DNA from: a virus
IMG/VR virus record: IMGVR_UViG_3300011116_000796
Span: 32,001-96,000 of that record
Strand: one strand, 5' to 3'
Length of the DNA stretch: 64,000 bases
The notes beneath the pieces were generated by a model that did not search any database, had not been told where the DNA came from, and was given only the letters and a program-made list of their open reading frames with translations. Positions 1 through 64,000 of the stretch are shown here, in pieces. Numbering within the stretch: position 1 is the stretch's first letter; each line of letters begins with the position of its first letter. Both the position numbers and the translations under genes were made by a program.

Positions 1-2
1 CT

Positions 3-146
3 AGAGTCACCTCTAGATTAAGCACTCGTACAGACTTGTCTAGGAAGGCTAAGAAGCCAAGCGTAGTACAACCAACGCAGATACCGTTCAGCAAGAAAGA
101 GAAGGCAGTCAGGGGCATCCATGGCTTTCAGATAGGGGAGAAGTAA
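3..146 (+). CDS. 3' end of an upstream hypothetical protein (truncated by window edge)
   Basis: Open frame from nt 3 (RVTSRLSTRTDLSRKAKKP...GFQIGEK) ending in TAA 144-146, which overlaps the ATG at 146 (TAATG coupling). Confidence 0.55.
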   Translation, partial: RVTSRLSTRTDLSRKAKKPSVVQPTQIPFSKKEKAVRGIHGFQIGEK

Positions 147-3100
147 TGGCTATTAGTGGAGAGGGAACATTTGGGTTTAATATATCGACATCAATTCCAC
201 AAGTACAAACTGATGGTGATGATCGATACACAAGACCTTTCAAGAAGAATGAGGGGATAATCATAAGATTACCTCTAAATTCAGATATTATGGCGGATTC
301 GGAGGGAATTTATAAGGGAATCCCTTTTACTTTGTCTGCAAATGAAAGAGAAATTAAAGCAAATCTTCTTCCTTATGGAGGAAGTCCTGGTGCTATAGAG
401 CAATGGCCTCTTCCTACAGATTTAGCCTATGCAAAACATGATCCTGATATTTGTATCACAACTGATGGATTAATTTATGATTGTCAGAGTATTGTATTTG
501 CTAATGAAAATGATGGGAAAATCTATCTCAATAGATTTGTAGATGTGAATGTAGAATACATTGATACTTTTGTTGGGTCTAAACTTTCGCACATCCCTCA
601 AAATTTAAATGCGGTGAATATATCTCTTGAACAAAGGTATTCCTCCGGATATGGGGTCACTCCATATCTTTGGGGATCGGTAATTGAAGGAGTTAGAAGT
701 GGAGCAAGAAGATTCATAATTGGACCCACTAGTTTGTACACATCAAATCCTTCTTTCGGGAACTATTGCGACACCAACATCGATTCAATGAGCACTTATG
801 GTGACATGGCATGTTCGGGAACTGGACCTTATAATCCTGGTACGTTGAAATACATAATGCCCTTCTACAGAAAAGATGGGCTTGAGATCAGAAATAATCT
901 ATTCAATTATCAAGTAGATTCGAAAGTAGATTTATCAAATCCTATTAACAATGAGTTTTTAAAATCTACTCCATTCGCACATCAAAATCTAGATTATAGC
1001 GGATTTAGATTGAAGAACAGAAAAAGTCTCCCTGTTCCATATTCAGAATACGACCAATCTACTGTGGATTTAGGAGCATCATCAGGTGTAGGAGTTTTAC
1101 CTGAAGATGATGTGTTTTTTGGAGCAAATAAAATATTTCCCTGGGTTTCAGTTGCAACATCTAGATCAAAAGGATATGCAATAACAAAACGCCATGTCTT
1201 GGGTACTCTAAATCCATTTCACTCTTATGCATATTATAAGGGAGAACCTTCAGCCATCAATCCTATTGGATATGCAAATTCAATTACAGGTCAATCACCA
1301 TTCACAGATACAAATTTTCCAAAGAAGATTCACTTTTGGGATAAAATCAACAGAACTATCATCGAAAGAGAAATTGTTGCGAGTAAACCGATTGATGTAA
1401 AAACCATACATGAAACAATTAGGGAAATGCTAAAAGGCAATCTACTTGAATTAGATTCTTACTTCTCATGTAGCACCTCTAATCCTTTGGGGCAAACCCC
1501 AATCACACAAGATCCCTGTGAAGATTGTGAAGGATGTTTTGTACAAACCAAAGGGTTTGACTGGTATGATTTTATTCATTTGAATGATGTTCTGATCAAC
1601 GATGTTCAAAATCCAGTAGGAAAATGTAAAAAGAAAGTGCAGTCTACATCTAAAGGAAGTAGAAAGTCTTATCCCATAGGATTTAAAAATCAAGAAGTGA
1701 AGAAATCGAACAAATTGATTTCATCAGACATACCGCCATTAGACGAAGATTCTTCTCTACCAAATAACACATTAGAAGGTGCTTTGAATGGAGTTCCCTC
1801 TGCTGCGATTAATGCTATTTCAGAGTTTTTCCCGCACGGTCTCAACAATATTTTCTATGGGTATTTCAATACAAATGATGACACAAAAAATTCATGCACA
1901 TGGCAATATATCGTTAGTCACTTCAAAGCAATTCTTGATGCTAAGTGTGTAATACATTTATTGGATCAGGATCTTCCTGATGGGGTAGTTCCGATTGCAT
2001 TTCTCGACACAAGAAGATCAGAAACTCACAAGTTTTCAATGTTTTTAGACAATTCTGATCGTGGATTTATTTTAAACAGGTGCAATCCTAAACCTAGTGT
2101 GTTTGCACACAATGTATCGCAATATGGTCCATATGCGGTAGAGGCTTCAATTAGCACTTACCAAAATCCGCTGAAGTCCTCTATGATAACTTTCAATATG
2201 ACAAGAATTGGAAATTGTGATAATGTGTATCCGGATGGATTTTTAGATTCTTGTGATGAGCCAAATGGATCAACTTCGGGACCAAAATGCAGATGGAGAG
2301 TATATGGTATAAATTGCGGTGCTGCTCCACTCAAGCCAGGAATCAGAAGTGGTTTAGATACTAACAATAATTACGAACCGCATGGTATATTCGATGCGGA
2401 GACCACAAAAAGAAATCCTTGTTTTGTTTGCGATGGAGAAACAGTTAATAACACAACAAGTAAAATTCCTGATGGTTCTCTACGGGACGATATCTTACTA
2501 GATTTTTCACTCGGAAATGATTACAATCTTTCAAAGGGATTAGGACAATCTTTCAGACCAAAAGGATCGTCAGATATTCCTGCTCCGCTATTCACATACA
2601 ATGAAAGTGGTATTCCAATAATGTCTGACATGATAATGAACTCCAAATTTACTTCGGCATTAAAGACGAGCAATGGAACTTGTGCATTAACTTGCCTAGT
2701 GACAGGACACAATGAGGATTTTGAATGGAGTAGAGGGACAGAAGTGTGGCAAAATTTTGATGGTACAATTGGGGGTGGAGATTCTTGGGCAATTCCTCAA
2801 CCTAAATGGAAAGTCTATAAGCACTCAAAAGATAATGGTGTGCTTACTCTGTATGCGCCTAGAGAAACTCCGGGAAATTTAATACTACCAACTGAAGTTC
2901 TTGTTGGGGGAAATTCTTGTAACAATACGATATTTGGATTTTATGGTGGTACAGGATATATTAAGACTGTACTTGAAAGTTTAGCCAATCCATGCTCAAA
3001 CCCAACAACTTACGGTGTTAGACATCAGATTGGTGGTAAAAAAGGATATATCTATGATTCTTCGGGAAAATATCTTGAGGTTATTCGTGGTGGATCAAGA

Positions 3101-3619
3101 TTCTTTACGGGAATTTCTTACTTATTACAGAGAAATGTTTCACGGGTTATCGAAGAAACCTCCGAACTTCCTTTTGCAAGAAATTTAGATTGCAGTTCCA
3201 CAAAGGCAATTTCAAGTTTGTTCACACATGAATTGAGTGAGGGGTTTGATCAAAATTTAGGAGAACATTGGGAACAGAGTTATAAGTATCACAATATTGG
3301 GTCTTTCCTATCTGATCAGAAAATTTACTATAGGGCAAATCCATCTGATCAAATCAATAAATATTACTATTTTGGAACTCCCTCCGATATATTCTATCGT
3401 ATATTGGATAAATTTGGTTTGGAAAATGGAGTCACTCAAACATATAGATGTAACAAACAAGTGATCAAGAACTCTCCAAATTTTGGAGAATTCCAAAACC
3501 CAAATCCCAAGTATACTAGTACAGAATCCCCCGTCCCACCCGCAACATCAAGCGGATTGAAATTTAAAGCAAAAAGTGGACCAGGACCGCATATTGATGA
3601 AAAAGAATTCCTAAAGTGA
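146..3619 (+). CDS. Large hypothetical protein, Cys-containing, possibly virion-associated with a degenerate trypsin-like fold
   Basis: 1157-aa ORF with upstream GGGGAG SD-like sequence. Motifs AITKRHVLG and LLDQDLPDGVVPI; CxxCxxC (CEDCEGC) and CFVC. Confidence 0.6.
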   Translation: MAISGEGTFGFNISTSIPQVQTDGDDRYTRPFKKNEGIIIRLPLNSDIMADSEGIYKGIPFTLSANEREIKANLLPYGGSPGAIEQWPLPTDLAYAKHDPDICITTDGLIYDCQSIVFANENDGKIYLNRFVDVNVEYIDTFVGSKLSHIPQNLNAVNISLEQRYSSGYGVTPYLWGSVIEGVRSGARRFIIGPTSLYTSNPSFGNYCDTNIDSMSTYGDMACSGTGPYNPGTLKYIMPFYRKDGLEIRNNLFNYQVDSKVDLSNPINNEFLKSTPFAHQNLDYSGFRLKNRKSLPVPYSEYDQSTVDLGASSGVGVLPEDDVFFGANKIFPWVSVATSRSKGYAITKRHVLGTLNPFHSYAYYKGEPSAINPIGYANSITGQSPFTDTNFPKKIHFWDKINRTIIEREIVASKPIDVKTIHETIREMLKGNLLELDSYFSCSTSNPLGQTPITQDPCEDCEGCFVQTKGFDWYDFIHLNDVLINDVQNPVGKCKKKVQSTSKGSRKSYPIGFKNQEVKKSNKLISSDIPPLDEDSSLPNNTLEGALNGVPSAAINAISEFFPHGLNNIFYGYFNTNDDTKNSCTWQYIVSHFKAILDAKCVIHLLDQDLPDGVVPIAFLDTRRSETHKFSMFLDNSDRGFILNRCNPKPSVFAHNVSQYGPYAVEASISTYQNPLKSSMITFNMTRIGNCDNVYPDGFLDSCDEPNGSTSGPKCRWRVYGINCGAAPLKPGIRSGLDTNNNYEPHGIFDAETTKRNPCFVCDGETVNNTTSKIPDGSLRDDILLDFSLGNDYNLSKGLGQSFRPKGSSDIPAPLFTYNESGIPIMSDMIMNSKFTSALKTSNGTCALTCLVTGHNEDFEWSRGTEVWQNFDGTIGGGDSWAIPQPKWKVYKHSKDNGVLTLYAPRETPGNLILPTEVLVGGNSCNNTIFGFYGGTGYIKTVLESLANPCSNPTTYGVRHQIGGKKGYIYDSSGKYLEVIRGGSRFFTGISYLLQRNVSRVIEETSELPFARNLDCSSTKAISSLFTHELSEGFDQNLGEHWEQSYKYHNIGSFLSDQKIYYRANPSDQINKYYYFGTPSDIFYRILDKFGLENGVTQTYRCNKQVIKNSPNFGEFQNPNPKYTSTESPVPPATSSGLKFKAKSGPGPHIDEKEFLK

Positions 3620-3621
3620 TA

Positions 3622-3628
3622 CTAAATA
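3622..3628 (+). promoter_or_regulatory. T4-type late promoter (CTAAATA)
   Basis: CTAAATA variant of the gp55 late -10 box, followed by SD AAGGAG (3635-3640) and ATG 3650. Confidence 0.7.
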
Positions 3629-3649
3629 GACTCAAAGGAGCGTATTGCT

Positions 3650-3958
3650 ATGAGTAATATCAAACTGATCAGAATGGTTTCGGGTGAAGAAGTGATTGCA
3701 AAGATTCTTGATGAAACCCAAGATGGTGGTCTCATCCTAAAGAATCCCTGTATTCTGCTTCCTGCTGGACAAGGAAGACTTGCACTGGTGCCTTGGATGC
3801 CATACACTGAAACTGAAAATATGGAAATTCCATCAAAGGTAGTCGCATTTCAGGTAACTCCGAAATCAGAACTAATCAACGAATATAATACGATGAATAG
3901 CGGACTGATTGTTCCTGATAATAGTGTTGCATCACCAAAACTAACTTTGGTCGAATAA
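3650..3958 (+). CDS. Conserved T4-like phage hypothetical protein (Sm-like fold)
   Basis: IKLIRMVSGEEVIA...LKNP...LVPWMPY...YN...SGLIVP pattern typical of small conserved proteins of aquatic T4-like phages. Confidence 0.75.
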   Translation: MSNIKLIRMVSGEEVIAKILDETQDGGLILKNPCILLPAGQGRLALVPWMPYTETENMEIPSKVVAFQVTPKSELINEYNTMNSGLIVPDNSVASPKLTLVE

Positions 3959-4002
3959 TCTGACCTTCTAATACGGCCAGATTTCGCAGAATCTAGCCTT
4001 CT

Positions 4003-4038
4003 GAAAAGGACACCTGTCGGAGGGTGTCCTTTTCTATT
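4003..4038. terminator. Bidirectional rho-independent terminator
   Basis: GAAAAGGACACC-TGTCGGAG-GGTGTCCTTTTC perfect 12-bp inverted repeat between convergent genes, with T-tracts on both strands. Confidence 0.85.
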
Positions 4039-5745
4039 TCACAATATCTTACTATAGTTGCCTTTTTTGGTCATCTGTACATGTCGTTCGAACTTATCCT
4101 GAAGAACTTCTTTCGACTTGTGACTGATGACAAATACATTCACCCCTTGCCCACGCATACCATTCACGATTTCCAAGAACGCTTCTGTTGATGTATCGTC
4201 CAATGATCCATCTAGAACTTCATCTAGAATGAGTAGATTGGTCGAGAGTGAGTTCTTGATCTCTGCCATGGCTCTCCAAGCAAACAGCAGAGCCAAGTCG
4301 ATCTTTCTCTTCTCTCCTTCGCTGAAAGATGCATAGGTGAATACATCACGATGTCGAGATTTAATAGTTTCGTTGAACTCATCATCAAGATGGAAGTTGA
4401 CGAAGAAGTTCATCATGCTCAAATACTTATTGATGGTTCGATTGATGACGGGAATGTAGTGCTTGATGATCTTCTTTTTGATGCCACCATCTTTCAGTAG
4501 AACAGAGGCAAGGTTCAGGTAGTGGTTGTCTTCTACAAGTTCCTTCTTTGAGTCCAATACTTCTGATTCTTCGGTTTCAAGACGAGAAAGTTCAGTCTCT
4601 TCTTGAGTCAACTTCGTGACATCTCCCCCACGCCCACGAACCTTTCCGATGTACTCATTTAGAGAGTCGATATCTGAAGTCTTCTTGTGAATCAAAGACT
4701 GTAGTGAGGATATCTCAAGCAAAACATCTGTGATTGTGTTTAGTCTGTCATCTACCTCTTTGTACTTGACCATCAGTTCGGACAGGCCACCACTCAAATC
4801 GTCAGACTTCTTTCGCTTCGAATCAATAGTTGACTTCTTGAACTCTTCATTGATGGGCTGTGTGCATGTTGGGCACTTGTTATTGCTTTCATAGAACTGT
4901 ACCTCTCTCTTGAGAGAAGTAATCTTCTTCTCAATGGTATTTCTCAAAGCCACACACTCTTCACGCTTCTTACTGATTGAGTCCTTATCTGATATACTTT
5001 CAAACATGGCTTCGATATTTCTAGCCACCATTTCGATTTCTTTTCGATGCTTTTCAATCTCTTCGTTAGTGCGATTCACCTCTTGGGTTTCCCACTCTTT
5101 ATCCGATAAGGTTCGTTTACGCTCGTCCTCAAGGATCTTGCGTTGATTCTTGACTCTCTCCTTTGCAATAGCCAACTGAGTATCAATCTGAGCCGCCTCC
5201 TCCTTGATCTGGCTGGCTCTTTCCTTGAGGAGGGTGTTCATCACGGAGAAGACTCCGATGTCTAGGATCGACTCTACGACCGATCTACGCTCTGCTGCTG
5301 GCAGGCGCATGAAGGGAATGTAGTTTGCCGAACCCAAAATGACCACCTGACAGAAAGATTTGTAGGACATACGGAGGATTTGTTCTTCAAGGATCCGCTG
5401 CCCATCCCTTGCCTTTGCTTCTTGGTCAAGTAGTTTGCCATCACGCCAAATCTCAAACACTTTAGGCGATTGACCCCGAATGATCTTGTATTCATTCTTT
5501 TCATCGGAGAATTCCAATTCTACAACGCAGTCTTTTTCATTGACTGAGTTTGTCAATTGCGGTAGGTTGATGTTTCTATATGGCTTGTTGAACAATGCAA
5601 ATGTGAGTGCATCAAGTAAAGTACTCTTACCTGATCCATTCTCACCACTAATCAGCGTTGTTGATGTGTCTGTTAGTGACAGTTCCGTGAAGTTGTTTCC
5701 TGTACTCAGAAAGTTCTTCCATCGGATAGTCTTGAAAGTAATCAT
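4039..5745 (-). CDS. 46: Recombination endonuclease ATPase subunit (Rad50/SbcC-like)
   Basis: WKNFLSTGN, Walker A GENGSGKST, zinc hook CPTC, signature FSEGEK, Walker B LILDEVLDGSLD; adjacent to gp47. Confidence 0.97.
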   Translation of the reverse strand: MITFKTIRWKNFLSTGNNFTELSLTDTSTTLISGENGSGKSTLLDALTFALFNKPYRNINLPQLTNSVNEKDCVVELEFSDEKNEYKIIRGQSPKVFEIWRDGKLLDQEAKARDGQRILEEQILRMSYKSFCQVVILGSANYIPFMRLPAAERRSVVESILDIGVFSVMNTLLKERASQIKEEAAQIDTQLAIAKERVKNQRKILEDERKRTLSDKEWETQEVNRTNEEIEKHRKEIEMVARNIEAMFESISDKDSISKKREECVALRNTIEKKITSLKREVQFYESNNKCPTCTQPINEEFKKSTIDSKRKKSDDLSGGLSELMVKYKEVDDRLNTITDVLLEISSLQSLIHKKTSDIDSLNEYIGKVRGRGGDVTKLTQEETELSRLETEESEVLDSKKELVEDNHYLNLASVLLKDGGIKKKIIKHYIPVINRTINKYLSMMNFFVNFHLDDEFNETIKSRHRDVFTYASFSEGEKRKIDLALLFAWRAMAEIKNSLSTNLLILDEVLDGSLDDTSTEAFLEIVNGMRGQGVNVFVISHKSKEVLQDKFERHVQMTKKGNYSKIL

Positions 5746-6812
5746 ACAGACTGCGCCTCCATGTACAGTTCACGAATGATGTTCTTAAGTCTAGTTGGGT
5801 CTTCTATTCCCTCTGTTCTATCAATTTCCTCACAGATCAAACTCAATGTGTCTTTCGATAGATCGACTTTCTCTTCAACTTTGTTTACCTTATTTGCTTG
5901 AGTTTGATCAACGATTGAAACTGAGTGTGAGCCTTCCTCATTCAGTTTGTCAATAACCCGATCAAGCATGAATGGGTTCGTCTTCTTTTCAACCAGCAAC
6001 CGAACAAAGGTCTTCTTGAAATAGTTCCAATCGATTGATCCATCGAAGAAGTCTTGATGCTCTTCATCGTTGTAAGAAAACTGCGTGAAGAGTCTCATTG
6101 GGTTCTGAATGTATTCTACCTCACCTGTGTCGGTATCGATCACATGAAATCCTTTAGGTTCATGTAAGTCTCCAAATGTGATCTGATACTGTGTACCAAG
6201 ATAGTGGACATTTCCTTTACTGTGCTTGCAATGAAAGTGACCGCTGTAGACTGCTTCGTATCCTGATAGTAGACCAGGATCCATACCGTCATGATGCTCA
6301 ACTCCACGAAGAACTTCATACCCAGAGAGTTCAAAATGTCCCATGAGAATCGAAGCCTCTTTCTTCGCTATGAAGTCTAGGCATTCTTTCTCATTTGCTT
6401 TGGTGATCCAAGGAACCATTCCAATTCGAAGCCCTTTGATTTCAACCACTCTTGGTTCAAAATAGAAGTTCCAGTTGTGACAAAGCCCCGAATGATAGAA
6501 CAACTCTTGAATAGAATTGACTTCATTGGTGTTCTTGTAGAATACATCATGATTACCAGGAATGATGTCGAGGGTAATTCCTAGTTCAAGTAAGGGAGTG
6601 ATAAATCTTTTCTGTACCACACTAAGGGTGTTGAAGTTAACATACTTACGACGATCCATAAGATCACCCAAGTGTATGACATTCCGTATGTCATGCATAC
6701 GCATGTACGGGAAGAACACCTTCTCAAAGAACTGCATGAAGTGTTCTAGAAAAATCGGATTGTCATTACGGGCACCGAAGTGCGTATCATTGATGATTGC
6801 TATTTTGCCCAT
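5742..6812 (-). CDS. 47: Recombination endonuclease nuclease subunit (Mre11/SbcD-like)
   Basis: Metallophosphoesterase motifs DTHFG, HLGDLMDRRK, PGNHD, GHFE, SGHFH. Confidence 0.97.
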   Translation of the reverse strand: MGKIAIINDTHFGARNDNPIFLEHFMQFFEKVFFPYMRMHDIRNVIHLGDLMDRRKYVNFNTLSVVQKRFITPLLELGITLDIIPGNHDVFYKNTNEVNSIQELFYHSGLCHNWNFYFEPRVVEIKGLRIGMVPWITKANEKECLDFIAKKEASILMGHFELSGYEVLRGVEHHDGMDPGLLSGYEAVYSGHFHCKHSKGNVHYLGTQYQITFGDLHEPKGFHVIDTDTGEVEYIQNPMRLFTQFSYNDEEHQDFFDGSIDWNYFKKTFVRLLVEKKTNPFMLDRVIDKLNEEGSHSVSIVDQTQANKVNKVEEKVDLSKDTLSLICEEIDRTEGIEDPTRLKNIIRELYMEAQSV

Positions 6813-6813
6813 T

Positions 6814-7401
6814 TCACTCCATCAAGTCTTCTAGATTTTGTTTGGTAGACTTGCGCTTTCTGCGCTTTTTCTTGATAATCTTACTCTCGGATGTACCTTC
6901 GAAATTCTTCACATCGTTATCACTCAACGAGAAGTAATCTGCATATGGATTTTCACTTCTCGGCTCTGAATCGGAGAACTTGCTGTCCTCAACCATACGA
7001 TTTCTGAACTTACCAGTTTTGTCGGAGTTTTCAAAGCACTTCATCTTCACAAAGAGTTGCTTCTTCTCTTTAGTAATTCGTCTGAGAAATGCGTAGTAGA
7101 TAATCTGTGTGAAGAATGCGAAAGGATTTCTAGACTTCTTCTCATCAAAATTGGCGGTATACATGATGCAGTTCTCTATACCGTCAGAGATCATTTCTTC
7201 CTTGAAGATGTAGTTGGCAAAGTTGGGCTTCTTTGCTAGATTATTGGCAATGTCGAGAAAGCATTGACCAATGTAGTTAGAAACACCTGGTGGTTTCTCG
7301 CCTACCTTTTTGGCTTTCTGATGGGCTTTCTTGTACTCAATAAGTTCCTCAAGGAACCTTTGGTTATCGATATAGTGGTTTTCTTTTTTGCGTTTAGCCA
7401 T
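6814..7401 (-). CDS. 55: Late-transcription sigma factor
   Basis: HYIDN..F, YIGQCFLDIANNLAKKPNFANY, EMISDGIENC, NPFAFFTQIIYYAFLRRI; gp55-47-46 synteny. Confidence 0.97.
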   Translation of the reverse strand: MAKRKKENHYIDNQRFLEELIEYKKAHQKAKKVGEKPPGVSNYIGQCFLDIANNLAKKPNFANYIFKEEMISDGIENCIMYTANFDEKKSRNPFAFFTQIIYYAFLRRITKEKKQLFVKMKCFENSDKTGKFRNRMVEDSKFSDSEPRSENPYADYFSLSDNDVKNFEGTSESKIIKKKRRKRKSTKQNLEDLME

Positions 7402-7416
7402 AATGTTATTGGTGGT

Positions 7417-7444
7417 AGTTTAACCCCAAAATCCACTTTGTAAA
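7417..7444 (-). promoter_or_regulatory. Sigma70-like promoter upstream of gp55
   Basis: TTTACA-N16-TAAACT on the minus strand, 15 nt before the gp55 ATG. Confidence 0.5.
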
Positions 7445-7543
7445 GGGTGTAGTTTCAATGTTGAGAAAAATCTTTGGTAATTCATTGACTAGAACATAAA
7501 CTACCGTTTACCACTACTACATATCCTTGGGTAACAAGGAACC

Positions 7544-7618
7544 AGAGTACTTAAGTTACTAGAGTACTATATTACCCTATTGAGTAAGATATAGAGTACT
7601 AGAGTACTTATAGTACTA
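7544..7618. repeat. Cluster of AGAGTACT/AGTACT repeats
   Basis: AGAGTACT at 7544, 7561, 7593 and 7601, and AGTACT at 7612, in a largely intergenic stretch. Confidence 0.8.
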
Positions 7619-7984
7619 GGCGAGTTCTTCGCCATCATCTTCCTCATCATCAAAGAAATCATCTTTCGCATCCTCAAGGTCTTCGTTGGCGTTGAAAAGG
7701 TCAAACTTGATCTTGGCATCATTGTAGTCCTTGAGAATATCGTTGTACGGATTGGAAACACAGACCACCACACTTTCGGGAACGATAAACATCTCGTCCT
7801 TTGAAAATTCGATCCAAGGTCTGAGAAACATCATAGGTTCACCTGGTTTGCCAGTTTTCGACATGGGTGCAACAAATGAGATCGACATAGGTCTTTCAAA
7901 TTGATACACAGAACCTGTCTTTGCGATTCCGCAAATGATAGTTTCATTGCTTGCAAGACGGACTACCCTGATGGGATACATCAT
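7616..7984 (-). CDS. Conserved T4-like hypothetical protein (Sm-like fold, acidic tail)
   Basis: IRVVRLASNETIICGI...ERPM...LRPWIEFS pattern; usual position between uvsW and gp55 in aquatic T4-likes. Confidence 0.75.
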   Translation of the reverse strand: MMYPIRVVRLASNETIICGIAKTGSVYQFERPMSISFVAPMSKTGKPGEPMMFLRPWIEFSKDEMFIVPESVVVCVSNPYNDILKDYNDAKIKFDLFNANEDLEDAKDDFFDDEEDDGEELA

Positions 7985-9504
7985 GTCTTTACCTTCCCGT
8001 AAACAGGTAACTTGACAATCTTGTATGGGAATCCTTCTTCGTCATACAACTTCATTCGTGATAGAAAGTGCTTGAATGTGTAGTTGACTTCATCTTCCCA
8101 ATGCAGATCATCTGCTATGTCATACAACTTTGCGATGTCTTTATTTTCCGACTTTCGAAGTTGTCTGCCAATGCTTTGTAGAATACGGATTCTGCTTTTC
8201 GAAGGGCTAGCAAAGATTAGGTTCTTCAGAGACTTGATGTTAATGCCTGTAGAGAATGTTCCATATGAAGCGACGATGATTGCATTATCTTCCTTCTCCA
8301 CAATGTGCCGAATTTCTTCACGGTCATCCACATCCGTTTCCCCTGCTACAAAGAACACTTTACGGTTCTCTATCTCAGTTGGTGCCATCTTGCGAATCAT
8401 CTCATACAAGGGTTTACCGTGCTTCTCAACATACTGAAACAGAACAAGAGTGTTTCCTTTAACTGATGTTGCTAGTTGAGAGATCATGAAATTGCGTTTC
8501 TCGCAGTTGACGATCCAATCGATTTCGTGCTGATAGTCAAGACCTCGTAAGGCTTCACGAATCTCCTGTGGATACTTGAACAATATGCATTCGATCTTTA
8601 GTGCTGTCAGCAATTCTCTTTCCATGAGTTGCTTCGTGGATACGACTTTGTTGACAGGTCCAAACAGACCTTCAATGCACAACTTGTGGATCTTTGTACC
8701 ATCAAGTGTTCCTGTGAGAGCAATTCGATATGGGCAATCCACTAACTTATTCATGATAGTTGTCAGAGACTGTGACTTGAACAAATGTGCTTCGTCGCCT
8801 ATCACTACTTCGAAATTATCAAACCAAGCCCGTGGCATTTTATGGATCGACTGCCATGTGGAAATCACTATCTGACGATCTGTGAGTTTAGTTGTGCCAC
8901 CATGAATTTTGTGGCAGTTTTTGTGAGTTACCCACCCTGAGTTCTTTGAGTAGTCATCAAAGTCCGCATACATCTGTGCAACAAGCGAGATAGTCGGAAC
9001 AACGATCAGCATCTTCCTTGAGGGATTGATTACATTTTGGTAGTACCGACATAGACTGTAAATGATCAGACTCTTTCCACTTGCAGTTGGTGATAGTAGA
9101 ACACAACGAGACTTATTGATAGCGTGGCAAAATGCGTCTACTTGGTGATCATGCGGATCAAGAGGTTGACCGCCTGCGGTAGGTTTGAGACTCTTGATGA
9201 AGTCTTTCGCCTTATCGCAGTTGATTTTGATTTCGGGACTTTCTAATAGCGAGTCCACTTCCATTGTGTATCCACGCTGCTGTGAAAACGCAGAAAGATA
9301 CTCGACCAAACCCGCAGGAAGAAGTCCCGAGTATGCATTGAAAAGACGGATTTTGCCGTCCCAGTATTTGTTTTTGAATGCGGGGGTAAACTTGGCACCC
9401 GGAACATCATAAGTGAAATAGTCTTGCAACTCATATGCGATTCCGTTGTCTGCAAGGACACGGATAAACGCAGAGTTTACATGACGAACACCTATCACAT
9501 TCAT
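7981..9504 (-). CDS. uvsW: UvsW SF2 DNA helicase
   Basis: WDGKIRLF, SPTASGKS, ISTWQS, DEAH, LTGT, SYGTFSTGINI, LQSIGRQLR. Confidence 0.97.
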   Translation of the reverse strand: MNVIGVRHVNSAFIRVLADNGIAYELQDYFTYDVPGAKFTPAFKNKYWDGKIRLFNAYSGLLPAGLVEYLSAFSQQRGYTMEVDSLLESPEIKINCDKAKDFIKSLKPTAGGQPLDPHDHQVDAFCHAINKSRCVLLSPTASGKSLIIYSLCRYYQNVINPSRKMLIVVPTISLVAQMYADFDDYSKNSGWVTHKNCHKIHGGTTKLTDRQIVISTWQSIHKMPRAWFDNFEVVIGDEAHLFKSQSLTTIMNKLVDCPYRIALTGTLDGTKIHKLCIEGLFGPVNKVVSTKQLMERELLTALKIECILFKYPQEIREALRGLDYQHEIDWIVNCEKRNFMISQLATSVKGNTLVLFQYVEKHGKPLYEMIRKMAPTEIENRKVFFVAGETDVDDREEIRHIVEKEDNAIIVASYGTFSTGINIKSLKNLIFASPSKSRIRILQSIGRQLRKSENKDIAKLYDIADDLHWEDEVNYTFKHFLSRMKLYDEEGFPYKIVKLPVYGKVKT

Positions 9505-9511
9505 TCATTCG

Positions 9512-9518
9512 TATTTAG
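9512..9518 (-). promoter_or_regulatory. Late promoter for uvsW (CTAAATA)
   Basis: Minus-strand CTAAATA overlapping the uvsY stop, 7 nt before the uvsW ATG; T4 uvsW is also late-expressed. Confidence 0.65.
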
Positions 9519-9952
9519 GTCACGCCAGACATGAACTTTCGCCATTCGATAGCATTACGAATGACCCATTGGCGATTGTTGATTCCCTTGAGAATAGAGT
9601 CTAGGTAATCAACTTTCTGTCTTTGCATGTCTAGTTTCGTTTGAATCTTCAGAAGGTCAACATCAGACTCAAGGTAGACATCCATATCTTGCCGAAGAAT
9701 CCTGTGATCAAACTGCTCCCAACCTAAAGCATTGAGTTCTTCTTTGGACATCTTACCTGAGTAATACTCCCACTTCTGCCGTCTAAGTACCTTGTAATCT
9801 GCTTCATACTTTCGAAGTACTAGAGACTCATCGTGGAAGATATTAAGGTACTTTCCGTGCAGTTGAGGTATTCTAACAGACTCATCTGCAAGTTCGGTGC
9901 CGTCCATTTTCAGGTCGGTTTCTGCCATTTCACGAATTCTTTCGATGTTCAT
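9515..9952 (-). CDS. uvsY: UvsY recombination mediator
   Basis: ESVRIPQLHGKYL, KWEYYSGK, YLESD.D, INNRQWVIRNAIEWRKFMSG; next to uvsW. Confidence 0.95.
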   Translation of the reverse strand: MNIERIREMAETDLKMDGTELADESVRIPQLHGKYLNIFHDESLVLRKYEADYKVLRRQKWEYYSGKMSKEELNALGWEQFDHRILRQDMDVYLESDVDLLKIQTKLDMQRQKVDYLDSILKGINNRQWVIRNAIEWRKFMSGVT

Positions 9953-9959
9953 TGCGTAG

Positions 9960-9987
9960 ATTGTATCTCCAAATCTTGAATTGTCAA
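9960..9987 (-). promoter_or_regulatory. Sigma70-type promoter for uvsY
   Basis: TTGACA-N16-TACAAT, with the ATG 7 nt downstream. Confidence 0.75.
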
Positions 9988-9998
9988 TACATAATGAT

Positions 9999-10568
9999 AT
10001 GAGAGTTTTGAGAGCCTATGGTATCGACTACTCAATGACATGTCCTGCTGTTGCACTTTATGACGGCGAGGAGTGGCACATTAGGTATCTGACCTATGTA
10101 AACAAGCATAGTAAATTCTACAAGTTCGAAACATCAATTGGAAGAATGGAAGTTGCTGGAGATTTGATCAAAGAGTATGTGACTCAACAAGAAAGATTCG
10201 ATTACATATCCGAATGGGCAATGTCGTGTATCGATGATCCTGATGCAAAGATAATGATCGAAGATTACGCAATGGGTGCCAAGGGGAAAGTATTTCACAT
10301 AGCCGAAAACTGTGGACTTCTGAAACATAAGTTGTGGCAAGAGGGATTTCAATTTGATGTGCTTGCACCAACTGCACTCAAAAAGTTTGCCACAGGTAAA
10401 GGCAACTCTGACAAAGATGCCATGCACACACAGTTCATTAAAGACACAGGGGTCGATCTCATGAAAGAGATGACCCCTAGTATCAAGAACTGCTCTAGTC
10501 CTGTTTCGGATGTTGTCGATGCATTCTATCTCGCTAGATATGCATGGAGTAAACTCTCAGCGAGTTAG
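9999..10568 (+). CDS. RuvC-like (RNase H fold) Holliday junction resolvase-like nuclease
   Basis: GIDYSMTCPAV, IEDYAMG, PTALKKFATGKGNSDK..M, DVVDAF. ATG 9999 preferred over TTG 9981, which lies inside the uvsY promoter. Confidence 0.8.
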   Translation: MRVLRAYGIDYSMTCPAVALYDGEEWHIRYLTYVNKHSKFYKFETSIGRMEVAGDLIKEYVTQQERFDYISEWAMSCIDDPDAKIMIEDYAMGAKGKVFHIAENCGLLKHKLWQEGFQFDVLAPTALKKFATGKGNSDKDAMHTQFIKDTGVDLMKEMTPSIKNCSSPVSDVVDAFYLARYAWSKLSAS

Positions 10569-10994
10569 CGTCTGTGGGCGAAACAGATTTGGATAGGCTT
10601 TTTCGATCATTTCCTTGTCGATTCCGTAAGAGTATTTGAAAGATCCATCAAACATCGAACGGATCATATCAATTTCTTTCTTGCTGACGGATTCAAGGAT
10701 CTGAATGAGAATTTCGTCCTTTCGTTTCGAAGAAAGGTTGTACTCTTCCTTGAAGATATAGAGTCGCTTTGTCTCAGACCACAAAGACGAAGGTGCTAGG
10801 CCATCAGGACTACCATCTTCCGTGAAGTTAGGTAAAGTTTTTCGATACCAAGTCTGCCCATCAAATGCGTAACGCAACAATTCTTTGATTGCGACGGTAT
10901 TGTTTTGCTGTAGACCCCGAATCATGTCTTCAGGGTTCTTGGCCTTGGTCTTGATGTCAATTAGGATCTCTGGAATGGTAAAATTCGCTGGCAT
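10557..10994 (-). CDS. Conserved T4-like hypothetical protein
   Basis: IPEIL, ELLRYAFD, SLWSETKRLYIF, KRKDEILIQILES, YPNL pattern seen downstream of rnh in aquatic T4-likes. Confidence 0.75.
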   Translation of the reverse strand: MPANFTIPEILIDIKTKAKNPEDMIRGLQQNNTVAIKELLRYAFDGQTWYRKTLPNFTEDGSPDGLAPSSLWSETKRLYIFKEEYNLSSKRKDEILIQILESVSKKEIDMIRSMFDGSFKYSYGIDKEMIEKAYPNLFRPQTLTR

Positions 10995-10997
10995 GGT

Positions 10998-11837
10998 TTA
11001 AAACTCCTGTAAGTGTTCAATAAGAAGCCGCATGTTGTTTTCCATCATGTACGGCAATATCTTTGCACGGGAACCGACAATTGGCTGATCGTATTCTTGC
11101 ATTATTGCAGATTGAATACGCTCGGGAATGCGAGAGAAATCGATCATGGTCTTGTTTCGCTCATAGTTACGAATCATATCATCTGTGCAGAATGTATTTA
11201 GCGGAACCCGAATCCAATCAACAAGTTTTTTCTCGTAAAGAGGCTTTTGTCGCTTACCGTCAATAAAAACGGAGTCATCTGAAAGGAAGTTGGGAACACC
11301 ATCTCCACTATCACCTTTCATGATGTGGCGCACAAGTTCTTCTCTAGGGTTCTCACAGACGATAAATTCTTTCGTTCGGGGACACCATTGCTTGATATTC
11401 GGACAAGTTTGTAGTTGGAAAAAGTCATGATCTGACGAGACAATCAAATGCTTCCCTTCAAGGTTCTTTGAAAGTACTGCAATAATATCATCGCCCTCGC
11501 ACGAATCTACCTCCATCAGTTTGTATGGAAAGATCTCCTTCATCTCTTTTTTGATCTGACGAAGAATGTCCCATAACTGATCCCAATTAATATCAGACTC
11601 TTCTCTGATCTTCTTTCGGTTGGCTTTGTACTGCGGGAAGATCTCCTTACGCCAAGCCCGTACACGGGAGTCATAACATAAGACAGGCTCACCGAATTCG
11701 TGTGAGAAACGAAGCCTGATCAACCGAATTGAGTTGACTACCATATGGCGGATTAGACCGATATCCATGCTCGGCTTGCCCTTGGATTCCGCCATCAGGT
11801 TGGCTATCGTGATTTGGTTCATGTCTAGCAAGATCAT
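10998..11837 (-). CDS. rnh: T4-type RNase H / 5'-3' exonuclease
   Basis: MILLDMNQ, WRKEIFPQYKANRK, EGDDII, IVSSDHDFFQL, KGDSGDGVPNFLSDD. Start moved to ATG 11837 because ATG 11867 lies inside the promoter. Confidence 0.95.
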   Translation of the reverse strand: MILLDMNQITIANLMAESKGKPSMDIGLIRHMVVNSIRLIRLRFSHEFGEPVLCYDSRVRAWRKEIFPQYKANRKKIREESDINWDQLWDILRQIKKEMKEIFPYKLMEVDSCEGDDIIAVLSKNLEGKHLIVSSDHDFFQLQTCPNIKQWCPRTKEFIVCENPREELVRHIMKGDSGDGVPNFLSDDSVFIDGKRQKPLYEKKLVDWIRVPLNTFCTDDMIRNYERNKTMIDFSRIPERIQSAIMQEYDQPIVGSRAKILPYMMENNMRLLIEHLQEF

Positions 11838-11844
11838 ACCGTCG

Positions 11845-11872
11845 AGTATACAGTCAAATTTTTTCATGTCAA
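11845..11872 (-). promoter_or_regulatory. Sigma70-type promoter for rnh
   Basis: TTGACA-N16-TATACT, with the ATG 7 nt downstream. Confidence 0.75.
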
Positions 11873-11875
11873 GAC

Positions 11876-11904
11876 TTGACAGAACATAAAGGTAATGGTA
11901 TTAT
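11876..11904 (+). promoter_or_regulatory. Sigma70-type promoter, divergent from rnh
   Basis: TTGACA-N17-TATTAT with TGG extended -10. Confidence 0.65.
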
Positions 11905-11958
11905 TGACGCAACGCCCAATTTGGATGTTGGGCTATTCGCATAGTTAGAGGCAGAAAA

Positions 11959-12189
11959 ATGAGCAAGAATACGCATGAAGGCGTTGAGCCGATGAAGGTG
12001 TACATCACTTCGATGGACAAGATGGCGACAGTTCGTAAGGTCGAGAATGACCCCATTTGGGGACCGCAGTACTTTGTTAGTACCTATTCCCGTGATTGGG
12101 GACCGGAGTTCTTTTGGGTCAAGGGTGACGATGCAACGGTCGTTGTGCGACCTGGACCTAACGAGAAAGGGCATTTGAGCGGTCTCTGA
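11959..12189 (+). CDS. Hypothetical protein
   Basis: 76-aa ORF with GAGG SD-like sequence downstream of a promoter. Confidence 0.6.
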   Translation: MSKNTHEGVEPMKVYITSMDKMATVRKVENDPIWGPQYFVSTYSRDWGPEFFWVKGDDATVVVRPGPNEKGHLSGL

Positions 12190-12209
12190 ATATTTTTATT
12201 CAGAGGCAA

Positions 12210-12216
12210 CTAAATA
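12210..12216 (+). promoter_or_regulatory. Late promoter (CTAAATA)
   Basis: CTAAATA 8 nt before ATG 12225. Confidence 0.65.
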
Positions 12217-12224
12217 GAGACACC

Positions 12225-12482
12225 ATGCCATTCTATGATTACATCTGTAGGGCTTGCAATCATGAGTTTGAGGAGATGCATCGCATCGCTGATCGCAAGA
12301 AGCCAACCAAGAAACCCTGTCCCAAGTGTAGTCAGAAGAAGGTAGAGCAAATCATCAAAGAGGCTCCATCTGCCTGCGACCCTATTCGGGTTGGCAGCGT
12401 AGGCAAGGTGGACAATGGATTCAGAGAAGTGATATCCAAAATCAAGAAAGCACACCCACGCCACAAAATGCGTGACTATTAA
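12225..12482 (+). CDS. FmdB-family zinc-ribbon protein
   Basis: MPFYDYICRAC.HEFE...CPKC; C-terminal DNGFREVISKIKKAHP. Confidence 0.88.
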   Translation: MPFYDYICRACNHEFEEMHRIADRKKPTKKPCPKCSQKKVEQIIKEAPSACDPIRVGSVGKVDNGFREVISKIKKAHPRHKMRDY

Positions 12483-13166
12483 ATGAAGTTAAACTCTGTC
12501 GAATTAGAGGGTAAAGGTAGGTATTACCAATCCCCAAAAACACTTCGTTGGTATCCATCGGTTACCACCGTTGTTAATCATGAGATGGAGGACTTCTGGC
12601 GTGAGTGGAGAAAGAATCCACAGAACCTCGCTATTTCAAAGAAAGCACTAGCAAGAGGAAACAGATTACATCAGGTAATGGAAGACTATCTTGGTGACGA
12701 GAAAGTCATTCCAACTGATCCATTTGATCGAATGAAGTTTGATTTACTGAAACCTTGCTTGGACAAGATTGGCAAGATTCGTGCAATTGAAACTCCTATG
12801 TGGTCGGACAAGATCCTTCTTGCGGGAAGAGTGGACTGCATCGCAGAATACGACGGTAAGTTATCTGTTGTTGATTTCAAAACAGCAGGAAAAGACAAGA
12901 CCAAAGATCAGATTCTTAACTACTTTCATCAGACCACAGCATATTCATACATGTGGAATGAGACACATTCGAAAGAGGATACGATTGAAAGAGTTGTCAT
13001 TTTGATCGTGACTGATGATGGAACGATGCAGGAGTTTGTTGAAGATCCATCTGATTATCGAAAGTCAATGTTCAATGTCATCAAGACTTACTGGAATAAA
13101 TACTCGTTCAAAGATGTACAGGAGATAGCAAATGAAATTCATCAAGAAATTGTTCGGTCATCCTGA
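12483..13166 (+). CDS. PD-(D/E)XK exonuclease (Cas4/RecB-like)
   Basis: YPSVTTV, RGNRLH, IETPMWS, AGRVDCIAEYDG, VVDFKT, YFHQTTAY. Confidence 0.9.
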   Translation: MKLNSVELEGKGRYYQSPKTLRWYPSVTTVVNHEMEDFWREWRKNPQNLAISKKALARGNRLHQVMEDYLGDEKVIPTDPFDRMKFDLLKPCLDKIGKIRAIETPMWSDKILLAGRVDCIAEYDGKLSVVDFKTAGKDKTKDQILNYFHQTTAYSYMWNETHSKEDTIERVVILIVTDDGTMQEFVEDPSDYRKSMFNVIKTYWNKYSFKDVQEIANEIHQEIVRSS

Positions 13167-13347
13167 ACCCCCTCCACCTCCTGCAAGGCTTGAAAAATAT
13201 CATTGTGTTCGTTTTATGACCGAGAAAGGTGAGCAACTTGGTCTATTACTGACACACGAAGAGTTTGAAAGAGCGGTTTTCCGTTGGGTTCAGAATATCG
13301 ACACTATGCCAATACAGGAAGATCCACAAGAGGAAGGAGGAATTTGA
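13132..13347 (+). CDS. Hypothetical protein
   Basis: 71-aa ORF with AGGAG SD and an upstream ATAAATA (13096-13102); abuts gp33. Confidence 0.6.
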   Translation: MKFIKKLFGHPEPPPPPARLEKYHCVRFMTEKGEQLGLLLTHEEFERAVFRWVQNIDTMPIQEDPQEEGGI

Positions 13348-13587
13348 ATGGGATCAATTATGAATATTGACCATGACTTCTCAAAAGAAGTTGAGGAACT
13401 TACCCGATCAAGAAAAAGCGGAAAGTACATGGAATCGATCATCGATCTATGCGAGAAGTATGGTATTGAACCCGAGTCGGCTGCAAAGTTGCTATCGAAG
13501 CCGATTCGTGAGAAACTCAAGAGTGAGTTTGAAACATTGAATATGGTTCGTGGTAAACGAAAAACCACGAAGTTACCTCTTGACTGA
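13348..13587 (+). CDS. 33: Late promoter transcription coactivator
   Basis: FSKEVE, YMESIIDLCEKYGIEPESAAKLLSKPIREKLKSE, C-terminal KLPL; upstream of gp32. Confidence 0.92.
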   Translation: MGSIMNIDHDFSKEVEELTRSRKSGKYMESIIDLCEKYGIEPESAAKLLSKPIREKLKSEFETLNMVRGKRKTTKLPLD

Positions 13588-13607
13588 TAGCAGATCGTCG
13601 TTACAAT
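13580..13607 (+). promoter_or_regulatory. Sigma70-type promoter for gp32
   Basis: TTGACT-N16-TACAAT followed by an A/C-rich leader and SD AAGGAG. Confidence 0.7.
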
Positions 13608-13645
13608 TCACACACATCAACACACTTCAAATACAAGGAGATACA

Positions 13646-14566
13646 ATGTCATTTGCAAACCTAAAGAAAAACGCACAGAATGGCCTTGATCGGCTACAGA
13701 AGGAAATGGAGAAGCAGGGCGGCAAGGAAGGTGGATACCAAAAGGACGAACGCCTTTGGTCGCTTGAGCGTGATAAGAGCGGAAATGGAATGGCTGTGAT
13801 TCGCTTCCTTCCCGCCCCCGAGGGTGAGGACATTCCGATGGTTCGGGTGTTCAGCCACGGATTCCAAGGTAAAAGCGGTTGGTTCATTGAGAACTGCCCG
13901 ACTACCCTTGGTCGTAAGTGTCCTGTCTGCGAGGCCAACAACGAGTTGTGGAACAGCGGTATTGAAGACAACAAGAAGATTGCCCGTGACCGCAAGCGCA
14001 AGTTGTCGTATATCAGCAACATTCTTGTTGTTTCTGACCCCGCAAACCGAGACAACGAAGGAAAGGTCTTCCTCTTTAAGTACGGGAAGAAGATCTTTGA
14101 TAAGTTGCAGGAGGCCATGAATCCTTCTGATCCTGATGAGCCGAAGTTCAACCCATTTGACTTCTGGAAGGGGGCCAACTTCAAGTTGAAGGCTCACATG
14201 GATTCGGGTTATGTTTCCTATGAGAAGAGTGGTTTCTCTGCTCCTGCCCCTCTCTTCGAAGGCGACGATGCTAAGTTGGAATCATTGTGGAAGAAGGAAT
14301 ATGCCCTGAAGGAATTCGTGGCAGAGGATCAGTTCAAGTCATACGAAGAACTCTCGACTCGTTTCTCACAGGTCATGAAGATGTCTTCAGCGGCATCTGT
14401 GAAGGCTGAGGATGCCGAGCCTGAGGACTTCCGTACCAAGATGGGGAAGGCCAATCAGGTTGCCGAATCGGCTTCCAAGAAGGCTCCTGTGAAGAAGATT
14501 GTTGATGATGACGATGAGTCTGAGGCACTTTCCTACTTCCGCAAGTTAGCGGAAGACGATGAGTGA
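13646..14566 (+). CDS. 32: Single-stranded DNA-binding protein
   Basis: MSFANLKK, DKSGNGMAVIRFLP, WFIENCPTT...CPVC, RKRKLSY, YGKKIFDK, PFDFWKGANFKLK, acidic tail ALSYFRKLAEDDE. Start at ATG 13646 with SD. Confidence 0.97.
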   Translation: MSFANLKKNAQNGLDRLQKEMEKQGGKEGGYQKDERLWSLERDKSGNGMAVIRFLPAPEGEDIPMVRVFSHGFQGKSGWFIENCPTTLGRKCPVCEANNELWNSGIEDNKKIARDRKRKLSYISNILVVSDPANRDNEGKVFLFKYGKKIFDKLQEAMNPSDPDEPKFNPFDFWKGANFKLKAHMDSGYVSYEKSGFSAPAPLFEGDDAKLESLWKKEYALKEFVAEDQFKSYEELSTRFSQVMKMSSAASVKAEDAEPEDFRTKMGKANQVAESASKKAPVKKIVDDDDESEALSYFRKLAEDDE

Positions 14567-14589
14567 GTGTGATTCACTCATTATAACAC

Positions 14590-14660
14590 CTAAATAGGTG
14601 TAACCCCACCAGAGATAGCATCTCCGGTCCGACAACCCCCGAAAGGGGGTTGTTTCTTTT
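14590..14660 (+). ncRNA. Candidate small late RNA (late promoter, hairpin, terminator, no ORF)
   Basis: CTAAATA at 14590 followed within about 60 nt by a hairpin and a GC-rich terminator. Confidence 0.3.
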
Positions 14661-14661
14661 T
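14632..14661 (+). terminator. Rho-independent terminator
   Basis: ACAACCCCC-GAAA-GGGGGTTGT stem-loop followed by TTCTTTTT. Confidence 0.9.
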
Positions 14662-17161
14662 AGAATGCAGGTTGTGCACTATACTGCATAATTCGTATAG
14701 TTGGTTCTGTGTTTCTTGAAGACTGTGGTGCAATTATAGTTGGTTCTTGTTTCTGTTGTTGTCCCGAACTCACATTATTCGTTGTATTTGTATTGATTAT
14801 ACTTGTCGGTTGTGCAGCAGTCTTATTAATGTCGTTTTGTGCGTTCTGTAGATTTTTCGACATTTCTCCCATCATGGTCGATTGATCTTCGGTTTTTTCT
14901 ATATTGCTTTCTTGGTTTTGTTTCATTTTAGCAAGAAGTGCAGTTACTTCGGGGTCAGGCGGAAGACTTATTGGGCCATCCTCAATCCCAAGCATAGAAC
15001 CTACTACATTTTGTGCAGTTTTCTTTGCAATCCAAGCAGTTTCACCTTCACCAGTTTTTTGTGCCTCGGCCAAGGTCTCAGTATCTGTCCCTAATGCATC
15101 AGAAACGGGATCGTCACTCGACCAATCAACTCCAGTGATCCATTCAAGAACACCGTAAGCCAAATCCTTCAGTCCATCGAATATCATTCCCATGAACTCA
15201 GCGACTTGGTCCAATATTTTATCAATATTCAAGATTTCAGAGGCTTTATCGGCTAAGTACCGCATTGCTTTGTATAGCAACGTAATTGGGTTATACTCAA
15301 GATAAAAGTCCCAAAGTGTTTGAATCCCACTCCAAATTGCAGACCCCACACTTTTTAGAAAATCAAATACAGTTTTGACGATATAAACATTAAAATCTCT
15401 CCACATAATAAACAAATCGTACAAAAAAGATCCAATTTTTATAATAAGATTCGCAACCATCCGTGGGATATTCAGAAAGAAATTTCCTATTGCAATTAAG
15501 TGTTTTTTCAGTGTTCCGCCGAAGTCATTTACCCAACTCATAAGATAGTTGTATACATCATCAAACGATATACCGAATATACCTGTGATTCCTGATATGA
15601 TTCCTGATACAATACCTACAATCATTCCTTTAATACCATCACGACTAAACCCCTTGATTGCACCAACGACTGCATCAATTATAGTGATGATTATTGTGAG
15701 CGGAAGTAATATCTTCGATCCTATGAACTTCAAAAATTTTAGAACAGGGGATATAAATCCCATTACTTTTCCGAACATCGATCCAACTCTTCCAAAGAAA
15801 CTTCCTACTCTTGACATAAACGAAGCAGCGGGAGAGAATGACTCAATAATTCGTGTAACAAACCCAAATATGTCTGTGATCTTACCCCGTAAAAATCTAC
15901 CCACAGGTGTGAAAAGACCTTCAAAAAAATCTGAAACTACCTCCACAATTCCACTTACCATTTCACTATCAGTAAAAAGACCCGTAATAGAACCTATGAT
16001 TGATTTGACTATTTCTGGTGGATTAATGATCTTTAACAAAGCACGAATCTTTCTACCAGTATTTGCTAAAAACTCTCCAATACTTACAATAGCACCACCT
16101 ATAAAACCATCTTCGGAAAATAATCCTTTCACATATTGAATAAATTGGTCCTTAGCATACTCAAGCCCTTTGGTGAGTATTGCATACAAAATACCCCCAA
16201 CAGTGGCAAGTGCTAATACAGTTGCAACAATAGTCTTAATGATAAATCCAAGATTTGAGGGTTTAGTGTTTTCTTGAATATCTTCAAGGCTTTCACTCAT
16301 AGTTTCGATTTCAGGGTCAACTTCTTTGAACCATGTAGGTAATGGTTCTGTTTCACCCTCAGATTCAAGTCTTCTTCGAACATCATCTTCTATGACATCA
16401 TTTTGCTCCACCAATTTTGACTCAATATTTTTGAATACTCCAACCTGATCTTCAGATTGTCCTTCACCGTGCAAAATATCAGCGATTCTCCCAAAGAAAT
16501 CTTTATCTACTAGTTTTTCTTGTTTGAATTTGTCTTTCGCTGAATCGTCATTGATGTCTATACCTCTTGCTGCCATCTCATCAAGCATGGCCCTATTAAT
16601 TACAACTAAACTATCAAGACTTAGATTAGTTTTTTCCATCACATCAGCAAGGCGTTCACTTCCAATACCCTCAAAGTTTTCAGTTAGAGCAGCAGAAAGA
16701 ATTTCGTTGTTTAGTTCTTTTTGAGCATCATTCTGCCGTTTCAATTCCCTAAAATTTGAGTTAAAGGATGAACTGAATCTTCTAAACTCGGATGAAGGAT
16801 CTTTAGGAGCAGGAGTCTCTTGAGTTTGAAATGATGATATTGACTTTGAAACATAGCCTTGAGACTCAATAATTCTATTTTCTGTCTCTGATATACGAGC
16901 AAAACTTTCCGATTGAAATCGGTTTTGTTCTGCCTCTAACCTTGCTATAGTTTCTGCCGATTCGTTGGCTTTAGATAGAGCATCCTCTGTCGATCTTTGA
17001 TTTGACATCAGTTGATCGGATATTCTTCGAAGAAGATCAGTCTGCTCTTCTTGTAACTGTAATTGTTTGTTTAATGCAGTTGGATCAAATTGAGATCTTT
17101 CCGAGGAATCACTTCCTGGTGCTATTCTGTTGTTTGGATTGAATTCACCTGGGTCGGGCAT
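14660..17161 (-). CDS. Tail tape-measure / baseplate hub tail-length determinant (gp29-like)
   Basis: 833 aa, helical with an N-terminal coiled coil, several hydrophobic segments and amphipathic F/G repeats; NTNTTNNVSS-type C-terminus; downstream of gp26/gp51. Confidence 0.75.
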   Translation of the reverse strand: MPDPGEFNPNNRIAPGSDSSERSQFDPTALNKQLQLQEEQTDLLRRISDQLMSNQRSTEDALSKANESAETIARLEAEQNRFQSESFARISETENRIIESQGYVSKSISSFQTQETPAPKDPSSEFRRFSSSFNSNFRELKRQNDAQKELNNEILSAALTENFEGIGSERLADVMEKTNLSLDSLVVINRAMLDEMAARGIDINDDSAKDKFKQEKLVDKDFFGRIADILHGEGQSEDQVGVFKNIESKLVEQNDVIEDDVRRRLESEGETEPLPTWFKEVDPEIETMSESLEDIQENTKPSNLGFIIKTIVATVLALATVGGILYAILTKGLEYAKDQFIQYVKGLFSEDGFIGGAIVSIGEFLANTGRKIRALLKIINPPEIVKSIIGSITGLFTDSEMVSGIVEVVSDFFEGLFTPVGRFLRGKITDIFGFVTRIIESFSPAASFMSRVGSFFGRVGSMFGKVMGFISPVLKFLKFIGSKILLPLTIIITIIDAVVGAIKGFSRDGIKGMIVGIVSGIISGITGIFGISFDDVYNYLMSWVNDFGGTLKKHLIAIGNFFLNIPRMVANLIIKIGSFLYDLFIMWRDFNVYIVKTVFDFLKSVGSAIWSGIQTLWDFYLEYNPITLLYKAMRYLADKASEILNIDKILDQVAEFMGMIFDGLKDLAYGVLEWITGVDWSSDDPVSDALGTDTETLAEAQKTGEGETAWIAKKTAQNVVGSMLGIEDGPISLPPDPEVTALLAKMKQNQESNIEKTEDQSTMMGEMSKNLQNAQNDINKTAAQPTSIINTNTTNNVSSGQQQKQEPTIIAPQSSRNTEPTIRIMQYSAQPAF

Positions 17162-17170
17162 CTGTTACCT

Positions 17171-17314
17171 TTACTGTTGTCTACTCATCTTTTCGGATTC
17201 CATTCTCTCTTTTTCATCTTTTAGATGCTGTATCAGAAGTTCAATGTATATTCGACGCTCCCACGGAATCATATTTTCAATTTCAGTCAAAGAGTACTTA
17301 TGATGCTGCATCAT
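17171..17314 (-). CDS. 51: Baseplate hub assembly catalyst, gp51-like (not in ORF track; probably the C-terminal part of a frameshift fusion)
   Basis: Translates MMQHHKYSLTEIENMIPWERRIYIELLIQHLKDEKERMESEKMSRQQ; the frame stays open upstream into the end of gp26. Confidence 0.85.
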   Translation of the reverse strand: MMQHHKYSLTEIENMIPWERRIYIELLIQHLKDEKERMESEKMSRQQ

Positions 17315-17361
17315 TGCAAAGTTGGTCTCAAAGTAGTTCAGAAGACTGTCATGAGAGGTCG

Positions 17362-18075
17362 TTATGAGAAAAAATCCTGAATACCTCTTAGATGAATGGA
17401 TTCTTCACTTCCACAATGCTTGCATGTATAATCGATGTTTTTTGAAATTTGAGGCATAGTTTCAAAGAATTTTGATAGAGTTTTAAATTGTGCTTGAGTT
17501 AAGTTGTCGATGAAATCAACAACCTCTTTGAGACTAAGTTCTTTTGTGTTAAATGTATTGTCAGGTGTGTGTATTTTATCAATACACAATGCCATCATGT
17601 TAACAAGTTTCTCTGTGTCAGATTCGATTTTTTGTATAACTTCTACGTCCGAAAATTTGGGATACCGTAATTCAATTATCACACCTTTAGATATCTCAAC
17701 TTTTTTACTGTGAGTTTTATCACTTGTTGGGTCAATACTATCGATCTTGATTTCAATGGTGTTTAGTTTACTGCACTTTTTGCACTTTAGAGTTGGTTTT
17801 GCGCTCTCTCCAATTGATTTACTTCGTATCTTCAGAAAAAGATACTCAATGTCAACCATCGGAGCAGATGACATGTCGATTTTTCCAAACGTACACGCCG
17901 ACACTACATCTTGAACCGCTCGTAGAATTTCTTTTTCGTTTTTTGATTCCGAAGCAATTAATAATACCTTTTCCTCTTTTACTAGAAACGGTCTGTATTC
18001 AATTTTGTCGCCGTTACTAGGTAAGGTTAATTCGTATGATGGTGTTGTTGGTATCAGATTTGATAATGTGCCCAT
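17362..18075 (-). CDS. 26: Baseplate hub subunit / assembly chaperone
   Basis: PSYELTLPS, YRPFLVKEEKVLLIA, DIEYLFLKIRSKSIGE, two CxxC pairs, FFETMP, GIQDFF. Confidence 0.93.
   Translation of the reverse strand: MGTLSNLIPTTPSYELTLPSNGDKIEYRPFLVKEEKVLLIASESKNEKEILRAVQDVVSACTFGKIDMSSAPMVDIEYLFLKIRSKSIGESAKPTLKCKKCSKLNTIEIKIDSIDPTSDKTHSKKVEISKGVIIELRYPKFSDVEVIQKIESDTEKLVNMMALCIDKIHTPDNTFNTKELSLKEVVDFIDNLTQAQFKTLSKFFETMPQISKNIDYTCKHCGSEESIHLRGIQDFFS
17368..17374 (-). other. Putative -1 ribosomal slippery site T TTT TTC
   Basis: GAT TTT TTC TCA TAA at the gp26 3' end; the -1 frame reads directly into the gp51-like ORF. Confidence 0.7.
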
Positions 18076-18092
18076 GTTAATCTCCTAATTTT

Positions 18093-18989
18093 TCACAGAT
18101 CCCCTAACATTCCTTGTGCTTGTGATATGAAAGTCACACCTCTTTGTAGTATCGACCTTTCAAGTTGCATTTGCGCCTGTCTTCTTTGGTTCTCAGCAAA
18201 ATCTCTTTGTGCTTCTTCAAGTGTGGCACGAACAACATCGCTTCTTGTGTATACATTTTCTGCTTGCCGAAGTAATTGTGATCTTGCAAGAATGTCTTCT
18301 GCTGTTGGTCTAACTTGTTGAATTGTGAAATTGCCATTGTCATCAACAAGACGAACTCCGCTATTAATATCAGATGGTTTTGGTTCCTTTATGAGAGTGA
18401 TTTCACGGAACATGAAATCCACTTTTACCTTAAGGGGTTCGGTTGCCGATGCATAGTTTTGCGACCCACCATTTACTGTAAAATTGTATGGATATATTTC
18501 AGACAACTTTATTCCAGCAATTTGTTCTAACTCAACCATAGCCTTGAGGCCACCTTCAAACGAAGAGACAATGTTAGGCATCTGTGCGATGATTATAGAA
18601 GAACCTTTAGCATAATCATCATAATATGATTGTTGCTTCGTGGTTGGATCGATTATGATGTTTTGCCACATCTGAAACATGTTCTTTTCAAACATATCTC
18701 CTAACACATAAAACTCAACCGAAACACCAGCAGAGTTGTTGGTGTTGATTCCATACGGAATGAGTCTAACTGGTTGGGTCACAGACATTTCATGTGTCGT
18801 GAATGATTTGGATGGTTGTGATACAGAGGCGCATGTCATTGCGAGTCTCTGTGTTATACTATTTGCGGGTATCCCAATTTGGGATGCAACATATGGGTTG
18901 GGCTGAATTAAAACAAGATAGCGGTTTGCCTTCGCAAATCCCTTATCTCGCATGTTTGCGATGAAACTATCTACAAATTTGATCGTCAT
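18093..18989 (-). CDS. Tail-tube-fold protein, probably baseplate-tail tube initiator (gp54-like)
   Basis: GFAKANRYLV, C.SVSQP, F..WQN.I, YYDDY, L.EIYP, VKVDFMFRE match the gp19/gp54 fold. Upstream ATAAATA at 19003-19009. Confidence 0.75.
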   Translation of the reverse strand: MTIKFVDSFIANMRDKGFAKANRYLVLIQPNPYVASQIGIPANSITQRLAMTCASVSQPSKSFTTHEMSVTQPVRLIPYGINTNNSAGVSVEFYVLGDMFEKNMFQMWQNIIIDPTTKQQSYYDDYAKGSSIIIAQMPNIVSSFEGGLKAMVELEQIAGIKLSEIYPYNFTVNGGSQNYASATEPLKVKVDFMFREITLIKEPKPSDINSGVRLVDDNGNFTIQQVRPTAEDILARSQLLRQAENVYTRSDVVRATLEEAQRDFAENQRRQAQMQLERSILQRGVTFISQAQGMLGDL

Positions 18990-18992
18990 GGT

Positions 18993-19595
18993 TTACTTAC
19001 TATATTTATTAGCCCATGTCCAAACTTCTTCACGGGTAGCACCCTGAAATTTCTCAAGGGGCATGAATGTGGTGTACTTCCATTCGTTTGATGGAACCAC
19101 ATTGATTTTGGTAACTACAGAACTAACTAGGTACCTTTTAATCGCAGCCCTGAACGGCTTTAGTTTAGGTAAACTCTGCAACATCGGGTATGTTACTTCA
19201 AAAAGTGCTTTGGGGGTCTTTGTGTAGTTTGGATTATCTACAAACCTAAGCAAGGAATTCAGGAAATTTGCTCTGATGTCAGGTCTTAAATAGTGTAAGT
19301 TCAGCCCTAGAAACGAGTCTGTTTCTTTATGAAGCATTATCACTAATGGGAAACTATCCCAAAATTTCAAGTTTTCGGTCTTGGGGTCGTAACCAAAAAA
19401 TAGCATTGCCCCCTCTTTGATTTTATTTGGGGATGTAATTTGAGAGGGGTGTTGGCGATTATAATGATCAGACTTGATTTGCGTCTTGATCTTTGAAAGG
19501 TTCGTAGCCAGCCACCTAGTGGACTCATTTGAGAACAGATCCTTTCCAGACCTGTCAAATTCAGTTAATATTCGGTTTACTTCTTTTTTACTCAT
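18993..19595 (-). CDS. 2: DNA end protector protein
   Basis: G.MLFFGYDPKT, WDSFPLV, FLGLNLHYL, IKRYL, EW....MPLEKF, VW. Confidence 0.92.
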   Translation of the reverse strand: MSKKEVNRILTEFDRSGKDLFSNESTRWLATNLSKIKTQIKSDHYNRQHPSQITSPNKIKEGAMLFFGYDPKTENLKFWDSFPLVIMLHKETDSFLGLNLHYLRPDIRANFLNSLLRFVDNPNYTKTPKALFEVTYPMLQSLPKLKPFRAAIKRYLVSSVVTKINVVPSNEWKYTTFMPLEKFQGATREEVWTWANKYSK

Positions 19596-20062
19596 TGATT
19601 ACCTGTTTTTGAGAATAAAACATCCTCTGTGATAATTTTGAACTCCCATCCTCGGTCCTCACAAACTTGTTTCGCCGCTGACCATTTAGCGTTATTGACG
19701 AGCCAATTTCGCATCTCTCTTATCTTAGACCTAGATGTTCTCTTATTTTTTGGAGGATCAGGTTTCTTGGTTTGTGCTTTTGGTTTTACTTCGATCAGAT
19801 ACTCTTTGTTTTCTCCGTCTTTGGTCTTAACTCTCACCCAAAAATCAACGAAGTATCTGTGTGCTTTTCCATCTATAGGAGAGATGTATTTGATTACAAT
19901 TTCTTCGGAAGACCATTCCAATATAGAGGAGTTCTCGTCGCAGAATATCATAAATTTCCGCTCCCACAAAGACCGATAGAAGCAGTTAGTCGGATTGCCC
20001 CTGTACTTCTCTGTGTTTTTGGGGCGATATTTACCTTTGTAACTTTCGTTGGATCTTTTGAT
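19592..20062 (-). CDS. 4: Head completion protein (TnsA-like nuclease fold); start extended to a probable ATC codon
   Basis: YKGKYRPKNTEKYRGNPTNCFYRSLWE upstream of the track's TTG, plus WSSEE, HRYFVDF, IEVKP, NNAKW. SD AGGAGG lies 6 nt before ATC 20062. Confidence 0.9.
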   Translation of the reverse strand: MKRSNESYKGKYRPKNTEKYRGNPTNCFYRSLWERKFMIFCDENSSILEWSSEEIVIKYISPIDGKAHRYFVDFWVRVKTKDGENKEYLIEVKPKAQTKKPDPPKNKRTSRSKIREMRNWLVNNAKWSAAKQVCEDRGWEFKIITEDVLFSKTGNQ

Positions 20063-20076
20063 ATGAACCCTCCTGT

Positions 20077-20103
20077 TATTTATCGAAACTTATCTACTAA
20101 ATA
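20077..20103. promoter_or_regulatory. Back-to-back divergent late promoters
   Basis: ATAAATA on minus (20077-20083) toward gp4; CTAAATA on plus (20097-20103), 5 nt before the gp48 ATG. Confidence 0.75.
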
Positions 20104-20108
20104 GTTCT

Positions 20109-21287
20109 ATGCTAGAAAATCTAAACTTATCTTCATTGATACCAGAGGGCGGAATGCCATCTCTCTCCTCACTTTATCCTGAGGGAGCAGTCAATTGGAC
20201 TTTAGAACAAGCCCGAGAAATCGCAAGATATGGAAAAGAGTCTTATAGCGAGTTATTTCAAGAGAAACTAACTGAACAGCCTAAGTCTGCTCCACCGATA
20301 CTTGTTTACCCTGCCGATCTTGGAAATTCTCAAGAGTATCAGTTTTCGGTTCGTTTTGATATCTACGAGACCGGTGGTTTGAATCTACGAAGACAGAGGT
20401 TTATTCAGGATAAGTTTGCACAACTTACGATAGAGTCTATTAGAGATGCAGGAGGAAGCCTGAGTGCAAAACAATTTCTGTCGCTGGCGGGTTCAGCGGT
20501 TTCCCCTGCTCTGGAGGCACTGACTATTCCTGAGTTACTCAATCCAGGAGTGAATTCAAATTCAGGCAGAGACACATTCGTAGAGGAACAAGTTGGATTG
20601 AATGATCTTACTGAACATGTTGCTACTGTATATTTGTATCTTCCAGGTGCATTAAACTTCGGTTATAAAATGGATTATCAAGATGCAGACAAGTCCGGTC
20701 TTGAAATCGGAAAATTACTGAGAAGTCTAACAGAGACACAAACTGAGGAGGGCGGGGCTATGCAAGCAGAAATTGCAAGGAAACTTGGATTTGCTGCTGT
20801 ACGAGCGGCGGATTCTGTGACTGAGTTGTTGGGTGGTAAGGATGCACTTTTAGCGGACATGCAATTAAAAAACAGACAGATTGAAAATCCGTTTAATGTT
20901 CACTTGTTCAGGGGAGTTGGGAGAAGATCTTTTAAGTTCTCTTTCAACATGATTCCGAGATCATATACTGAAGCAGTTGCAATAGATAACATCACAAGAA
21001 TTTTTAAACAGTATGCACACCCAAAAAGATCTGCTGGTGGAAGATTTTTGGATTTTCCCGCTGAGTTCGGGATTTCTTTCTTGTATCAGAACAAAGAGAA
21101 TATTCGTTTACCAAAAATTAGAAAGTGTGCGCTCACTGGAATAAATTTGGTCTACGGAGAAAACACATTTACAGCAACAAAACCTGATGCTATGGGTGTT
21201 GTTAGTCCAACTAAGGTAACTTTAGAACTTGAATTCAGTGAACTTGAAATTCTGACACAACAGAGTATCACAGAACAAGGAGCATAA
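20109..21287 (+). CDS. 48: Baseplate tail tube cap
   Basis: YPADL, VYLYLP, NPFNVHLFRGVGRRSFKFSF.MIPRS..EA..I..I..IFK, P.EF.I, C.LT.I...Y, LELEFSELEILT. Confidence 0.9.
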   Translation: MLENLNLSSLIPEGGMPSLSSLYPEGAVNWTLEQAREIARYGKESYSELFQEKLTEQPKSAPPILVYPADLGNSQEYQFSVRFDIYETGGLNLRRQRFIQDKFAQLTIESIRDAGGSLSAKQFLSLAGSAVSPALEALTIPELLNPGVNSNSGRDTFVEEQVGLNDLTEHVATVYLYLPGALNFGYKMDYQDADKSGLEIGKLLRSLTETQTEEGGAMQAEIARKLGFAAVRAADSVTELLGGKDALLADMQLKNRQIENPFNVHLFRGVGRRSFKFSFNMIPRSYTEAVAIDNITRIFKQYAHPKRSAGGRFLDFPAEFGISFLYQNKENIRLPKIRKCALTGINLVYGENTFTATKPDAMGVVSPTKVTLELEFSELEILTQQSITEQGA

Positions 21288-21288
21288 G

Positions 21289-22182
21289 ATGCCGTATTTC
21301 TCCGAGATGCCCACCTTTGACTATCCGGACATAGTTAAAGGAAAGTACAAGTTTGTAAATGCACGAAACATATTAGTTCGTGCTAAAATTATTGACTATA
21401 TCAAAAACACACAGTCCGCATATATCAATTACACAATAAAGGACGGAGAAAGACCAGAACATATTGCTTATAGGGTCTACGGACAATCAGACTTGCATTG
21501 GGTTATTCTTCTGTTTAACGAAATAATAGATCCATTGTTTGAATGGCCGATTTCAAGTAGTGATTTAGAGTCATCTGTTTTAAGGAGATATGATGGTAAA
21601 ACTTTATTTGTGAACCTGAGAAAAACTCAGTACTCAAAAAATGGAGTTTTGCAAATAGCAAATCAATCGTATAAAGACATATGGTATGAGATCGGCGGCA
21701 AAGTCACCCAAGGAAATGCAACAGCAACTGTTTTGGATTGGGATCCTGATTTGTACAAGTTGGTAATCAGACAAGATAGCGCAGCGTCATTCAGAGTTAC
21801 TCCTGGAATACTAGATCCATTAAGTCAGAATAGAGATCTTGTTCATGTTAGAAGTGATGGAATTGCTTTGTATTCTCCAGTTGGAAGGGTGGTTGATCAG
21901 AACAGATACTCCGTTCACCACTTTGAGGACGCAGACAGTGGCGAAATACAAGATCATCACTCCCTCCTAATCAACAACAACGAAGCAGTCAATGCAAGTA
22001 TTCTCGACTATTACGCCACATATAACACAGAACTGATTAGATTGCCGGGTAAAGATGTTATATCAGTTTCTAACTATCAGCACGAAATCAATAAAAATGA
22101 CAAGAAACGAAACATAAAGATGATGCGTCCGGATTTGATCGATGTCATAATTAAAGACATGAGAAGGATATTCGATGGCTGA
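21289..22182 (+). CDS. 53: Baseplate wedge protein
   Basis: MPYFSEMP.F.Y, YTIKDGERPEHIAYRVYG, LHWVILLFNEIIDP.FEWP, VSNYQHE..KNDKKRNIK. Confidence 0.93.
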   Translation: MPYFSEMPTFDYPDIVKGKYKFVNARNILVRAKIIDYIKNTQSAYINYTIKDGERPEHIAYRVYGQSDLHWVILLFNEIIDPLFEWPISSSDLESSVLRRYDGKTLFVNLRKTQYSKNGVLQIANQSYKDIWYEIGGKVTQGNATATVLDWDPDLYKLVIRQDSAASFRVTPGILDPLSQNRDLVHVRSDGIALYSPVGRVVDQNRYSVHHFEDADSGEIQDHHSLLINNNEAVNASILDYYATYNTELIRLPGKDVISVSNYQHEINKNDKKRNIKMMRPDLIDVIIKDMRRIFDG

Positions 22183-23494
22183 ATTTAGATCAGATAGAAT
22201 TTATCGTGCGGGTGATGTGATTGTTGATGATGTCACGATAATTTCTTACTCAGGATTTAGACTCGACCTTCGTAAGATGGTGAGTGACTTTTCGATATAC
22301 GAGGACATATATTCAAATTGCTTGTCAGGATCTCTCGTCTTTTCAGATTCGATGAACTTAGTTAAAAACACACCCATAGTTGGTGATGAAGATTTGTTTA
22401 TCACATTTTATACTCCAGGTGTAGACAGTATTCCGAGAAAAGTTCGATTCAAGATTTTCAAGATCTCTACTTATGTTCGTGGTGCTTCACCAAACGCAAT
22501 TGCAGTGAGATTGGAATTTGTATCACACATGTCGGAGATTTCGATCAGAACAAAACTCAATAGAGTAATGAAAAACCTTACATTTGCAGAGATGGCTACT
22601 GCGGTTCATAATCAGTTCAGAGAAGCACCCTTAAGAGATGAAACTGAAAAAGTAAAAGAACTGAAGACCGAAGAGACATTTGGAAAATCTACGGTTATTA
22701 TTCCAAATTGGTCTCCTTTGTATGCAATTAATTGGTTTGCACATAGAGCAGTTTCTTTACAAAACACATCAATAGCCGACTATCTTTATTACGAGACTCT
22801 TGATGGGTTTCGTTTTAGGTCAATGTCTTCTTTGAAGTTAGAAAATCCAGTGTGCACATATAAATCTGCACCTGGTGGATTTAGATCCATTGGTGGAGAT
22901 AGGATGATTGAATCCGAATTGAGAAATATCACAAGTTATTCTGTTCGTGATTTAGGTGATAAGTTAAAAGAAACTTCTATGGGTGTCTATGCATCTAACA
23001 TGCTTGTGCATCAAATGACTAGTAAATCATACTACTCTCAATTATACTCATATAAATCTGAATTCAATCAAACACCTCATTTGAACAAAGGGAGGATGGT
23101 CGTATATGATAATCCTGTCCAAGATAAATTTCTGGCGCACACGAAATACTACTCAAAAAACTATTTTCAGTTTGATGATTTACAAGACACCAGTTTCATT
23201 GATATTGCACAGAGCAGACAATCATTATTGAATCAGATGAATGCTATGACACTAGTGATTGATGTTTATGGTGATTCGACTATTCGTGTAGGTAATATCA
23301 TTAATGTGGAATTCTTCTCTCAGGAATACACTAAAGACAAAAATGATTTTTTGGACTCATACTTGTCAGGAAAATACATGATCACATCGATATTACACAA
23401 CATTGTTGATGGTGTTCATACTATGAGAATGACGATTGCTAGAGACTCTTATTATGAATACTTGCCAGATAAGAAGGCGCAGGAATTGAAATGA
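22175..23494 (+). CDS. Baseplate hub protein (gp27-like)
   Basis: IYEDIYS..LSG, P+VG.E, IIPNWSP..AI.W, YLYYET.DGF.F.S, GDS.IRVG, SGKYMITSI.H; upstream of gp5. Confidence 0.8.
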   Translation: MAEFRSDRIYRAGDVIVDDVTIISYSGFRLDLRKMVSDFSIYEDIYSNCLSGSLVFSDSMNLVKNTPIVGDEDLFITFYTPGVDSIPRKVRFKIFKISTYVRGASPNAIAVRLEFVSHMSEISIRTKLNRVMKNLTFAEMATAVHNQFREAPLRDETEKVKELKTEETFGKSTVIIPNWSPLYAINWFAHRAVSLQNTSIADYLYYETLDGFRFRSMSSLKLENPVCTYKSAPGGFRSIGGDRMIESELRNITSYSVRDLGDKLKETSMGVYASNMLVHQMTSKSYYSQLYSYKSEFNQTPHLNKGRMVVYDNPVQDKFLAHTKYYSKNYFQFDDLQDTSFIDIAQSRQSLLNQMNAMTLVIDVYGDSTIRVGNIINVEFFSQEYTKDKNDFLDSYLSGKYMITSILHNIVDGVHTMRMTIARDSYYEYLPDKKAQELK

Positions 23495-24579
23495 ATGGAT
23501 CTGAAAGAGCAGATTATGTTGGTTTAGACCATTTTTTGTGGTGGCACGGTGTTGTTGAAGATATAAACGATCCAATGAAACTTGGTCGAGTTCGTGTTCG
23601 TGTTTTAGGATGGCACACAGACAACAAAACTAGTTCAGGAATACCGACAGGAGATTTGCCTTGGGCACCTGTAATGCAACCTATTACTAGTGCTGCGATG
23701 TCGGGTATAGGCAGTTCACCGACAGGATTATTGCAAGGATCTTGGGTAGTTGGCTTTTTCTTGGATGGAAGAAATGCACAACAACCGTTTGTGATAGGAT
23801 CATATAGTGGAATTCAAAAACCAGACAAGGTAAACGCTAATTCATCTTTACCATATAATGATTTCGGTAAACCCGCAAAGAAAAATGAGTTCATGAACTA
23901 TCAGTTTGGGTTCAGAGACCCTGATGGGATTTATCCTGTAGAAGGAAGAATGGGAGAACCGGATACAAATAGACTAGTTAGGAACGAGAATACTGACTGG
24001 ACTGTTGTTAAAAAGAAGAAGGACGAAGTGGTAAGTTGTGATACTGCATTGTATGGCTCTTGGGAGGAACCAAAGACCCCATATTCTGCAAAATATCCTT
24101 ACAATCATGTTACGGAAACCAAGTCGGGACACATATTTGAGGTCGATGATACACCTGGAGCGGAAAGAATTCATAGGTATCATAAATCTGGAACATTTGA
24201 AGAGATTCATCCAAATGGGAGTGAAGTGCACAAAGTGGTTGGTAATGAGTGGAACATAACACTCAACGATAGGTTGATTTTGGTGAAGGGAAATACTACA
24301 TGGAATACAGATAAACTGATGAAAATTCGTGTGGGCAAAGATTTGGAAATTGAAACTGAAGGAAACATGCGTGTACTCGTAAAAGGTAATACCGTCATGG
24401 AGACACAGGGTAATTTCTTGCATAAGGTCAATGGCAAATTCACTTGTGCGAGTGATGGAAATATGTTGTTTGTTGCTCCAAGAATCGATTTCAACCCAAA
24501 TGGATCATCATCTAGAAAGATTCAGACTCTGTTGTCTAAATTGAGATCAACTGTCAGGAAGATATTCAGTAGGAACTGA
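23491..24579 (+). CDS. 5: Baseplate central spike (OB domain plus beta-helix, no lysozyme domain)
   Basis: WWHGVVEDINDP..LGRVRVRVLGWH, LPWA, GSWVVGFFLDG, YPYNHVTETKSGH..E.DDTPGAERIH..HKSGTF.E. Confidence 0.95.
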   Translation: MNGSERADYVGLDHFLWWHGVVEDINDPMKLGRVRVRVLGWHTDNKTSSGIPTGDLPWAPVMQPITSAAMSGIGSSPTGLLQGSWVVGFFLDGRNAQQPFVIGSYSGIQKPDKVNANSSLPYNDFGKPAKKNEFMNYQFGFRDPDGIYPVEGRMGEPDTNRLVRNENTDWTVVKKKKDEVVSCDTALYGSWEEPKTPYSAKYPYNHVTETKSGHIFEVDDTPGAERIHRYHKSGTFEEIHPNGSEVHKVVGNEWNITLNDRLILVKGNTTWNTDKLMKIRVGKDLEIETEGNMRVLVKGNTVMETQGNFLHKVNGKFTCASDGNMLFVAPRIDFNPNGSSSRKIQTLLSKLRSTVRKIFSRN

Positions 24580-24580
24580 T

Positions 24581-25183
24581 ATGATTGGACCAAGCCCATA
24601 CAAAGGTAACTTCCCAAATGTCAAGGACACAACAGTCGATCCGACATCTGTCGGAGGAGTTTTAGTTCCTGATAAAAGTATCAGGCAAGAGTTCATAGGT
24701 TTGTCGGAAGTTCCGACAATAGAGGTTCCATCAACATATGATGATGCATTACTCAATGACGAGTTATTAAATAATTTGGAGGTTGTTGAGGAGAATTTAG
24801 AGGAGGTGTTTCCTCAGTCACCCCCTAAAGAGGTGGTAGCATTTGGGATTCCTGTAGCCGATGATGTATCTCCTTTGGCATTTGGGGGTGGATTTGGAAC
24901 TAAGAAAGAATCAGAACCGATTAAATTAGGAAGTTCATTATCTTTAGATGAAACGAGAGTGCTACTTAAAAACTCTGTGATTTCAATCGGGATTAGTGGT
25001 GGAGTAGGAGGCGACTATGAATTGGGAACCAAACTGATTTACAGTTTGGAACAGCAGAAAAAACTCAACCAGATTCTTTCTACACAGTATGTTCCGGAGA
25101 ATTTGGACACTCAGATTGTCCCCGATGCTCCTTTATTTGTGGTTGGAGATCCTCCCACCGTTGTTGATGGGGGAGATTTCTAA
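24581..25183 (+). CDS. Hypothetical acidic protein, probably virion-associated
   Basis: 200-aa ORF tightly coupled between gp5 and PAAR; ends in VDGGDF. Confidence 0.65.
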   Translation: MIGPSPYKGNFPNVKDTTVDPTSVGGVLVPDKSIRQEFIGLSEVPTIEVPSTYDDALLNDELLNNLEVVEENLEEVFPQSPPKEVVAFGIPVADDVSPLAFGGGFGTKKESEPIKLGSSLSLDETRVLLKNSVISIGISGGVGGDYELGTKLIYSLEQQKKLNQILSTQYVPENLDTQIVPDAPLFVVGDPPTVVDGGDF

Positions 25184-25860
25184 TGCCAATGACAAGTGAC
25201 CAATATCCGATTGAGTACTACTACCCAGGAGGTTTTGGTGCAACATCGCAGAATTGTATGTTCACTTGGAAAGCGACCGATGAGACTTTTGGAAGAACTC
25301 CCATATATGAGAATCAGAGAGTTTGCGGTAATGGTTGTAATAATTTGAGAATAACGGCAAATTATACGAGGTGTTCAGCAGCAGCCAAAAATGGAACATA
25401 TATTCCACCAAATGTGGGTGATAGGTTTACTCTTTCCGAGTGCTGTGGTCCGGGTGATGGTCCCATCAAATACGCACTTTTAGGCGGTGAATTTCCGCCC
25501 AGTTTATATTTGAATATTGACACAGGAAAATTGTGCGGATTTATAGATGGAATTGAAAAAATTGCGCCGAAACGTCTTAGTGTTCCCCCAAATTTCAGAT
25601 TCAATGAGTCTAACTATTTGTCTTTTGCAGTTGGCGGTCTTGCTGCTAGGTTTTTAGTTAGAGCATTTGATTCGGGAAATACAGGACACTATGACGATAG
25701 GTATTTAACGATGAATATCAGAACAGATTGGAGTGCTAGGCGTGATAGGTTTGTCCTAAATATCGATAATCAGTTTTACATAGATGGAAGACCAGTATCA
25801 AACAAAGAATATCTTTTGGGAATGAAAAGAAAAGGTTACTATCCAGGACCAGGATGTTGA
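25183..25860 (+). CDS. Hypothetical baseplate-region protein with a putative Ig-like (He_PIG-type) segment
   Basis: YALLGGEFPPSLYLNIDTGKLCG and FLVRAFD resemble putative Ig repeats; Cys-rich N-half. Confidence 0.6.
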   Translation: MPMTSDQYPIEYYYPGGFGATSQNCMFTWKATDETFGRTPIYENQRVCGNGCNNLRITANYTRCSAAAKNGTYIPPNVGDRFTLSECCGPGDGPIKYALLGGEFPPSLYLNIDTGKLCGFIDGIEKIAPKRLSVPPNFRFNESNYLSFAVGGLAARFLVRAFDSGNTGHYDDRYLTMNIRTDWSARRDRFVLNIDNQFYIDGRPVSNKEYLLGMKRKGYYPGPGC

Positions 25861-25866
25861 GGAAAA

Positions 25867-26154
25867 ATGCCAGCAGTACATAGACTAAGGGATATCTGCA
25901 CGGGACACGGATGTTTTCCTCCGAGACCAAATATATCAGCATCATCAAATGTGATCGTTAATAGTAGAGGGTGGCACAGAAGAAATGATGGGTGGAAAAA
26001 GCATTGTTGCGGTAAATCTTGTCACGCAAGCACCACTGCACAAGGATCAACAAGTGTGTTCGTTAATAGTAGACAGGCAGTAAGAATAGGTGATCCAGTT
26101 AAATGTGGGTCAGCAGCAGGAACAGGTTCTCCAAATGTGTTTTGTGGCGGATGA
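25867..26154 (+). CDS. PAAR spike-tip protein (gp5.4-like)
   Basis: MPAVHRLRDICTGHGCFPP, S.NVIVN, GSTSVFVN..AVRIGD, CGS..GSPNVFCGG. Confidence 0.95.
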   Translation: MPAVHRLRDICTGHGCFPPRPNISASSNVIVNSRGWHRRNDGWKKHCCGKSCHASTTAQGSTSVFVNSRQAVRIGDPVKCGSAAGTGSPNVFCGG

Positions 26155-26170
26155 TTGAGGGAAATTACAA

Positions 26171-26563
26171 ATGGCATCATTTAACGGAAATTCAGCAGAT
26201 CTAGACATCAACTTCGAAAGAAACTTGTTTACAAATGATGTTTCTGTGAAGTCAGGAGAAGAGGCCATCCGTAGGGCAGTCAAGAATCTAATTCTTCTAA
26301 AGACAAACGAGAAACCTTTTCACCCAGAGATAAATTCAGGGGTTTCCGATATTCTGTTTGAGAATGTTGATCCGATTATCATGGAAGAACTCAAGAGAAG
26401 AATCAAACAGATTATTGCACGTTATGAGCCGAGAGTATCTAAGAGCATCATCAACCTAGAATACAACATAGACCGAAACACAGTTACCGTTAAGATTCTT
26501 TACACAATAAAGAATGTTCCAACTGTATTCACGGCTGATTTAACACTACAGAGGACACGCTAA
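26171..26563 (+). CDS. 25: Baseplate wedge subunit
   Basis: DLDINF, AIRRAVKNLILL...EKPFHPE..SG...LFE, YEPRV, LQRTR. Confidence 0.95.
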   Translation: MASFNGNSADLDINFERNLFTNDVSVKSGEEAIRRAVKNLILLKTNEKPFHPEINSGVSDILFENVDPIIMEELKRRIKQIIARYEPRVSKSIINLEYNIDRNTVTVKILYTIKNVPTVFTADLTLQRTR

Positions 26564-28494
26564 TGTCTAATACCCCTATCCGTGAACTTGACTTTGATCA
26601 GATAAAGCAAAGCCTTAAAGATTATTTGCGTGGTCAAGATAAGTTCAAAGACTACGACTTCGAAGGGTCTACACTCAACATTCTATTGGATTTGCTTGCA
26701 TATAATACGCATTACCAGGCGTTTTATGCAAACATGGTCGCAAATGAAGCCTTTCTTGATTCGGCTGTTGTGAGAAACTCTGTCGTTTCTTTGGCAAAAC
26801 ATCTTAACTATAGACCAAGATCGAAGAAGTCCGCACGAATTGCAGTAAATGTTGAGTTATCACCGATCACATCAGGAAGATCGCAGCCTGCTGGAGTGAC
26901 TGTCGCATCTGGTAAAGAATATGTAAATGCAGGGACTACATTTTTTGCAAGAAATTCACAGGGGCAAAATGTATCGTTTGTGACTCTAGACAATTTTAGA
27001 GTTCGGGTTTTTGGAGGGAGATTTGTTGCTTCTGATGTCATCCTACATGAGGGGGTTCTTAAGACATCTTCGTACATAGTTAATGCAAAGGATACACTAC
27101 AGAGATTTGTGATTGAGGATCAAAACATTGATATAGATACGCTTTCTGTCAGAGTACAGAGGTCGGTGACAGACACAGAGGGGTTTGATGAAATCTGGGC
27201 GAGATCGACAGACATCAATACTCTTAATGGGAGTTCAAGGGTCTTCTTTGTACAAGAGGCAGAGAACGGTAAGTGGGAAATATATTTCGGTGATGGTATA
27301 GTAGGAAAGGCATTGGAAAACGGAAATTTAATTCAAATGGTGTATCTCTCCACAAATGGAGAAAGTGGAAATGGAATCGGATCTACAGACTCTACCTCTT
27401 CAAGAGTTTTCACATCAAACAATCCTGAGTTTTTGGTGGAAGTGATCAAGGACTCAAGGGGAATTCCACAGCCATCTTACGGTGGAGCAGAACCCGAGAG
27501 TACAGAATCTATTAAGTTTCATGCTCCTAAAAACTATCAGGCACAAGACCGAGCGGTAACATCAGAAGATTATCTCTCCATTCTCGCAAGAGAGTATTCC
27601 ATCAGATCAGAATCTTTCTTGGTTTGGGGAGGAGAGGAAAACGACCCACCACAATACGGAAAGGTCTTCATCTCAATCAAACCCAAAAATGCGGGTCGGC
27701 TTACTATTACAGAAAAGCAAGCAATTTCTAGGACTGTTTTAGGTCAAAGGAACTTGGTTACTGTCACCCCCGAAATAGTAGATCCAGATTTGACATATAT
27801 CAATACTGATGTATCGGTATTTTATGATCCACAGTTGACAACAGCAACTCCAGACGTTTTGATATCGGGGATCTCCTCTAAAATTGTTGAATATGGAGAT
27901 ACATTCTTAGATCAGTTTGGAAAGAATTTCAGGCAATCTAAGTTCAGTTCTTTCATAGACGCTCTCGACCCGTCCATCAATAGTAGCAATGTCAAGTTGA
28001 AATTGGAAAAGCGTATAGAGCCACAATTTGAAAGGACTTTGCCCTACACAGTTAAGTTTGATAATGCAGTCTTTCATCCGGTTGATGGATACCCTCCCGT
28101 ACTTAGTTCATCATCATTCTATTACAGAGATTTAACATCGACTGCTGTAAATAAACCAACTGTTATTGCATATTTGGATGATGATGGATATGGTAATATT
28201 CGAATCTACAAAAAGGTGGGCGAGGAGAGAATTTATCTAGTTAGTAGAGCAGGAACAATTAACTATACAAATGGCCTGATTCAACTCAAATCTTTCTCTC
28301 CTTTGGGTATTCCTGATCCAGATGGTTCAGTGGAGATCAAAATTATCATTGTTCCTGATCGGGGAGATGTTTTGGTTCGTAGAAATCAAGTTTTGTTAAT
28401 CAACGACAGAGAAATAAATGTTGTTGTCGTGCCTGAAAAAACAGTTATTGATAGAAATGCAAGCGATAGTGGATTCCCATTTAGGACAAACTAA
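26563..28494 (+). CDS. 6: Baseplate wedge subunit
   Basis: ELDFDQIK, FKDYDFEGS, LLAYNTHY, NEAFLDSA, YFGDGIVG, AQDRAVT..DY, WGGEENDPPQYGKVFISIKP. Confidence 0.97.
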   Translation: MSNTPIRELDFDQIKQSLKDYLRGQDKFKDYDFEGSTLNILLDLLAYNTHYQAFYANMVANEAFLDSAVVRNSVVSLAKHLNYRPRSKKSARIAVNVELSPITSGRSQPAGVTVASGKEYVNAGTTFFARNSQGQNVSFVTLDNFRVRVFGGRFVASDVILHEGVLKTSSYIVNAKDTLQRFVIEDQNIDIDTLSVRVQRSVTDTEGFDEIWARSTDINTLNGSSRVFFVQEAENGKWEIYFGDGIVGKALENGNLIQMVYLSTNGESGNGIGSTDSTSSRVFTSNNPEFLVEVIKDSRGIPQPSYGGAEPESTESIKFHAPKNYQAQDRAVTSEDYLSILAREYSIRSESFLVWGGEENDPPQYGKVFISIKPKNAGRLTITEKQAISRTVLGQRNLVTVTPEIVDPDLTYINTDVSVFYDPQLTTATPDVLISGISSKIVEYGDTFLDQFGKNFRQSKFSSFIDALDPSINSSNVKLKLEKRIEPQFERTLPYTVKFDNAVFHPVDGYPPVLSSSSFYYRDLTSTAVNKPTVIAYLDDDGYGNIRIYKKVGEERIYLVSRAGTINYTNGLIQLKSFSPLGIPDPDGSVEIKIIIVPDRGDVLVRRNQVLLINDREINVVVVPEKTVIDRNASDSGFPFRTN

Positions 28495-30603
28495 ATGACA
28501 AGCAAACCACTCAATGATATTAGTGATTTGGTGTCAGGAAGACTTCCTGAATTTATCAGAGTTGATCACCCAACACTTGTTGCATTTTTGGATGCCTATT
28601 ATGAGTGGCTACAGAACAAAGACAGATCAGGCAAAATTCTAAGCCCTATGGTTCTACAAGATGTGATTGATGTTGATGATACTTTGAATGATTTTGTCAA
28701 GCAATTCAAAAATCAGTATCTCTACAATTTTCCCGAAAAATTAGCCACATCTAAAGATGGAACTCCTTTAGATATTCGAAAATTGATGAAGCACATCAAA
28801 GCCTTTTATCGTTCAAAGGGCACGGAAAAGTCATATGAGTTTTTGTTTAGAATATTGTATGATGCTTCCGTTGAAATTTATTATCCAAAACAAGATATTC
28901 TCAGAGTCTCAGATGCAAAATGGTATCAGAAAACTTCAATAAAGTCATCAAACTCACTCGGTGACCGAATCTTTGATTCTATCGGCAGAATCATCTATCA
29001 GAAAAACATTGAGGGAAAAATAACGTCATCGGCAAAAGTCATAGATGTTAATTTGTATCAACAAGATCAATATGAAGTTGCCGAACTTGTTTTGACAGGG
29101 AAAAATGGATCGTTTTCTCCTGGAAGTAGAGGTTTTTCATTTGAAGTTGATAATCAAGTTCTTCGTGAACTTAAGATATACGATGTAGTCACATCAGTAA
29201 CCGTAAGTAATGGTGGATCAGGATATACTGTTGGAGACAGAGTCATATTTACTGCTGTTGCTGGTGATAGTGGAATTGCTGCAAGAGGTCAGGTTTCAGT
29301 TGTTAGTGCAACAGGATCGATAAAAAGAATCAAGATGGATGACTTTGGACTCAATTATGGTGTGAGTCCTTCTATAACAGTTCAATCAATAAATGGATCT
29401 GGATTTTCTGGTGTTGCAAATTTGGGAGCATTGTGTGAGTCAGAAGGCTACTATGTAAATACAGATGGCAGATTGAGTAGCAAGAAAGTCATCCAAGACA
29501 ACCATTACTACCAAGACTTCTCATATGTTCTAAAAACAGAGTTAGTCATTGATGAGTATCGTGAAGCAGTTCGTAGATTGATACACCCTGCGGGAACTGC
29601 CATGTTTGGTCAAGTTTTAATCAAGAGATGCGCTAAGGAAGATTTGACAAACGCCTCTACGCTTATGCGGTTTGAGCGTCCCATAATTGGTCATTACTGC
29701 CCATACACATTTAACACATACAACAATTTACAAGAATGGTTCTCAATTCCAGGTACCGGGGATTCGTTGGGTACGAATATCCCATCTGGATATAACCCAA
29801 ATAAGCATGACTCGCTAATTCAATATGGCGGCAAAGCCGGTACACCCGATCAACTCACCACTATCGGAAATCCAATAACAAATTTGATCCCATTTGTTGA
29901 AGCAACCGGACCTTCGTTTTCGCCTCTCGGTCTTAGCGGATATCAAAATGCAGATCCTTTCTGGATCATTTACGAGCATCCAAATAGAAAAATTAGTGGA
30001 CCGACCATAGCACAAATTTGGAGAAATCAACTGTCCGATTTTGTGAATACATGGCCTGAGTGGTGTTCAGTTACAGGTGGTGGCCCACCAAACGGATGGA
30101 CAGCGGATTTCCAAGACCCATCTTTTGAGAAGAAATATGCCTTCTTGAAATACAACGACACATCATCGTTCAGAAAGATAACAGCAAGAGCATTTTTTGA
30201 AATGCCAATCGGTGAGGAATTTGACTGTAAGGTTGAGTCTAGAGAAGCATTCGCTAGGCCAGTTATGAACATATTGCAGCCTTTGAATGGGCAGGAGGTA
30301 AACTCTAAAATAGAGTCTTGTCCAATCACAATCAGATTTGATATACAAAACAGTCAGAATTTACCTAGAGTTTCAGGTTTCGATCAGGATAGTAAGATCA
30401 GAATCTCTATGTCTCCAAATACTGTTCCTTCTCTTAAAAAACCAGTTTATCTCGACATCAATGAAAGAGAATTTCATGCAAATTCTGTGCCCGAAGGCAT
30501 TTATTCTGTTCGTGTGGATGTTGTTGATAGATTATTCAGGCCCATACAGAGATTGTCTGACAGCGTAGTCTTTGAATATACATGCTTACCACCAAATCCG
30601 TGA
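28495..30603 (+). CDS. 7: Baseplate wedge initiator (gp7-like)
   Basis: LPEFIR.DHP...FL.AYYEW, FYRSKGTEKS..FLFRILY, IQDNHYYQDFSYVLK, LIHPAG..MFG. Confidence 0.88.
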   Translation: MTSKPLNDISDLVSGRLPEFIRVDHPTLVAFLDAYYEWLQNKDRSGKILSPMVLQDVIDVDDTLNDFVKQFKNQYLYNFPEKLATSKDGTPLDIRKLMKHIKAFYRSKGTEKSYEFLFRILYDASVEIYYPKQDILRVSDAKWYQKTSIKSSNSLGDRIFDSIGRIIYQKNIEGKITSSAKVIDVNLYQQDQYEVAELVLTGKNGSFSPGSRGFSFEVDNQVLRELKIYDVVTSVTVSNGGSGYTVGDRVIFTAVAGDSGIAARGQVSVVSATGSIKRIKMDDFGLNYGVSPSITVQSINGSGFSGVANLGALCESEGYYVNTDGRLSSKKVIQDNHYYQDFSYVLKTELVIDEYREAVRRLIHPAGTAMFGQVLIKRCAKEDLTNASTLMRFERPIIGHYCPYTFNTYNNLQEWFSIPGTGDSLGTNIPSGYNPNKHDSLIQYGGKAGTPDQLTTIGNPITNLIPFVEATGPSFSPLGLSGYQNADPFWIIYEHPNRKISGPTIAQIWRNQLSDFVNTWPEWCSVTGGGPPNGWTADFQDPSFEKKYAFLKYNDTSSFRKITARAFFEMPIGEEFDCKVESREAFARPVMNILQPLNGQEVNSKIESCPITIRFDIQNSQNLPRVSGFDQDSKIRISMSPNTVPSLKKPVYLDINEREFHANSVPEGIYSVRVDVVDRLFRPIQRLSDSVVFEYTCLPPNP

Positions 30604-30606
30604 GGT

Positions 30607-30613
30607 CTAAATA
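30607..30613 (+). promoter_or_regulatory. Late promoter (CTAAATA)
   Basis: 7 nt before the gp8 ATG; no SD in between. Confidence 0.7.
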
Positions 30614-30620
30614 AACAGCC

Positions 30621-32987
30621 ATGTCAAGTTGCGACCCATTTCGTCAAAATCACAAAAGATTCATAGTTGATACGCTTGTAAATCAATACAGCGATATCTC
30701 AGATGATAATCTGTACCTTAGTATAGGTAAAATTACTCCTTGGGGAGCAACTCAAGGTAGTGATATACCTGTAAGATCTTTGGATTCTGTGGAAGATGAT
30801 ACTAATTTTTGGCGGGGCATGATCGCAGCCAAAAGGATCAATAGATCAGATGTTTCGTTCGTCATTCGTAGGGTAGATTGGACATCGGGAACAGTTTATA
30901 CGGCCTACAGAAATAATGTCGATCTATTTGACGATCTGAGTCCAGCAGACTTTTATGCACTTGTTGATGAGGAAAGAGTTTATATCTGTATAGACAACAA
31001 TTTAGGCTCACAGTCTTTAATTCCACCCACTCACACAGATTCGATTGTTAGAAAATTGAGTGATGGGTATCGGTGGAAGTTTCTTTACCAAATTCCCGAA
31101 AGTAAACGAAAGTTCCTGACAAAGAGTAAAGTTGGTTCTATTGGGTACATGCCTGTTGAATTTGTTGAGTCTATTCGTGAAAACGATGATAGAGTGTTGC
31201 AATGGAATGTTCAGCAAGCAGCAGTAAATGGAAAAATAGAGTTTGCTTACATGGATGAACCCGCAAAAGCATATTGGGTTTCAAGTCCATCGTGTGTTCT
31301 TCCATCAAATGCAAATATAGTCGTTGACAATGTTGCATCTGGAGGGACTACAGTACAAATATCATCTCCTGAACTATCACCCAATTCAGACTTCTACACA
31401 AACATGATCATATCATTTGATGCTGGTCCTGGTCAGGGGCAGCGTAGAACCATCAAGGAGTATAATTGGCTTGGTGTTACGGCAAGAGTGGTCGTAGATC
31501 CACTTGTTCTTGGTATATCGGGATCATCAAATCCAAACACACAAACCTTCTTTAGTATTCAGCCTAAAGTCACAGTGAATGGTGATGGGTTTGCTAATAG
31601 TAACACATACAATCCAACAAATAGAACCGCAGATTTTCAGGTTAAGTTTGGTGAAACAGCAGGGGTATCAGCCGATTGTAGTAATATTTTGTCTCGGTAC
31701 GTCAAAAGTATCGAAATTGTAGATGGTGGCAAAGATTATACATTTATCGAACTCGACATTCCAAAGGGACTGACAACAGTATTTTCAAACACACCAAGAG
31801 AATATCTTGATCTGAAAAAGGTTCTTCATGGTGTCATCCCCCCTCCCGGAGGCCACGGTGCAAATCCATTCAAAGAACTTGGGTGTGCTGCATATATGAT
31901 TGTAAAGGATTTTGATGGGGATGAATTGGTTCAGGGAAATTGTGCTGAGGGGTGTACCGAAACAAGTAAATTGGATACGGACAATGATTTTAGACAATTC
32001 GGAATAATCAGAAACCCCACCTTATCGAATCCACAAACTAGACTTAAGTTTTTTCAAATTGGTCTGACAGGAACATTTACCGTAGGTGGTACTGCGGGGC
32101 AACTCGGAACATCTATAGTCGGTAGAGTTCTTGAGTGGAATATTGGAACTACAGGAGTTACTGCTACAAGTGAACTAGTTTTGGACAGAATTGTTGGCGG
32201 CACATTTGCAGCAGGAGCAACAGTTGGGGGATTGACTGTTTATGATGTTTCTCATAAGACAGTCGCAGGAACTGAAGGCAGACATCTTATGAGACTGATT
32301 CTGTCTCCGCAAAATATTGAATTTGCATCTTCAGGTAAAACATATGCTCGTAGACACTACGCACATGGTGTAGGTAACAGATCAGAAAACATTCCTGAAT
32401 CTAGATCTTCTGGTGAAATTTATAAATGGCAAACCGCAGCGGGAACATTACAACGTGGGGTTTTACATCTTGAAGATCCGAAAGGCAAATTCAATATTGG
32501 GGAATTGGTACTTCAAACTCAACCGTATTTTGCTGGTTCAAATGGTTCGACTGGAGATGGAAAGATAGTAAGTATTGATACAGAACTGATAAATGTTCCA
32601 TCAATCTATGATTTGACTACAACACTAAAATTATTTGGTGAGGATTTTGTAAAGGATACTTTCTATAAAGATGCATTTGTTTCATTTGCGACAGGAATTA
32701 CGGCTGGAAATGGGTATGTGGTTGATTGGAATCCTGTTACAGGTGGAACAAATGGATATTTGAGACTTGCTGGAGCGCAAGGAATATTTGTCACCGGACA
32801 AGCAGTCGAATATATTGCGTTTGGTTCCTCTGGAAACACAACTTCGGTTGATGCTATAGTTCAGAGTATTGACCACAGAGGGGAACTTAAGTACAGGACC
32901 GGAGAAGTCCTATACATACAGAATATAAAACCAATACAAAGAGACCTAGAGCAGAGAGAAGAAATTAAACTCGTAATAGAGTTGTAA
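30621..32987 (+). CDS. 8: Baseplate wedge subunit (extended gp8)
   Basis: MIAAKRI, RVDWTSGTVY..Y, VYICIDNN, P.HT, DGYRWKFLY, PPGGHG, DFRQFGIIRNP, GEVLYIQN..PIQR...QREEIKLVIEL. Confidence 0.93.
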   Translation: MSSCDPFRQNHKRFIVDTLVNQYSDISDDNLYLSIGKITPWGATQGSDIPVRSLDSVEDDTNFWRGMIAAKRINRSDVSFVIRRVDWTSGTVYTAYRNNVDLFDDLSPADFYALVDEERVYICIDNNLGSQSLIPPTHTDSIVRKLSDGYRWKFLYQIPESKRKFLTKSKVGSIGYMPVEFVESIRENDDRVLQWNVQQAAVNGKIEFAYMDEPAKAYWVSSPSCVLPSNANIVVDNVASGGTTVQISSPELSPNSDFYTNMIISFDAGPGQGQRRTIKEYNWLGVTARVVVDPLVLGISGSSNPNTQTFFSIQPKVTVNGDGFANSNTYNPTNRTADFQVKFGETAGVSADCSNILSRYVKSIEIVDGGKDYTFIELDIPKGLTTVFSNTPREYLDLKKVLHGVIPPPGGHGANPFKELGCAAYMIVKDFDGDELVQGNCAEGCTETSKLDTDNDFRQFGIIRNPTLSNPQTRLKFFQIGLTGTFTVGGTAGQLGTSIVGRVLEWNIGTTGVTATSELVLDRIVGGTFAAGATVGGLTVYDVSHKTVAGTEGRHLMRLILSPQNIEFASSGKTYARRHYAHGVGNRSENIPESRSSGEIYKWQTAAGTLQRGVLHLEDPKGKFNIGELVLQTQPYFAGSNGSTGDGKIVSIDTELINVPSIYDLTTTLKLFGEDFVKDTFYKDAFVSFATGITAGNGYVVDWNPVTGGTNGYLRLAGAQGIFVTGQAVEYIAFGSSGNTTSVDAIVQSIDHRGELKYRTGEVLYIQNIKPIQRDLEQREEIKLVIEL

Positions 32988-32998
32988 GGTAAAAAGAC

Positions 32999-35900
32999 AT
33001 GGCATCATACAATTCAGAGATATTTAACTCAGATCCCTACTACGACGATTTCAGTGAGAACAAGAAGTTTCTTCGGATCATGTTCCGTCCTGGATATGGT
33101 GTTCAGGCTAGAGAACTGACACAAATACAGACAATTCTTCAGAACCAAATAGAAAGATTTGGTAGTCATGTTTTTGAAGAAGGTAGTATGGTTCTTGATG
33201 GTAAAATTACGGTCAACAGTCTCAAGTTTGCCCGTGTATCTGGACTATCGGGAACAAATGATGTAAATGATTTTGTTGGAACAACTATATTCTCCAATAA
33301 TAGAGCAAAAGCAAAGATTGTCCACGCTGAGAGTGGGTATTCAGGATCTTCAATCGACAATATTCCAGTCATTTTCTATGAATATCTTGAGGGAGGTACA
33401 GCGTTTGCGTTCGGAGATGAGATTGGTGGAACAGCACCGAACGGATCGTACATTAGTGCAAATGTCACAGGAAGTAATGTTGTTTATCCTGTTGGTAATT
33501 CATTAGTTGTATCGGTTGATAGGGGAGTTAGATTTGTAGAGGGATACTTTGTTCTTAATGACTTTCAGTCAATGGGTGCATACTCACTATCGGGTGCAGA
33601 TGGTAGTCAGGTTCGTGTTTATGATCAGCCAACAACACGCCTTGGATTCGATGTTTCAAGAAAGTTTGTTCAGGCAGAAGACGACAGCACACTAAACGAT
33701 CCTGCATATGGATCCTACAATTATAATGCGCCTGGAGCAGATCGATTTAAGATCGATTTGATGATATCACAGAAATCATTTACAGCGGCAGATACAAGTG
33801 CAACTGATAACTTCTCTAGAAAAGATTTTATAGAGTTCCTTCGGCTTGTTGATGGTAGTCCGATTAAGATCGAAAAGTATCCAGACTATGCATCTTTAGA
33901 AGATACTTTGGCTCGTAGAACATATGATGAATCAGGTAACTATACAGTAAGACCATTTGAACTTACAGTTCAAAGTGGTCCAGGTATTACATCCGATGGT
34001 GCTACGGGAAATTTGTTTGCCGATCTTGAACCAGGAAAGGCTTATATCTTTGGGTATGAATTTGAAACTCAAGGAATCACTAGGCTTCCGATAGATGCAA
34101 CAAGAGATTCAAGTCACGTTAGAACAGTTTCAGATTTGTATTTCAATCGTTCTCTTGGTCCATATTGCAGAGTTCAGTTTTCAGGCATGACAGGTAGTGT
34201 GACTGGAGGACAGCAGTTTAATGTGCAACCTCTTTATAGATTAAGTAGAGGCATAAGTGGAGCATCACTTGATGTTATTGGCACAGCAAGAGTGAGATGG
34301 ATAGAGCCGTATAATACCGCAAATGGTGTTTACAACCTACATCTATTCAATGTTGAAATGTCTGGCACCGCATCATTTGATGAAGTGACAAGAATAACTC
34401 CATTCTCCACAGGAATAACTCATGCATTTTCAGTCACTGGAAGTGATGGGCTTATCAATTTGCAGAACAGCAATCTTCTATATGAATTTCCAACAGGTAC
34501 CCGTGGTAAGACTGTCAATAGTGCCGATTATGCTATTGCAGGATTCTTCGAAGTTCAATTTGGCTCTGGAAATTTTCCAACCGTTGGGGCTGACGCAAAG
34601 TGCAGAGGAACATTAAACGTCACAGATTATACATCATCAGCATCAAATGTTTCATTCTCAGTTCCAGCCGATTACACAAATCTTCCCGACGAAGATGTGT
34701 TTGCGTTTAATGTTCATGGTGTTGCAATAGGAGGAACGGCATATAGAACCTCATCTCAAACACTTGATGTGACTCTAGAGGGTATTGGTGTAACACAAGG
34801 CGCAAGAGCGTATATTGTCACCAGTATAGACGTTTCAGCCATCAGCGGAAGTCAACTAAGATCTAAAGTCAGAGATGTTATTGAGATGGGATCAACTGCG
34901 GGTGGATTCACTGGCCCCTTTAAGGGGCTAACTTCAGATCAATACGGAAATACAATTTTATATCTTGGTGGAAAGGTTGATGTTGTCGAGGTACTTTCTA
35001 TCACTGGAACAAAGGATGTTACATCACAACTAAAACAGTATTTCACATTTGATAGCGGACAGAGGGACAATCTTTATGATTGGTCTAGATTGATACTCTC
35101 ATCAGGTGTTACAGGAGTAACTGGTCCATTCGAAGCAACCCTTGCAGTTTATAATAGAACAGGAGTCAGGGGACCATTCACAGTAAACTCGTATCCTGCA
35201 CCATATTCGGAAATTCCATCATACACAAGTAGAACAACAGGTAAAAGATATGACCTTGCTGATGTTATTGACTTTAGACCAGATCGTGGAACGAGCGGAA
35301 ACATAATCGGTTACCCTTGGTTTCCAATAAATACAGCGGCGAATGATCAAACATTCTCCTATGAGCACTATCTTCCAAGAACAGACAAAATTGTTCTGAC
35401 TAGAGACAGAAAGTTTTCTGTTGTCAAAGGAATTCCTAGTCTAGACGCTCAGACTCCTCCCGACGATCCAAATTCTATGACATTGTACTCTGTTACAATA
35501 AACCCTTACACATTCGATCAAAAAGATGTGTCTGTGCGGTTTATTGAGAACAAGAGATACACCATGAGAGACATCGGTGATCTTGAGAAAAGAATTGAAG
35601 CGGTTGAGTATTACACCACGTTATCATTACTTGAGCAAGAAGCGAAATCTCTTTCCATAGTCGATGGAAACAATTTAGAGATTCCGAAGAAGGGAATTTT
35701 AGTAGATCAATTTAAGGGTCACAACATTGGTGATATTTCAAATCCAATGTATAAGGCATCAATTGACTTCGAAAGAAATGAATTGCGTCCTCCGTTTGTT
35801 GCTAGAGCATTTGGAATTACAGGACCGATAGAGTCATCGGGTATTACAACATCTTATGATGGAATAGTTACCCTTGATTATACAACTACTGTAGAAGTTT

Positions 35901-37942
35901 CTCAGCCACTTGCCACAAGCACGTTCACAATAAACCCGTCTAGTGTTTTTAATTACCTCGGTGTATTGAAATTAAATCCATCAGCAGACTTCTGGTTTGA
36001 TACCTCAACTACAGCATCAGTAAAAGTGAATGTTGATGGTGAAAATGATGCGTGGCAATTTGGTTCTGGATTTGGAACACAATGGAATGATTGGGAATCA
36101 ATCTGGTACGGTAGAGAAATTGCAAGCGAAAGCAATACAAAACAGAATATTATTGATACTAGAAACTCAGTTGTTGCAGGAACAAAGGGAATAAGCCTCG
36201 GCAATACATTTAAGTCGGGAACACCTGAAGGAGTCAAGAGAAAGTCGGTCTCAAGGGTAATCCGTAAAGATGTAGTTCCTTTCATGCGAGATCGTCAAAT
36301 TGAGATGAATGCAAAGGGTCTCAAACCAAACACTAAATTCTATGTTTTCTTAGATGATGTGAATATCACACCATATTGCACAGGTGGCTCACAAATTACA
36401 TCGAATCTTGGCGAAGTGAATTCTTTGAAATACCTAATGAGCCAAGATCAAGAGAACCATTTCCTATCTGGCCGAAGAGTTTTCAGAATCACAGACAGTG
36501 AAACTAATGATCCGAGGAATTCTTCGATGGCTGCGGACGCAATTTTCAATTCGTCTGGAGCGATTGATACACTAAACGAAGATGGGATATTGTCAACAAG
36601 ATCTGCAATAACAAGAAGAAGATCTGTTAAGACAAACAAGATACAATCGAATCTGACAGAGTTGTTATCAACAGATTTCTTCGGATTCACAGAGCCGCTA
36701 AGTCAAACATTCTTTATCGATCCAGTTAAGTATGCAAACGGAATCTTTGTGAAGAAGATTGGAATTTCATTTGCAACGAAAGATCAGGATGCGACATCAT
36801 CAGTCACTCTTTTATTGAAACCGACTCAATCGGGATACCCGCATCCGTCTAAGGTGATGCCGTTTGGAGAAACCACTGTATACTCTTCGAATATAACAAC
36901 ATCTTCAAACGGAGCAACTGAGACAAACTTTGAATTCACAAGTCCAATATATCTTTTGCCTGGTGCAGAGTATTCCATTTCTCTGGTGTCGAATAGTAAC
37001 CAATACACAGTATTTGGAGCATCAGTCGGTCAAAATATAATCAAACTATCAGAGTCTGAAACTGATATCAAAGCATCAAAACAACCAGGAGTGAGAAGTT
37101 TGTTTTTACCTCAGAATAGCGGAACATTGAGTAAGAAAGAAAATGATTCGATCAAATTCTCTATTCATGCATGTAAGTTCTCACCGCAGGCAGGAAACAT
37201 CAAATATGAAAATTTGAGTGAGAACTACGGATCAAACACGTTTTTCGATCTGATGAGGTTCAATGCCAATCAAATAATTCCTTCAAACACTTCAATCTCA
37301 TTCAGTGAAAGAGGTTTGTTGGAAGATATAAATGGATCGTTTAAATCTATACAGGCAAACAAAAATATCGACAGACCATCCGACAAGTCATCAAGAAATA
37401 TGGGAACAGGAAAGTTCTCAGAAATTTTGGTGAATATGGTTGGAAATCTATATGTTTCGCCGGTTCTCGACACACAGACAACCAACTATGTTGTTGTTGC
37501 AAATCAGATAAACAACAATAATGTGATCGCAACCAACCTTGAGTTATTTCCAACAAATTTGGGTGCTACTGCTCCAAGTGAGGCAAGGTACATCACTAAA
37601 CAAGTGACACTTGAGCCTGGATTTGAAGGTACGAATGTTCACGTTCAAATGTCATTGTGCAATCCTTACGACTCAAGCATACAAGTCTTTGTTCGCCCAC
37701 TTCCTGTCGGTGAAGGCGACTTCAGTAGCATAGGATACAAACAACTCACAAGCAACGATTCTGGATATTCACAAAACTTTAATGATTTCCGTGAAGTTAT
37801 GTACACAAGCACAGGATTAAATCTATCAAAGTTTAGAGCATTCTCTATTAAGATTGTAATGTATTCAAGTAGCACATCAACACTTCCTAGTGATCCACGT
37901 TCACTTCCTAGAATCAAAAATCTGAGAATAGTTGCAACATGA
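32999..37942 (+). CDS. Large virion structural protein (VrlC/DUF4815-like)
   Basis: PYYDDF, FRPG..VQARELTQIQ.ILQNQIERFG, APGADR, LARRTYDESGNY.V.PF, YLPR.DK, NKRYTMRDIG.LEKRI..VEYYT.LSLLE, PRIKNLRIVA. Confidence 0.9.
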   Translation: MASYNSEIFNSDPYYDDFSENKKFLRIMFRPGYGVQARELTQIQTILQNQIERFGSHVFEEGSMVLDGKITVNSLKFARVSGLSGTNDVNDFVGTTIFSNNRAKAKIVHAESGYSGSSIDNIPVIFYEYLEGGTAFAFGDEIGGTAPNGSYISANVTGSNVVYPVGNSLVVSVDRGVRFVEGYFVLNDFQSMGAYSLSGADGSQVRVYDQPTTRLGFDVSRKFVQAEDDSTLNDPAYGSYNYNAPGADRFKIDLMISQKSFTAADTSATDNFSRKDFIEFLRLVDGSPIKIEKYPDYASLEDTLARRTYDESGNYTVRPFELTVQSGPGITSDGATGNLFADLEPGKAYIFGYEFETQGITRLPIDATRDSSHVRTVSDLYFNRSLGPYCRVQFSGMTGSVTGGQQFNVQPLYRLSRGISGASLDVIGTARVRWIEPYNTANGVYNLHLFNVEMSGTASFDEVTRITPFSTGITHAFSVTGSDGLINLQNSNLLYEFPTGTRGKTVNSADYAIAGFFEVQFGSGNFPTVGADAKCRGTLNVTDYTSSASNVSFSVPADYTNLPDEDVFAFNVHGVAIGGTAYRTSSQTLDVTLEGIGVTQGARAYIVTSIDVSAISGSQLRSKVRDVIEMGSTAGGFTGPFKGLTSDQYGNTILYLGGKVDVVEVLSITGTKDVTSQLKQYFTFDSGQRDNLYDWSRLILSSGVTGVTGPFEATLAVYNRTGVRGPFTVNSYPAPYSEIPSYTSRTTGKRYDLADVIDFRPDRGTSGNIIGYPWFPINTAANDQTFSYEHYLPRTDKIVLTRDRKFSVVKGIPSLDAQTPPDDPNSMTLYSVTINPYTFDQKDVSVRFIENKRYTMRDIGDLEKRIEAVEYYTTLSLLEQEAKSLSIVDGNNLEIPKKGILVDQFKGHNIGDISNPMYKASIDFERNELRPPFVARAFGITGPIESSGITTSYDGIVTLDYTTTVEVSQPLATSTFTINPSSVFNYLGVLKLNPSADFWFDTSTTASVKVNVDGENDAWQFGSGFGTQWNDWESIWYGREIASESNTKQNIIDTRNSVVAGTKGISLGNTFKSGTPEGVKRKSVSRVIRKDVVPFMRDRQIEMNAKGLKPNTKFYVFLDDVNITPYCTGGSQITSNLGEVNSLKYLMSQDQENHFLSGRRVFRITDSETNDPRNSSMAADAIFNSSGAIDTLNEDGILSTRSAITRRRSVKTNKIQSNLTELLSTDFFGFTEPLSQTFFIDPVKYANGIFVKKIGISFATKDQDATSSVTLLLKPTQSGYPHPSKVMPFGETTVYSSNITTSSNGATETNFEFTSPIYLLPGAEYSISLVSNSNQYTVFGASVGQNIIKLSESETDIKASKQPGVRSLFLPQNSGTLSKKENDSIKFSIHACKFSPQAGNIKYENLSENYGSNTFFDLMRFNANQIIPSNTSISFSERGLLEDINGSFKSIQANKNIDRPSDKSSRNMGTGKFSEILVNMVGNLYVSPVLDTQTTNYVVVANQINNNNVIATNLELFPTNLGATAPSEARYITKQVTLEPGFEGTNVHVQMSLCNPYDSSIQVFVRPLPVGEGDFSSIGYKQLTSNDSGYSQNFNDFREVMYTSTGLNLSKFRAFSIKIVMYSSSTSTLPSDPRSLPRIKNLRIVAT

Positions 37943-38136
37943 AAGTCCCTGTAAAGAACAACAGAATGGTTCGTGACATGTCGAACAGTGCAATTCTGTC
38001 TATTGACATCGATTCGATCAAAGAATATGAAGACCGATGCAGAAAAATTCAAACAGATAAAGATCGACTAAATAGGCTAGAACAAGAGGTTTTGCAACTT
38101 CGCATGATAATAGAAGAAATAAGGAATAAACCATAA
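37939..38136 (+). CDS. Small conserved coiled-coil hypothetical protein
   Basis: VRD..NSAILS.D...Y pattern typical downstream of VrlC-like genes; ATGA overlap. Confidence 0.7.
   Translation: MKVPVKNNRMVRDMSNSAILSIDIDSIKEYEDRCRKIQTDKDRLNRLEQEVLQLRMIIEEIRNKP
38068..38074 (+). promoter_or_regulatory. Possible late promoter for the tail fibre
   Basis: CTAAATA about 60 nt upstream of ATG 38136. Confidence 0.5.
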
Positions 38137-41100
38137 TGGCTTGCACCTGTACTGGTAACTGCGATTTAATCAACATAGACAATCTTGTTCTATCGGATAC
38201 ATTTTACACATGGTACGACAGAACAAATGAAATAATCGACGCTATAAATCCTCTGCAAGTTTATGATATTAACGTAGGCATAACTGATGGTGGTTTGACG
38301 ATGCATAGCACTTGTGTCGATGGTGACACAAGCGGTGTTTATACCATAAAGGTCTTGCCCGGTCCAGGCATAGGAGTTGGGACAACTGTAACACCGAATT
38401 ATTATTTAAGCCACACTATGATCGATGTTTCGAAGATGTTGATTATAGGTGCAACTGGATATTCAGATGCAGTAGTGTCAAACAGAAACACAGATTCATT
38501 CCCATCTGTAAATGATTGGTTTATCGTTAGTGATACTAGAGACAACAGACTTGGATCAGGCGCAGGAACGCCCAAGAGAGTTCGTGCGGAGCAAATTTTA
38601 CCCCCTACCGTATATCTTCCGCCAGGATTTCAATTTAACGGAAACGTATCGATTAATGGTAATCTGAGTGTTCAAGGTACGGCATCAAATGTTGATTCCA
38701 ACGATCTCAGAATTGAAGATAAACTAATTGAAATTGCATACCATAGATTGGTAAGTATTGATGTCACGGGACCAACATACGCAGGGGCATTTCCAGCACA
38801 GGGTGCCACGTTCTACTATTATGATGCGGGAGTTACAAACCTTGCAGCATATACGACGGTAGGACAAATTAGTGAAGTCAATTTCTTAGGTAAATACACT
38901 AATCTCAAACTCCACAACTTCGTCGCTGGTGGTGTGAATGATATCGTTGCCGGTGGCGCAATTAGTATCACTGGTGCTACATTTGATTTCTTCATGGTTG
39001 CGGGACCAACTACAACCGAAGCATTATTCACAGATGTTGATCTTGATGAAGCAGGACTTGTTGTTCGTGGTGCCGAAGGTAACAAAGAATTCATTTGGGT
39101 TAATTCTCAAGGTCCAGACAACGTCATTTACAATTCATTTGTCACCAACACTAATCTTGGAGTTAGTGGGGATTCAAATTCGGTCATATCTTCTAGATTC
39201 CGCTCGTTCGGGTATGGATCAAGTAATACGAACAATAATAAGTTCCATTTTGTTGGAGATAACGGTGCACCGCCATCTATCAGACTCGGTGGCCTTGGAA
39301 CGGGAGGCGACCAATACGGTTATTGGAGTGTCACAAGACAAAACTACGGTCTTACCACCAGTCAGCAGCCACTTGTATTTGGATTCAAACAGCATCTTGG
39401 ATCTGGAGAAACATCATCATTTACCATTTGGTCAGGAGCATCTGGTCCAACATACCCCTCTATAACAGTTTTAGGACAGACCGGAAATAGAGTAAATAAT
39501 TTTGCACAAAGTTTAAATGTCGATTTCTTGGACGGTGCTCACGGTACAACTATGCCAACTGCTTGGTCGATTCCAATCGCACTTGCAGATGGAACAATTG
39601 ATCCGGGTTGGATTGATAATGAACTTGAAGCACTAGATAAATGCTATGCCTTGTCAGGACACAGTTTCAATATCGGTGATGTGATTAGACTGAATCCCGA
39701 TACTGGAACAATGACTGCCGCAATTGCAACTAGTCGAGAAACTGCTGAAGTCTTGGGAATTGTGAGTGGTGTTCCCGACGCAGACAATTTCTGCATTATT
39801 GCAAATGGATTTATAAGCAATTTGACTGGTCCTCCAGGAAGTAATATATCAGACATTTTGCCTCTCGTAACAGGTCATGCATACTTTCTAAGCGCAGATG
39901 ATGCTGGTGCATTGATCTTGAATCCCGATTCGGGAGCACACCAATTAGAACTTGGGGAAGTGAGAAAACCAATTCTTGTCGCTCTTGGACCAGATAGCGG
40001 ATATATTCACAACTATCTCGGGGCAGTTGAAGGGGAAGAGACCGATATTGTTGATGTTCAAGGAGTTGTTCCAGTTGGAACTATTTCTCCCTACATGGGA
40101 CTCCTTTCTGCCATACCATCAGGATGGCTGCTCTGTGATGGAAGTAGACTTGAAAAATCACTTTGGCCAGAACTATTTGCAGTTATTGGTCAAGCAAATG
40201 AAACAAATGCTCTTGTCAGTGTTCCTCCAGATGCTGATAATGATCCAATAGTATTTGATCTCAATGGGGGAAATAAAGGATTCCTTGTAGGAGATGCAAT
40301 TACAGTAGAAACATTAGGAATAAATGGTGTTCCAATTACAGAAGATAGTGTTGTTACATCAGTAGACAATACAACACAAAAAATTACAGTTTCGGGATGG
40401 ACATGGTTTGGCACTGACTGGGAATCTGCGGATTCCGGTAAATTCAAAATTCGTGGAAGAATAAGCAGTGATATTAGTGAGACTAGTGTATTCCTGCTAC
40501 CCGATGCAAGACAAAAATTTCTTCTTGGTGCATCAAAAAATACTAATTATCCCGACAGATTATCAATTTTCCCAAATGCACCGATTTCTGGTATAAGTCA
40601 ACTTGGAACTCCAATTTTAGATGGAATTCCTGTTGGTTACCACGGTGGTGATCAAACGATCACTCTCAAGGAAAATGAAATACCAGAGCACACACATAGA
40701 CTTTCTAGAATTTCGATTGGCGCAACCTCCGGACTAGATCCAATGACATCTATCGGTGGGCATTTCGTGAATTCAAATATAAGTGCTCGACAGTCAGCCC
40801 TAGCAAATCAGGCATCCGACAGGTTCTTCACTGCCCGTGGACCTCACAATACACCTGTATTCGGAAATGCTGCACACAGCAATGTTCCTGAATTCGTTGC
40901 GGTGTACTGGATAATTAGGGCAAGAAGAGGCATTTCTGCCATGATCTTGAGCGGTCATAATCACGATGATCGTTATATTAGACATGACGGAAATCAGACA
41001 GGACTAACGGCTACAGGTAGAAATACATTCAGAAATAATGCCAAGGTGCTTTCTAATGGTCATGATGGACCAGACACATTCCACTCTACACTCACAGTCA

Positions 41101-42104
41101 CAGGTGGAATTGTTGTTGGTGTAAACAACACATCTTACTTAAATGTTCTTTCTCATGCATCATTTGCTGCATCTGCAACATTCTCAAGTCAATTCTCAAT
41201 AGCAAGAGATTCAGGCACAATTGTGTCTCCTGTTGATGATTCTTCTTGTAAACTTCAAGTTCTTTCGAAGCCAAGTATTCTAAACAAGAATTCTGAGTTG
41301 TACGTTGCAAATGGGTACTCAGGACAATCGTATACAGACATTTCCAATTTGTTATCGGGCGCACCACAAGCAGCATTCTCAAATGCTGCGATCAAGGTTC
41401 ACGGAGGAAATGATAATCGTTCTTCTATAGTCATATTCAACGATAATGCAGATGGGAATGCACGGGATAAAATGTCTCTGCAATTCTGGGGAAATGCTCA
41501 AACTGGATCAACAATAAATGCTAAATTTGCAGGCGCAATACAAGGTGTGGTTGATTCGGGACTTGAGGGAAATCCAAGTCAAATATTGAGAAAAGTTGTT
41601 CTTCAAATTGGTGGAATTAATTCTGCACCAAATACGCCAACTGATGTTATGTCAATCGAAAGATCCTCTGATAATCCTAGTTCGATTGATGTTAGATTTA
41701 GCACTGGAGTTCCAGAAGTTTCTGATGGTACACATTTTCCTGTTCTGATTGATGGAACTGGTAAATTAAGTCAATCAACATCTAAACATGGTTTTATGCA
41801 AATTGTTGGTAGAGCAGAATGTTCTTTGAACGGTACTGCTCTAACCTCTGTCCTCAAAGGTGATATAGAAAGTGTAACGAGAACAACCATCGGTAAATTT
41901 ACTGTAACTATGAAAGCGGCGGTGTTCTCCAATAACGATTTTGGAGTTATATGTTCTGGTGGTGGATCTAACAATGGATTGGCTGTTAGCAGTAAATCAT
42001 ACAACACAACAACTCAAAAAGCATCTTTTGAAGTTGTGTGCAAATCATCAACAACCTTATATGCGGATCCGACCGAGGGATTCGAAATATTTGTAACAAC
42101 ATAA
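38136..42104 (+). CDS. Tail fibre protein with tail-collar domain
   Basis: N-terminal SDTF..W...TNE, GNLSVQGT...IEDKLIE, collar motifs PVGTISPY..IPSGWLLCDG, FLLPDAR, EIPEHTH, VYWIIRA. Confidence 0.85.
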   Translation: MACTCTGNCDLINIDNLVLSDTFYTWYDRTNEIIDAINPLQVYDINVGITDGGLTMHSTCVDGDTSGVYTIKVLPGPGIGVGTTVTPNYYLSHTMIDVSKMLIIGATGYSDAVVSNRNTDSFPSVNDWFIVSDTRDNRLGSGAGTPKRVRAEQILPPTVYLPPGFQFNGNVSINGNLSVQGTASNVDSNDLRIEDKLIEIAYHRLVSIDVTGPTYAGAFPAQGATFYYYDAGVTNLAAYTTVGQISEVNFLGKYTNLKLHNFVAGGVNDIVAGGAISITGATFDFFMVAGPTTTEALFTDVDLDEAGLVVRGAEGNKEFIWVNSQGPDNVIYNSFVTNTNLGVSGDSNSVISSRFRSFGYGSSNTNNNKFHFVGDNGAPPSIRLGGLGTGGDQYGYWSVTRQNYGLTTSQQPLVFGFKQHLGSGETSSFTIWSGASGPTYPSITVLGQTGNRVNNFAQSLNVDFLDGAHGTTMPTAWSIPIALADGTIDPGWIDNELEALDKCYALSGHSFNIGDVIRLNPDTGTMTAAIATSRETAEVLGIVSGVPDADNFCIIANGFISNLTGPPGSNISDILPLVTGHAYFLSADDAGALILNPDSGAHQLELGEVRKPILVALGPDSGYIHNYLGAVEGEETDIVDVQGVVPVGTISPYMGLLSAIPSGWLLCDGSRLEKSLWPELFAVIGQANETNALVSVPPDADNDPIVFDLNGGNKGFLVGDAITVETLGINGVPITEDSVVTSVDNTTQKITVSGWTWFGTDWESADSGKFKIRGRISSDISETSVFLLPDARQKFLLGASKNTNYPDRLSIFPNAPISGISQLGTPILDGIPVGYHGGDQTITLKENEIPEHTHRLSRISIGATSGLDPMTSIGGHFVNSNISARQSALANQASDRFFTARGPHNTPVFGNAAHSNVPEFVAVYWIIRARRGISAMILSGHNHDDRYIRHDGNQTGLTATGRNTFRNNAKVLSNGHDGPDTFHSTLTVTGGIVVGVNNTSYLNVLSHASFAASATFSSQFSIARDSGTIVSPVDDSSCKLQVLSKPSILNKNSELYVANGYSGQSYTDISNLLSGAPQAAFSNAAIKVHGGNDNRSSIVIFNDNADGNARDKMSLQFWGNAQTGSTINAKFAGAIQGVVDSGLEGNPSQILRKVVLQIGGINSAPNTPTDVMSIERSSDNPSSIDVRFSTGVPEVSDGTHFPVLIDGTGKLSQSTSKHGFMQIVGRAECSLNGTALTSVLKGDIESVTRTTIGKFTVTMKAAVFSNNDFGVICSGGGSNNGLAVSSKSYNTTTQKASFEVVCKSSTTLYADPTEGFEIFVTT

Positions 42105-42105
42105 C

Positions 42106-42981
42106 ATGACAACAACATCAACACAACCTTGCTGCGATAACTATGCGAAGTGGAAAAATTGGGGTCTAAACTCCAATACCACAAATGCTGAACAACAAAT
42201 TGACAATTTCTCATTTGTCATGGGTAAAGATTTTCTTTGGTTCTATCGAACTTATGTTTTGAAGTACGAAGAGTCTGTTTTGATTTGGAACGTATCTGAG
42301 AGTCAAACCATCAGATCAGAATTTCTTTTGGAAGAAGATAACTTCGCAATTCAGGTTGCAAGTGGTATTTTTCAAGAAATTGTTAAGAGGGAACCAAAAA
42401 TATTAATAATTTTTACCGAATACAGTAGATCGAATTGGTCTGAAAGAGAGTGTTGTGAAAACGGAGGACCAAAAGGAAAACTGACTATTTTAAGAAACCT
42501 GATCGATAATATGTACAGTCGTGTTGTTCGGGAATGCGATAGAAGGACAAGAAATAACGGGTTTCATTGCACCACAATTAAAGACTACTTAGCAAACTTG
42601 TTGTTGAGAATATCATTAGATTTTACTGATTCCCGTGGAACACCATTTAGATCGGCTGTGTTGTCTAAAACACCAAAAGACAATACTCCATCATCAGAAC
42701 CAAATATTATACTTTCTGAAAGTGTTTGTTCTGATTTAGTAAATCAACTCAAATCCCAACTTAAATCTGCTTCGGTTGATGCATTTCCGGATGAGTGTGA
42801 ACTATGCTGTCCTATGACACCAATTTGTTATGATCAGATGAAACAAGTTCAGAAAAACATAGGTGATACAAATAGGAAAATTTCAGACACAATAGATAAA
42901 TATTTGTCTCTGTGTGGTCCTAATTTACCAAGAAATCAAGAAGTTAATTTTGATGAGACAAACTGGGAAAGATGGCAATAA
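42106..42981 (+). CDS. Cys-rich hypothetical protein
   Basis: 291 aa with three CC pairs (12 Cys by hand count); coupled to the tail-fibre stop. Confidence 0.7.
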   Translation: MTTTSTQPCCDNYAKWKNWGLNSNTTNAEQQIDNFSFVMGKDFLWFYRTYVLKYEESVLIWNVSESQTIRSEFLLEEDNFAIQVASGIFQEIVKREPKILIIFTEYSRSNWSERECCENGGPKGKLTILRNLIDNMYSRVVRECDRRTRNNGFHCTTIKDYLANLLLRISLDFTDSRGTPFRSAVLSKTPKDNTPSSEPNIILSESVCSDLVNQLKSQLKSASVDAFPDECELCCPMTPICYDQMKQVQKNIGDTNRKISDTIDKYLSLCGPNLPRNQEVNFDETNWERWQ

Positions 42982-42990
42982 GGTGCAAGA

Positions 42991-45327
42991 ATGAAAAAGC
43001 AGTCCATCAATAGAGAGATAGATCAGAATACAGATTTCGGTTTTACATACTATCCTTTAGATAAGGATGGTAACAAATTATCATCTAATGAAATTGCACT
43101 TCAAAATGTGACTGCTTATTGTTCTGTCAAGAAGTATCCAAGTTCTAGTACTTCTATCAATCTACAAACTTCGATTGGTTCTGACAATCAATCTCACATA
43201 TTTGTGAAAGTCTATGCTGCTGCATCGCAAACTGTAACTTTCAAAGAAGGAACATGGTTTTATGATGTCATCGTAGATATTGGTGATCCATATACTCGCA
43301 GTAAAGTTCTTGAAGGGCTGATTTTTGTGTATCCATCAGTTTCTAACACAAACAGTTTTATTTCTGCTGTGCAAAATGATTTTGCGGCAGTTTTAAACTC
43401 AGGAAACAGAATTGATATCAGCACTTATACAAGACTTATTCGATCACCATTTCAATCCGGTTATTTTTCACCTGAAGCAAGATCGACTGATAGTGCTGAG
43501 TATGATGATGAATCGCAACGAAAAATGCAGAGATGTTGCGATATTCAAAACTATTGGATGAATTTTATTAAAAGTTGGAGTCCAGAAAAATGGGTTAATG
43601 ATGGCAATGATAATCTATCTATTACTGAAAAATTTTTAGAGGCTCTGCGAATCAAGTACACAATAGATCGATATCTAAAAAGGTTGTTGGAGTATCAGGT
43701 TAGAAGATATAATGAACGACCCATTTTAATTCCATTACCGGCTTGGTTGAAGGATGATTGGCCGTTGAGATTACCGCAATTTCCTCCAGTTGGTCCATCA
43801 TATTGGCCCGATGAATTAATACCATTTAAGCCTGTGCCATACATCCCTTCGCTTGAGGATGGGCCAGGAGCAGATGACCTTCGTCCCCTATCGTGGTATT
43901 GGCCTTGGCAAGATGCATTCAATCCCAACCAACCGAGCATACTAGATATTTTTCCTGGCGGTATTCCAAAATTGATCCTGGAGGATTTGCTCATACTAAA
44001 ATTGACCTGTCAGAAGGATCTTAGCAAATTTTGGGATTTAATGCTGAGGGATGATTGTACGTGTACAGAAAATGAATATATTGAAGGATCATATGTGTCA
44101 CCGGCACCATGTAAATATGAATTCCAAAGACTAATTGATACCTTAACTGATCCCTCTTTTAATGCGAACTCATTTGATCCAGAAGAAACAGATTGCTGTA
44201 CAAGTTTTGGATTCATGGCACCAATATTTTCTTTACTGAACTGCCTAATAACAAGAGCAAATGGGGTTCCATGTCTTTTTGGTTGCGACGAAGAGAGAGG
44301 TTTATCCCCTGGGCAGAGTATTGATCCTGGTGGATTTTGGTGGGATGACTCATATGAATGTACTACTGATCTTGGTAAATTCTTAAATGCGCTTCGTAGA
44401 GATATTTTAGTTGGTTGGTTGTATTGCCAGTTTGAATGTGCCAAGCGTGGGTATGGTGATGCGGGTGGTCCTTGTGGTTGCCTTCCGAAATGCGATATTT
44501 TACCACCTGATCCTAACGATCCCGATCCGCCAAATCTAAGAGATATTGAAGATATAATAGATCCCCCGCAAGACCGTCCAGGAACTCAGCCAGAATCTTG
44601 GCATGAAATATACCGTAATTGCCCTGGCCTGTTAAGAAACCCATATGGTGGTGTCCCATATGGAGATGGAGAGAATCCATATCCTCCTGGAGAACTTCCA
44701 GTTTATCCTGAGGAGGGCTTTCCCAGTTGGAACCCTCTTAATCGAGAATTTCGAAAACCAATTGAAGAGTTTAACTCGTTGTGTGGTTCCTATTTTAGTT
44801 CACCATCAATAACATTTGAAACTAAGATGTGCTGTGACTGTGTGCGAGATTTGATTCCAACATGCGCAGATCCTGTTCCTCCGGCGGGCGGTTGGCCTGA
44901 GGGTTATCAACCAGAACCATGCACACCAAGTTGGGATGATCCTATTGCTGCACTTTGCGTGTCCGTTTTGAATTTGCTTACCGCTGACATTAGCGGATTT
45001 ACAATTGACCCCGATACAGCAATTCCCGGAGGCACACCAATAAATTTAGACCTACTGAATAAGAGTTGTGGATCTGGACCTACCATTCCACCTAAACCCC
45101 CCCGTGATGTTGGTGAACCCGAAAGCGAAGGTATAACTCCATCCGCACTAAGACAAAAATGTAAAGACTTGTCTGCAACATATTTGATGGAAGTATTGTC
45201 TTGGATTCAATGTATATTGGATTACCTAGAAAGGAATCATCCAAACCAACATGACGATAAGAAGAAGAAACTAGAAGATTTAATTCGCAAAATCCAAATT
45301 TGCATGGTTTCTTGCACAAATTCATGA
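42991..45327 (+). CDS. Cys/Pro-rich protein with an N-terminal virion-attachment-type domain
   Basis: N-terminal IDQNTDF...VKKYPSS...GTWFYDV...SKVLEG.IFV.PSVS resembles a small structural domain of T4-like aquatic phages; about 31 Cys overall. Confidence 0.7.
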   Translation: MKKQSINREIDQNTDFGFTYYPLDKDGNKLSSNEIALQNVTAYCSVKKYPSSSTSINLQTSIGSDNQSHIFVKVYAAASQTVTFKEGTWFYDVIVDIGDPYTRSKVLEGLIFVYPSVSNTNSFISAVQNDFAAVLNSGNRIDISTYTRLIRSPFQSGYFSPEARSTDSAEYDDESQRKMQRCCDIQNYWMNFIKSWSPEKWVNDGNDNLSITEKFLEALRIKYTIDRYLKRLLEYQVRRYNERPILIPLPAWLKDDWPLRLPQFPPVGPSYWPDELIPFKPVPYIPSLEDGPGADDLRPLSWYWPWQDAFNPNQPSILDIFPGGIPKLILEDLLILKLTCQKDLSKFWDLMLRDDCTCTENEYIEGSYVSPAPCKYEFQRLIDTLTDPSFNANSFDPEETDCCTSFGFMAPIFSLLNCLITRANGVPCLFGCDEERGLSPGQSIDPGGFWWDDSYECTTDLGKFLNALRRDILVGWLYCQFECAKRGYGDAGGPCGCLPKCDILPPDPNDPDPPNLRDIEDIIDPPQDRPGTQPESWHEIYRNCPGLLRNPYGGVPYGDGENPYPPGELPVYPEEGFPSWNPLNREFRKPIEEFNSLCGSYFSSPSITFETKMCCDCVRDLIPTCADPVPPAGGWPEGYQPEPCTPSWDDPIAALCVSVLNLLTADISGFTIDPDTAIPGGTPINLDLLNKSCGSGPTIPPKPPRDVGEPESEGITPSALRQKCKDLSATYLMEVLSWIQCILDYLERNHPNQHDDKKKKLEDLIRKIQICMVSCTNS

Positions 45328-45346
45328 ACAACAATATCATGATCCA

Positions 45347-45353
45347 CTAAATA
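45347..45353 (+). promoter_or_regulatory. Late promoter for the glycosyltransferase
   Basis: CTAAATA, then GGAG SD and ATG 45390. Confidence 0.7.
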
Positions 45354-45389
45354 TCAGAGGCTAACGCAACTAATTCAACATGGAGATTA

Positions 45390-46595
45390 ATGATGGAAAG
45401 TGCAACTATTGATGCTGTGAATGTGAACGATTCAACGAGTGAATTACCTCAGAGCACAAAGACCAATACAGTAACATTGTGCATGATTGTCAAAGATGAA
45501 GCACATGTCATCGAAAGATGCCTTTCTTCAGTTGTGCCTGTGATTGACTATTGGGTTATTGTGGACACGGGATCAACTGACGGCACACAGGAGAAGATCA
45601 AAGACTTCTTCGACAGAAATAATATTCCTGGTGAACTACACGAAGTTCCTTGGGTAGATTTCGGAACAAATCGAAGCAAAGCACTAGAACTCGCTCAGAA
45701 GACCGGATACGACTATTCATTAATGATCGATGCAGATGAGATTCTTGTTTTCGATCCTGGATTTGATCCCGATCAGTTCAAGAATTCGCTAACCGCAGAT
45801 CTCTATAATGTTTTTGCGATCTACGGTCAAACAAAGTACCACCGTCCTCAACTTACAAGTAATCACAAACGATTCTATTATCGTGGAGTTCTCCATGAGT
45901 ATGTCGATTGCCATGAGGAAATTGGAGCAAGAGATTTTGCCCGTGGATTTGTTAACACGCCAATCCAAGATGGCAATCGATCTAAGTCTGCTGATAAGTA
46001 TGCGAAAGATGCTCTTGTGTTTGAAGAGGCACTTGCATCGGGTAAAGTTGAAGAGAAAGACTTCAATAGATATCACTTCTATCTTGCACAGTCATATCGT
46101 GACTCGCAGCAATGGGAAAAGTCACTTTCGGCTTATCTGAAGAGAGCAGAACTTGGTGGGTGGAATGAAGAAGTTTTCTATTCTTACTATCAAGCAGGAA
46201 GAATTATGGAGGTTCTCAAGAAGGAATTTGATGAGATCATCCGCATGTACTTCCAAGCCTATCAAGCGGCTCCTTGGAGAGCAGAGAGTCTTTGGGCTGC
46301 TGCAAGACTTTGTCGAAACTACTGCCGATGGGATCAGGCTTATCGCTTTGCAAAGCAGGCACTAAAGATCAGATATCCTGAGGGTGCTCTGTTCGTAGGT
46401 CAGACGATTTATGATTGGGCAATTCTTGATGAGTTTGCAATTTCGTCATATTGGACTGAGAATTATCGTGAATCTCGTCTTGCATCCATTCAGTTGCTGA
46501 ATGACAACAAATTCCCCGCTGATCAGAAAGAGAGAATTGAGGCAAATCTCAAGTTTGCTACCGAATCTCTGCTGAATGAACAGCAGGCCAAGTAA
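45390..46595 (+). CDS. GT2-family glycosyltransferase with C-terminal TPR repeats
   Basis: LCMIVKDEAHVIERCL, IVDTGSTDGT, WVDFGTNR, DxD motif IDADE, YRGVLHE; TPR-like FYLAQSYRD...A...Y..R, AYQAAPWRAE. Confidence 0.93.
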   Translation: MMESATIDAVNVNDSTSELPQSTKTNTVTLCMIVKDEAHVIERCLSSVVPVIDYWVIVDTGSTDGTQEKIKDFFDRNNIPGELHEVPWVDFGTNRSKALELAQKTGYDYSLMIDADEILVFDPGFDPDQFKNSLTADLYNVFAIYGQTKYHRPQLTSNHKRFYYRGVLHEYVDCHEEIGARDFARGFVNTPIQDGNRSKSADKYAKDALVFEEALASGKVEEKDFNRYHFYLAQSYRDSQQWEKSLSAYLKRAELGGWNEEVFYSYYQAGRIMEVLKKEFDEIIRMYFQAYQAAPWRAESLWAAARLCRNYCRWDQAYRFAKQALKIRYPEGALFVGQTIYDWAILDEFAISSYWTENYRESRLASIQLLNDNKFPADQKERIEANLKFATESLLNEQQAK

Positions 46596-46621
46596 GTAAA
46601 GTGGTTAGGTGTATTTGTTGT

Positions 46622-46628
46622 CTAAATA
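46622..46628 (+). promoter_or_regulatory. Late promoter (CTAAATA)
   Basis: Upstream of AAGGA SD and ATG 46653. Confidence 0.7.
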
Positions 46629-46652
46629 GTCGAGTAACAAAGGACTAATTAG

Positions 46653-49600
46653 ATGGCATATAGCGCACTAACTATTCGCAGCGGCGGCGGTGCTGGTGAC
46701 GGTCGCTCAATTCGTAACACTATCTCTCAAACGGCACACGGGTTTCAGCCTGGAATGGTCGTTCGTAGAGATAGTGCTACGGGTGTTTTTGTAAGAGCAA
46801 CATCACAGTCTCTGTCAGGATCCAATACGGTTGGTATTGTCGAAAGTGTTACTCCAAACACATTCGTGGTTGTTTATCAAGGTGAGATGGACTTTGGATC
46901 TTCGGTTGTAGCCGTTGACGATGGCAATTCTGGATTAACAAATGGGTATGTTTATTATCTTTCTGCATCAGATTCTTTAACTGGTTATATCAGTCCTGAT
47001 GCACCATCCGATCAGACAGTAATTTACCACCCTCTCTTTGTGGCTACCGCTGAAAAGAAGGGAATAGTTATAAACAGCCTTCCGAGGCCAGCACAAGGAT
47101 CGACGTTATTCAGCCCTGTCGGTACAGTAGTTCCTTATTGTGGTGCTGCTGATAGTGTTCCGCAAAATTGGTATCTTTGTGTTGGTGATTCGATCTCAAA
47201 GGAGAACCACCCTGCCCTATATGCGAGATTGGGTGACGCATTCAGAATTAATGGGTTAGAGAAAAATGTTCAAGATGTTGGATTATCTGCTGGAGCAAAC
47301 TTAACACTAATATTTCCAGGATCATTGACTAACGCTCCCGCCTCTGGCGTAGGAAGTAGTAATATTCATAGTCTACTTGCCAACTCATATTACAAACTTC
47401 TTTGGAATGATGATACTGAAGTTGCTGTTGTTTATGTTGCGGGAGTTAATGCTGCAAGTAAAGAGGCAACTTTTAGATTTGTTTGCGATCACCCATATCA
47501 AAATACTGTTCCTCATGCAGATTTTTTCAGTGGTGTCTCGGGTGGTGTGGCATCTATCTTTACAGTTCAATCTCTTGCACACGGAGAAGTCAGTGGTGTA
47601 ACTAGTGATTATTTCTTCTTGCCAGATTTACGAGCGAGAACTGTTTTTGGAGTTGGTTCAAGTACAGGTTTGACATCGACTGGATATGATAGAGGAGATT
47701 TTGCGGGATCTCAATCACACTTGCTGACCGTAAATGAACTCCCACAACACAGCCACAATATTAAGGTCAGAGAGTCTGGAAGTCCAGGAAGTGGTTCTTA
47801 TTATTTGAATCCTGGACAATCTCCAGCACAAGGTTCAAGTTTCTATACAAACCAAGCAGTCACAGAAAATGCAGGAAATAACGAATCATTCCAATTGATG
47901 AATCCATATGTTTCATGTAATTGGATTGTTCGATGGAAAAATGCAGAGGGTGTGTTAATAGATGAGTGTTTGCCGGGACCAATTGGTCCAACAGGACCAA
48001 GGGGTGAAACGGGAAATCAAGGAACTACGGGAACTCCTGGTTCGGCGGGTGGAGTGGGTCCGGCTGGTCCCGCTGGTCCGGAGGGTCCACAGGGTCCACA
48101 GGGTGAAGATGGTCCACGGGGTAAAAATTGCACATGTGTATCGGCGTTTCAATCTGAGGAGACAAATGTCTTCGTTGGCGAAGAAACAATCTACGATGGC
48201 AGTGTTGCGCCAACGACTTGGGTTACAAATGATTACCTGTCCACAAGATTGACTCAACCAACTGATTTTTCGTATTTCAAATCTGTGGTTAGAAATAACA
48301 ATACTCTGTTTGCTAATTTCTTGAACGACGTTGCTCATATCAATGAGTTCAATCCAAAAGAACCAACCTATTTCGGAGAGTTGAGAACTGATTACAGATC
48401 TTCTTTCTTACAGCCATCGGAACTCAAAACAAGAGACATTAAAGAGACCTACACTCTATTTGTATCCGAGAAGCAATACTCTCTTGATGAACAAACAAAT
48501 TTCATCTTCTCTCCAGGAGAATATGTTCTAGATAGAGCATTTTCAATCAGAGGAAACAAAAAGATTGCTATAGGTGGTGCAAATGGATCGGTGCAGAATG
48601 TACCAATATCAACTATTCAAGTTTTGCCAGCATATGATTCAGGTGCAACTGCATCGAATAGATTCTTGCTTAAGTGTCTTGGAAGTGAAACTGGATATAC
48701 TGAACCAATAGTTAAAACTGGAAATTTTGCTGGAATAGGTTCAGAGCAACTGGCATTTACAAATACTGTTCCTCTTGGTTATTCTGGAAACAATCCTTCT
48801 GTTGGTGGACACTCCGGAGCATCTGGAGGAACATTTGGATTCCTGACATCCATGATTGGTGTGTATCCTTGCATTTCAAATGGCTGGTCCGGTCCTGCGA
48901 GTTTCATTCTTGAAATTCCGAATGTTGAAATTACGGCTACGGCAGGAGTTCCAATCGGTATTCCCTACGGTGCAACATTCTCAGGATCATCAGTTGGATT
49001 GTCTGCCATGACAATCTACACAACCATATTCAGAGTTAGAAATCCAAACGGATTCATTGTTGCCGATCAGGGAACACAAGTGCATATCGGAGGCGGGGCC
49101 AGAGCATACGACTTGAATCCAATTGTGATTGTCATGGATATGAGTGGTTCAAGTGGCACAACTACATCAGCGGAGCCTAGAAGGTCAAGTAACTGTGTGG
49201 GTGTGCAATCCATGGGCGATGTTTATATGTACAATAGTGCAATATATGGATTCCCTTGCGGAATTCATAGTTATGGGGGAAGAGTAGTTGTTGATGGCGG
49301 AATTTTCGGCGCAAACTACAATGCTATTGCTGCTGATAATTCTAAAGTCAAAATCAAAGGCGCAAAAATCAATCGAAATGAATTTGGTGTTAGTCTCGTT
49401 AATTCTGATGCGGAAGTAAAGGGGAAGACTGTTCTTGCTAGAAACGGCTACGCATTTGTTTCAAATGGATCAAGAATCAGAATTGATGATCTATCAGATA
49501 CAGCGGCTATCGTTCGTGGTAGTCCATCGTTAGTTGCTCTCAACTCTCCCTCTGTCGTTGTTGGGTCTTTGGTTAGCGATCACCCAATAAGATTTATGGG

Positions 49601-49925
49601 TGGATCATATATTCCAATTGGAGCATCGGCTTCTGTGGACACACTACCATCCAATAATTATTCAATTTTCGCAATTAACAGTAATGTGACATTGACAGAT
49701 TCGAATATGAACAGTAAGGGGGATATTCCAATCATTGGTCTTGCTGCAACGAATGTTTCAGTTGTCAGCAGAGATATCAATACGAGCGGAATTGATATTG
49801 CTCTGAAGAGGTCTGCAATTTATAAAGATAGTGATGTTACATTCAAGAATCCAAAACAAACAAAGACCCCGCAATTGTCGATAGTAGAACTAGAAGATTA
49901 CACTCCGACGCTACCACCAATTTGA
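46653..49925 (+). CDS. Tail fibre with collar domain, collagen-like repeat and C-terminal beta-helix
   Basis: PVGTVVPY..VPQNWYLC.G, FFLPDLRARTVFG, ELPQHSH; (Gly-X-Y)n run; FSPGEY and repetitive beta-helix-like C-terminus. Confidence 0.85.
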   Translation: MAYSALTIRSGGGAGDGRSIRNTISQTAHGFQPGMVVRRDSATGVFVRATSQSLSGSNTVGIVESVTPNTFVVVYQGEMDFGSSVVAVDDGNSGLTNGYVYYLSASDSLTGYISPDAPSDQTVIYHPLFVATAEKKGIVINSLPRPAQGSTLFSPVGTVVPYCGAADSVPQNWYLCVGDSISKENHPALYARLGDAFRINGLEKNVQDVGLSAGANLTLIFPGSLTNAPASGVGSSNIHSLLANSYYKLLWNDDTEVAVVYVAGVNAASKEATFRFVCDHPYQNTVPHADFFSGVSGGVASIFTVQSLAHGEVSGVTSDYFFLPDLRARTVFGVGSSTGLTSTGYDRGDFAGSQSHLLTVNELPQHSHNIKVRESGSPGSGSYYLNPGQSPAQGSSFYTNQAVTENAGNNESFQLMNPYVSCNWIVRWKNAEGVLIDECLPGPIGPTGPRGETGNQGTTGTPGSAGGVGPAGPAGPEGPQGPQGEDGPRGKNCTCVSAFQSEETNVFVGEETIYDGSVAPTTWVTNDYLSTRLTQPTDFSYFKSVVRNNNTLFANFLNDVAHINEFNPKEPTYFGELRTDYRSSFLQPSELKTRDIKETYTLFVSEKQYSLDEQTNFIFSPGEYVLDRAFSIRGNKKIAIGGANGSVQNVPISTIQVLPAYDSGATASNRFLLKCLGSETGYTEPIVKTGNFAGIGSEQLAFTNTVPLGYSGNNPSVGGHSGASGGTFGFLTSMIGVYPCISNGWSGPASFILEIPNVEITATAGVPIGIPYGATFSGSSVGLSAMTIYTTIFRVRNPNGFIVADQGTQVHIGGGARAYDLNPIVIVMDMSGSSGTTTSAEPRRSSNCVGVQSMGDVYMYNSAIYGFPCGIHSYGGRVVVDGGIFGANYNAIAADNSKVKIKGAKINRNEFGVSLVNSDAEVKGKTVLARNGYAFVSNGSRIRIDDLSDTAAIVRGSPSLVALNSPSVVVGSLVSDHPIRFMGGSYIPIGASASVDTLPSNNYSIFAINSNVTLTDSNMNSKGDIPIIGLAATNVSVVSRDINTSGIDIALKRSAIYKDSDVTFKNPKQTKTPQLSIVELEDYTPTLPPI
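47976..48128 (+). repeat. Collagen-like Gly-X-Y repeat within tail fibre
   Basis: GPIGPTGPRGETGNQGTTGTPGSAGGVGPAGPAGPEGPQGPQGEDGPRGKN. Confidence 0.9.
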
Positions 49926-49932
49926 AATTAAT

Positions 49933-50484
49933 ATGTCAACATTTAAACAAATAAAAAACACAGTTTATATTGATGACCTTGAGATCCCCATAGATGTCTT
50001 CAGGGTTCTTGAGCCTAATTACAATCCACAAAGTGGACTTGAAGTTTTAATTTACGATGGGAATCAATTGACGGTTCGTACCAACGGTAAGACAACTACC
50101 ATTAGTGGAGAATGGTCAGACGGGGACAGATACATCTCCAGACAGAAAGATTTCATAGTTTTGATGTCATTGATCTCCAAAGAAGACTCTGAGATAAATC
50201 TTGAAGTCGATTCTATCAAGGATCCTGGTCTTTGTAGAGAAAACGAGTACCCGAATATTTCTGAACTAGTTGTCGCTCTCTGGGAGCACTTTGTTGAACA
50301 AAAGAGTTATGATCAATCTGGAATATACGAACTTCAGCAGAAGAGGATTATGGTAAAGGATAAATACCCTATGAAGGAGAAGTCCAATGCCAGCGATAAC
50401 CTCTCGGGAAAAACTGAAGGAGTACTGCCTAAGACTACTCGGCGCACCCGTAATCGAAATAAATCTAGCAGAAGAACAGATTGA
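49933..50484 (+). CDS. Hypothetical tail-associated protein
   Basis: RENEYPNISELVVALWE...VKDKYP motif typical of small phage tail-associated proteins; 3' end overlaps gp13. Confidence 0.65.
   Translation: MSTFKQIKNTVYIDDLEIPIDVFRVLEPNYNPQSGLEVLIYDGNQLTVRTNGKTTTISGEWSDGDRYISRQKDFIVLMSLISKEDSEINLEVDSIKDPGLCRENEYPNISELVVALWEHFVEQKSYDQSGIYELQQKRIMVKDKYPMKEKSNASDNLSGKTEGVLPKTTRRTRNRNKSSRRTD
50360..50366 (+). promoter_or_regulatory. Late promoter for gp13 (ATAAATA)
   Basis: ATAAATA, then SD AAGGAG (50374-50379) and ATG 50387. Confidence 0.65.
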
Positions 50485-51220
50485 AGATCGTTTAGACGAT
50501 GCTTTGCGGTTCTTCTCTGAGTATCACTTTGATGGTGTTGAAAAAGTTTACTTAAAGTACCAAGTTCAGCCAATCGATATTCAGCGTGGCTACATTGAGA
50601 TGAAAGCCACAAATCGTAAATCTCTTGGGGGTGGGTTTTCTGACCAAGATGCAATCCACACGGGAAGCACTGATACAACTGACGATGATGTATTACTTGA
50701 GAATCTAGTCACAAGTGTGACCAGAATTTTTCCGTTTACTCAACAATCAGTTGGAATGTTTGATATCAGATATCAGTATGCACTAAATGATCTATACACA
50801 TTTGGAACAATAGATCTAGTTCAATATGATCTAACGCAACAGTATCTGACAATGCTTAGACAGTATTTGTCTCCTGAGAAGAGTGTTAGATTCAGTAGAG
50901 TTCAGAATAGACTTTACATTGACATGAATTGGTCACAGAACGTGACTGCTGGAATGTACCTGATTATAGAGTGTTACAGGATTTTGGATCCTAGAATCTA
51001 CCCCGAAATATATGAAGACAGATTGCTAAAGAAATATGCAACTGCTCTTTTGAAAAAACAATGGGGAGTCAATCTCAGTAAGTATAGTGGAGTGAAATTA
51101 CCTGGAGATATTACACTCAGAGGAACGGAGATTGTTCAAGAAGCAAATACGGAAATAGAGAATCTTGAGAAAGATATCGTTTCTAAGTACGAACTACCAG
51201 CAGACTTTATGATGGGATAA
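50387..51220 (+). CDS. 13: Neck protein
   Basis: SREKLKEYCLRLLGAPVIEIN...QIEDR.DDAL..F.EYHFDG, KKYATALLKKQWG.NLSKY.G..LPG, YELP.DFMMG. Confidence 0.96.
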   Translation: MPAITSREKLKEYCLRLLGAPVIEINLAEEQIEDRLDDALRFFSEYHFDGVEKVYLKYQVQPIDIQRGYIEMKATNRKSLGGGFSDQDAIHTGSTDTTDDDVLLENLVTSVTRIFPFTQQSVGMFDIRYQYALNDLYTFGTIDLVQYDLTQQYLTMLRQYLSPEKSVRFSRVQNRLYIDMNWSQNVTAGMYLIIECYRILDPRIYPEIYEDRLLKKYATALLKKQWGVNLSKYSGVKLPGDITLRGTEIVQEANTEIENLEKDIVSKYELPADFMMG

Positions 51221-51224
51221 GACA

Positions 51225-52121
51225 ATGGCATTAAATCCATACATTAGACTTCACAATCATACCTACAAGCCAGAGCAGAATCTGGTTGAGGATCTGACCG
51301 TGGAAGCCATCAAGATTCATGGGTTGGAGATGTACTATATTCCAAGGGATTTGGTGGTTAGGGATGATCTTTTTGGTGAGTCTAGGTATTCAAGATTTAA
51401 TTCATTCTCAATGATAGAGATGTACATGGATACCACTCAGGCATTTGAGGGGGGAGACACATTTACTAAGTTTGGTTTTGAGGTGAGAGATAGTGTCAAG
51501 TTTACAGTTTCCAAGAAGAGATTCATGAGAGAAACTGGCAAGAAAAGGCCATTAGAAGGAGACTTGCTTTTTCTTCCATTGAATCGTGGATTGTTTGAGA
51601 TAAAGTTTGTTGAACACGAAAATCCGTTTTATCAACTAGGCAAATTGTTTTCGTATCAACTCACATGTGAATTGTTCCAATATAGCGAAGAGGAATTTAA
51701 TACTGGAATAGAGGAAATAGATGTAATTAATGAAGAGACAGGATACAAACTAGACATAGGATTGGAGGCCACCTATGGAACGGGATCTTTCAGAAAAGGC
51801 GACTTCGTATATCAGTTCCAAGACGGTTCAGTTACGGGAGGAACTTCGGGAGAAACTGCACGGGCGAAAATTCAATCAATCGACAGCAGATTCTCTCCGA
51901 AAATACTTTCTATTGCCGATGTTTCTGGTAAGTGGCTGTTTGGCCCAAGTGAAAGTCCACTATACCTAACGAAATTCGACAACTCCATATATGCACAAAT
52001 ATCCTCTTCCACAAGTAAAGAGAGACTTGGAATATTGGATATAGCGAACAACTCACAAATTCAATCTGAAGCAAATACCATTCTGAATTTTGATGAAACT
52101 AATCCTTTTGATGACATGTGA
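51225..52121 (+). CDS. 14: Neck protein
   Basis: MALNPY, EQNLVEDL..EAIKIHG..MYYIPR, KFGFEVRD, RPLEGDLLF, FEIKFVEHENPFYQLGK, FDETNPF. Confidence 0.96.
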   Translation: MALNPYIRLHNHTYKPEQNLVEDLTVEAIKIHGLEMYYIPRDLVVRDDLFGESRYSRFNSFSMIEMYMDTTQAFEGGDTFTKFGFEVRDSVKFTVSKKRFMRETGKKRPLEGDLLFLPLNRGLFEIKFVEHENPFYQLGKLFSYQLTCELFQYSEEEFNTGIEEIDVINEETGYKLDIGLEATYGTGSFRKGDFVYQFQDGSVTGGTSGETARAKIQSIDSRFSPKILSIADVSGKWLFGPSESPLYLTKFDNSIYAQISSSTSKERLGILDIANNSQIQSEANTILNFDETNPFDDM

Positions 52122-52182
52122 TTTGAAAGATAAGTTACCTTACATTTCAATTTATGATAGTGAATTCGGGATTTTAAGTATC

Positions 52183-52189
52183 ATACATA
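52183..52189 (+). promoter_or_regulatory. Possible variant late promoter (ATACATA)
   Basis: One mismatch to ATAAATA, upstream of SD-like AAGGGG and ATG 52222; the same variant precedes the RuvC-like gene (9987-9993). Confidence 0.4.
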
Positions 52190-52221
52190 ACAGTATAACT
52201 CCAAGGTAAAAGGGGATTCGT

Positions 52222-55200
52222 ATGTCATTTCAGGTAAATCCAAACGACAGTTTTACGCCAGACAATATATCAATTAATATTCCACCTTCATCTGGTCAGT
52301 CAGAGAGGGATCGTCAAAGATGTTGTGCGGACGCTGTTCAAAAATTACTTGAAAAACTCAGAAGACTTGAACTCACTAGTCCCATTCCACTTTTGAGTCG
52401 AAGAAATGGACTTCCTCCCATTCCGGAGGAATGTTCAAGCAATGCATGCAATGCGGCTTGCTTGAATTGGTTGGAGATGCTATGGAGATATATTTATAAT
52501 CAACGTGATGGTAATGGCGATCTTAAAAACAAACAGGCTCTTGATGCTGTTTCAGAAACCCTATCAAATCGATGTTTCCCGAGGAATTACCCACCATCCC
52601 CACCAAAACCAGAGACTCGACCCCTGGTCCTTCCCGATTATAAAACAATAGATCCATCGCAACCCGATTATAAAATAATAGATCCGTCGCAAATAGGCAG
52701 ACTTGATTGTTGTAGTCAATCTTTTAATAATCTTCTTGTTAAGTTGAAAGAGTTGACTGGTAAATCAAATATCCACGATATGGAGACCGAGTGGCTACAT
52801 GCACCATGTACAGTTCAAGAAGTGGAAAGTGGTTCATGTATTCCGTATTCGAAACGATTAGAACTAAAAAGACTTACAGATGGTCTTGATAAGAACTGTC
52901 AAAACACAAATCCAACCGGAGATCGAGAAGTCGCTGGCGCTTTAGCATGTCAGAGTAAGTGCAAAGAATACCTAGAGCAACTTTACAGTTGGTATCTGAA
53001 TCTACCTGTTGAGCAACAATCCCCAAATCACTCAGAGATTCTGAGATTGATACCGGAAGCGTATAATAATCCATGTTATAACCGTAGTCCAGTTAATACT
53101 GGTGATTTTGTAGATACCGAAGGTTATTGGATTGATGCACCGGTACAGTATCGGTCTATTACCCCCGATACTTTGCCTGATGGTCTGAGTGTCATTGAGA
53201 TTATACCAATAAACAATCCCGATTCTATCAGACCAACAAGTGATCGTGTAGTGCCGTTAGGATGGGAGTTCCGTCCTGAAATTTACGTTCGTGAGCAAGT
53301 TGCGAAGTGTTGCGCCGAACTACAAAGAATTAAAGACGCTTACAGAAATCAAAACCCGCCTATTCAAGGGCTTCAGGAGTTAGATAGCAACGATTGTGAT
53401 TTTCTTGATCAGGTTCGGGCTATCGTAAACCGTAATCCAAACGGTTTTGCTGAACAACAGTTACAAAGAATGGCGAATAACTGTTTTACATTATGGAAAT
53501 GGTGGACGGGACAATTACTGGAATCGGGAGATCCAGAATTGCCATCTGCGCCAGGATTACAGATCAGTCCAATAGTGGACCGATATAATCAATTCCTCAA
53601 ACAATTGAAAGAATGGTGGAATACTCCCGAGGCGCAAAGAAACCCGAAGTGCCCAAATGGAGGGGTTGTTCATCCTAGCGACATTGAAAACGGCGTTGTT
53701 CCTTACTTGCCTCCTCCCGGTATAAGTATATGTGATTATACTTATTGCTACGCATTGAATGGTGCAAGCGCAGAAGACGGTCCTCACGGACCACTTATGC
53801 CCATATTCTCACAAGGGTGGTGGCAATGGTGGAATACTAGACAGCGTGATGGTAAATCTTTGCCTGTACTGAATCCTAAATTCATGAAGAAATTGTTGAA
53901 GTCGTATCCACAATTTTTGGGAATTTCTTGCAGGCTGGCTGGAGTTTTGGAATTCAATCCAGAGCAACCTTGTTCAGTCCCTGCTGACTCAGGACTTAGC
54001 CCCACTCCAGGACCAAATAGACTAATTCGACCTGGTTATGGCGGCGATCATGGTTGTAGTTTCTATCCCCACCTATTCCCATCTGATGGGCAAGATTTGA
54101 CCAAAAATTGTATGAAGGTGGTTGTGTATTATGGTGGGCAACAAAAGGTCATTTGTGTGTGTAAGGATGGTAGCCCAAATCCACTAATTCCAGGAGATCC
54201 ACAACTTTGGAGAGAGTTTGAACCTCCGTTGCCCCCGACACCGGATGATGGACCAGGATTTACACCAACTTGGGCACCCGAAGGATGTAAGTGTATTGAT
54301 TTACCATCTCCATTTCCAGGTATTCCAGGAAGTGGTTGCCCTCAACCTCCCGAAGGGTACAGATCGGCTAGTTTACCACTAGGCAGAGTGCCCCCATTCA
54401 GTTTTGTAAATGCAAATTCAACAATTGTTTTAAATTCATTGGCATACATTTCAAGCAATTTGTGGAAGTCTAGACAGAGCAGAGCAAAAGCATGCGCCGC
54501 ACTAACCAAGGCAGGAGAATTGTATACTCAATACAACACCCTTTTGCCATCAGGAATTAAGTCGTGGCCCTTCAATTACTCTGACAAAAAAATTGCCGGA
54601 GAATGTGGATTCAATCCTCCTATTAATGGATACGATGGCGTTCCACTGTTCAATTATGGTATAGATTGCGTTGGTGGAATTACGGATCCAAGATCACATA
54701 TCAAAACCGTGATTGATTGGGTCAAGTGCCATAGAGATGCTGCTGCAAATAAAAAAGGCGTTGGCGGAAATGTGGGTCGATGGAACCATATTCTGAAACA
54801 ATTTGAAGATCTTTATAATGAGGGTGAGGGCAGTTCATTTATCTATAGAAATGCAAGTGATGCATCTCTAGTGGAATATTCCTCGCCAGAAGAAGGAGAT
54901 ATTTTCACTGATTCAGTTGCGGGGGTATCCGATGCAGTCACACAAAACTGTCAATCTATATTGGAAAGAAGACTGAAAACAATATCGTACAGATTAGCAA
55001 TCATAAAATGCCTGATACAGAGATGCTTTAATAATTATTATTACAGTGATTGCGACAATAATGGTGTCTGCACTACACCAAGAAACTTCAACAGTATGAG
55101 TGTAGTGGAAAGGGACAATCTTGAAAGAGAATTATTTGAATGTTTAAATTACTATTCTCAAATGCTGAATTATCTATTGCCTGCTGAAGTGTTCGGTGGT

Positions 55201-56649
55201 GGAGGTGAGCATCTACGAAGACTTTTCCTGGAACTTCTAGGCAGTTATGTTTACCTGCCCTATAACGACCGAACAATATTCAACATACGATTCTATCCTC
55301 CTAGTTGTTATCCCGAACGTTTGCCATGCGATGGATCATCAAATTCTATTGAGAGATTACGGTCGATTTCAGAGTGGCTTGACACAATATTTGGTCAAAT
55401 TATACCTCAATTCATTAACGGTTTCGCCATGAAAACCCCGTGCTCACTTTATCATATTCTAAAATCTGATTCATGGGGTACAAGCAGTTTCAATAATAGG
55501 TTTTTGGCAGTGGGTACACAGAGTATACAAGGATGTTTGGATTCGTCTGGGGCTGAAAATCCATATAATTTACAACCAAATCAAAAAATGCCTCCTGTTC
55601 CGGCAGGCTGCATAGAACGCATGAAAGAGTTGTGCGATAATTATCAAAACCATCCTTCGCATATCAGCAAAATTATACAGTGTGCGCTTGATAAATTAAA
55701 AACTCCACAAGGACTAGGATTGCTCTCCGATGAGTTATGCTTTCATAATTTCATTGAATGTGATGAGAATGGTAATCCTCGCATGAAGTCTCTTCAAGAA
55801 ATTCAGGATCACTTGAATAAATTATTCAAGAAATTGTTGGAATCTTGTTGTCGAAGTATTTCAATACAAGGGCGGCAAGCAGAGGAGGATAGAGGGGTGC
55901 AGAACCCTGATTATCAGTTTGGATGCTGTGATTATACATGTACGGAATACTGTTTAGCATCAGGTTGTGTAGATGACCCTAATACTCCTAGTGTTCAGGA
56001 GGATAGAGTTTCTTGCTCTACTATTGTAGAATATTTGATGGGGAATGTGAGTACCACCCTACCTAATTGCTTCCCATGTGTAGGTGCCCGCCGCCCCGGA
56101 CGCAGGATGGTTTCAAATTCCGATTCTCAGGATGGAGGGCTTCCGGATCCAGACACCAGTGGTCCAGGTGGGCCTGTCTTTAGTGATGACGCTATCTGTG
56201 GACAACTTATCATATCTACGACAGAAATTGTAGAAAATGGTTTAAGAAGACTAAGAGGCAATCAATCATCGGGTTTACCTAATGACGCACCTCAGATACC
56301 TCCCGTTCCCTCATTCTTTAATTGTAAAGAAGCATTTGAGGCGATTGAACGAATTGGGGATAGTTTAGTTTGGTGCCATACCGGAATTCCGGCTTACGAG
56401 GCTCGGTGTCGGTTACACAAAGCCGCAATAGCGTGTTACCGAGAAATGCAAAGAACAGGTAGTATGTCACTTGAATGCTATCAGAAACTTGAAGAGTATG
56501 AGAAATCGATTGAAGATTATAGAGATGGCTTGCTTGATCAAGGGGCACCCCCAGGGGTGGTGTTGCGGGGTGAAGCACAATATTTGTTGGAAGCAATCAG
56601 ATATATTTTGGAAAACTGCATTGCGCTTCGAAAACCCATAGATCCGTAA
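52222..56649 (+). CDS. Very large Cys/Pro/Trp-rich hypothetical protein
   Basis: 1475-aa ORF with about 66 Cys by hand count, repeated CC-helix units and Pro-rich linkers; inserted between gp14 and gp15. Confidence 0.75.
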   Translation: MSFQVNPNDSFTPDNISINIPPSSGQSERDRQRCCADAVQKLLEKLRRLELTSPIPLLSRRNGLPPIPEECSSNACNAACLNWLEMLWRYIYNQRDGNGDLKNKQALDAVSETLSNRCFPRNYPPSPPKPETRPLVLPDYKTIDPSQPDYKIIDPSQIGRLDCCSQSFNNLLVKLKELTGKSNIHDMETEWLHAPCTVQEVESGSCIPYSKRLELKRLTDGLDKNCQNTNPTGDREVAGALACQSKCKEYLEQLYSWYLNLPVEQQSPNHSEILRLIPEAYNNPCYNRSPVNTGDFVDTEGYWIDAPVQYRSITPDTLPDGLSVIEIIPINNPDSIRPTSDRVVPLGWEFRPEIYVREQVAKCCAELQRIKDAYRNQNPPIQGLQELDSNDCDFLDQVRAIVNRNPNGFAEQQLQRMANNCFTLWKWWTGQLLESGDPELPSAPGLQISPIVDRYNQFLKQLKEWWNTPEAQRNPKCPNGGVVHPSDIENGVVPYLPPPGISICDYTYCYALNGASAEDGPHGPLMPIFSQGWWQWWNTRQRDGKSLPVLNPKFMKKLLKSYPQFLGISCRLAGVLEFNPEQPCSVPADSGLSPTPGPNRLIRPGYGGDHGCSFYPHLFPSDGQDLTKNCMKVVVYYGGQQKVICVCKDGSPNPLIPGDPQLWREFEPPLPPTPDDGPGFTPTWAPEGCKCIDLPSPFPGIPGSGCPQPPEGYRSASLPLGRVPPFSFVNANSTIVLNSLAYISSNLWKSRQSRAKACAALTKAGELYTQYNTLLPSGIKSWPFNYSDKKIAGECGFNPPINGYDGVPLFNYGIDCVGGITDPRSHIKTVIDWVKCHRDAAANKKGVGGNVGRWNHILKQFEDLYNEGEGSSFIYRNASDASLVEYSSPEEGDIFTDSVAGVSDAVTQNCQSILERRLKTISYRLAIIKCLIQRCFNNYYYSDCDNNGVCTTPRNFNSMSVVERDNLERELFECLNYYSQMLNYLLPAEVFGGGGEHLRRLFLELLGSYVYLPYNDRTIFNIRFYPPSCYPERLPCDGSSNSIERLRSISEWLDTIFGQIIPQFINGFAMKTPCSLYHILKSDSWGTSSFNNRFLAVGTQSIQGCLDSSGAENPYNLQPNQKMPPVPAGCIERMKELCDNYQNHPSHISKIIQCALDKLKTPQGLGLLSDELCFHNFIECDENGNPRMKSLQEIQDHLNKLFKKLLESCCRSISIQGRQAEEDRGVQNPDYQFGCCDYTCTEYCLASGCVDDPNTPSVQEDRVSCSTIVEYLMGNVSTTLPNCFPCVGARRPGRRMVSNSDSQDGGLPDPDTSGPGGPVFSDDAICGQLIISTTEIVENGLRRLRGNQSSGLPNDAPQIPPVPSFFNCKEAFEAIERIGDSLVWCHTGIPAYEARCRLHKAAIACYREMQRTGSMSLECYQKLEEYEKSIEDYRDGLLDQGAPPGVVLRGEAQYLLEAIRYILENCIALRKPIDP
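52633..52692 (+). repeat. 30-bp tandem duplication (PDYK[T/I]IDPSQ x2)
   Basis: CCCGATTATAAAACAATAGATCCATCGCAA / CCCGATTATAAAATAATAGATCCGTCGCAA, 2 mismatches. Confidence 0.9.
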
Positions 56650-56678
56650 CCATAATGAATGATATGTGAATTGATGAT

Positions 56679-57725
56679 ATGGAAACCCCCAACATTAAAA
56701 ATGTCTACTTACAAAATGTTAACATCTTTGGTGTTGGGGGATTTCCTATCAAACCGAAAGATTACGTTGATGACTATTTCATTCCTTGGTTGAGGGAGGA
56801 TTCTTTATGGGAGTCCAATCTCAAAAATTTAATCGATTGCTGCAATGCCAGGCAAGTAAAATTTTTACTTGGGGATGAGTGCTCTGAAGAGATTGATATA
56901 CAATTGTCAATCCCAACAGACCACCCTGATTCCGAGGAGTTTCGAATTCTTGGTGTATCAGGATGTAAGAAACTACAGGAGTATTGGATAAATTGGTTTT
57001 CTCCTGTCAATGGCAAGAGTGAACAAGGAACTATTAGATTATGGAATAATTGGAGACAGTCGATAAATTCTCTTTCAGAATATTGGAAAACCACCCCTTC
57101 CGCAAAAATCTGTAAGGACATTGTTCATCCATCATTCATAGAAAGCGGCATGGTTCCTTACCTTCCTATGAACGGACTTCCGATCTGTGACTATACATGG
57201 AAGATAGCAATATGCGGTGGAGATGGTAATACAGATTTACACCCCCCCCACACAATTCCCTTTAGCGAAAATTGGTGGATGGCTTACATAAATGCGAGAG
57301 TTGTCGGGAAAAAAGTGCCCGCAATAAATCCAGTTTGGTTTAATCGAATGTATCAAGAGTATGATAGAGGATTCCGAATATCATGTGTGTCTAAAGTATT
57401 AAGTGATCTGTCCGTAGATTGGCCTGGTGTGAGTTTCGGAGCGATCCCTGCTGGAGTAATTACATTCAACTCAAGTTCTCCTTGTACTGGATTGGGCAAT
57501 TTGAATTCACTACCAACAGATGTCAAAAGGTGGAAAATTGACTCTTCGGACTATAAAACTCCTTACATATTCACCGAAAAGCAAAATGTATTTTCGGGAG
57601 AGTGTTTAAATTCTGTTATTCCGATTGGATCTTCGATGCAGTCCCGATGTTTCTGTAAAAGCAAATTACATACTGTGAATGGCATAACAATTCGTGAATA
57701 TACTCTGACGGAGAATTGTCAATGA
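56679..57725 (+). CDS. Cys-rich hypothetical protein, paralogous to a central domain of the 52222 protein
   Basis: Shares VHPS.IE.G.VPYLP..G..ICDYT, FS..WW, K..P..NP, ISC and AGV..FN...PC with ORF 52222. Confidence 0.75.
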   Translation: METPNIKNVYLQNVNIFGVGGFPIKPKDYVDDYFIPWLREDSLWESNLKNLIDCCNARQVKFLLGDECSEEIDIQLSIPTDHPDSEEFRILGVSGCKKLQEYWINWFSPVNGKSEQGTIRLWNNWRQSINSLSEYWKTTPSAKICKDIVHPSFIESGMVPYLPMNGLPICDYTWKIAICGGDGNTDLHPPHTIPFSENWWMAYINARVVGKKVPAINPVWFNRMYQEYDRGFRISCVSKVLSDLSVDWPGVSFGAIPAGVITFNSSSPCTGLGNLNSLPTDVKRWKIDSSDYKTPYIFTEKQNVFSGECLNSVIPIGSSMQSRCFCKSKLHTVNGITIREYTLTENCQ

Positions 57726-58528
57726 CAGATTATTATTATCACAGCACCATCAGAAAAGTTGTAGTGGCTTTTGCATCTTTGTTTAATGACATATATGTGT
57801 CGAGAAAAGGTGCTGATGGTAGTGAGATTGAAAGAATCAAAGTTCCAATCGCATATGGACCCAAGCAAAAGTTTTTGGCTAGACTTGATAGAATAGGTAA
57901 GGATTTCGATCAACCAATAAAGATAGAGTCTTATTTACCGAGACTTTGTTTTGAAATTGGTAACCTTCAATACGATTCCTCTAGAAAGTTAAACAGCATA
58001 CAGAAAACTGTTGCATATTCTTCAGACAACGATTTATATCGTAGATTGGAGAAGGTTCCATACAACATGTCTTTGACATTGAGTATCATGACTAAAACGA
58101 TGGATGACAATCTTCAAATAATGGAGCAAATTCTTCCGATGTTCGGTCCTGAATTCACTTTTACAATCAAGGCTGTTGAACCAACAGATGTAGATGTTGA
58201 CGTTCCTCTCGTATTCTCTTCGTCATCTATGAGTGATGGTGATGATGGGAGTTACGGAGATTACTCCACAAGAAAGATTACACTTTCAAATATTCAATTT
58301 ACTGCAAAGATGTATCTGTATGGTCCTGTCAAGAGACAGAAACTCATTACACAAACTGAGGCAACACTTATTGATACTGATTTTGTTGATTCTGGTCTTA
58401 CTAACCCACCAAAATACGCTGATATTGTTGCCATGCCACAGCCTGATGCTAATCCTCTAACTTATGATCCGAACGACTTAGGAAAAACGGGTGGAGCATC
58501 AGTTGTCATTACGGAAAATACAGGATGA
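57722..58528 (+). CDS. 15: Tail sheath stabiliser / tail terminator
   Basis: YYYHSTIRKVVVAFASLFNDI, IKVPIAYGPKQKFLARL, LPR..FEI, YD..RKL, VPYN, QIMEQILP.F.P, FTAKMYLYGP. ATG 57722 has an ATGA overlap with the upstream stop. Confidence 0.96.
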   Translation: MTDYYYHSTIRKVVVAFASLFNDIYVSRKGADGSEIERIKVPIAYGPKQKFLARLDRIGKDFDQPIKIESYLPRLCFEIGNLQYDSSRKLNSIQKTVAYSSDNDLYRRLEKVPYNMSLTLSIMTKTMDDNLQIMEQILPMFGPEFTFTIKAVEPTDVDVDVPLVFSSSSMSDGDDGSYGDYSTRKITLSNIQFTAKMYLYGPVKRQKLITQTEATLIDTDFVDSGLTNPPKYADIVAMPQPDANPLTYDPNDLGKTGGASVVITENTG

Positions 58529-58986
58529 TTATGGACTCTAATTCCAATATAGCAAAAGAACTTGATATCAATATTGATGTGACTGAACCGAAGAAAATTC
58601 AACCGGTTAAATCGGAGATTGAATCTAAACCATACAAGACATCTGAAGCAGATGATGATTACAACGAGGTCCGCAAGAATTTGAAAGTTGTAATTGAGCA
58701 GTCTAATAGTGCAATACAAGGCATTCTAGAACTTGCTGAAGATAGTCAGCAGCCCCGTGCATATGAAGTGGTTGCACAGTTGATCGGCCAAACTCTTGAG
58801 GCAAACACCAAACTGATAGACTTGCACCGCCGTATGAAAGACATCAAAAAGGAAGATGCACCGTCAAAAGCAGCAAGTGTAACCAACAATAGTATCTTCG
58901 TTGGCAGCACGGCAGAGTTGCAAAAAATGATCAAGGCACAGCAGAAGCAGATGATCGATGTGAAGCCGATTGAAGAGTCCAAATAA
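58525..58986 (+). CDS. 16: Terminase small subunit
   Basis: DDYNEVRKNL, LELA..SQQPRAYEVVAQLI, VTNNSIFVGSTAELQK. Confidence 0.95.
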   Translation: MIMDSNSNIAKELDINIDVTEPKKIQPVKSEIESKPYKTSEADDDYNEVRKNLKVVIEQSNSAIQGILELAEDSQQPRAYEVVAQLIGQTLEANTKLIDLHRRMKDIKKEDAPSKAASVTNNSIFVGSTAELQKMIKAQQKQMIDVKPIEESK

Positions 58987-60656
58987 TGCGTAAAACTGAT
59001 GACACATATCTTGGCAATCCGCTACTCAAAGGCGGAAACATCAAGATTGAATTCACCAAGGATCAGTTGGAGGAGTACATCAAATGCTCCCAAGATCCTG
59101 TTTACTTCATGGAAAACCACATGAAGATTGTGACTTTGGATCAGGGTTTAGTGACTATTACTCTGTATGACTTTCAGAAAGAAATTGTCAGATCGGTTCA
59201 TGACAATCGATTTACCATCTGCAAGATTCCCCGTCAGTCGGGAAAGACAACATGTCTTATTGGTGAGATAGTGCATCAAGTTCTGTTCAATCAGAATTAC
59301 AAGGTGGCAATTCTTGCAAACAAATTGAAGACGGCCACCGAAATTATGGACAGAGTCAAGATAGTGTATGAAAACTTGCCTAAGTGGATGCAGCAGGGAG
59401 TCATCGAATGGAATAAGACTAGTATCACACTTGAGAACGGATCGAAAGTCATGTGTTCATCCACATCGTCAAGTGCGGTTCGTGGATCGTCATATAACTT
59501 CCTTCTCTTGGATGAATTTGCATTCGTCCCTGATGAAATAGCAGAAGACTTCTTTGCATCAGTCTATCCCACCATCACAGCAGGACAGACAACAAAGACT
59601 GTGATTGTTAGTACTCCGAATGGACTGAACCTGTACTACAAGTTGTGGCAGAATGCCAAACAAGGAAGATCAAACTTCAAAGCAGTAGAAGCACATTGGT
59701 GGCAGATTCCTGGTCGTGATGAGAAGTTCAAAGCAGAGACAATCAAGAACACATCTGAACGGCATTGGGCTTCAGAATACGAGTGCGAGTTCCTCGGTTC
59801 ACAAGACACACTAATCAAAGCATCGAAACTTGCTTCATTGTCTTTCTCGGAACCAATACTTAGAACAAGTGATGGTCTTTGCGTGTATGAGTCCCCGAAG
59901 GAAGCGCATTTATACTCTATTACAGTAGATACGAGTAGGTCTATAGGCCAAGACTATAATGCGTTTGTTGTTACTGATGTCACGCAAGTTCCGTACAAAG
60001 TTGTTGCAAAGTACAGAAACAATCAGATACCAAATGCGGTTTATCCGAATGTGATCTTTTCTGTCGCAAGCAAATACAACGAAGCCTATGTTCTAGTTGA
60101 AATCAATGATGTTGGTCAGCAAATTGCTGATCTTCTTCGGGAAGAGTTAGAGTATGAGAATATTCTTGAGGTGGTTGTTAAAGGAAAGAAAGCACAAAAA
60201 CTAGGAGTTGCCTACGGAGGAATGCGATCTTATTCTGGTCTCAAGATGAGTGTGCAGACCAAAAAACTAGGTTGTATGGCTCTAAAAGAAATGGTAGAAG
60301 GCAACAAATTAATACTCAATGATTTTGATGTTATATCTGAATTGAGTACATTTGTTTCTAAAGGACAATCCTATGAGGCAAGTTCAGGATATCACGACGA
60401 TTTAGTGGCATCTCTTGTACTTTTTGGGTGGATGACAACTCAGCCATATTTCCAAGAACTGACAAATATTGATACAAGAAGACGAATTTATGAGGAAAAG
60501 ATCAAAAAACTTGAGGAGGATCTTACTCCATTTGGGTTTGTCGGAAACCATGAAATAGATGATGCGACTGAATCGATTAGAGAGTTGTCTAGAGAAAGCA
60601 CGGGACAGCCAATTATAAGATCTGATTGGGGTCTACAATCAGACGAGATTCTATGA
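58986..60656 (+). CDS. 17: Terminase large subunit
   Basis: YLGNPLLK, PRQSGKTT, VRG.S, LLDEFAFV, VSTPNG.N, EYECEFLGS, GYHDDLV. Confidence 0.98.
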   Translation: MRKTDDTYLGNPLLKGGNIKIEFTKDQLEEYIKCSQDPVYFMENHMKIVTLDQGLVTITLYDFQKEIVRSVHDNRFTICKIPRQSGKTTCLIGEIVHQVLFNQNYKVAILANKLKTATEIMDRVKIVYENLPKWMQQGVIEWNKTSITLENGSKVMCSSTSSSAVRGSSYNFLLLDEFAFVPDEIAEDFFASVYPTITAGQTTKTVIVSTPNGLNLYYKLWQNAKQGRSNFKAVEAHWWQIPGRDEKFKAETIKNTSERHWASEYECEFLGSQDTLIKASKLASLSFSEPILRTSDGLCVYESPKEAHLYSITVDTSRSIGQDYNAFVVTDVTQVPYKVVAKYRNNQIPNAVYPNVIFSVASKYNEAYVLVEINDVGQQIADLLREELEYENILEVVVKGKKAQKLGVAYGGMRSYSGLKMSVQTKKLGCMALKEMVEGNKLILNDFDVISELSTFVSKGQSYEASSGYHDDLVASLVLFGWMTTQPYFQELTNIDTRRRIYEEKIKKLEEDLTPFGFVGNHEIDDATESIRELSRESTGQPIIRSDWGLQSDEIL

Positions 60657-60660
60657 AACA

Positions 60661-60667
60661 CTAAATA
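60661..60667 (+). promoter_or_regulatory. Late promoter for gp18 (CTAAATA)
   Basis: Upstream of SD AGGAG and ATG 60710. Confidence 0.75.
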
Positions 60668-60709
60668 CCCTCGACTAACCAAAGTCTATTAAATTAGGAG
60701 ACTATTCAG

Positions 60710-62554
60710 ATGGCATTCCAACTTTCTCCAGGTGTAAATGTAACAGAGCGGGATCTTACAACGATTGTACCGTCTGTCGCCACTACAAATGCAGCATTTG
60801 CTGGCATATTCTCATGGGGTCCAATGAACAAGCGGGTTCTGATTGATAGTGAGAATGCCCTTGCAAGAACATTTGGCCTTCCAAATAATCACAATTTTCA
60901 ATATTGGTTTACTGCGGCAAACTTTTTGCAATATGGAAATAATCTTCAGGTGGTAAGAACATCAGGAATGACTGCGTTCAATGCCACATCTATTACCGGT
61001 GCGGCAGAAGAACTTAGAGTCAATAATGACGATGATGTGAATAATGCATCGTTGACTGCACATGGAGTGTTTTTTGCCAAATATCCTGGTGCGTTGGGAA
61101 ATTCAATTGGAATTCAAATTTGCGGATCTGAAGCATCTGTTTTTGATGAAGATGGTGGTGATTTGATAGATCCAGGATTTGCTGATTGGGCATATTCCGA
61201 TGAATTTGATGGTCCTCCGGAAACCAGTGAATATGTTTCCAGTTTAGGGGGGAAATCGGATCAATTTCATTTAGTTGTTATTGATACAACTGGAAAGTGG
61301 ACCGGTGCATCTGGAAGTGTTCTTGAGAGATTTGCAAATCTCTCTCAAGATAAAGATGGACAGGATTTCAATGGAATATCCTCTTACTATAGAGAAAGAA
61401 TTAATTCAAGTTCAAGGTACATTGGATGTCCATTGGATAATATCGATAGTGCAATTGGAAATACTGCTTTAGTAAACGGAGTCGCAGAAGGCTCAACGAC
61501 AAATTACAAATATGTTCATGTAAATACTGATCAAGAAGATAAAATGCCATCAGATTCTAAATCATTTGGCGTTTTAAAATATGTTCTTCAGGGCGGGAAA
61601 GATCCAGTGGTGGATAATACTCCCGAATCATATGTTCAAGTCGCCTTTAGTCTAACGGGTGGAGGATATAACGCATTCAAGGATTCTGAGATTGCCGATG
61701 TCAATTTAATACTAGGTGGTCCAGAATATTGTCCTCAGAGCGCATCAGATGAAAAATTGGAAGAGTCATATCAAACAGTCGGTAAGATGCTTAAAGACCT
61801 TGTTGATGCTAGGAAGGACTGTGTCGCATTTCTTTCTTGTCCGATCAATAATGCAAGCATGAGCGAAACGGACAAGTTGAGTATTGCTAAGAAGTATCGT
61901 AACGATATCGGTTCTTCGTCTTATGTGGTCATCGATAGTGGTTACAAATATATGTACGATATCTACAATGATAAGTATCGTTGGGTTCCTTTGAATGGAG
62001 ACATCGCCGGATTGTGCGCTCGGACAGATTCCACCAATGATCCTTGGTATAGTCCCGCAGGATTCAATCGGGGTAATATTAAAGGGGTTGTTAAGTTAGC
62101 ATTTAATCCAACGCAGAGTTTCCGTGATGAATTGTACAAGAACGGAATCAATCCAGTTGTAACATTCCCCGGTGAAGGAACAGTCCTTTATGGCGATAAA
62201 ACTGCACAAGCAAAGCCATCTGCATTCGACCGCATCAATGTGCGCCGTTTGTTCATCGTCCTTGAAAAGGCAATTGCAACGGCCTCAAAGTATAGCCTTT
62301 TCGAATTCAACGATTCATTCACACGGGCACAGTTTGTGTCTCTAGTTGAACCCTTCCTTCGTGATGTTCAGGCTAGAAGAGGAATCATCGACTTTAAAGT
62401 TGTTTGTAACGAAAGAAACAATACACCTGAAGTCATCGACGGCAACCGATTTGTGGCTGATATTTACATCAAGCCCAACCGCAGCATCAATTTCATCCAA
62501 CTGAACTTTGTTGCTACAAGAACAGGTGTTTCGTTCAACGAGGTTGGGGCGTAA
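60710..62554 (+). CDS. 18: Tail sheath protein
   Basis: MAFQLSPGVNVTERDLT, F.WGP, FTAANFLQYG, KYPGALGN, PWYSPAGFNRG, FDRINVRRLF, KPNRSINFIQLNFVATRTGVSF. Confidence 0.98.
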   Translation: MAFQLSPGVNVTERDLTTIVPSVATTNAAFAGIFSWGPMNKRVLIDSENALARTFGLPNNHNFQYWFTAANFLQYGNNLQVVRTSGMTAFNATSITGAAEELRVNNDDDVNNASLTAHGVFFAKYPGALGNSIGIQICGSEASVFDEDGGDLIDPGFADWAYSDEFDGPPETSEYVSSLGGKSDQFHLVVIDTTGKWTGASGSVLERFANLSQDKDGQDFNGISSYYRERINSSSRYIGCPLDNIDSAIGNTALVNGVAEGSTTNYKYVHVNTDQEDKMPSDSKSFGVLKYVLQGGKDPVVDNTPESYVQVAFSLTGGGYNAFKDSEIADVNLILGGPEYCPQSASDEKLEESYQTVGKMLKDLVDARKDCVAFLSCPINNASMSETDKLSIAKKYRNDIGSSSYVVIDSGYKYMYDIYNDKYRWVPLNGDIAGLCARTDSTNDPWYSPAGFNRGNIKGVVKLAFNPTQSFRDELYKNGINPVVTFPGEGTVLYGDKTAQAKPSAFDRINVRRLFIVLEKAIATASKYSLFEFNDSFTRAQFVSLVEPFLRDVQARRGIIDFKVVCNERNNTPEVIDGNRFVADIYIKPNRSINFIQLNFVATRTGVSFNEVGA

Positions 62555-62590
62555 TTCATCATCTCTACAAATATAAATTAGGAGAAAAAA

Positions 62591-63217
62591 ATGTCACAAT
62601 TTAGTATCGATGGATTCAGAGCAAATCTTGTAAATGGCGTAGCCAGAAACAACCTATTCCTAGTTCAGGGCAACTTTCCAAATGCAGGACTTGGTGCAGT
62701 CAATTTTGCAGCAGCGGCAGCGGGGGCTTTGCTTGGTGCCGCCGCAGCAGGAGCGGTAAATGCCGTTGCTGGTGCATTAGGAGCAGGAAGCCCAAACAAT
62801 CAAGTTTCGTTTCTGGCAAAATCAGCATCTATTCCTAATAGTGTGTTGAATATAGGCACAGCAAATTATATGGGTCGGCAGTTTAAGTATCCTGCTGATC
62901 GCACGTTCAATGACTGGAATATCACAGTCTACAATGATGGAGCATATACTCTTCGTAAAGCGTTTGAATCGTGGCAAAATACAATTAACACGAATAAGAC
63001 CAATGTTGGTCCAAATGCAATGAACACATTTATGACAGATTGGTATGTGTCTCCACTTACCCGTGAAGGTAATGTGATTACTACTTATAAGTTCGTTGGA
63101 TGCTGGCCTTCAACACTAGGCGAAATCGCCCTAGACATGGGTCAACAATCTGAGCCTTCAAATTTCCAAGTTACTATGACATATCAGTACTATGAAATTG
63201 CGAATGTCACCACTTGA
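62591..63217 (+). CDS. 19: Tail tube protein (with Ala/Gly-rich insertion)
   Basis: ARNNLFLV, FLAKSASIP, GRQFK...DRTF.DW.ITVYND, LRKAFESW, YKF.G.WP, F.VT..YQY. Confidence 0.95.
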   Translation: MSQFSIDGFRANLVNGVARNNLFLVQGNFPNAGLGAVNFAAAAAGALLGAAAAGAVNAVAGALGAGSPNNQVSFLAKSASIPNSVLNIGTANYMGRQFKYPADRTFNDWNITVYNDGAYTLRKAFESWQNTINTNKTNVGPNAMNTFMTDWYVSPLTREGNVITTYKFVGCWPSTLGEIALDMGQQSEPSNFQVTMTYQYYEIANVTT

Positions 63218-63220
63218 TCC

Positions 63221-63227
63221 ATAAATA
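63221..63227 (+). promoter_or_regulatory. Late promoter for gp20 (ATAAATA)
   Basis: Upstream of SD AGGAG and ATG 63272. Confidence 0.7.
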
Positions 63228-63271
63228 AGAAGACGCTCTCCCAGGATCAAGAATAGGAGCGATAATATATC

Positions 63272-64000
63272 ATGGCAGAACTATTTGGATTCAAACTAGA
63301 GCGGTCCAAGAAGCAGAAGGAAAACTTCAAAGCACTAAAGTCGTTCGTGGTTCCAACCTCGGACGATGGTGCCATTCCAGTAGAAGCCGGTGGTTTCTAT
63401 GGTCAATATGTTGACCTAGACGGAACGATAAGAAATGACTTTGAATTGGTCATGAAATATCGTGAAATGGCAATGGACCCCATTACAGAGATTGCTGTTG
63501 ATGATATTGTCAACGAATCAATTGTTCTTGGTGAAAAGAAAGCACCTGTGAAGATCATACTTGATCGTCTGAAACAGCCAGACAGCATCAAAGAGAAGAT
63601 TCATGAAGAGTTTCGTAACATTCTGAGAGTGTTGCAGTTTGAAACTAAAGGAGCAGACATCTTTCGCAGATGGTATGTGGACAGCCGAATCTATTTCCAC
63701 ATCATAGTTGATGAAGAGAATCCACAGAAGGGCATTCTTGAGTGCCGATATGTTGACCCGATGAATATCACGAAGATTCGTGAGTTCAAGAAAGAGACAC
63801 TCAAGGACGGCACGAAAGTCATCGCTGGATATCATGACTTCTACATCTACAACAAGGATAATCCCCGTCAGGGTGGAAATGTCAGCGGAACGAAAATCAG
63901 CGACGATGCAATTGCATTCTGTTCGTCAGGATTGATGGACTCTCGTTACAAGAGAATCGTTGGATTCCTCCACAAAGCAATCAAACCACTTAATCAATTG
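63272..64000 (+). CDS. 20: Portal protein, 5' part (runs off window; not in ORF track)
   Basis: Translates MAELFGFKLE...DDGA...GGFYGQYVDLDG...KYREMA...AVDDIVNE...FRRWYVD.RI.FH...LHKAIKPLNQL. Confidence 0.97.
   Translation, partial: MAELFGFKLERSKKQKENFKALKSFVVPTSDDGAIPVEAGGFYGQYVDLDGTIRNDFELVMKYREMAMDPITEIAVDDIVNESIVLGEKKAPVKIILDRLKQPDSIKEKIHEEFRNILRVLQFETKGADIFRRWYVDSRIYFHIIVDEENPQKGILECRYVDPMNITKIREFKKETLKDGTKVIAGYHDFYIYNKDNPRQGGNVSGTKISDDAIAFCSSGLMDSRYKRIVGFLHKAIKPLNQL

Follow-up and report, generated by a model that had tools for sequence, protein, structure and literature searches.

Between the neck gene gp14 and the tail terminator gene gp15 of an uncultured T4-like phage we encountered two cysteine-rich orphan genes, here termed BIG (1475 aa) and SMALL (348 aa), that are genuine accessory genes specific to one clade and are subject to purifying selection. 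Their occurrence is best explained by entry into the late structural operon of a single freshwater T4-like lineage, at the junction of gp14 and gp15. On our preferred reading, proposed tentatively from the sequences, their products are clade-specific accessory virion proteins near the neck, composed of cysteine-stapled helical modules and Pro-rich linkers. The DNA analysed, referred to below as the window, is a stretch of 64,000 nucleotides from IMG/VR record IMGVR_UViG_3300011116_000796 (positions 32,001 to 96,000 of that record).

Two orphan genes at the gp14-gp15 junction

Profiles for gp13, gp14 and gp15 were all matched within the window in the T4 gene order, defining a T4-like neck/terminator set. 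The gp13-like neck protein, or head-tail adaptor (50387..51220, plus strand), matches phrog_211 (E 2.4e-40); the gp14 neck protein, which functions in head closure (51225..52121, plus strand), matches PF11649 (T4_neck-protein, E 2.9e-36) and phrog_460 (E 1.5e-65); and the tail sheath stabiliser/terminator gp15 (57722..58528, plus strand) matches PF16724 (T4-gp15_tss, E 4.6e-62). As a preliminary description of this DNA had proposed, gp14 and gp15 are split by the open reading frames of BIG (52222..56649, plus strand, 66 Cys), which matches no known domain, and SMALL (56679..57725, plus strand, 13 Cys), a paralog of the central region of BIG. Both belong to an unbroken same-strand structural run comprising a fibre-like ORF, gp13, gp14, BIG, SMALL, gp15, gp16 and gp17. 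The TGA stop codon of SMALL overlaps the ATG of gp15 as ATGA, so that the coupling described earlier can be read directly from the sequence. That description had also seen no mobile-element or nuclease motif, and searches of the insert against Pfam, PHROGs and NCBIfam likewise returned no nuclease, integrase or transposase domain that would mark a homing endonuclease or transposase.

To judge from related phages, gp14 and gp15 are normally neighbours, as had been supposed. Both genes are present in 76 of the 82 related IMG/VR loci examined, and they are adjacent in 73 of these. The gap between them is 3-54 nt in 65 of the 73 adjacent loci and 165-282 nt in the other eight, the latter values arising solely because the tblastn match to gp14 ended 34-105 residues early. 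Only three of the 76 loci (L004, L005 and L006), which are the closest relatives, have a gap of 5.19-5.21 kb containing both ORFs, and a relative with a 93%-complete record lacks the family. All carriers belong to a single small group of T4-like phages, uncultured and from fresh water, and the gp15 of the window phage is only ~38% identical to that of cyanomyoviruses.

BIG and SMALL have no promoter-like motif of their own. The sequence CTAAATA is found 12 times in the window, nine of these in the 70 nt before a start codon on the same strand. The last copy before the two genes (46622..46628, plus strand) lies 31 nt upstream of a 1090-aa fibre-like ORF and the next (60661..60667, plus strand) 49 nt upstream of gp18, with none between 46628 and 60661; the L005 lineage has a matching layout, with CTAAATA at 371 and 14055. 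The interval 46653-60656, which encloses BIG and SMALL, appears to be one late unit. CTAAATA probably acts as a promoter because it resembles the late promoters NATAAATA/TATAAATA published in PMC2984593. The T4 late promoter TATAAATA was itself considered as the signal; its single occurrence in the window, on the minus strand, does not exceed chance expectation. A sigma-70 scan gave chance-level results, and a terminator scan detected nothing above chance level in the late unit. A 13-nt block, GTATCATACATAA (52178..52190, plus strand), located ~40 nt upstream of the BIG start, is kept in the window, L003 and L005 and is also found at the end of L013.

Paralogy, selection and divergence

The Cys/Pro/Trp-rich character remarked on in the preliminary description was borne out: BIG contains 4.5% Cys, 8.9% Pro and 1.6% Trp, and SMALL 3.7% Cys and 3.7% Trp, against a genome median of 0.85% Cys (taken over the 64 ORFs that reach 200 aa). 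Both proteins lack a signal peptide and membrane segments. The two are related, in that BIG 453-648 aligns with SMALL 123-327 (28% identity, blastp E 3e-21) and a tblastn search of the genome recovers the paralogous region with E 7.6e-20. A six-sequence alignment extends the paralogy to SMALL 1-328 and BIG ~325-648 (53194..54165, plus strand), with 10 invariant Cys columns, in agreement with the suggestion that SMALL duplicates the central domain of BIG. From these alignments, the best explanation would be that one of the two genes arose from its partner through partial duplication.

The BIG orthologs comprise 1343 aa in L003 and 1320 aa in L005, and 47 invariant Cys columns run through the three sequences; in SMALL, each of the 13 Cys is invariant in a four-sequence alignment. 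Open frames of 1320-1475 aa (BIG) and 348-351 aa (SMALL) are kept in three lineages, and the dN/dS ratios of 0.29-0.31 for BIG and 0.14-0.20 for SMALL indicate purifying selection. The absence of known domains and the restricted distribution might be taken as signs of decaying or non-functional inserted DNA. This reading is contradicted by the dN/dS values (0.14-0.31 at dS ~1-2) and the conservation of the Cys columns, to which the retained frames and the in-frame nature of the indels may be added, and we regard it as extremely improbable.

Between the window and L003 the identity is 65% for BIG and 78% for SMALL, compared with 97-98% for gp13, gp14 and gp15, and dS is 0.92-0.98 for the insert genes versus 0.16-0.41 in the flanks. 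Recombination with unsampled lineages, and not surface exposure, could account for the raised dS. Modules of BIG have been gained, lost or relocated between lineages, and in-frame indels are present in metagenome contigs; such fast, modular divergence is a pattern typical of exposed phage proteins.

Modular architecture of BIG

Orthologue alignments reveal a conserved N-terminal peptide in BIG (aa 1-22; 52222..52287, plus strand), in which M1, S2, F3, Q4, N6, P7, D9, S10, P13, N15, I20 and P21 are invariant, making it a candidate anchoring segment. The hypervariable region follows this peptide, with aa 100-300 mostly gapped in the orthologs. CC-module 1 (aa 30-121; 52309..52584, plus strand) consists of a CC-helix, then a Cx3C-helix with LW..IYN, and a C[FY] end. 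Downstream of it a 30 nt x 2 tandem repeat (52633..52692, plus strand; TRF score 106, 93% matches) encodes a doubled 10-aa unit in a Pro-rich linker, and an indel at this repeat distinguishes one metagenome contig. CC-module 2 (aa 160-289; 52699..53088, plus strand) is gapped in both orthologs, and hence absent there. The SMALL-paralogous region is followed by a Pro-rich linker (aa 649-727; 54166..54402, plus strand) that contains a CKC motif and shows in-frame indel polymorphism, with a 12-nt insertion after 54348 in contigs of two of the four metagenome runs. The best-conserved domain (aa 728-985; 54403..55176, plus strand) has 52-78% identity among orthologs and is predicted to be all-helical. 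Towards the C-terminus are a CC-rich region (aa 1191-1295; 55792..56106, plus strand) weakly like CC-module 1, and a variable domain (aa 1346-1475; 56257..56646, plus strand) that is missing in the L005 lineage.

The repeated CC units listed in the preliminary description survive in part. CC-module 2 scores 12.3 bits against a module HMM built without it (reached by 1 of 500 shuffles), the region at 1191-1295 scores 8.9 bits against the N-terminal module (0 of 500), and the L005 ortholog of BIG contains an extra internal copy of the N-terminal CC module (i-E 2.6e-7). The "KCC" unit at BIG 363 and the CC unit of SMALL, whose scores were reached by 87 and 320 of 500 shuffles, respectively, did not score as this module.

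Searches for homologs

A profile of BIG and SMALL matched three of 1.84 billion representative proteins, all from the insert-carrying clade, and the family can accordingly be called undescribed, as the preliminary description had supposed. A confident match to a known enzyme or fibre family was looked for and none was found: there was no family in Pfam and PHROGs at E up to 0.1, none in Pfam at E up to 10 with four pieces of BIG, no match in NCBIfam, none in the PADLOC anti-phage defence set at E up to 0.1, none in a profile search of PDB sequences and no usable match in the ESM Atlas. Similarity to any structural protein was not detected in either protein, and the fibritin (wac) profile was absent from their Pfam/PHROG results. 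In a phage genome collection neither megablast with the 8.6-kb locus nor tblastn with BIG and SMALL gave a match. A homolog search with SMALL returned three matches among 538 candidates (the query itself and otherwise close orthologs) and one with BIG returned two among 8000 scored, one of them 99% identical to the query; residues 1-300 of BIG matched none of 2656 candidates among shorter proteins. Scanning of metagenome contigs yielded two contigs, both already in IMG/VR, and nothing else, and a genome-contig scan found none. Full-text literature searches, supplements aside, gave no description of the family.

The AlphaFold2 models are of low confidence, with pLDDT 30 for SMALL and a mean pLDDT of 55.9 for BIG 728-985, in which only helices are predicted. 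Neither PDB nor BFVD yielded a Foldseek match at E up to 0.001. VIA-align produced generic helical bundles only (Z up to 7.6), including one weak row for a copper-storage helical bundle (Z 6.8) that scored no higher than unrelated rows.

Other Cys-rich ORFs in the genome

The preliminary description had placed the ORFs beginning at 42106, 42991 and possibly 146 in the same family, a grouping that we could not sustain. BLAST of all three against BIG and SMALL found nothing, hhalign of the wider-family candidates gave probabilities of 0.3-0.7%, and the module HMM was non-significant on 42991 and marginal on 42106 (5.5 bits, reached by 7 of 500 shuffles, with seven regions tested); ORF 146 has only 2.1% Cys and shows no similarity to either protein. 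ORF 42106 (291 aa; 42106..42981, plus strand) resembles them in composition (4.1% Cys) and is absent from all five relatives' records searched, one of which is 93% complete. ORF 42991 (778 aa; 42991..45327, plus strand) begins with a conserved ~113-aa structural-module protein (residues 1-122; phrog_3304 and phrog_1084), the match to phrog_3304, annotated as tail-fibre assembly, having E 3.4e-12, and continues as a Cys/Pro/Trp-rich extension; a scan of viral contigs with 42991 gave no match. Within the limits of fragmentary records, both the extension and 42106 are found only in the insert-carrying clade, and they share only composition and clade restriction with BIG and SMALL.

A 937-aa Cys-rich ORF upstream of the window (G000 28900-31713) was also considered and was set aside because it is dissimilar to BIG and SMALL and is conserved in insert-free relatives (two of five records, 49% and 29% identity).

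Possible roles of BIG and SMALL

A neck- or head-associated appendage, or a cross-linked coat, as suggested in the preliminary description, is plausible given the gene position, the co-orientation, the missing promoter motif and the coupling to gp15. On the preferred reading, BIG and SMALL would join the virion as extra parts near the neck or the tail-terminator junction. Their modules may be helical units stapled by cysteines (CC, CxC, Cx3-4C) and linked by Pro-rich stretches, with the short conserved N-terminus of BIG serving as an anchor and the variable modules pointing outward. In the cytoplasm, where the proteins are made, the cysteines would stay reduced; lysis into oxic water would then let them oxidise to intra- or inter-chain disulfides, hardening the appendage. 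That the genes are transcribed late, and that their products join the virion, sit at the neck and form disulfides, is what we infer. In 42991 a similar extension is fused to a conserved small protein from the tail-fibre region, which speaks for a place in the particle. If they are virion parts, BIG and SMALL would represent a new kind of phage appendage, large, modular and confined to one clade, with dozens of conserved Cys and rapid module turnover. Redox-dependent stabilisation of particles in natural waters could then be studied by experiment, as could the way in which new structural protein families are born and spread in phages. In a more elaborate version, which we consider improbable, a recently born one-clade family, possibly de novo in origin, supplies extracellular-type CC/CxC helical modules for a collar or coat on the virion that is cross-linked by disulfides and hardened by oxidation; this Cys/Pro/Trp-rich style would have spread to 42106, the 42991 extension, BIG and SMALL. 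Such a structure would be a redox-cured exoskeleton, new for tailed phages.

The chemistry of the cysteines may be considered separately. No thiol oxidase, Dsb, thioredoxin or glutaredoxin was detected by Pfam in the 108 ORFs scanned (48 in the window and 60 outside, of 119 called on the 119.6-kb, 67%-complete record, about a dozen, mostly short, being left out). Vicinal CC and CxC motifs are known from metallothionein-like proteins. Synthesis in a reducing cytoplasm and the lack of an oxidase among the scanned ORFs would suit binding of metal (zinc, copper or iron-sulfur clusters) in place of disulfides, an alternative that can be combined with any location and to which the unexceptional copper-storage row lends a weak hint. 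We think it rather unlikely, as no metal-binding family was matched and BIG has a single CxxC among its 66 Cys and 1.2% His. Classical zinc fingers or ribbons in particular are argued against by this single CxxC, the absence of CxxC from SMALL and the low His content, and no such family was matched in Pfam or NCBIfam.

A place in the structural module is no proof of a structural role, since marine cyanomyoviruses carry 4-14 host-like metabolic genes in their g15-g18 hyperplastic region (Millard et al. 2009, cited in PMC2984593). With this precedent for non-structural genes, BIG and SMALL might be non-virion cargo of a hyperplastic spot, that is, late proteins acting in or on the host (takeover, superinfection exclusion, counter-defence or lysis-related functions). 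Their orphan, fast-evolving nature and the restriction of the insert to three of 76 loci, with a 93%-complete relative lacking the family, make this a less probable reading that nevertheless deserves weight. Very large, very Cys/Pro-rich proteins would be unusual as cytoplasmic effectors, however, and PADLOC, Pfam and NCBIfam gave no match; the lack of an own promoter motif, the overlap of SMALL with gp15 and the extension on 42991 also speak for the particle. The likeness to the hyperplastic region lies in a lineage-variable insertion within an otherwise syntenic T4-like structural module (PMC2984593). Here, in contrast, the site is the gp14/gp15 junction and the insert consists of two paralogous orphan giants with no host-like metabolic genes. 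Even with no structural role, the two genes would form a clearly selected orphan pair of unusual size, located at a fixed point of an otherwise rigid gene order, and could serve to mark this phage lineage. Practical limits are set by the phage being uncultured and the family tiny.

Assembly factors (chaperones or scaffolds) for the neck-tail joint or the fibres, absent from the mature particle, might also be encoded between neck and terminator genes and be coupled to gp15, and 42991, which is similar in composition, has an N-terminal domain matching a tail-fibre-assembly family. A modular, hypervariable protein of 1475 aa is atypical for a chaperone, and 73 of 76 relatives build the same neck without BIG and SMALL, leaving this proposal doubtful. 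It is very unlikely that the two are packaged inside the particle and enter the host together with the ejected DNA: their late-operon place beside head-completion and packaging genes would suit it, but their size and Cys/Pro richness fit passage through the tail poorly, and inspection by eye of their N-termini for a T4-type capsid-targeting or prohead-protease cleavage motif found none.

The accessory virion protein reading has parallels in known phages. Fibritin (wac) of T4 is an accessory, non-essential collar/whisker protein attached to the neck and encoded beside gp13/gp14 in the late operon; its N-terminal end is conserved and its distal part variable. BIG is likewise of accessory type, next to neck genes in a late operon, and shares this arrangement of conserved and variable parts; it differs in that neither BIG nor SMALL matches fibritin in Pfam, both are Cys-rich whereas fibritin is not, and they lie between gp14 and gp15 rather than before gp13. 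Ig-like or Hoc-type decoration domains are lineage-specific, dispensable, modular and fast-evolving additions to virions. BIG and SMALL contain no Ig-like or known decoration domain, and the modelled part is predicted to be helical, with no beta-sandwich. The freshwater cyanophage Pam3, also a myophage, offers a precedent for redox-stabilised phage appendages, as Cys-rich regions and disulfides hold its fibres (PMC9942802). In Pam3 these are a few Cys in known baseplate and fibre proteins, whereas BIG and SMALL are whole proteins of unknown fold with 13-66 Cys, the disulfides of which are putative.

A lineage-specific insertion between gp14 and gp15

The 119,654-bp IMG/VR viral record, of which the window covers bases 32001-96000 and for which CheckV estimates a completeness of 67%, has a standard T4-like layout as judged by Pfam and PHROGs matches. 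Replication and recombination genes (gp46-like, UvsW, UvsY, RNase H, gp32) come first in order and baseplate genes (gp53, gp5, PAAR, gp25, gp6, gp7-like, gp8) second; these are followed by large fibre-like ORFs and by gp13, gp14, gp15, gp16, gp17, gp18 and gp19, with portal, protease, scaffold and gp23 downstream of the neck and tail genes. The phage is far from isolates; among 2064 phage records that match its gp15, identity is ~40% at most, and the best matches are cyanomyoviruses. Near-identical DNA is present in contigs from 20 public runs in 11 studies, one run possibly being the source sample, with labels of freshwater, lake, wetland, aquatic, estuary or viral metagenomes.

Downstream of gp14 (51225-52121) we find a 100-nt spacer, an ORF of 1475 aa (52222-56649, termed BIG) and an ORF of 348 aa (56679-57725, termed SMALL) whose TGA overlaps the ATG of gp15 (57722) to give ATGA, in agreement with the positions in the preliminary description. 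The adjacency test used 80 viral contig loci taken by gp14 similarity, with gp14 and gp15 placed by tblastn. The set counted comprises 82 distinct loci (L004, L005, L006 and L013-L091), leaving out L003, L099 and L100 as duplicates of counted contigs, L092-L098 as sub-loci, and L007 and L008, which have no gp14. Both genes are present in 76 of the 82 and abut in 73 of these, as expected if they are normally adjacent, with gp14 39-76% identical to that of the window; in 65 loci the two lie 3-54 nt apart, and in the other eight the gap is 165-282 nt, solely since the gp14 match stopped 34-105 residues short. Only L004, L005 and L006 (3/76) have a gap of 5.19-5.21 kb, which holds orthologues of BIG and SMALL in unchanged order, and their gp14 is 89-97% identical. 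L007 and L008 contain partial BIG, SMALL and gp15, and the L013 contig, which stops 114 nt beyond gp14, runs through the spacer into the first codons of BIG. A contig from public metagenome run X7 joins 51887 straight to 57721, the junction expected if that water also holds a relative lacking the insert, and the BIG/SMALL profile found nothing in a relative of 168 kb (93% complete). BIG and SMALL thus form a lineage-specific insertion. A 13-nt block (GTATCATACATAA, 52178-52190), ~40 nt upstream of BIG in the spacer, is conserved across three lineages while the flanking spacer and BIG diverge, and is also found in L013; a role as a signal for regulation or processing is possible.

The window has 12 copies of the motif CTAAATA, often as aCTAAATAg, and nine of them lie 8-70 nt upstream of a start codon on the same strand, for the most part in short gaps that precede structural genes (plus strand, 3622, 12210, 20097, 30607, 38068, 45347, 46622 and 60661; minus strand, 9512). 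It is likely to be a late-promoter variant of this phage group, and differs by one base from published late promoters (S-PM2, NATAAATA; T4, TATAAATA) as reported in PMC2984593. There is no further CTAAATA between the copy at 46622, before a 1090-aa fibre-like ORF, and that at 60661, before gp18, nor in the corresponding stretch of L005, and no terminator signal was found above chance. BIG and SMALL therefore most likely share one late transcript with gp13 through gp17.

Coding capacity and divergence

BIG and SMALL are real genes, because long frames are kept across three lineages (1475, 1343 and 1320 aa for BIG; 348, 349 and 351 aa for SMALL), dN/dS is low (0.29-0.31 and 0.14-0.20 respectively, at dS of ~0.9-2), cysteine columns are invariant (47 of the 82 columns with any Cys in three BIG orthologues; 13 of 13 Cys in a four-sequence alignment of SMALL) and a 12-nt indel in metagenome contigs is in frame. 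Both diverge far more than their neighbours when the window is compared with L003: gp13, gp14 and gp15 are 97-98% identical (dN 0.011-0.013, dS 0.16-0.41), whereas identity is 65% for BIG (dN 0.28, dS 0.98) and 78% for SMALL (dN 0.13, dS 0.92). The higher dS than in the flanks suggests, in addition, that the recombination history of the insert is partly its own. In runs X4, X7 and X8, assemblies covering 51225-58528 fragment into short contigs over BIG, with 2-5% differences, whereas flanking pieces of gp14, SMALL and gp15 differ by <1%, which suggests that strain-level microdiversity is concentrated in BIG.

Paralogy and repeat modules

BIG 453-648 and SMALL 123-327 are 28% identical by blastp (E 3e-21), and the similarity is also detected by tblastn on the genome (E 7.6e-20). 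The paralogy proposed in the preliminary description is therefore confirmed and extends wider than was seen there: when three orthologues of each protein are aligned, SMALL 1-328 is matched to BIG ~325-648 with ten Cys columns invariant in all six. Either SMALL is thus a copy of the central third of BIG, or the BIG region is a copy of SMALL.

An HMM of the N-terminal CC-module, a cysteine-rich unit, was built from the three BIG orthologues and finds a second copy at another position within the L005 orthologue (residues 582-666, i-E 2.6e-7). The CC repeat units suggested earlier are thus partly real. With an HMM built without the second unit of the window, that unit (BIG 160-289) scores 12.3 bits (reached by 1/500 shuffles) and BIG 1191-1295 scores 8.9 bits (0/500). 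The unit at BIG residue 363 and the CC unit of SMALL do not qualify as copies of this module, since 87 and 320 of 500 shuffles, respectively, reach their scores. Module 2 (BIG ~125-295) is absent in the L003 and L005 orthologues, the final 130 residues of BIG are absent in the L005 lineage, and one BIG linker carries a 30-nt x 2 tandem repeat.

Similarity searches and composition

Neither protein gave a match in Pfam (four BIG pieces also gave none at E up to 10), PHROGs, NCBIfam, PADLOC or the ESM Atlas, in a profile search of PDB sequences, or by tblastn against 50,697 phage records. A profile of BIG 296-1345 plus SMALL (1063 positions) returned three matches from 1.84 billion representative proteins, all of them the BIG/SMALL family itself, which bears out the suggestion of an undescribed family; no earlier description of such genes was found in full-text literature searches, supplements aside. 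The protein family is new, and its setting is of a known kind, that of lineage-specific insertion into a T4-like structural module. AlphaFold2 failed to model SMALL (pLDDT 30) and returned an all-helical, low-confidence model (pLDDT 55.9) for the best-conserved domain of BIG (728-985), whose matches are generic helical bundles.

BIG contains 66 Cys (4.5%), 8.9% Pro and 24 Trp, and SMALL 13 Cys and 13 Trp; the median Cys content of genome ORFs of at least 200 aa is 0.85%. The Cys motifs of BIG comprise five CC, two CxC, four Cx3C, five Cx4C and only one CxxC, and those of SMALL one CC, one CxC and no CxxC. His amounts to ~1.2-1.4% in both, and both lack signal peptide-like and membrane segments. 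The likeliest chemistry is that these cysteines would form disulfides after lysis, for which the disulfide-linked fibres reported for the freshwater phage Pam3 (PMC9942802) offer a precedent; alternatively, they may bind metal.

Other cysteine-rich ORFs

A wider family including ORFs 42106, 42991 and, possibly, 146 had also been proposed, and this is not upheld. ORFs 42106 (4.1% Cys) and 42991 (4.0% Cys, 10.2% Pro) resemble BIG and SMALL in style, with CC motifs, Trp and Pro-rich linkers, but homology to BIG/SMALL was found by no method used; ORF 146 has only 2.1% Cys and no similarity to either. ORF 42106 was found in none of five relatives' records. Residues ~5-122 of 42991 (42991-45327) correspond to a protein of the structural module, conserved and ~113 aa long (phrog_3304, “L-shaped tail fiber protein assembly”, and phrog_1084), which stands alone in insert-free relatives ahead of the same glycosyltransferase gene. 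The remainder is a ~650-aa Cys/Pro/Trp-rich C-terminal extension, also found in the L005 lineage; its Cys-rich part (residues 371-778) is matched only in this insert-carrying lineage, at 47% identity. Four insert-free relatives are matched by the N-terminal domain only: three have frames of ~114-116 aa, that in L096 being a clean stand-alone 113-aa ORF and the other two each having an in-frame TGA, and in the fourth (G005) the match begins a 544-aa frame with two stops. Given a common composition and clade restriction without detectable homology, these proteins appear to be a clade-restricted set in one compositional style, short of a demonstrated single family.

The fibre-gene region also contains a glycosyltransferase family 2 gene (phrog_13126, 45390-46595) that may act in virion-protein glycosylation; in a relative it is conserved beside the gene for the 113-aa protein. 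The ORF at 25183-25860 (225 aa; 3.6% Cys, 11% Gly), which lies between the genes for the gp5-like protein and PAAR, has no Pfam match. Upstream of the window, a 937-aa ORF (G000:C1:28900-31713; L010:8900-11713) has no known domain; Cys makes up 4.5% of it, and its C-terminal half is rich in Gly and Cys (CxC, CCC). It is unrelated to BIG/SMALL and is conserved in insert-free relatives at 49% and 29% identity.

Possible role of the insert

The best single reading, which we hold tentatively, is an accessory role for BIG and SMALL in the virion, close to the neck. This reading draws on their position, co-orientation and coupling to gp15, a conserved N-terminus followed by modules that vary, the rapid modular evolution and the occurrence of the same style on a fibre-region protein. 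Position alone is weak evidence, since cyanomyoviruses are reported to have metabolic genes inserted between g15 and g18 (PMC2984593). These insertions speak for the main rival, which we consider rather unlikely, that BIG and SMALL are non-virion cargo of a hyperplastic spot. It is also possible that they are assembly factors or ejected proteins.

Elsewhere in the record, the minus strand of G000:C1:116267-118491 (L012:12268-14492) encodes a dockerin type I domain protein and, beside it, a protein with an N-terminal methylation motif like that of type IV pilins.
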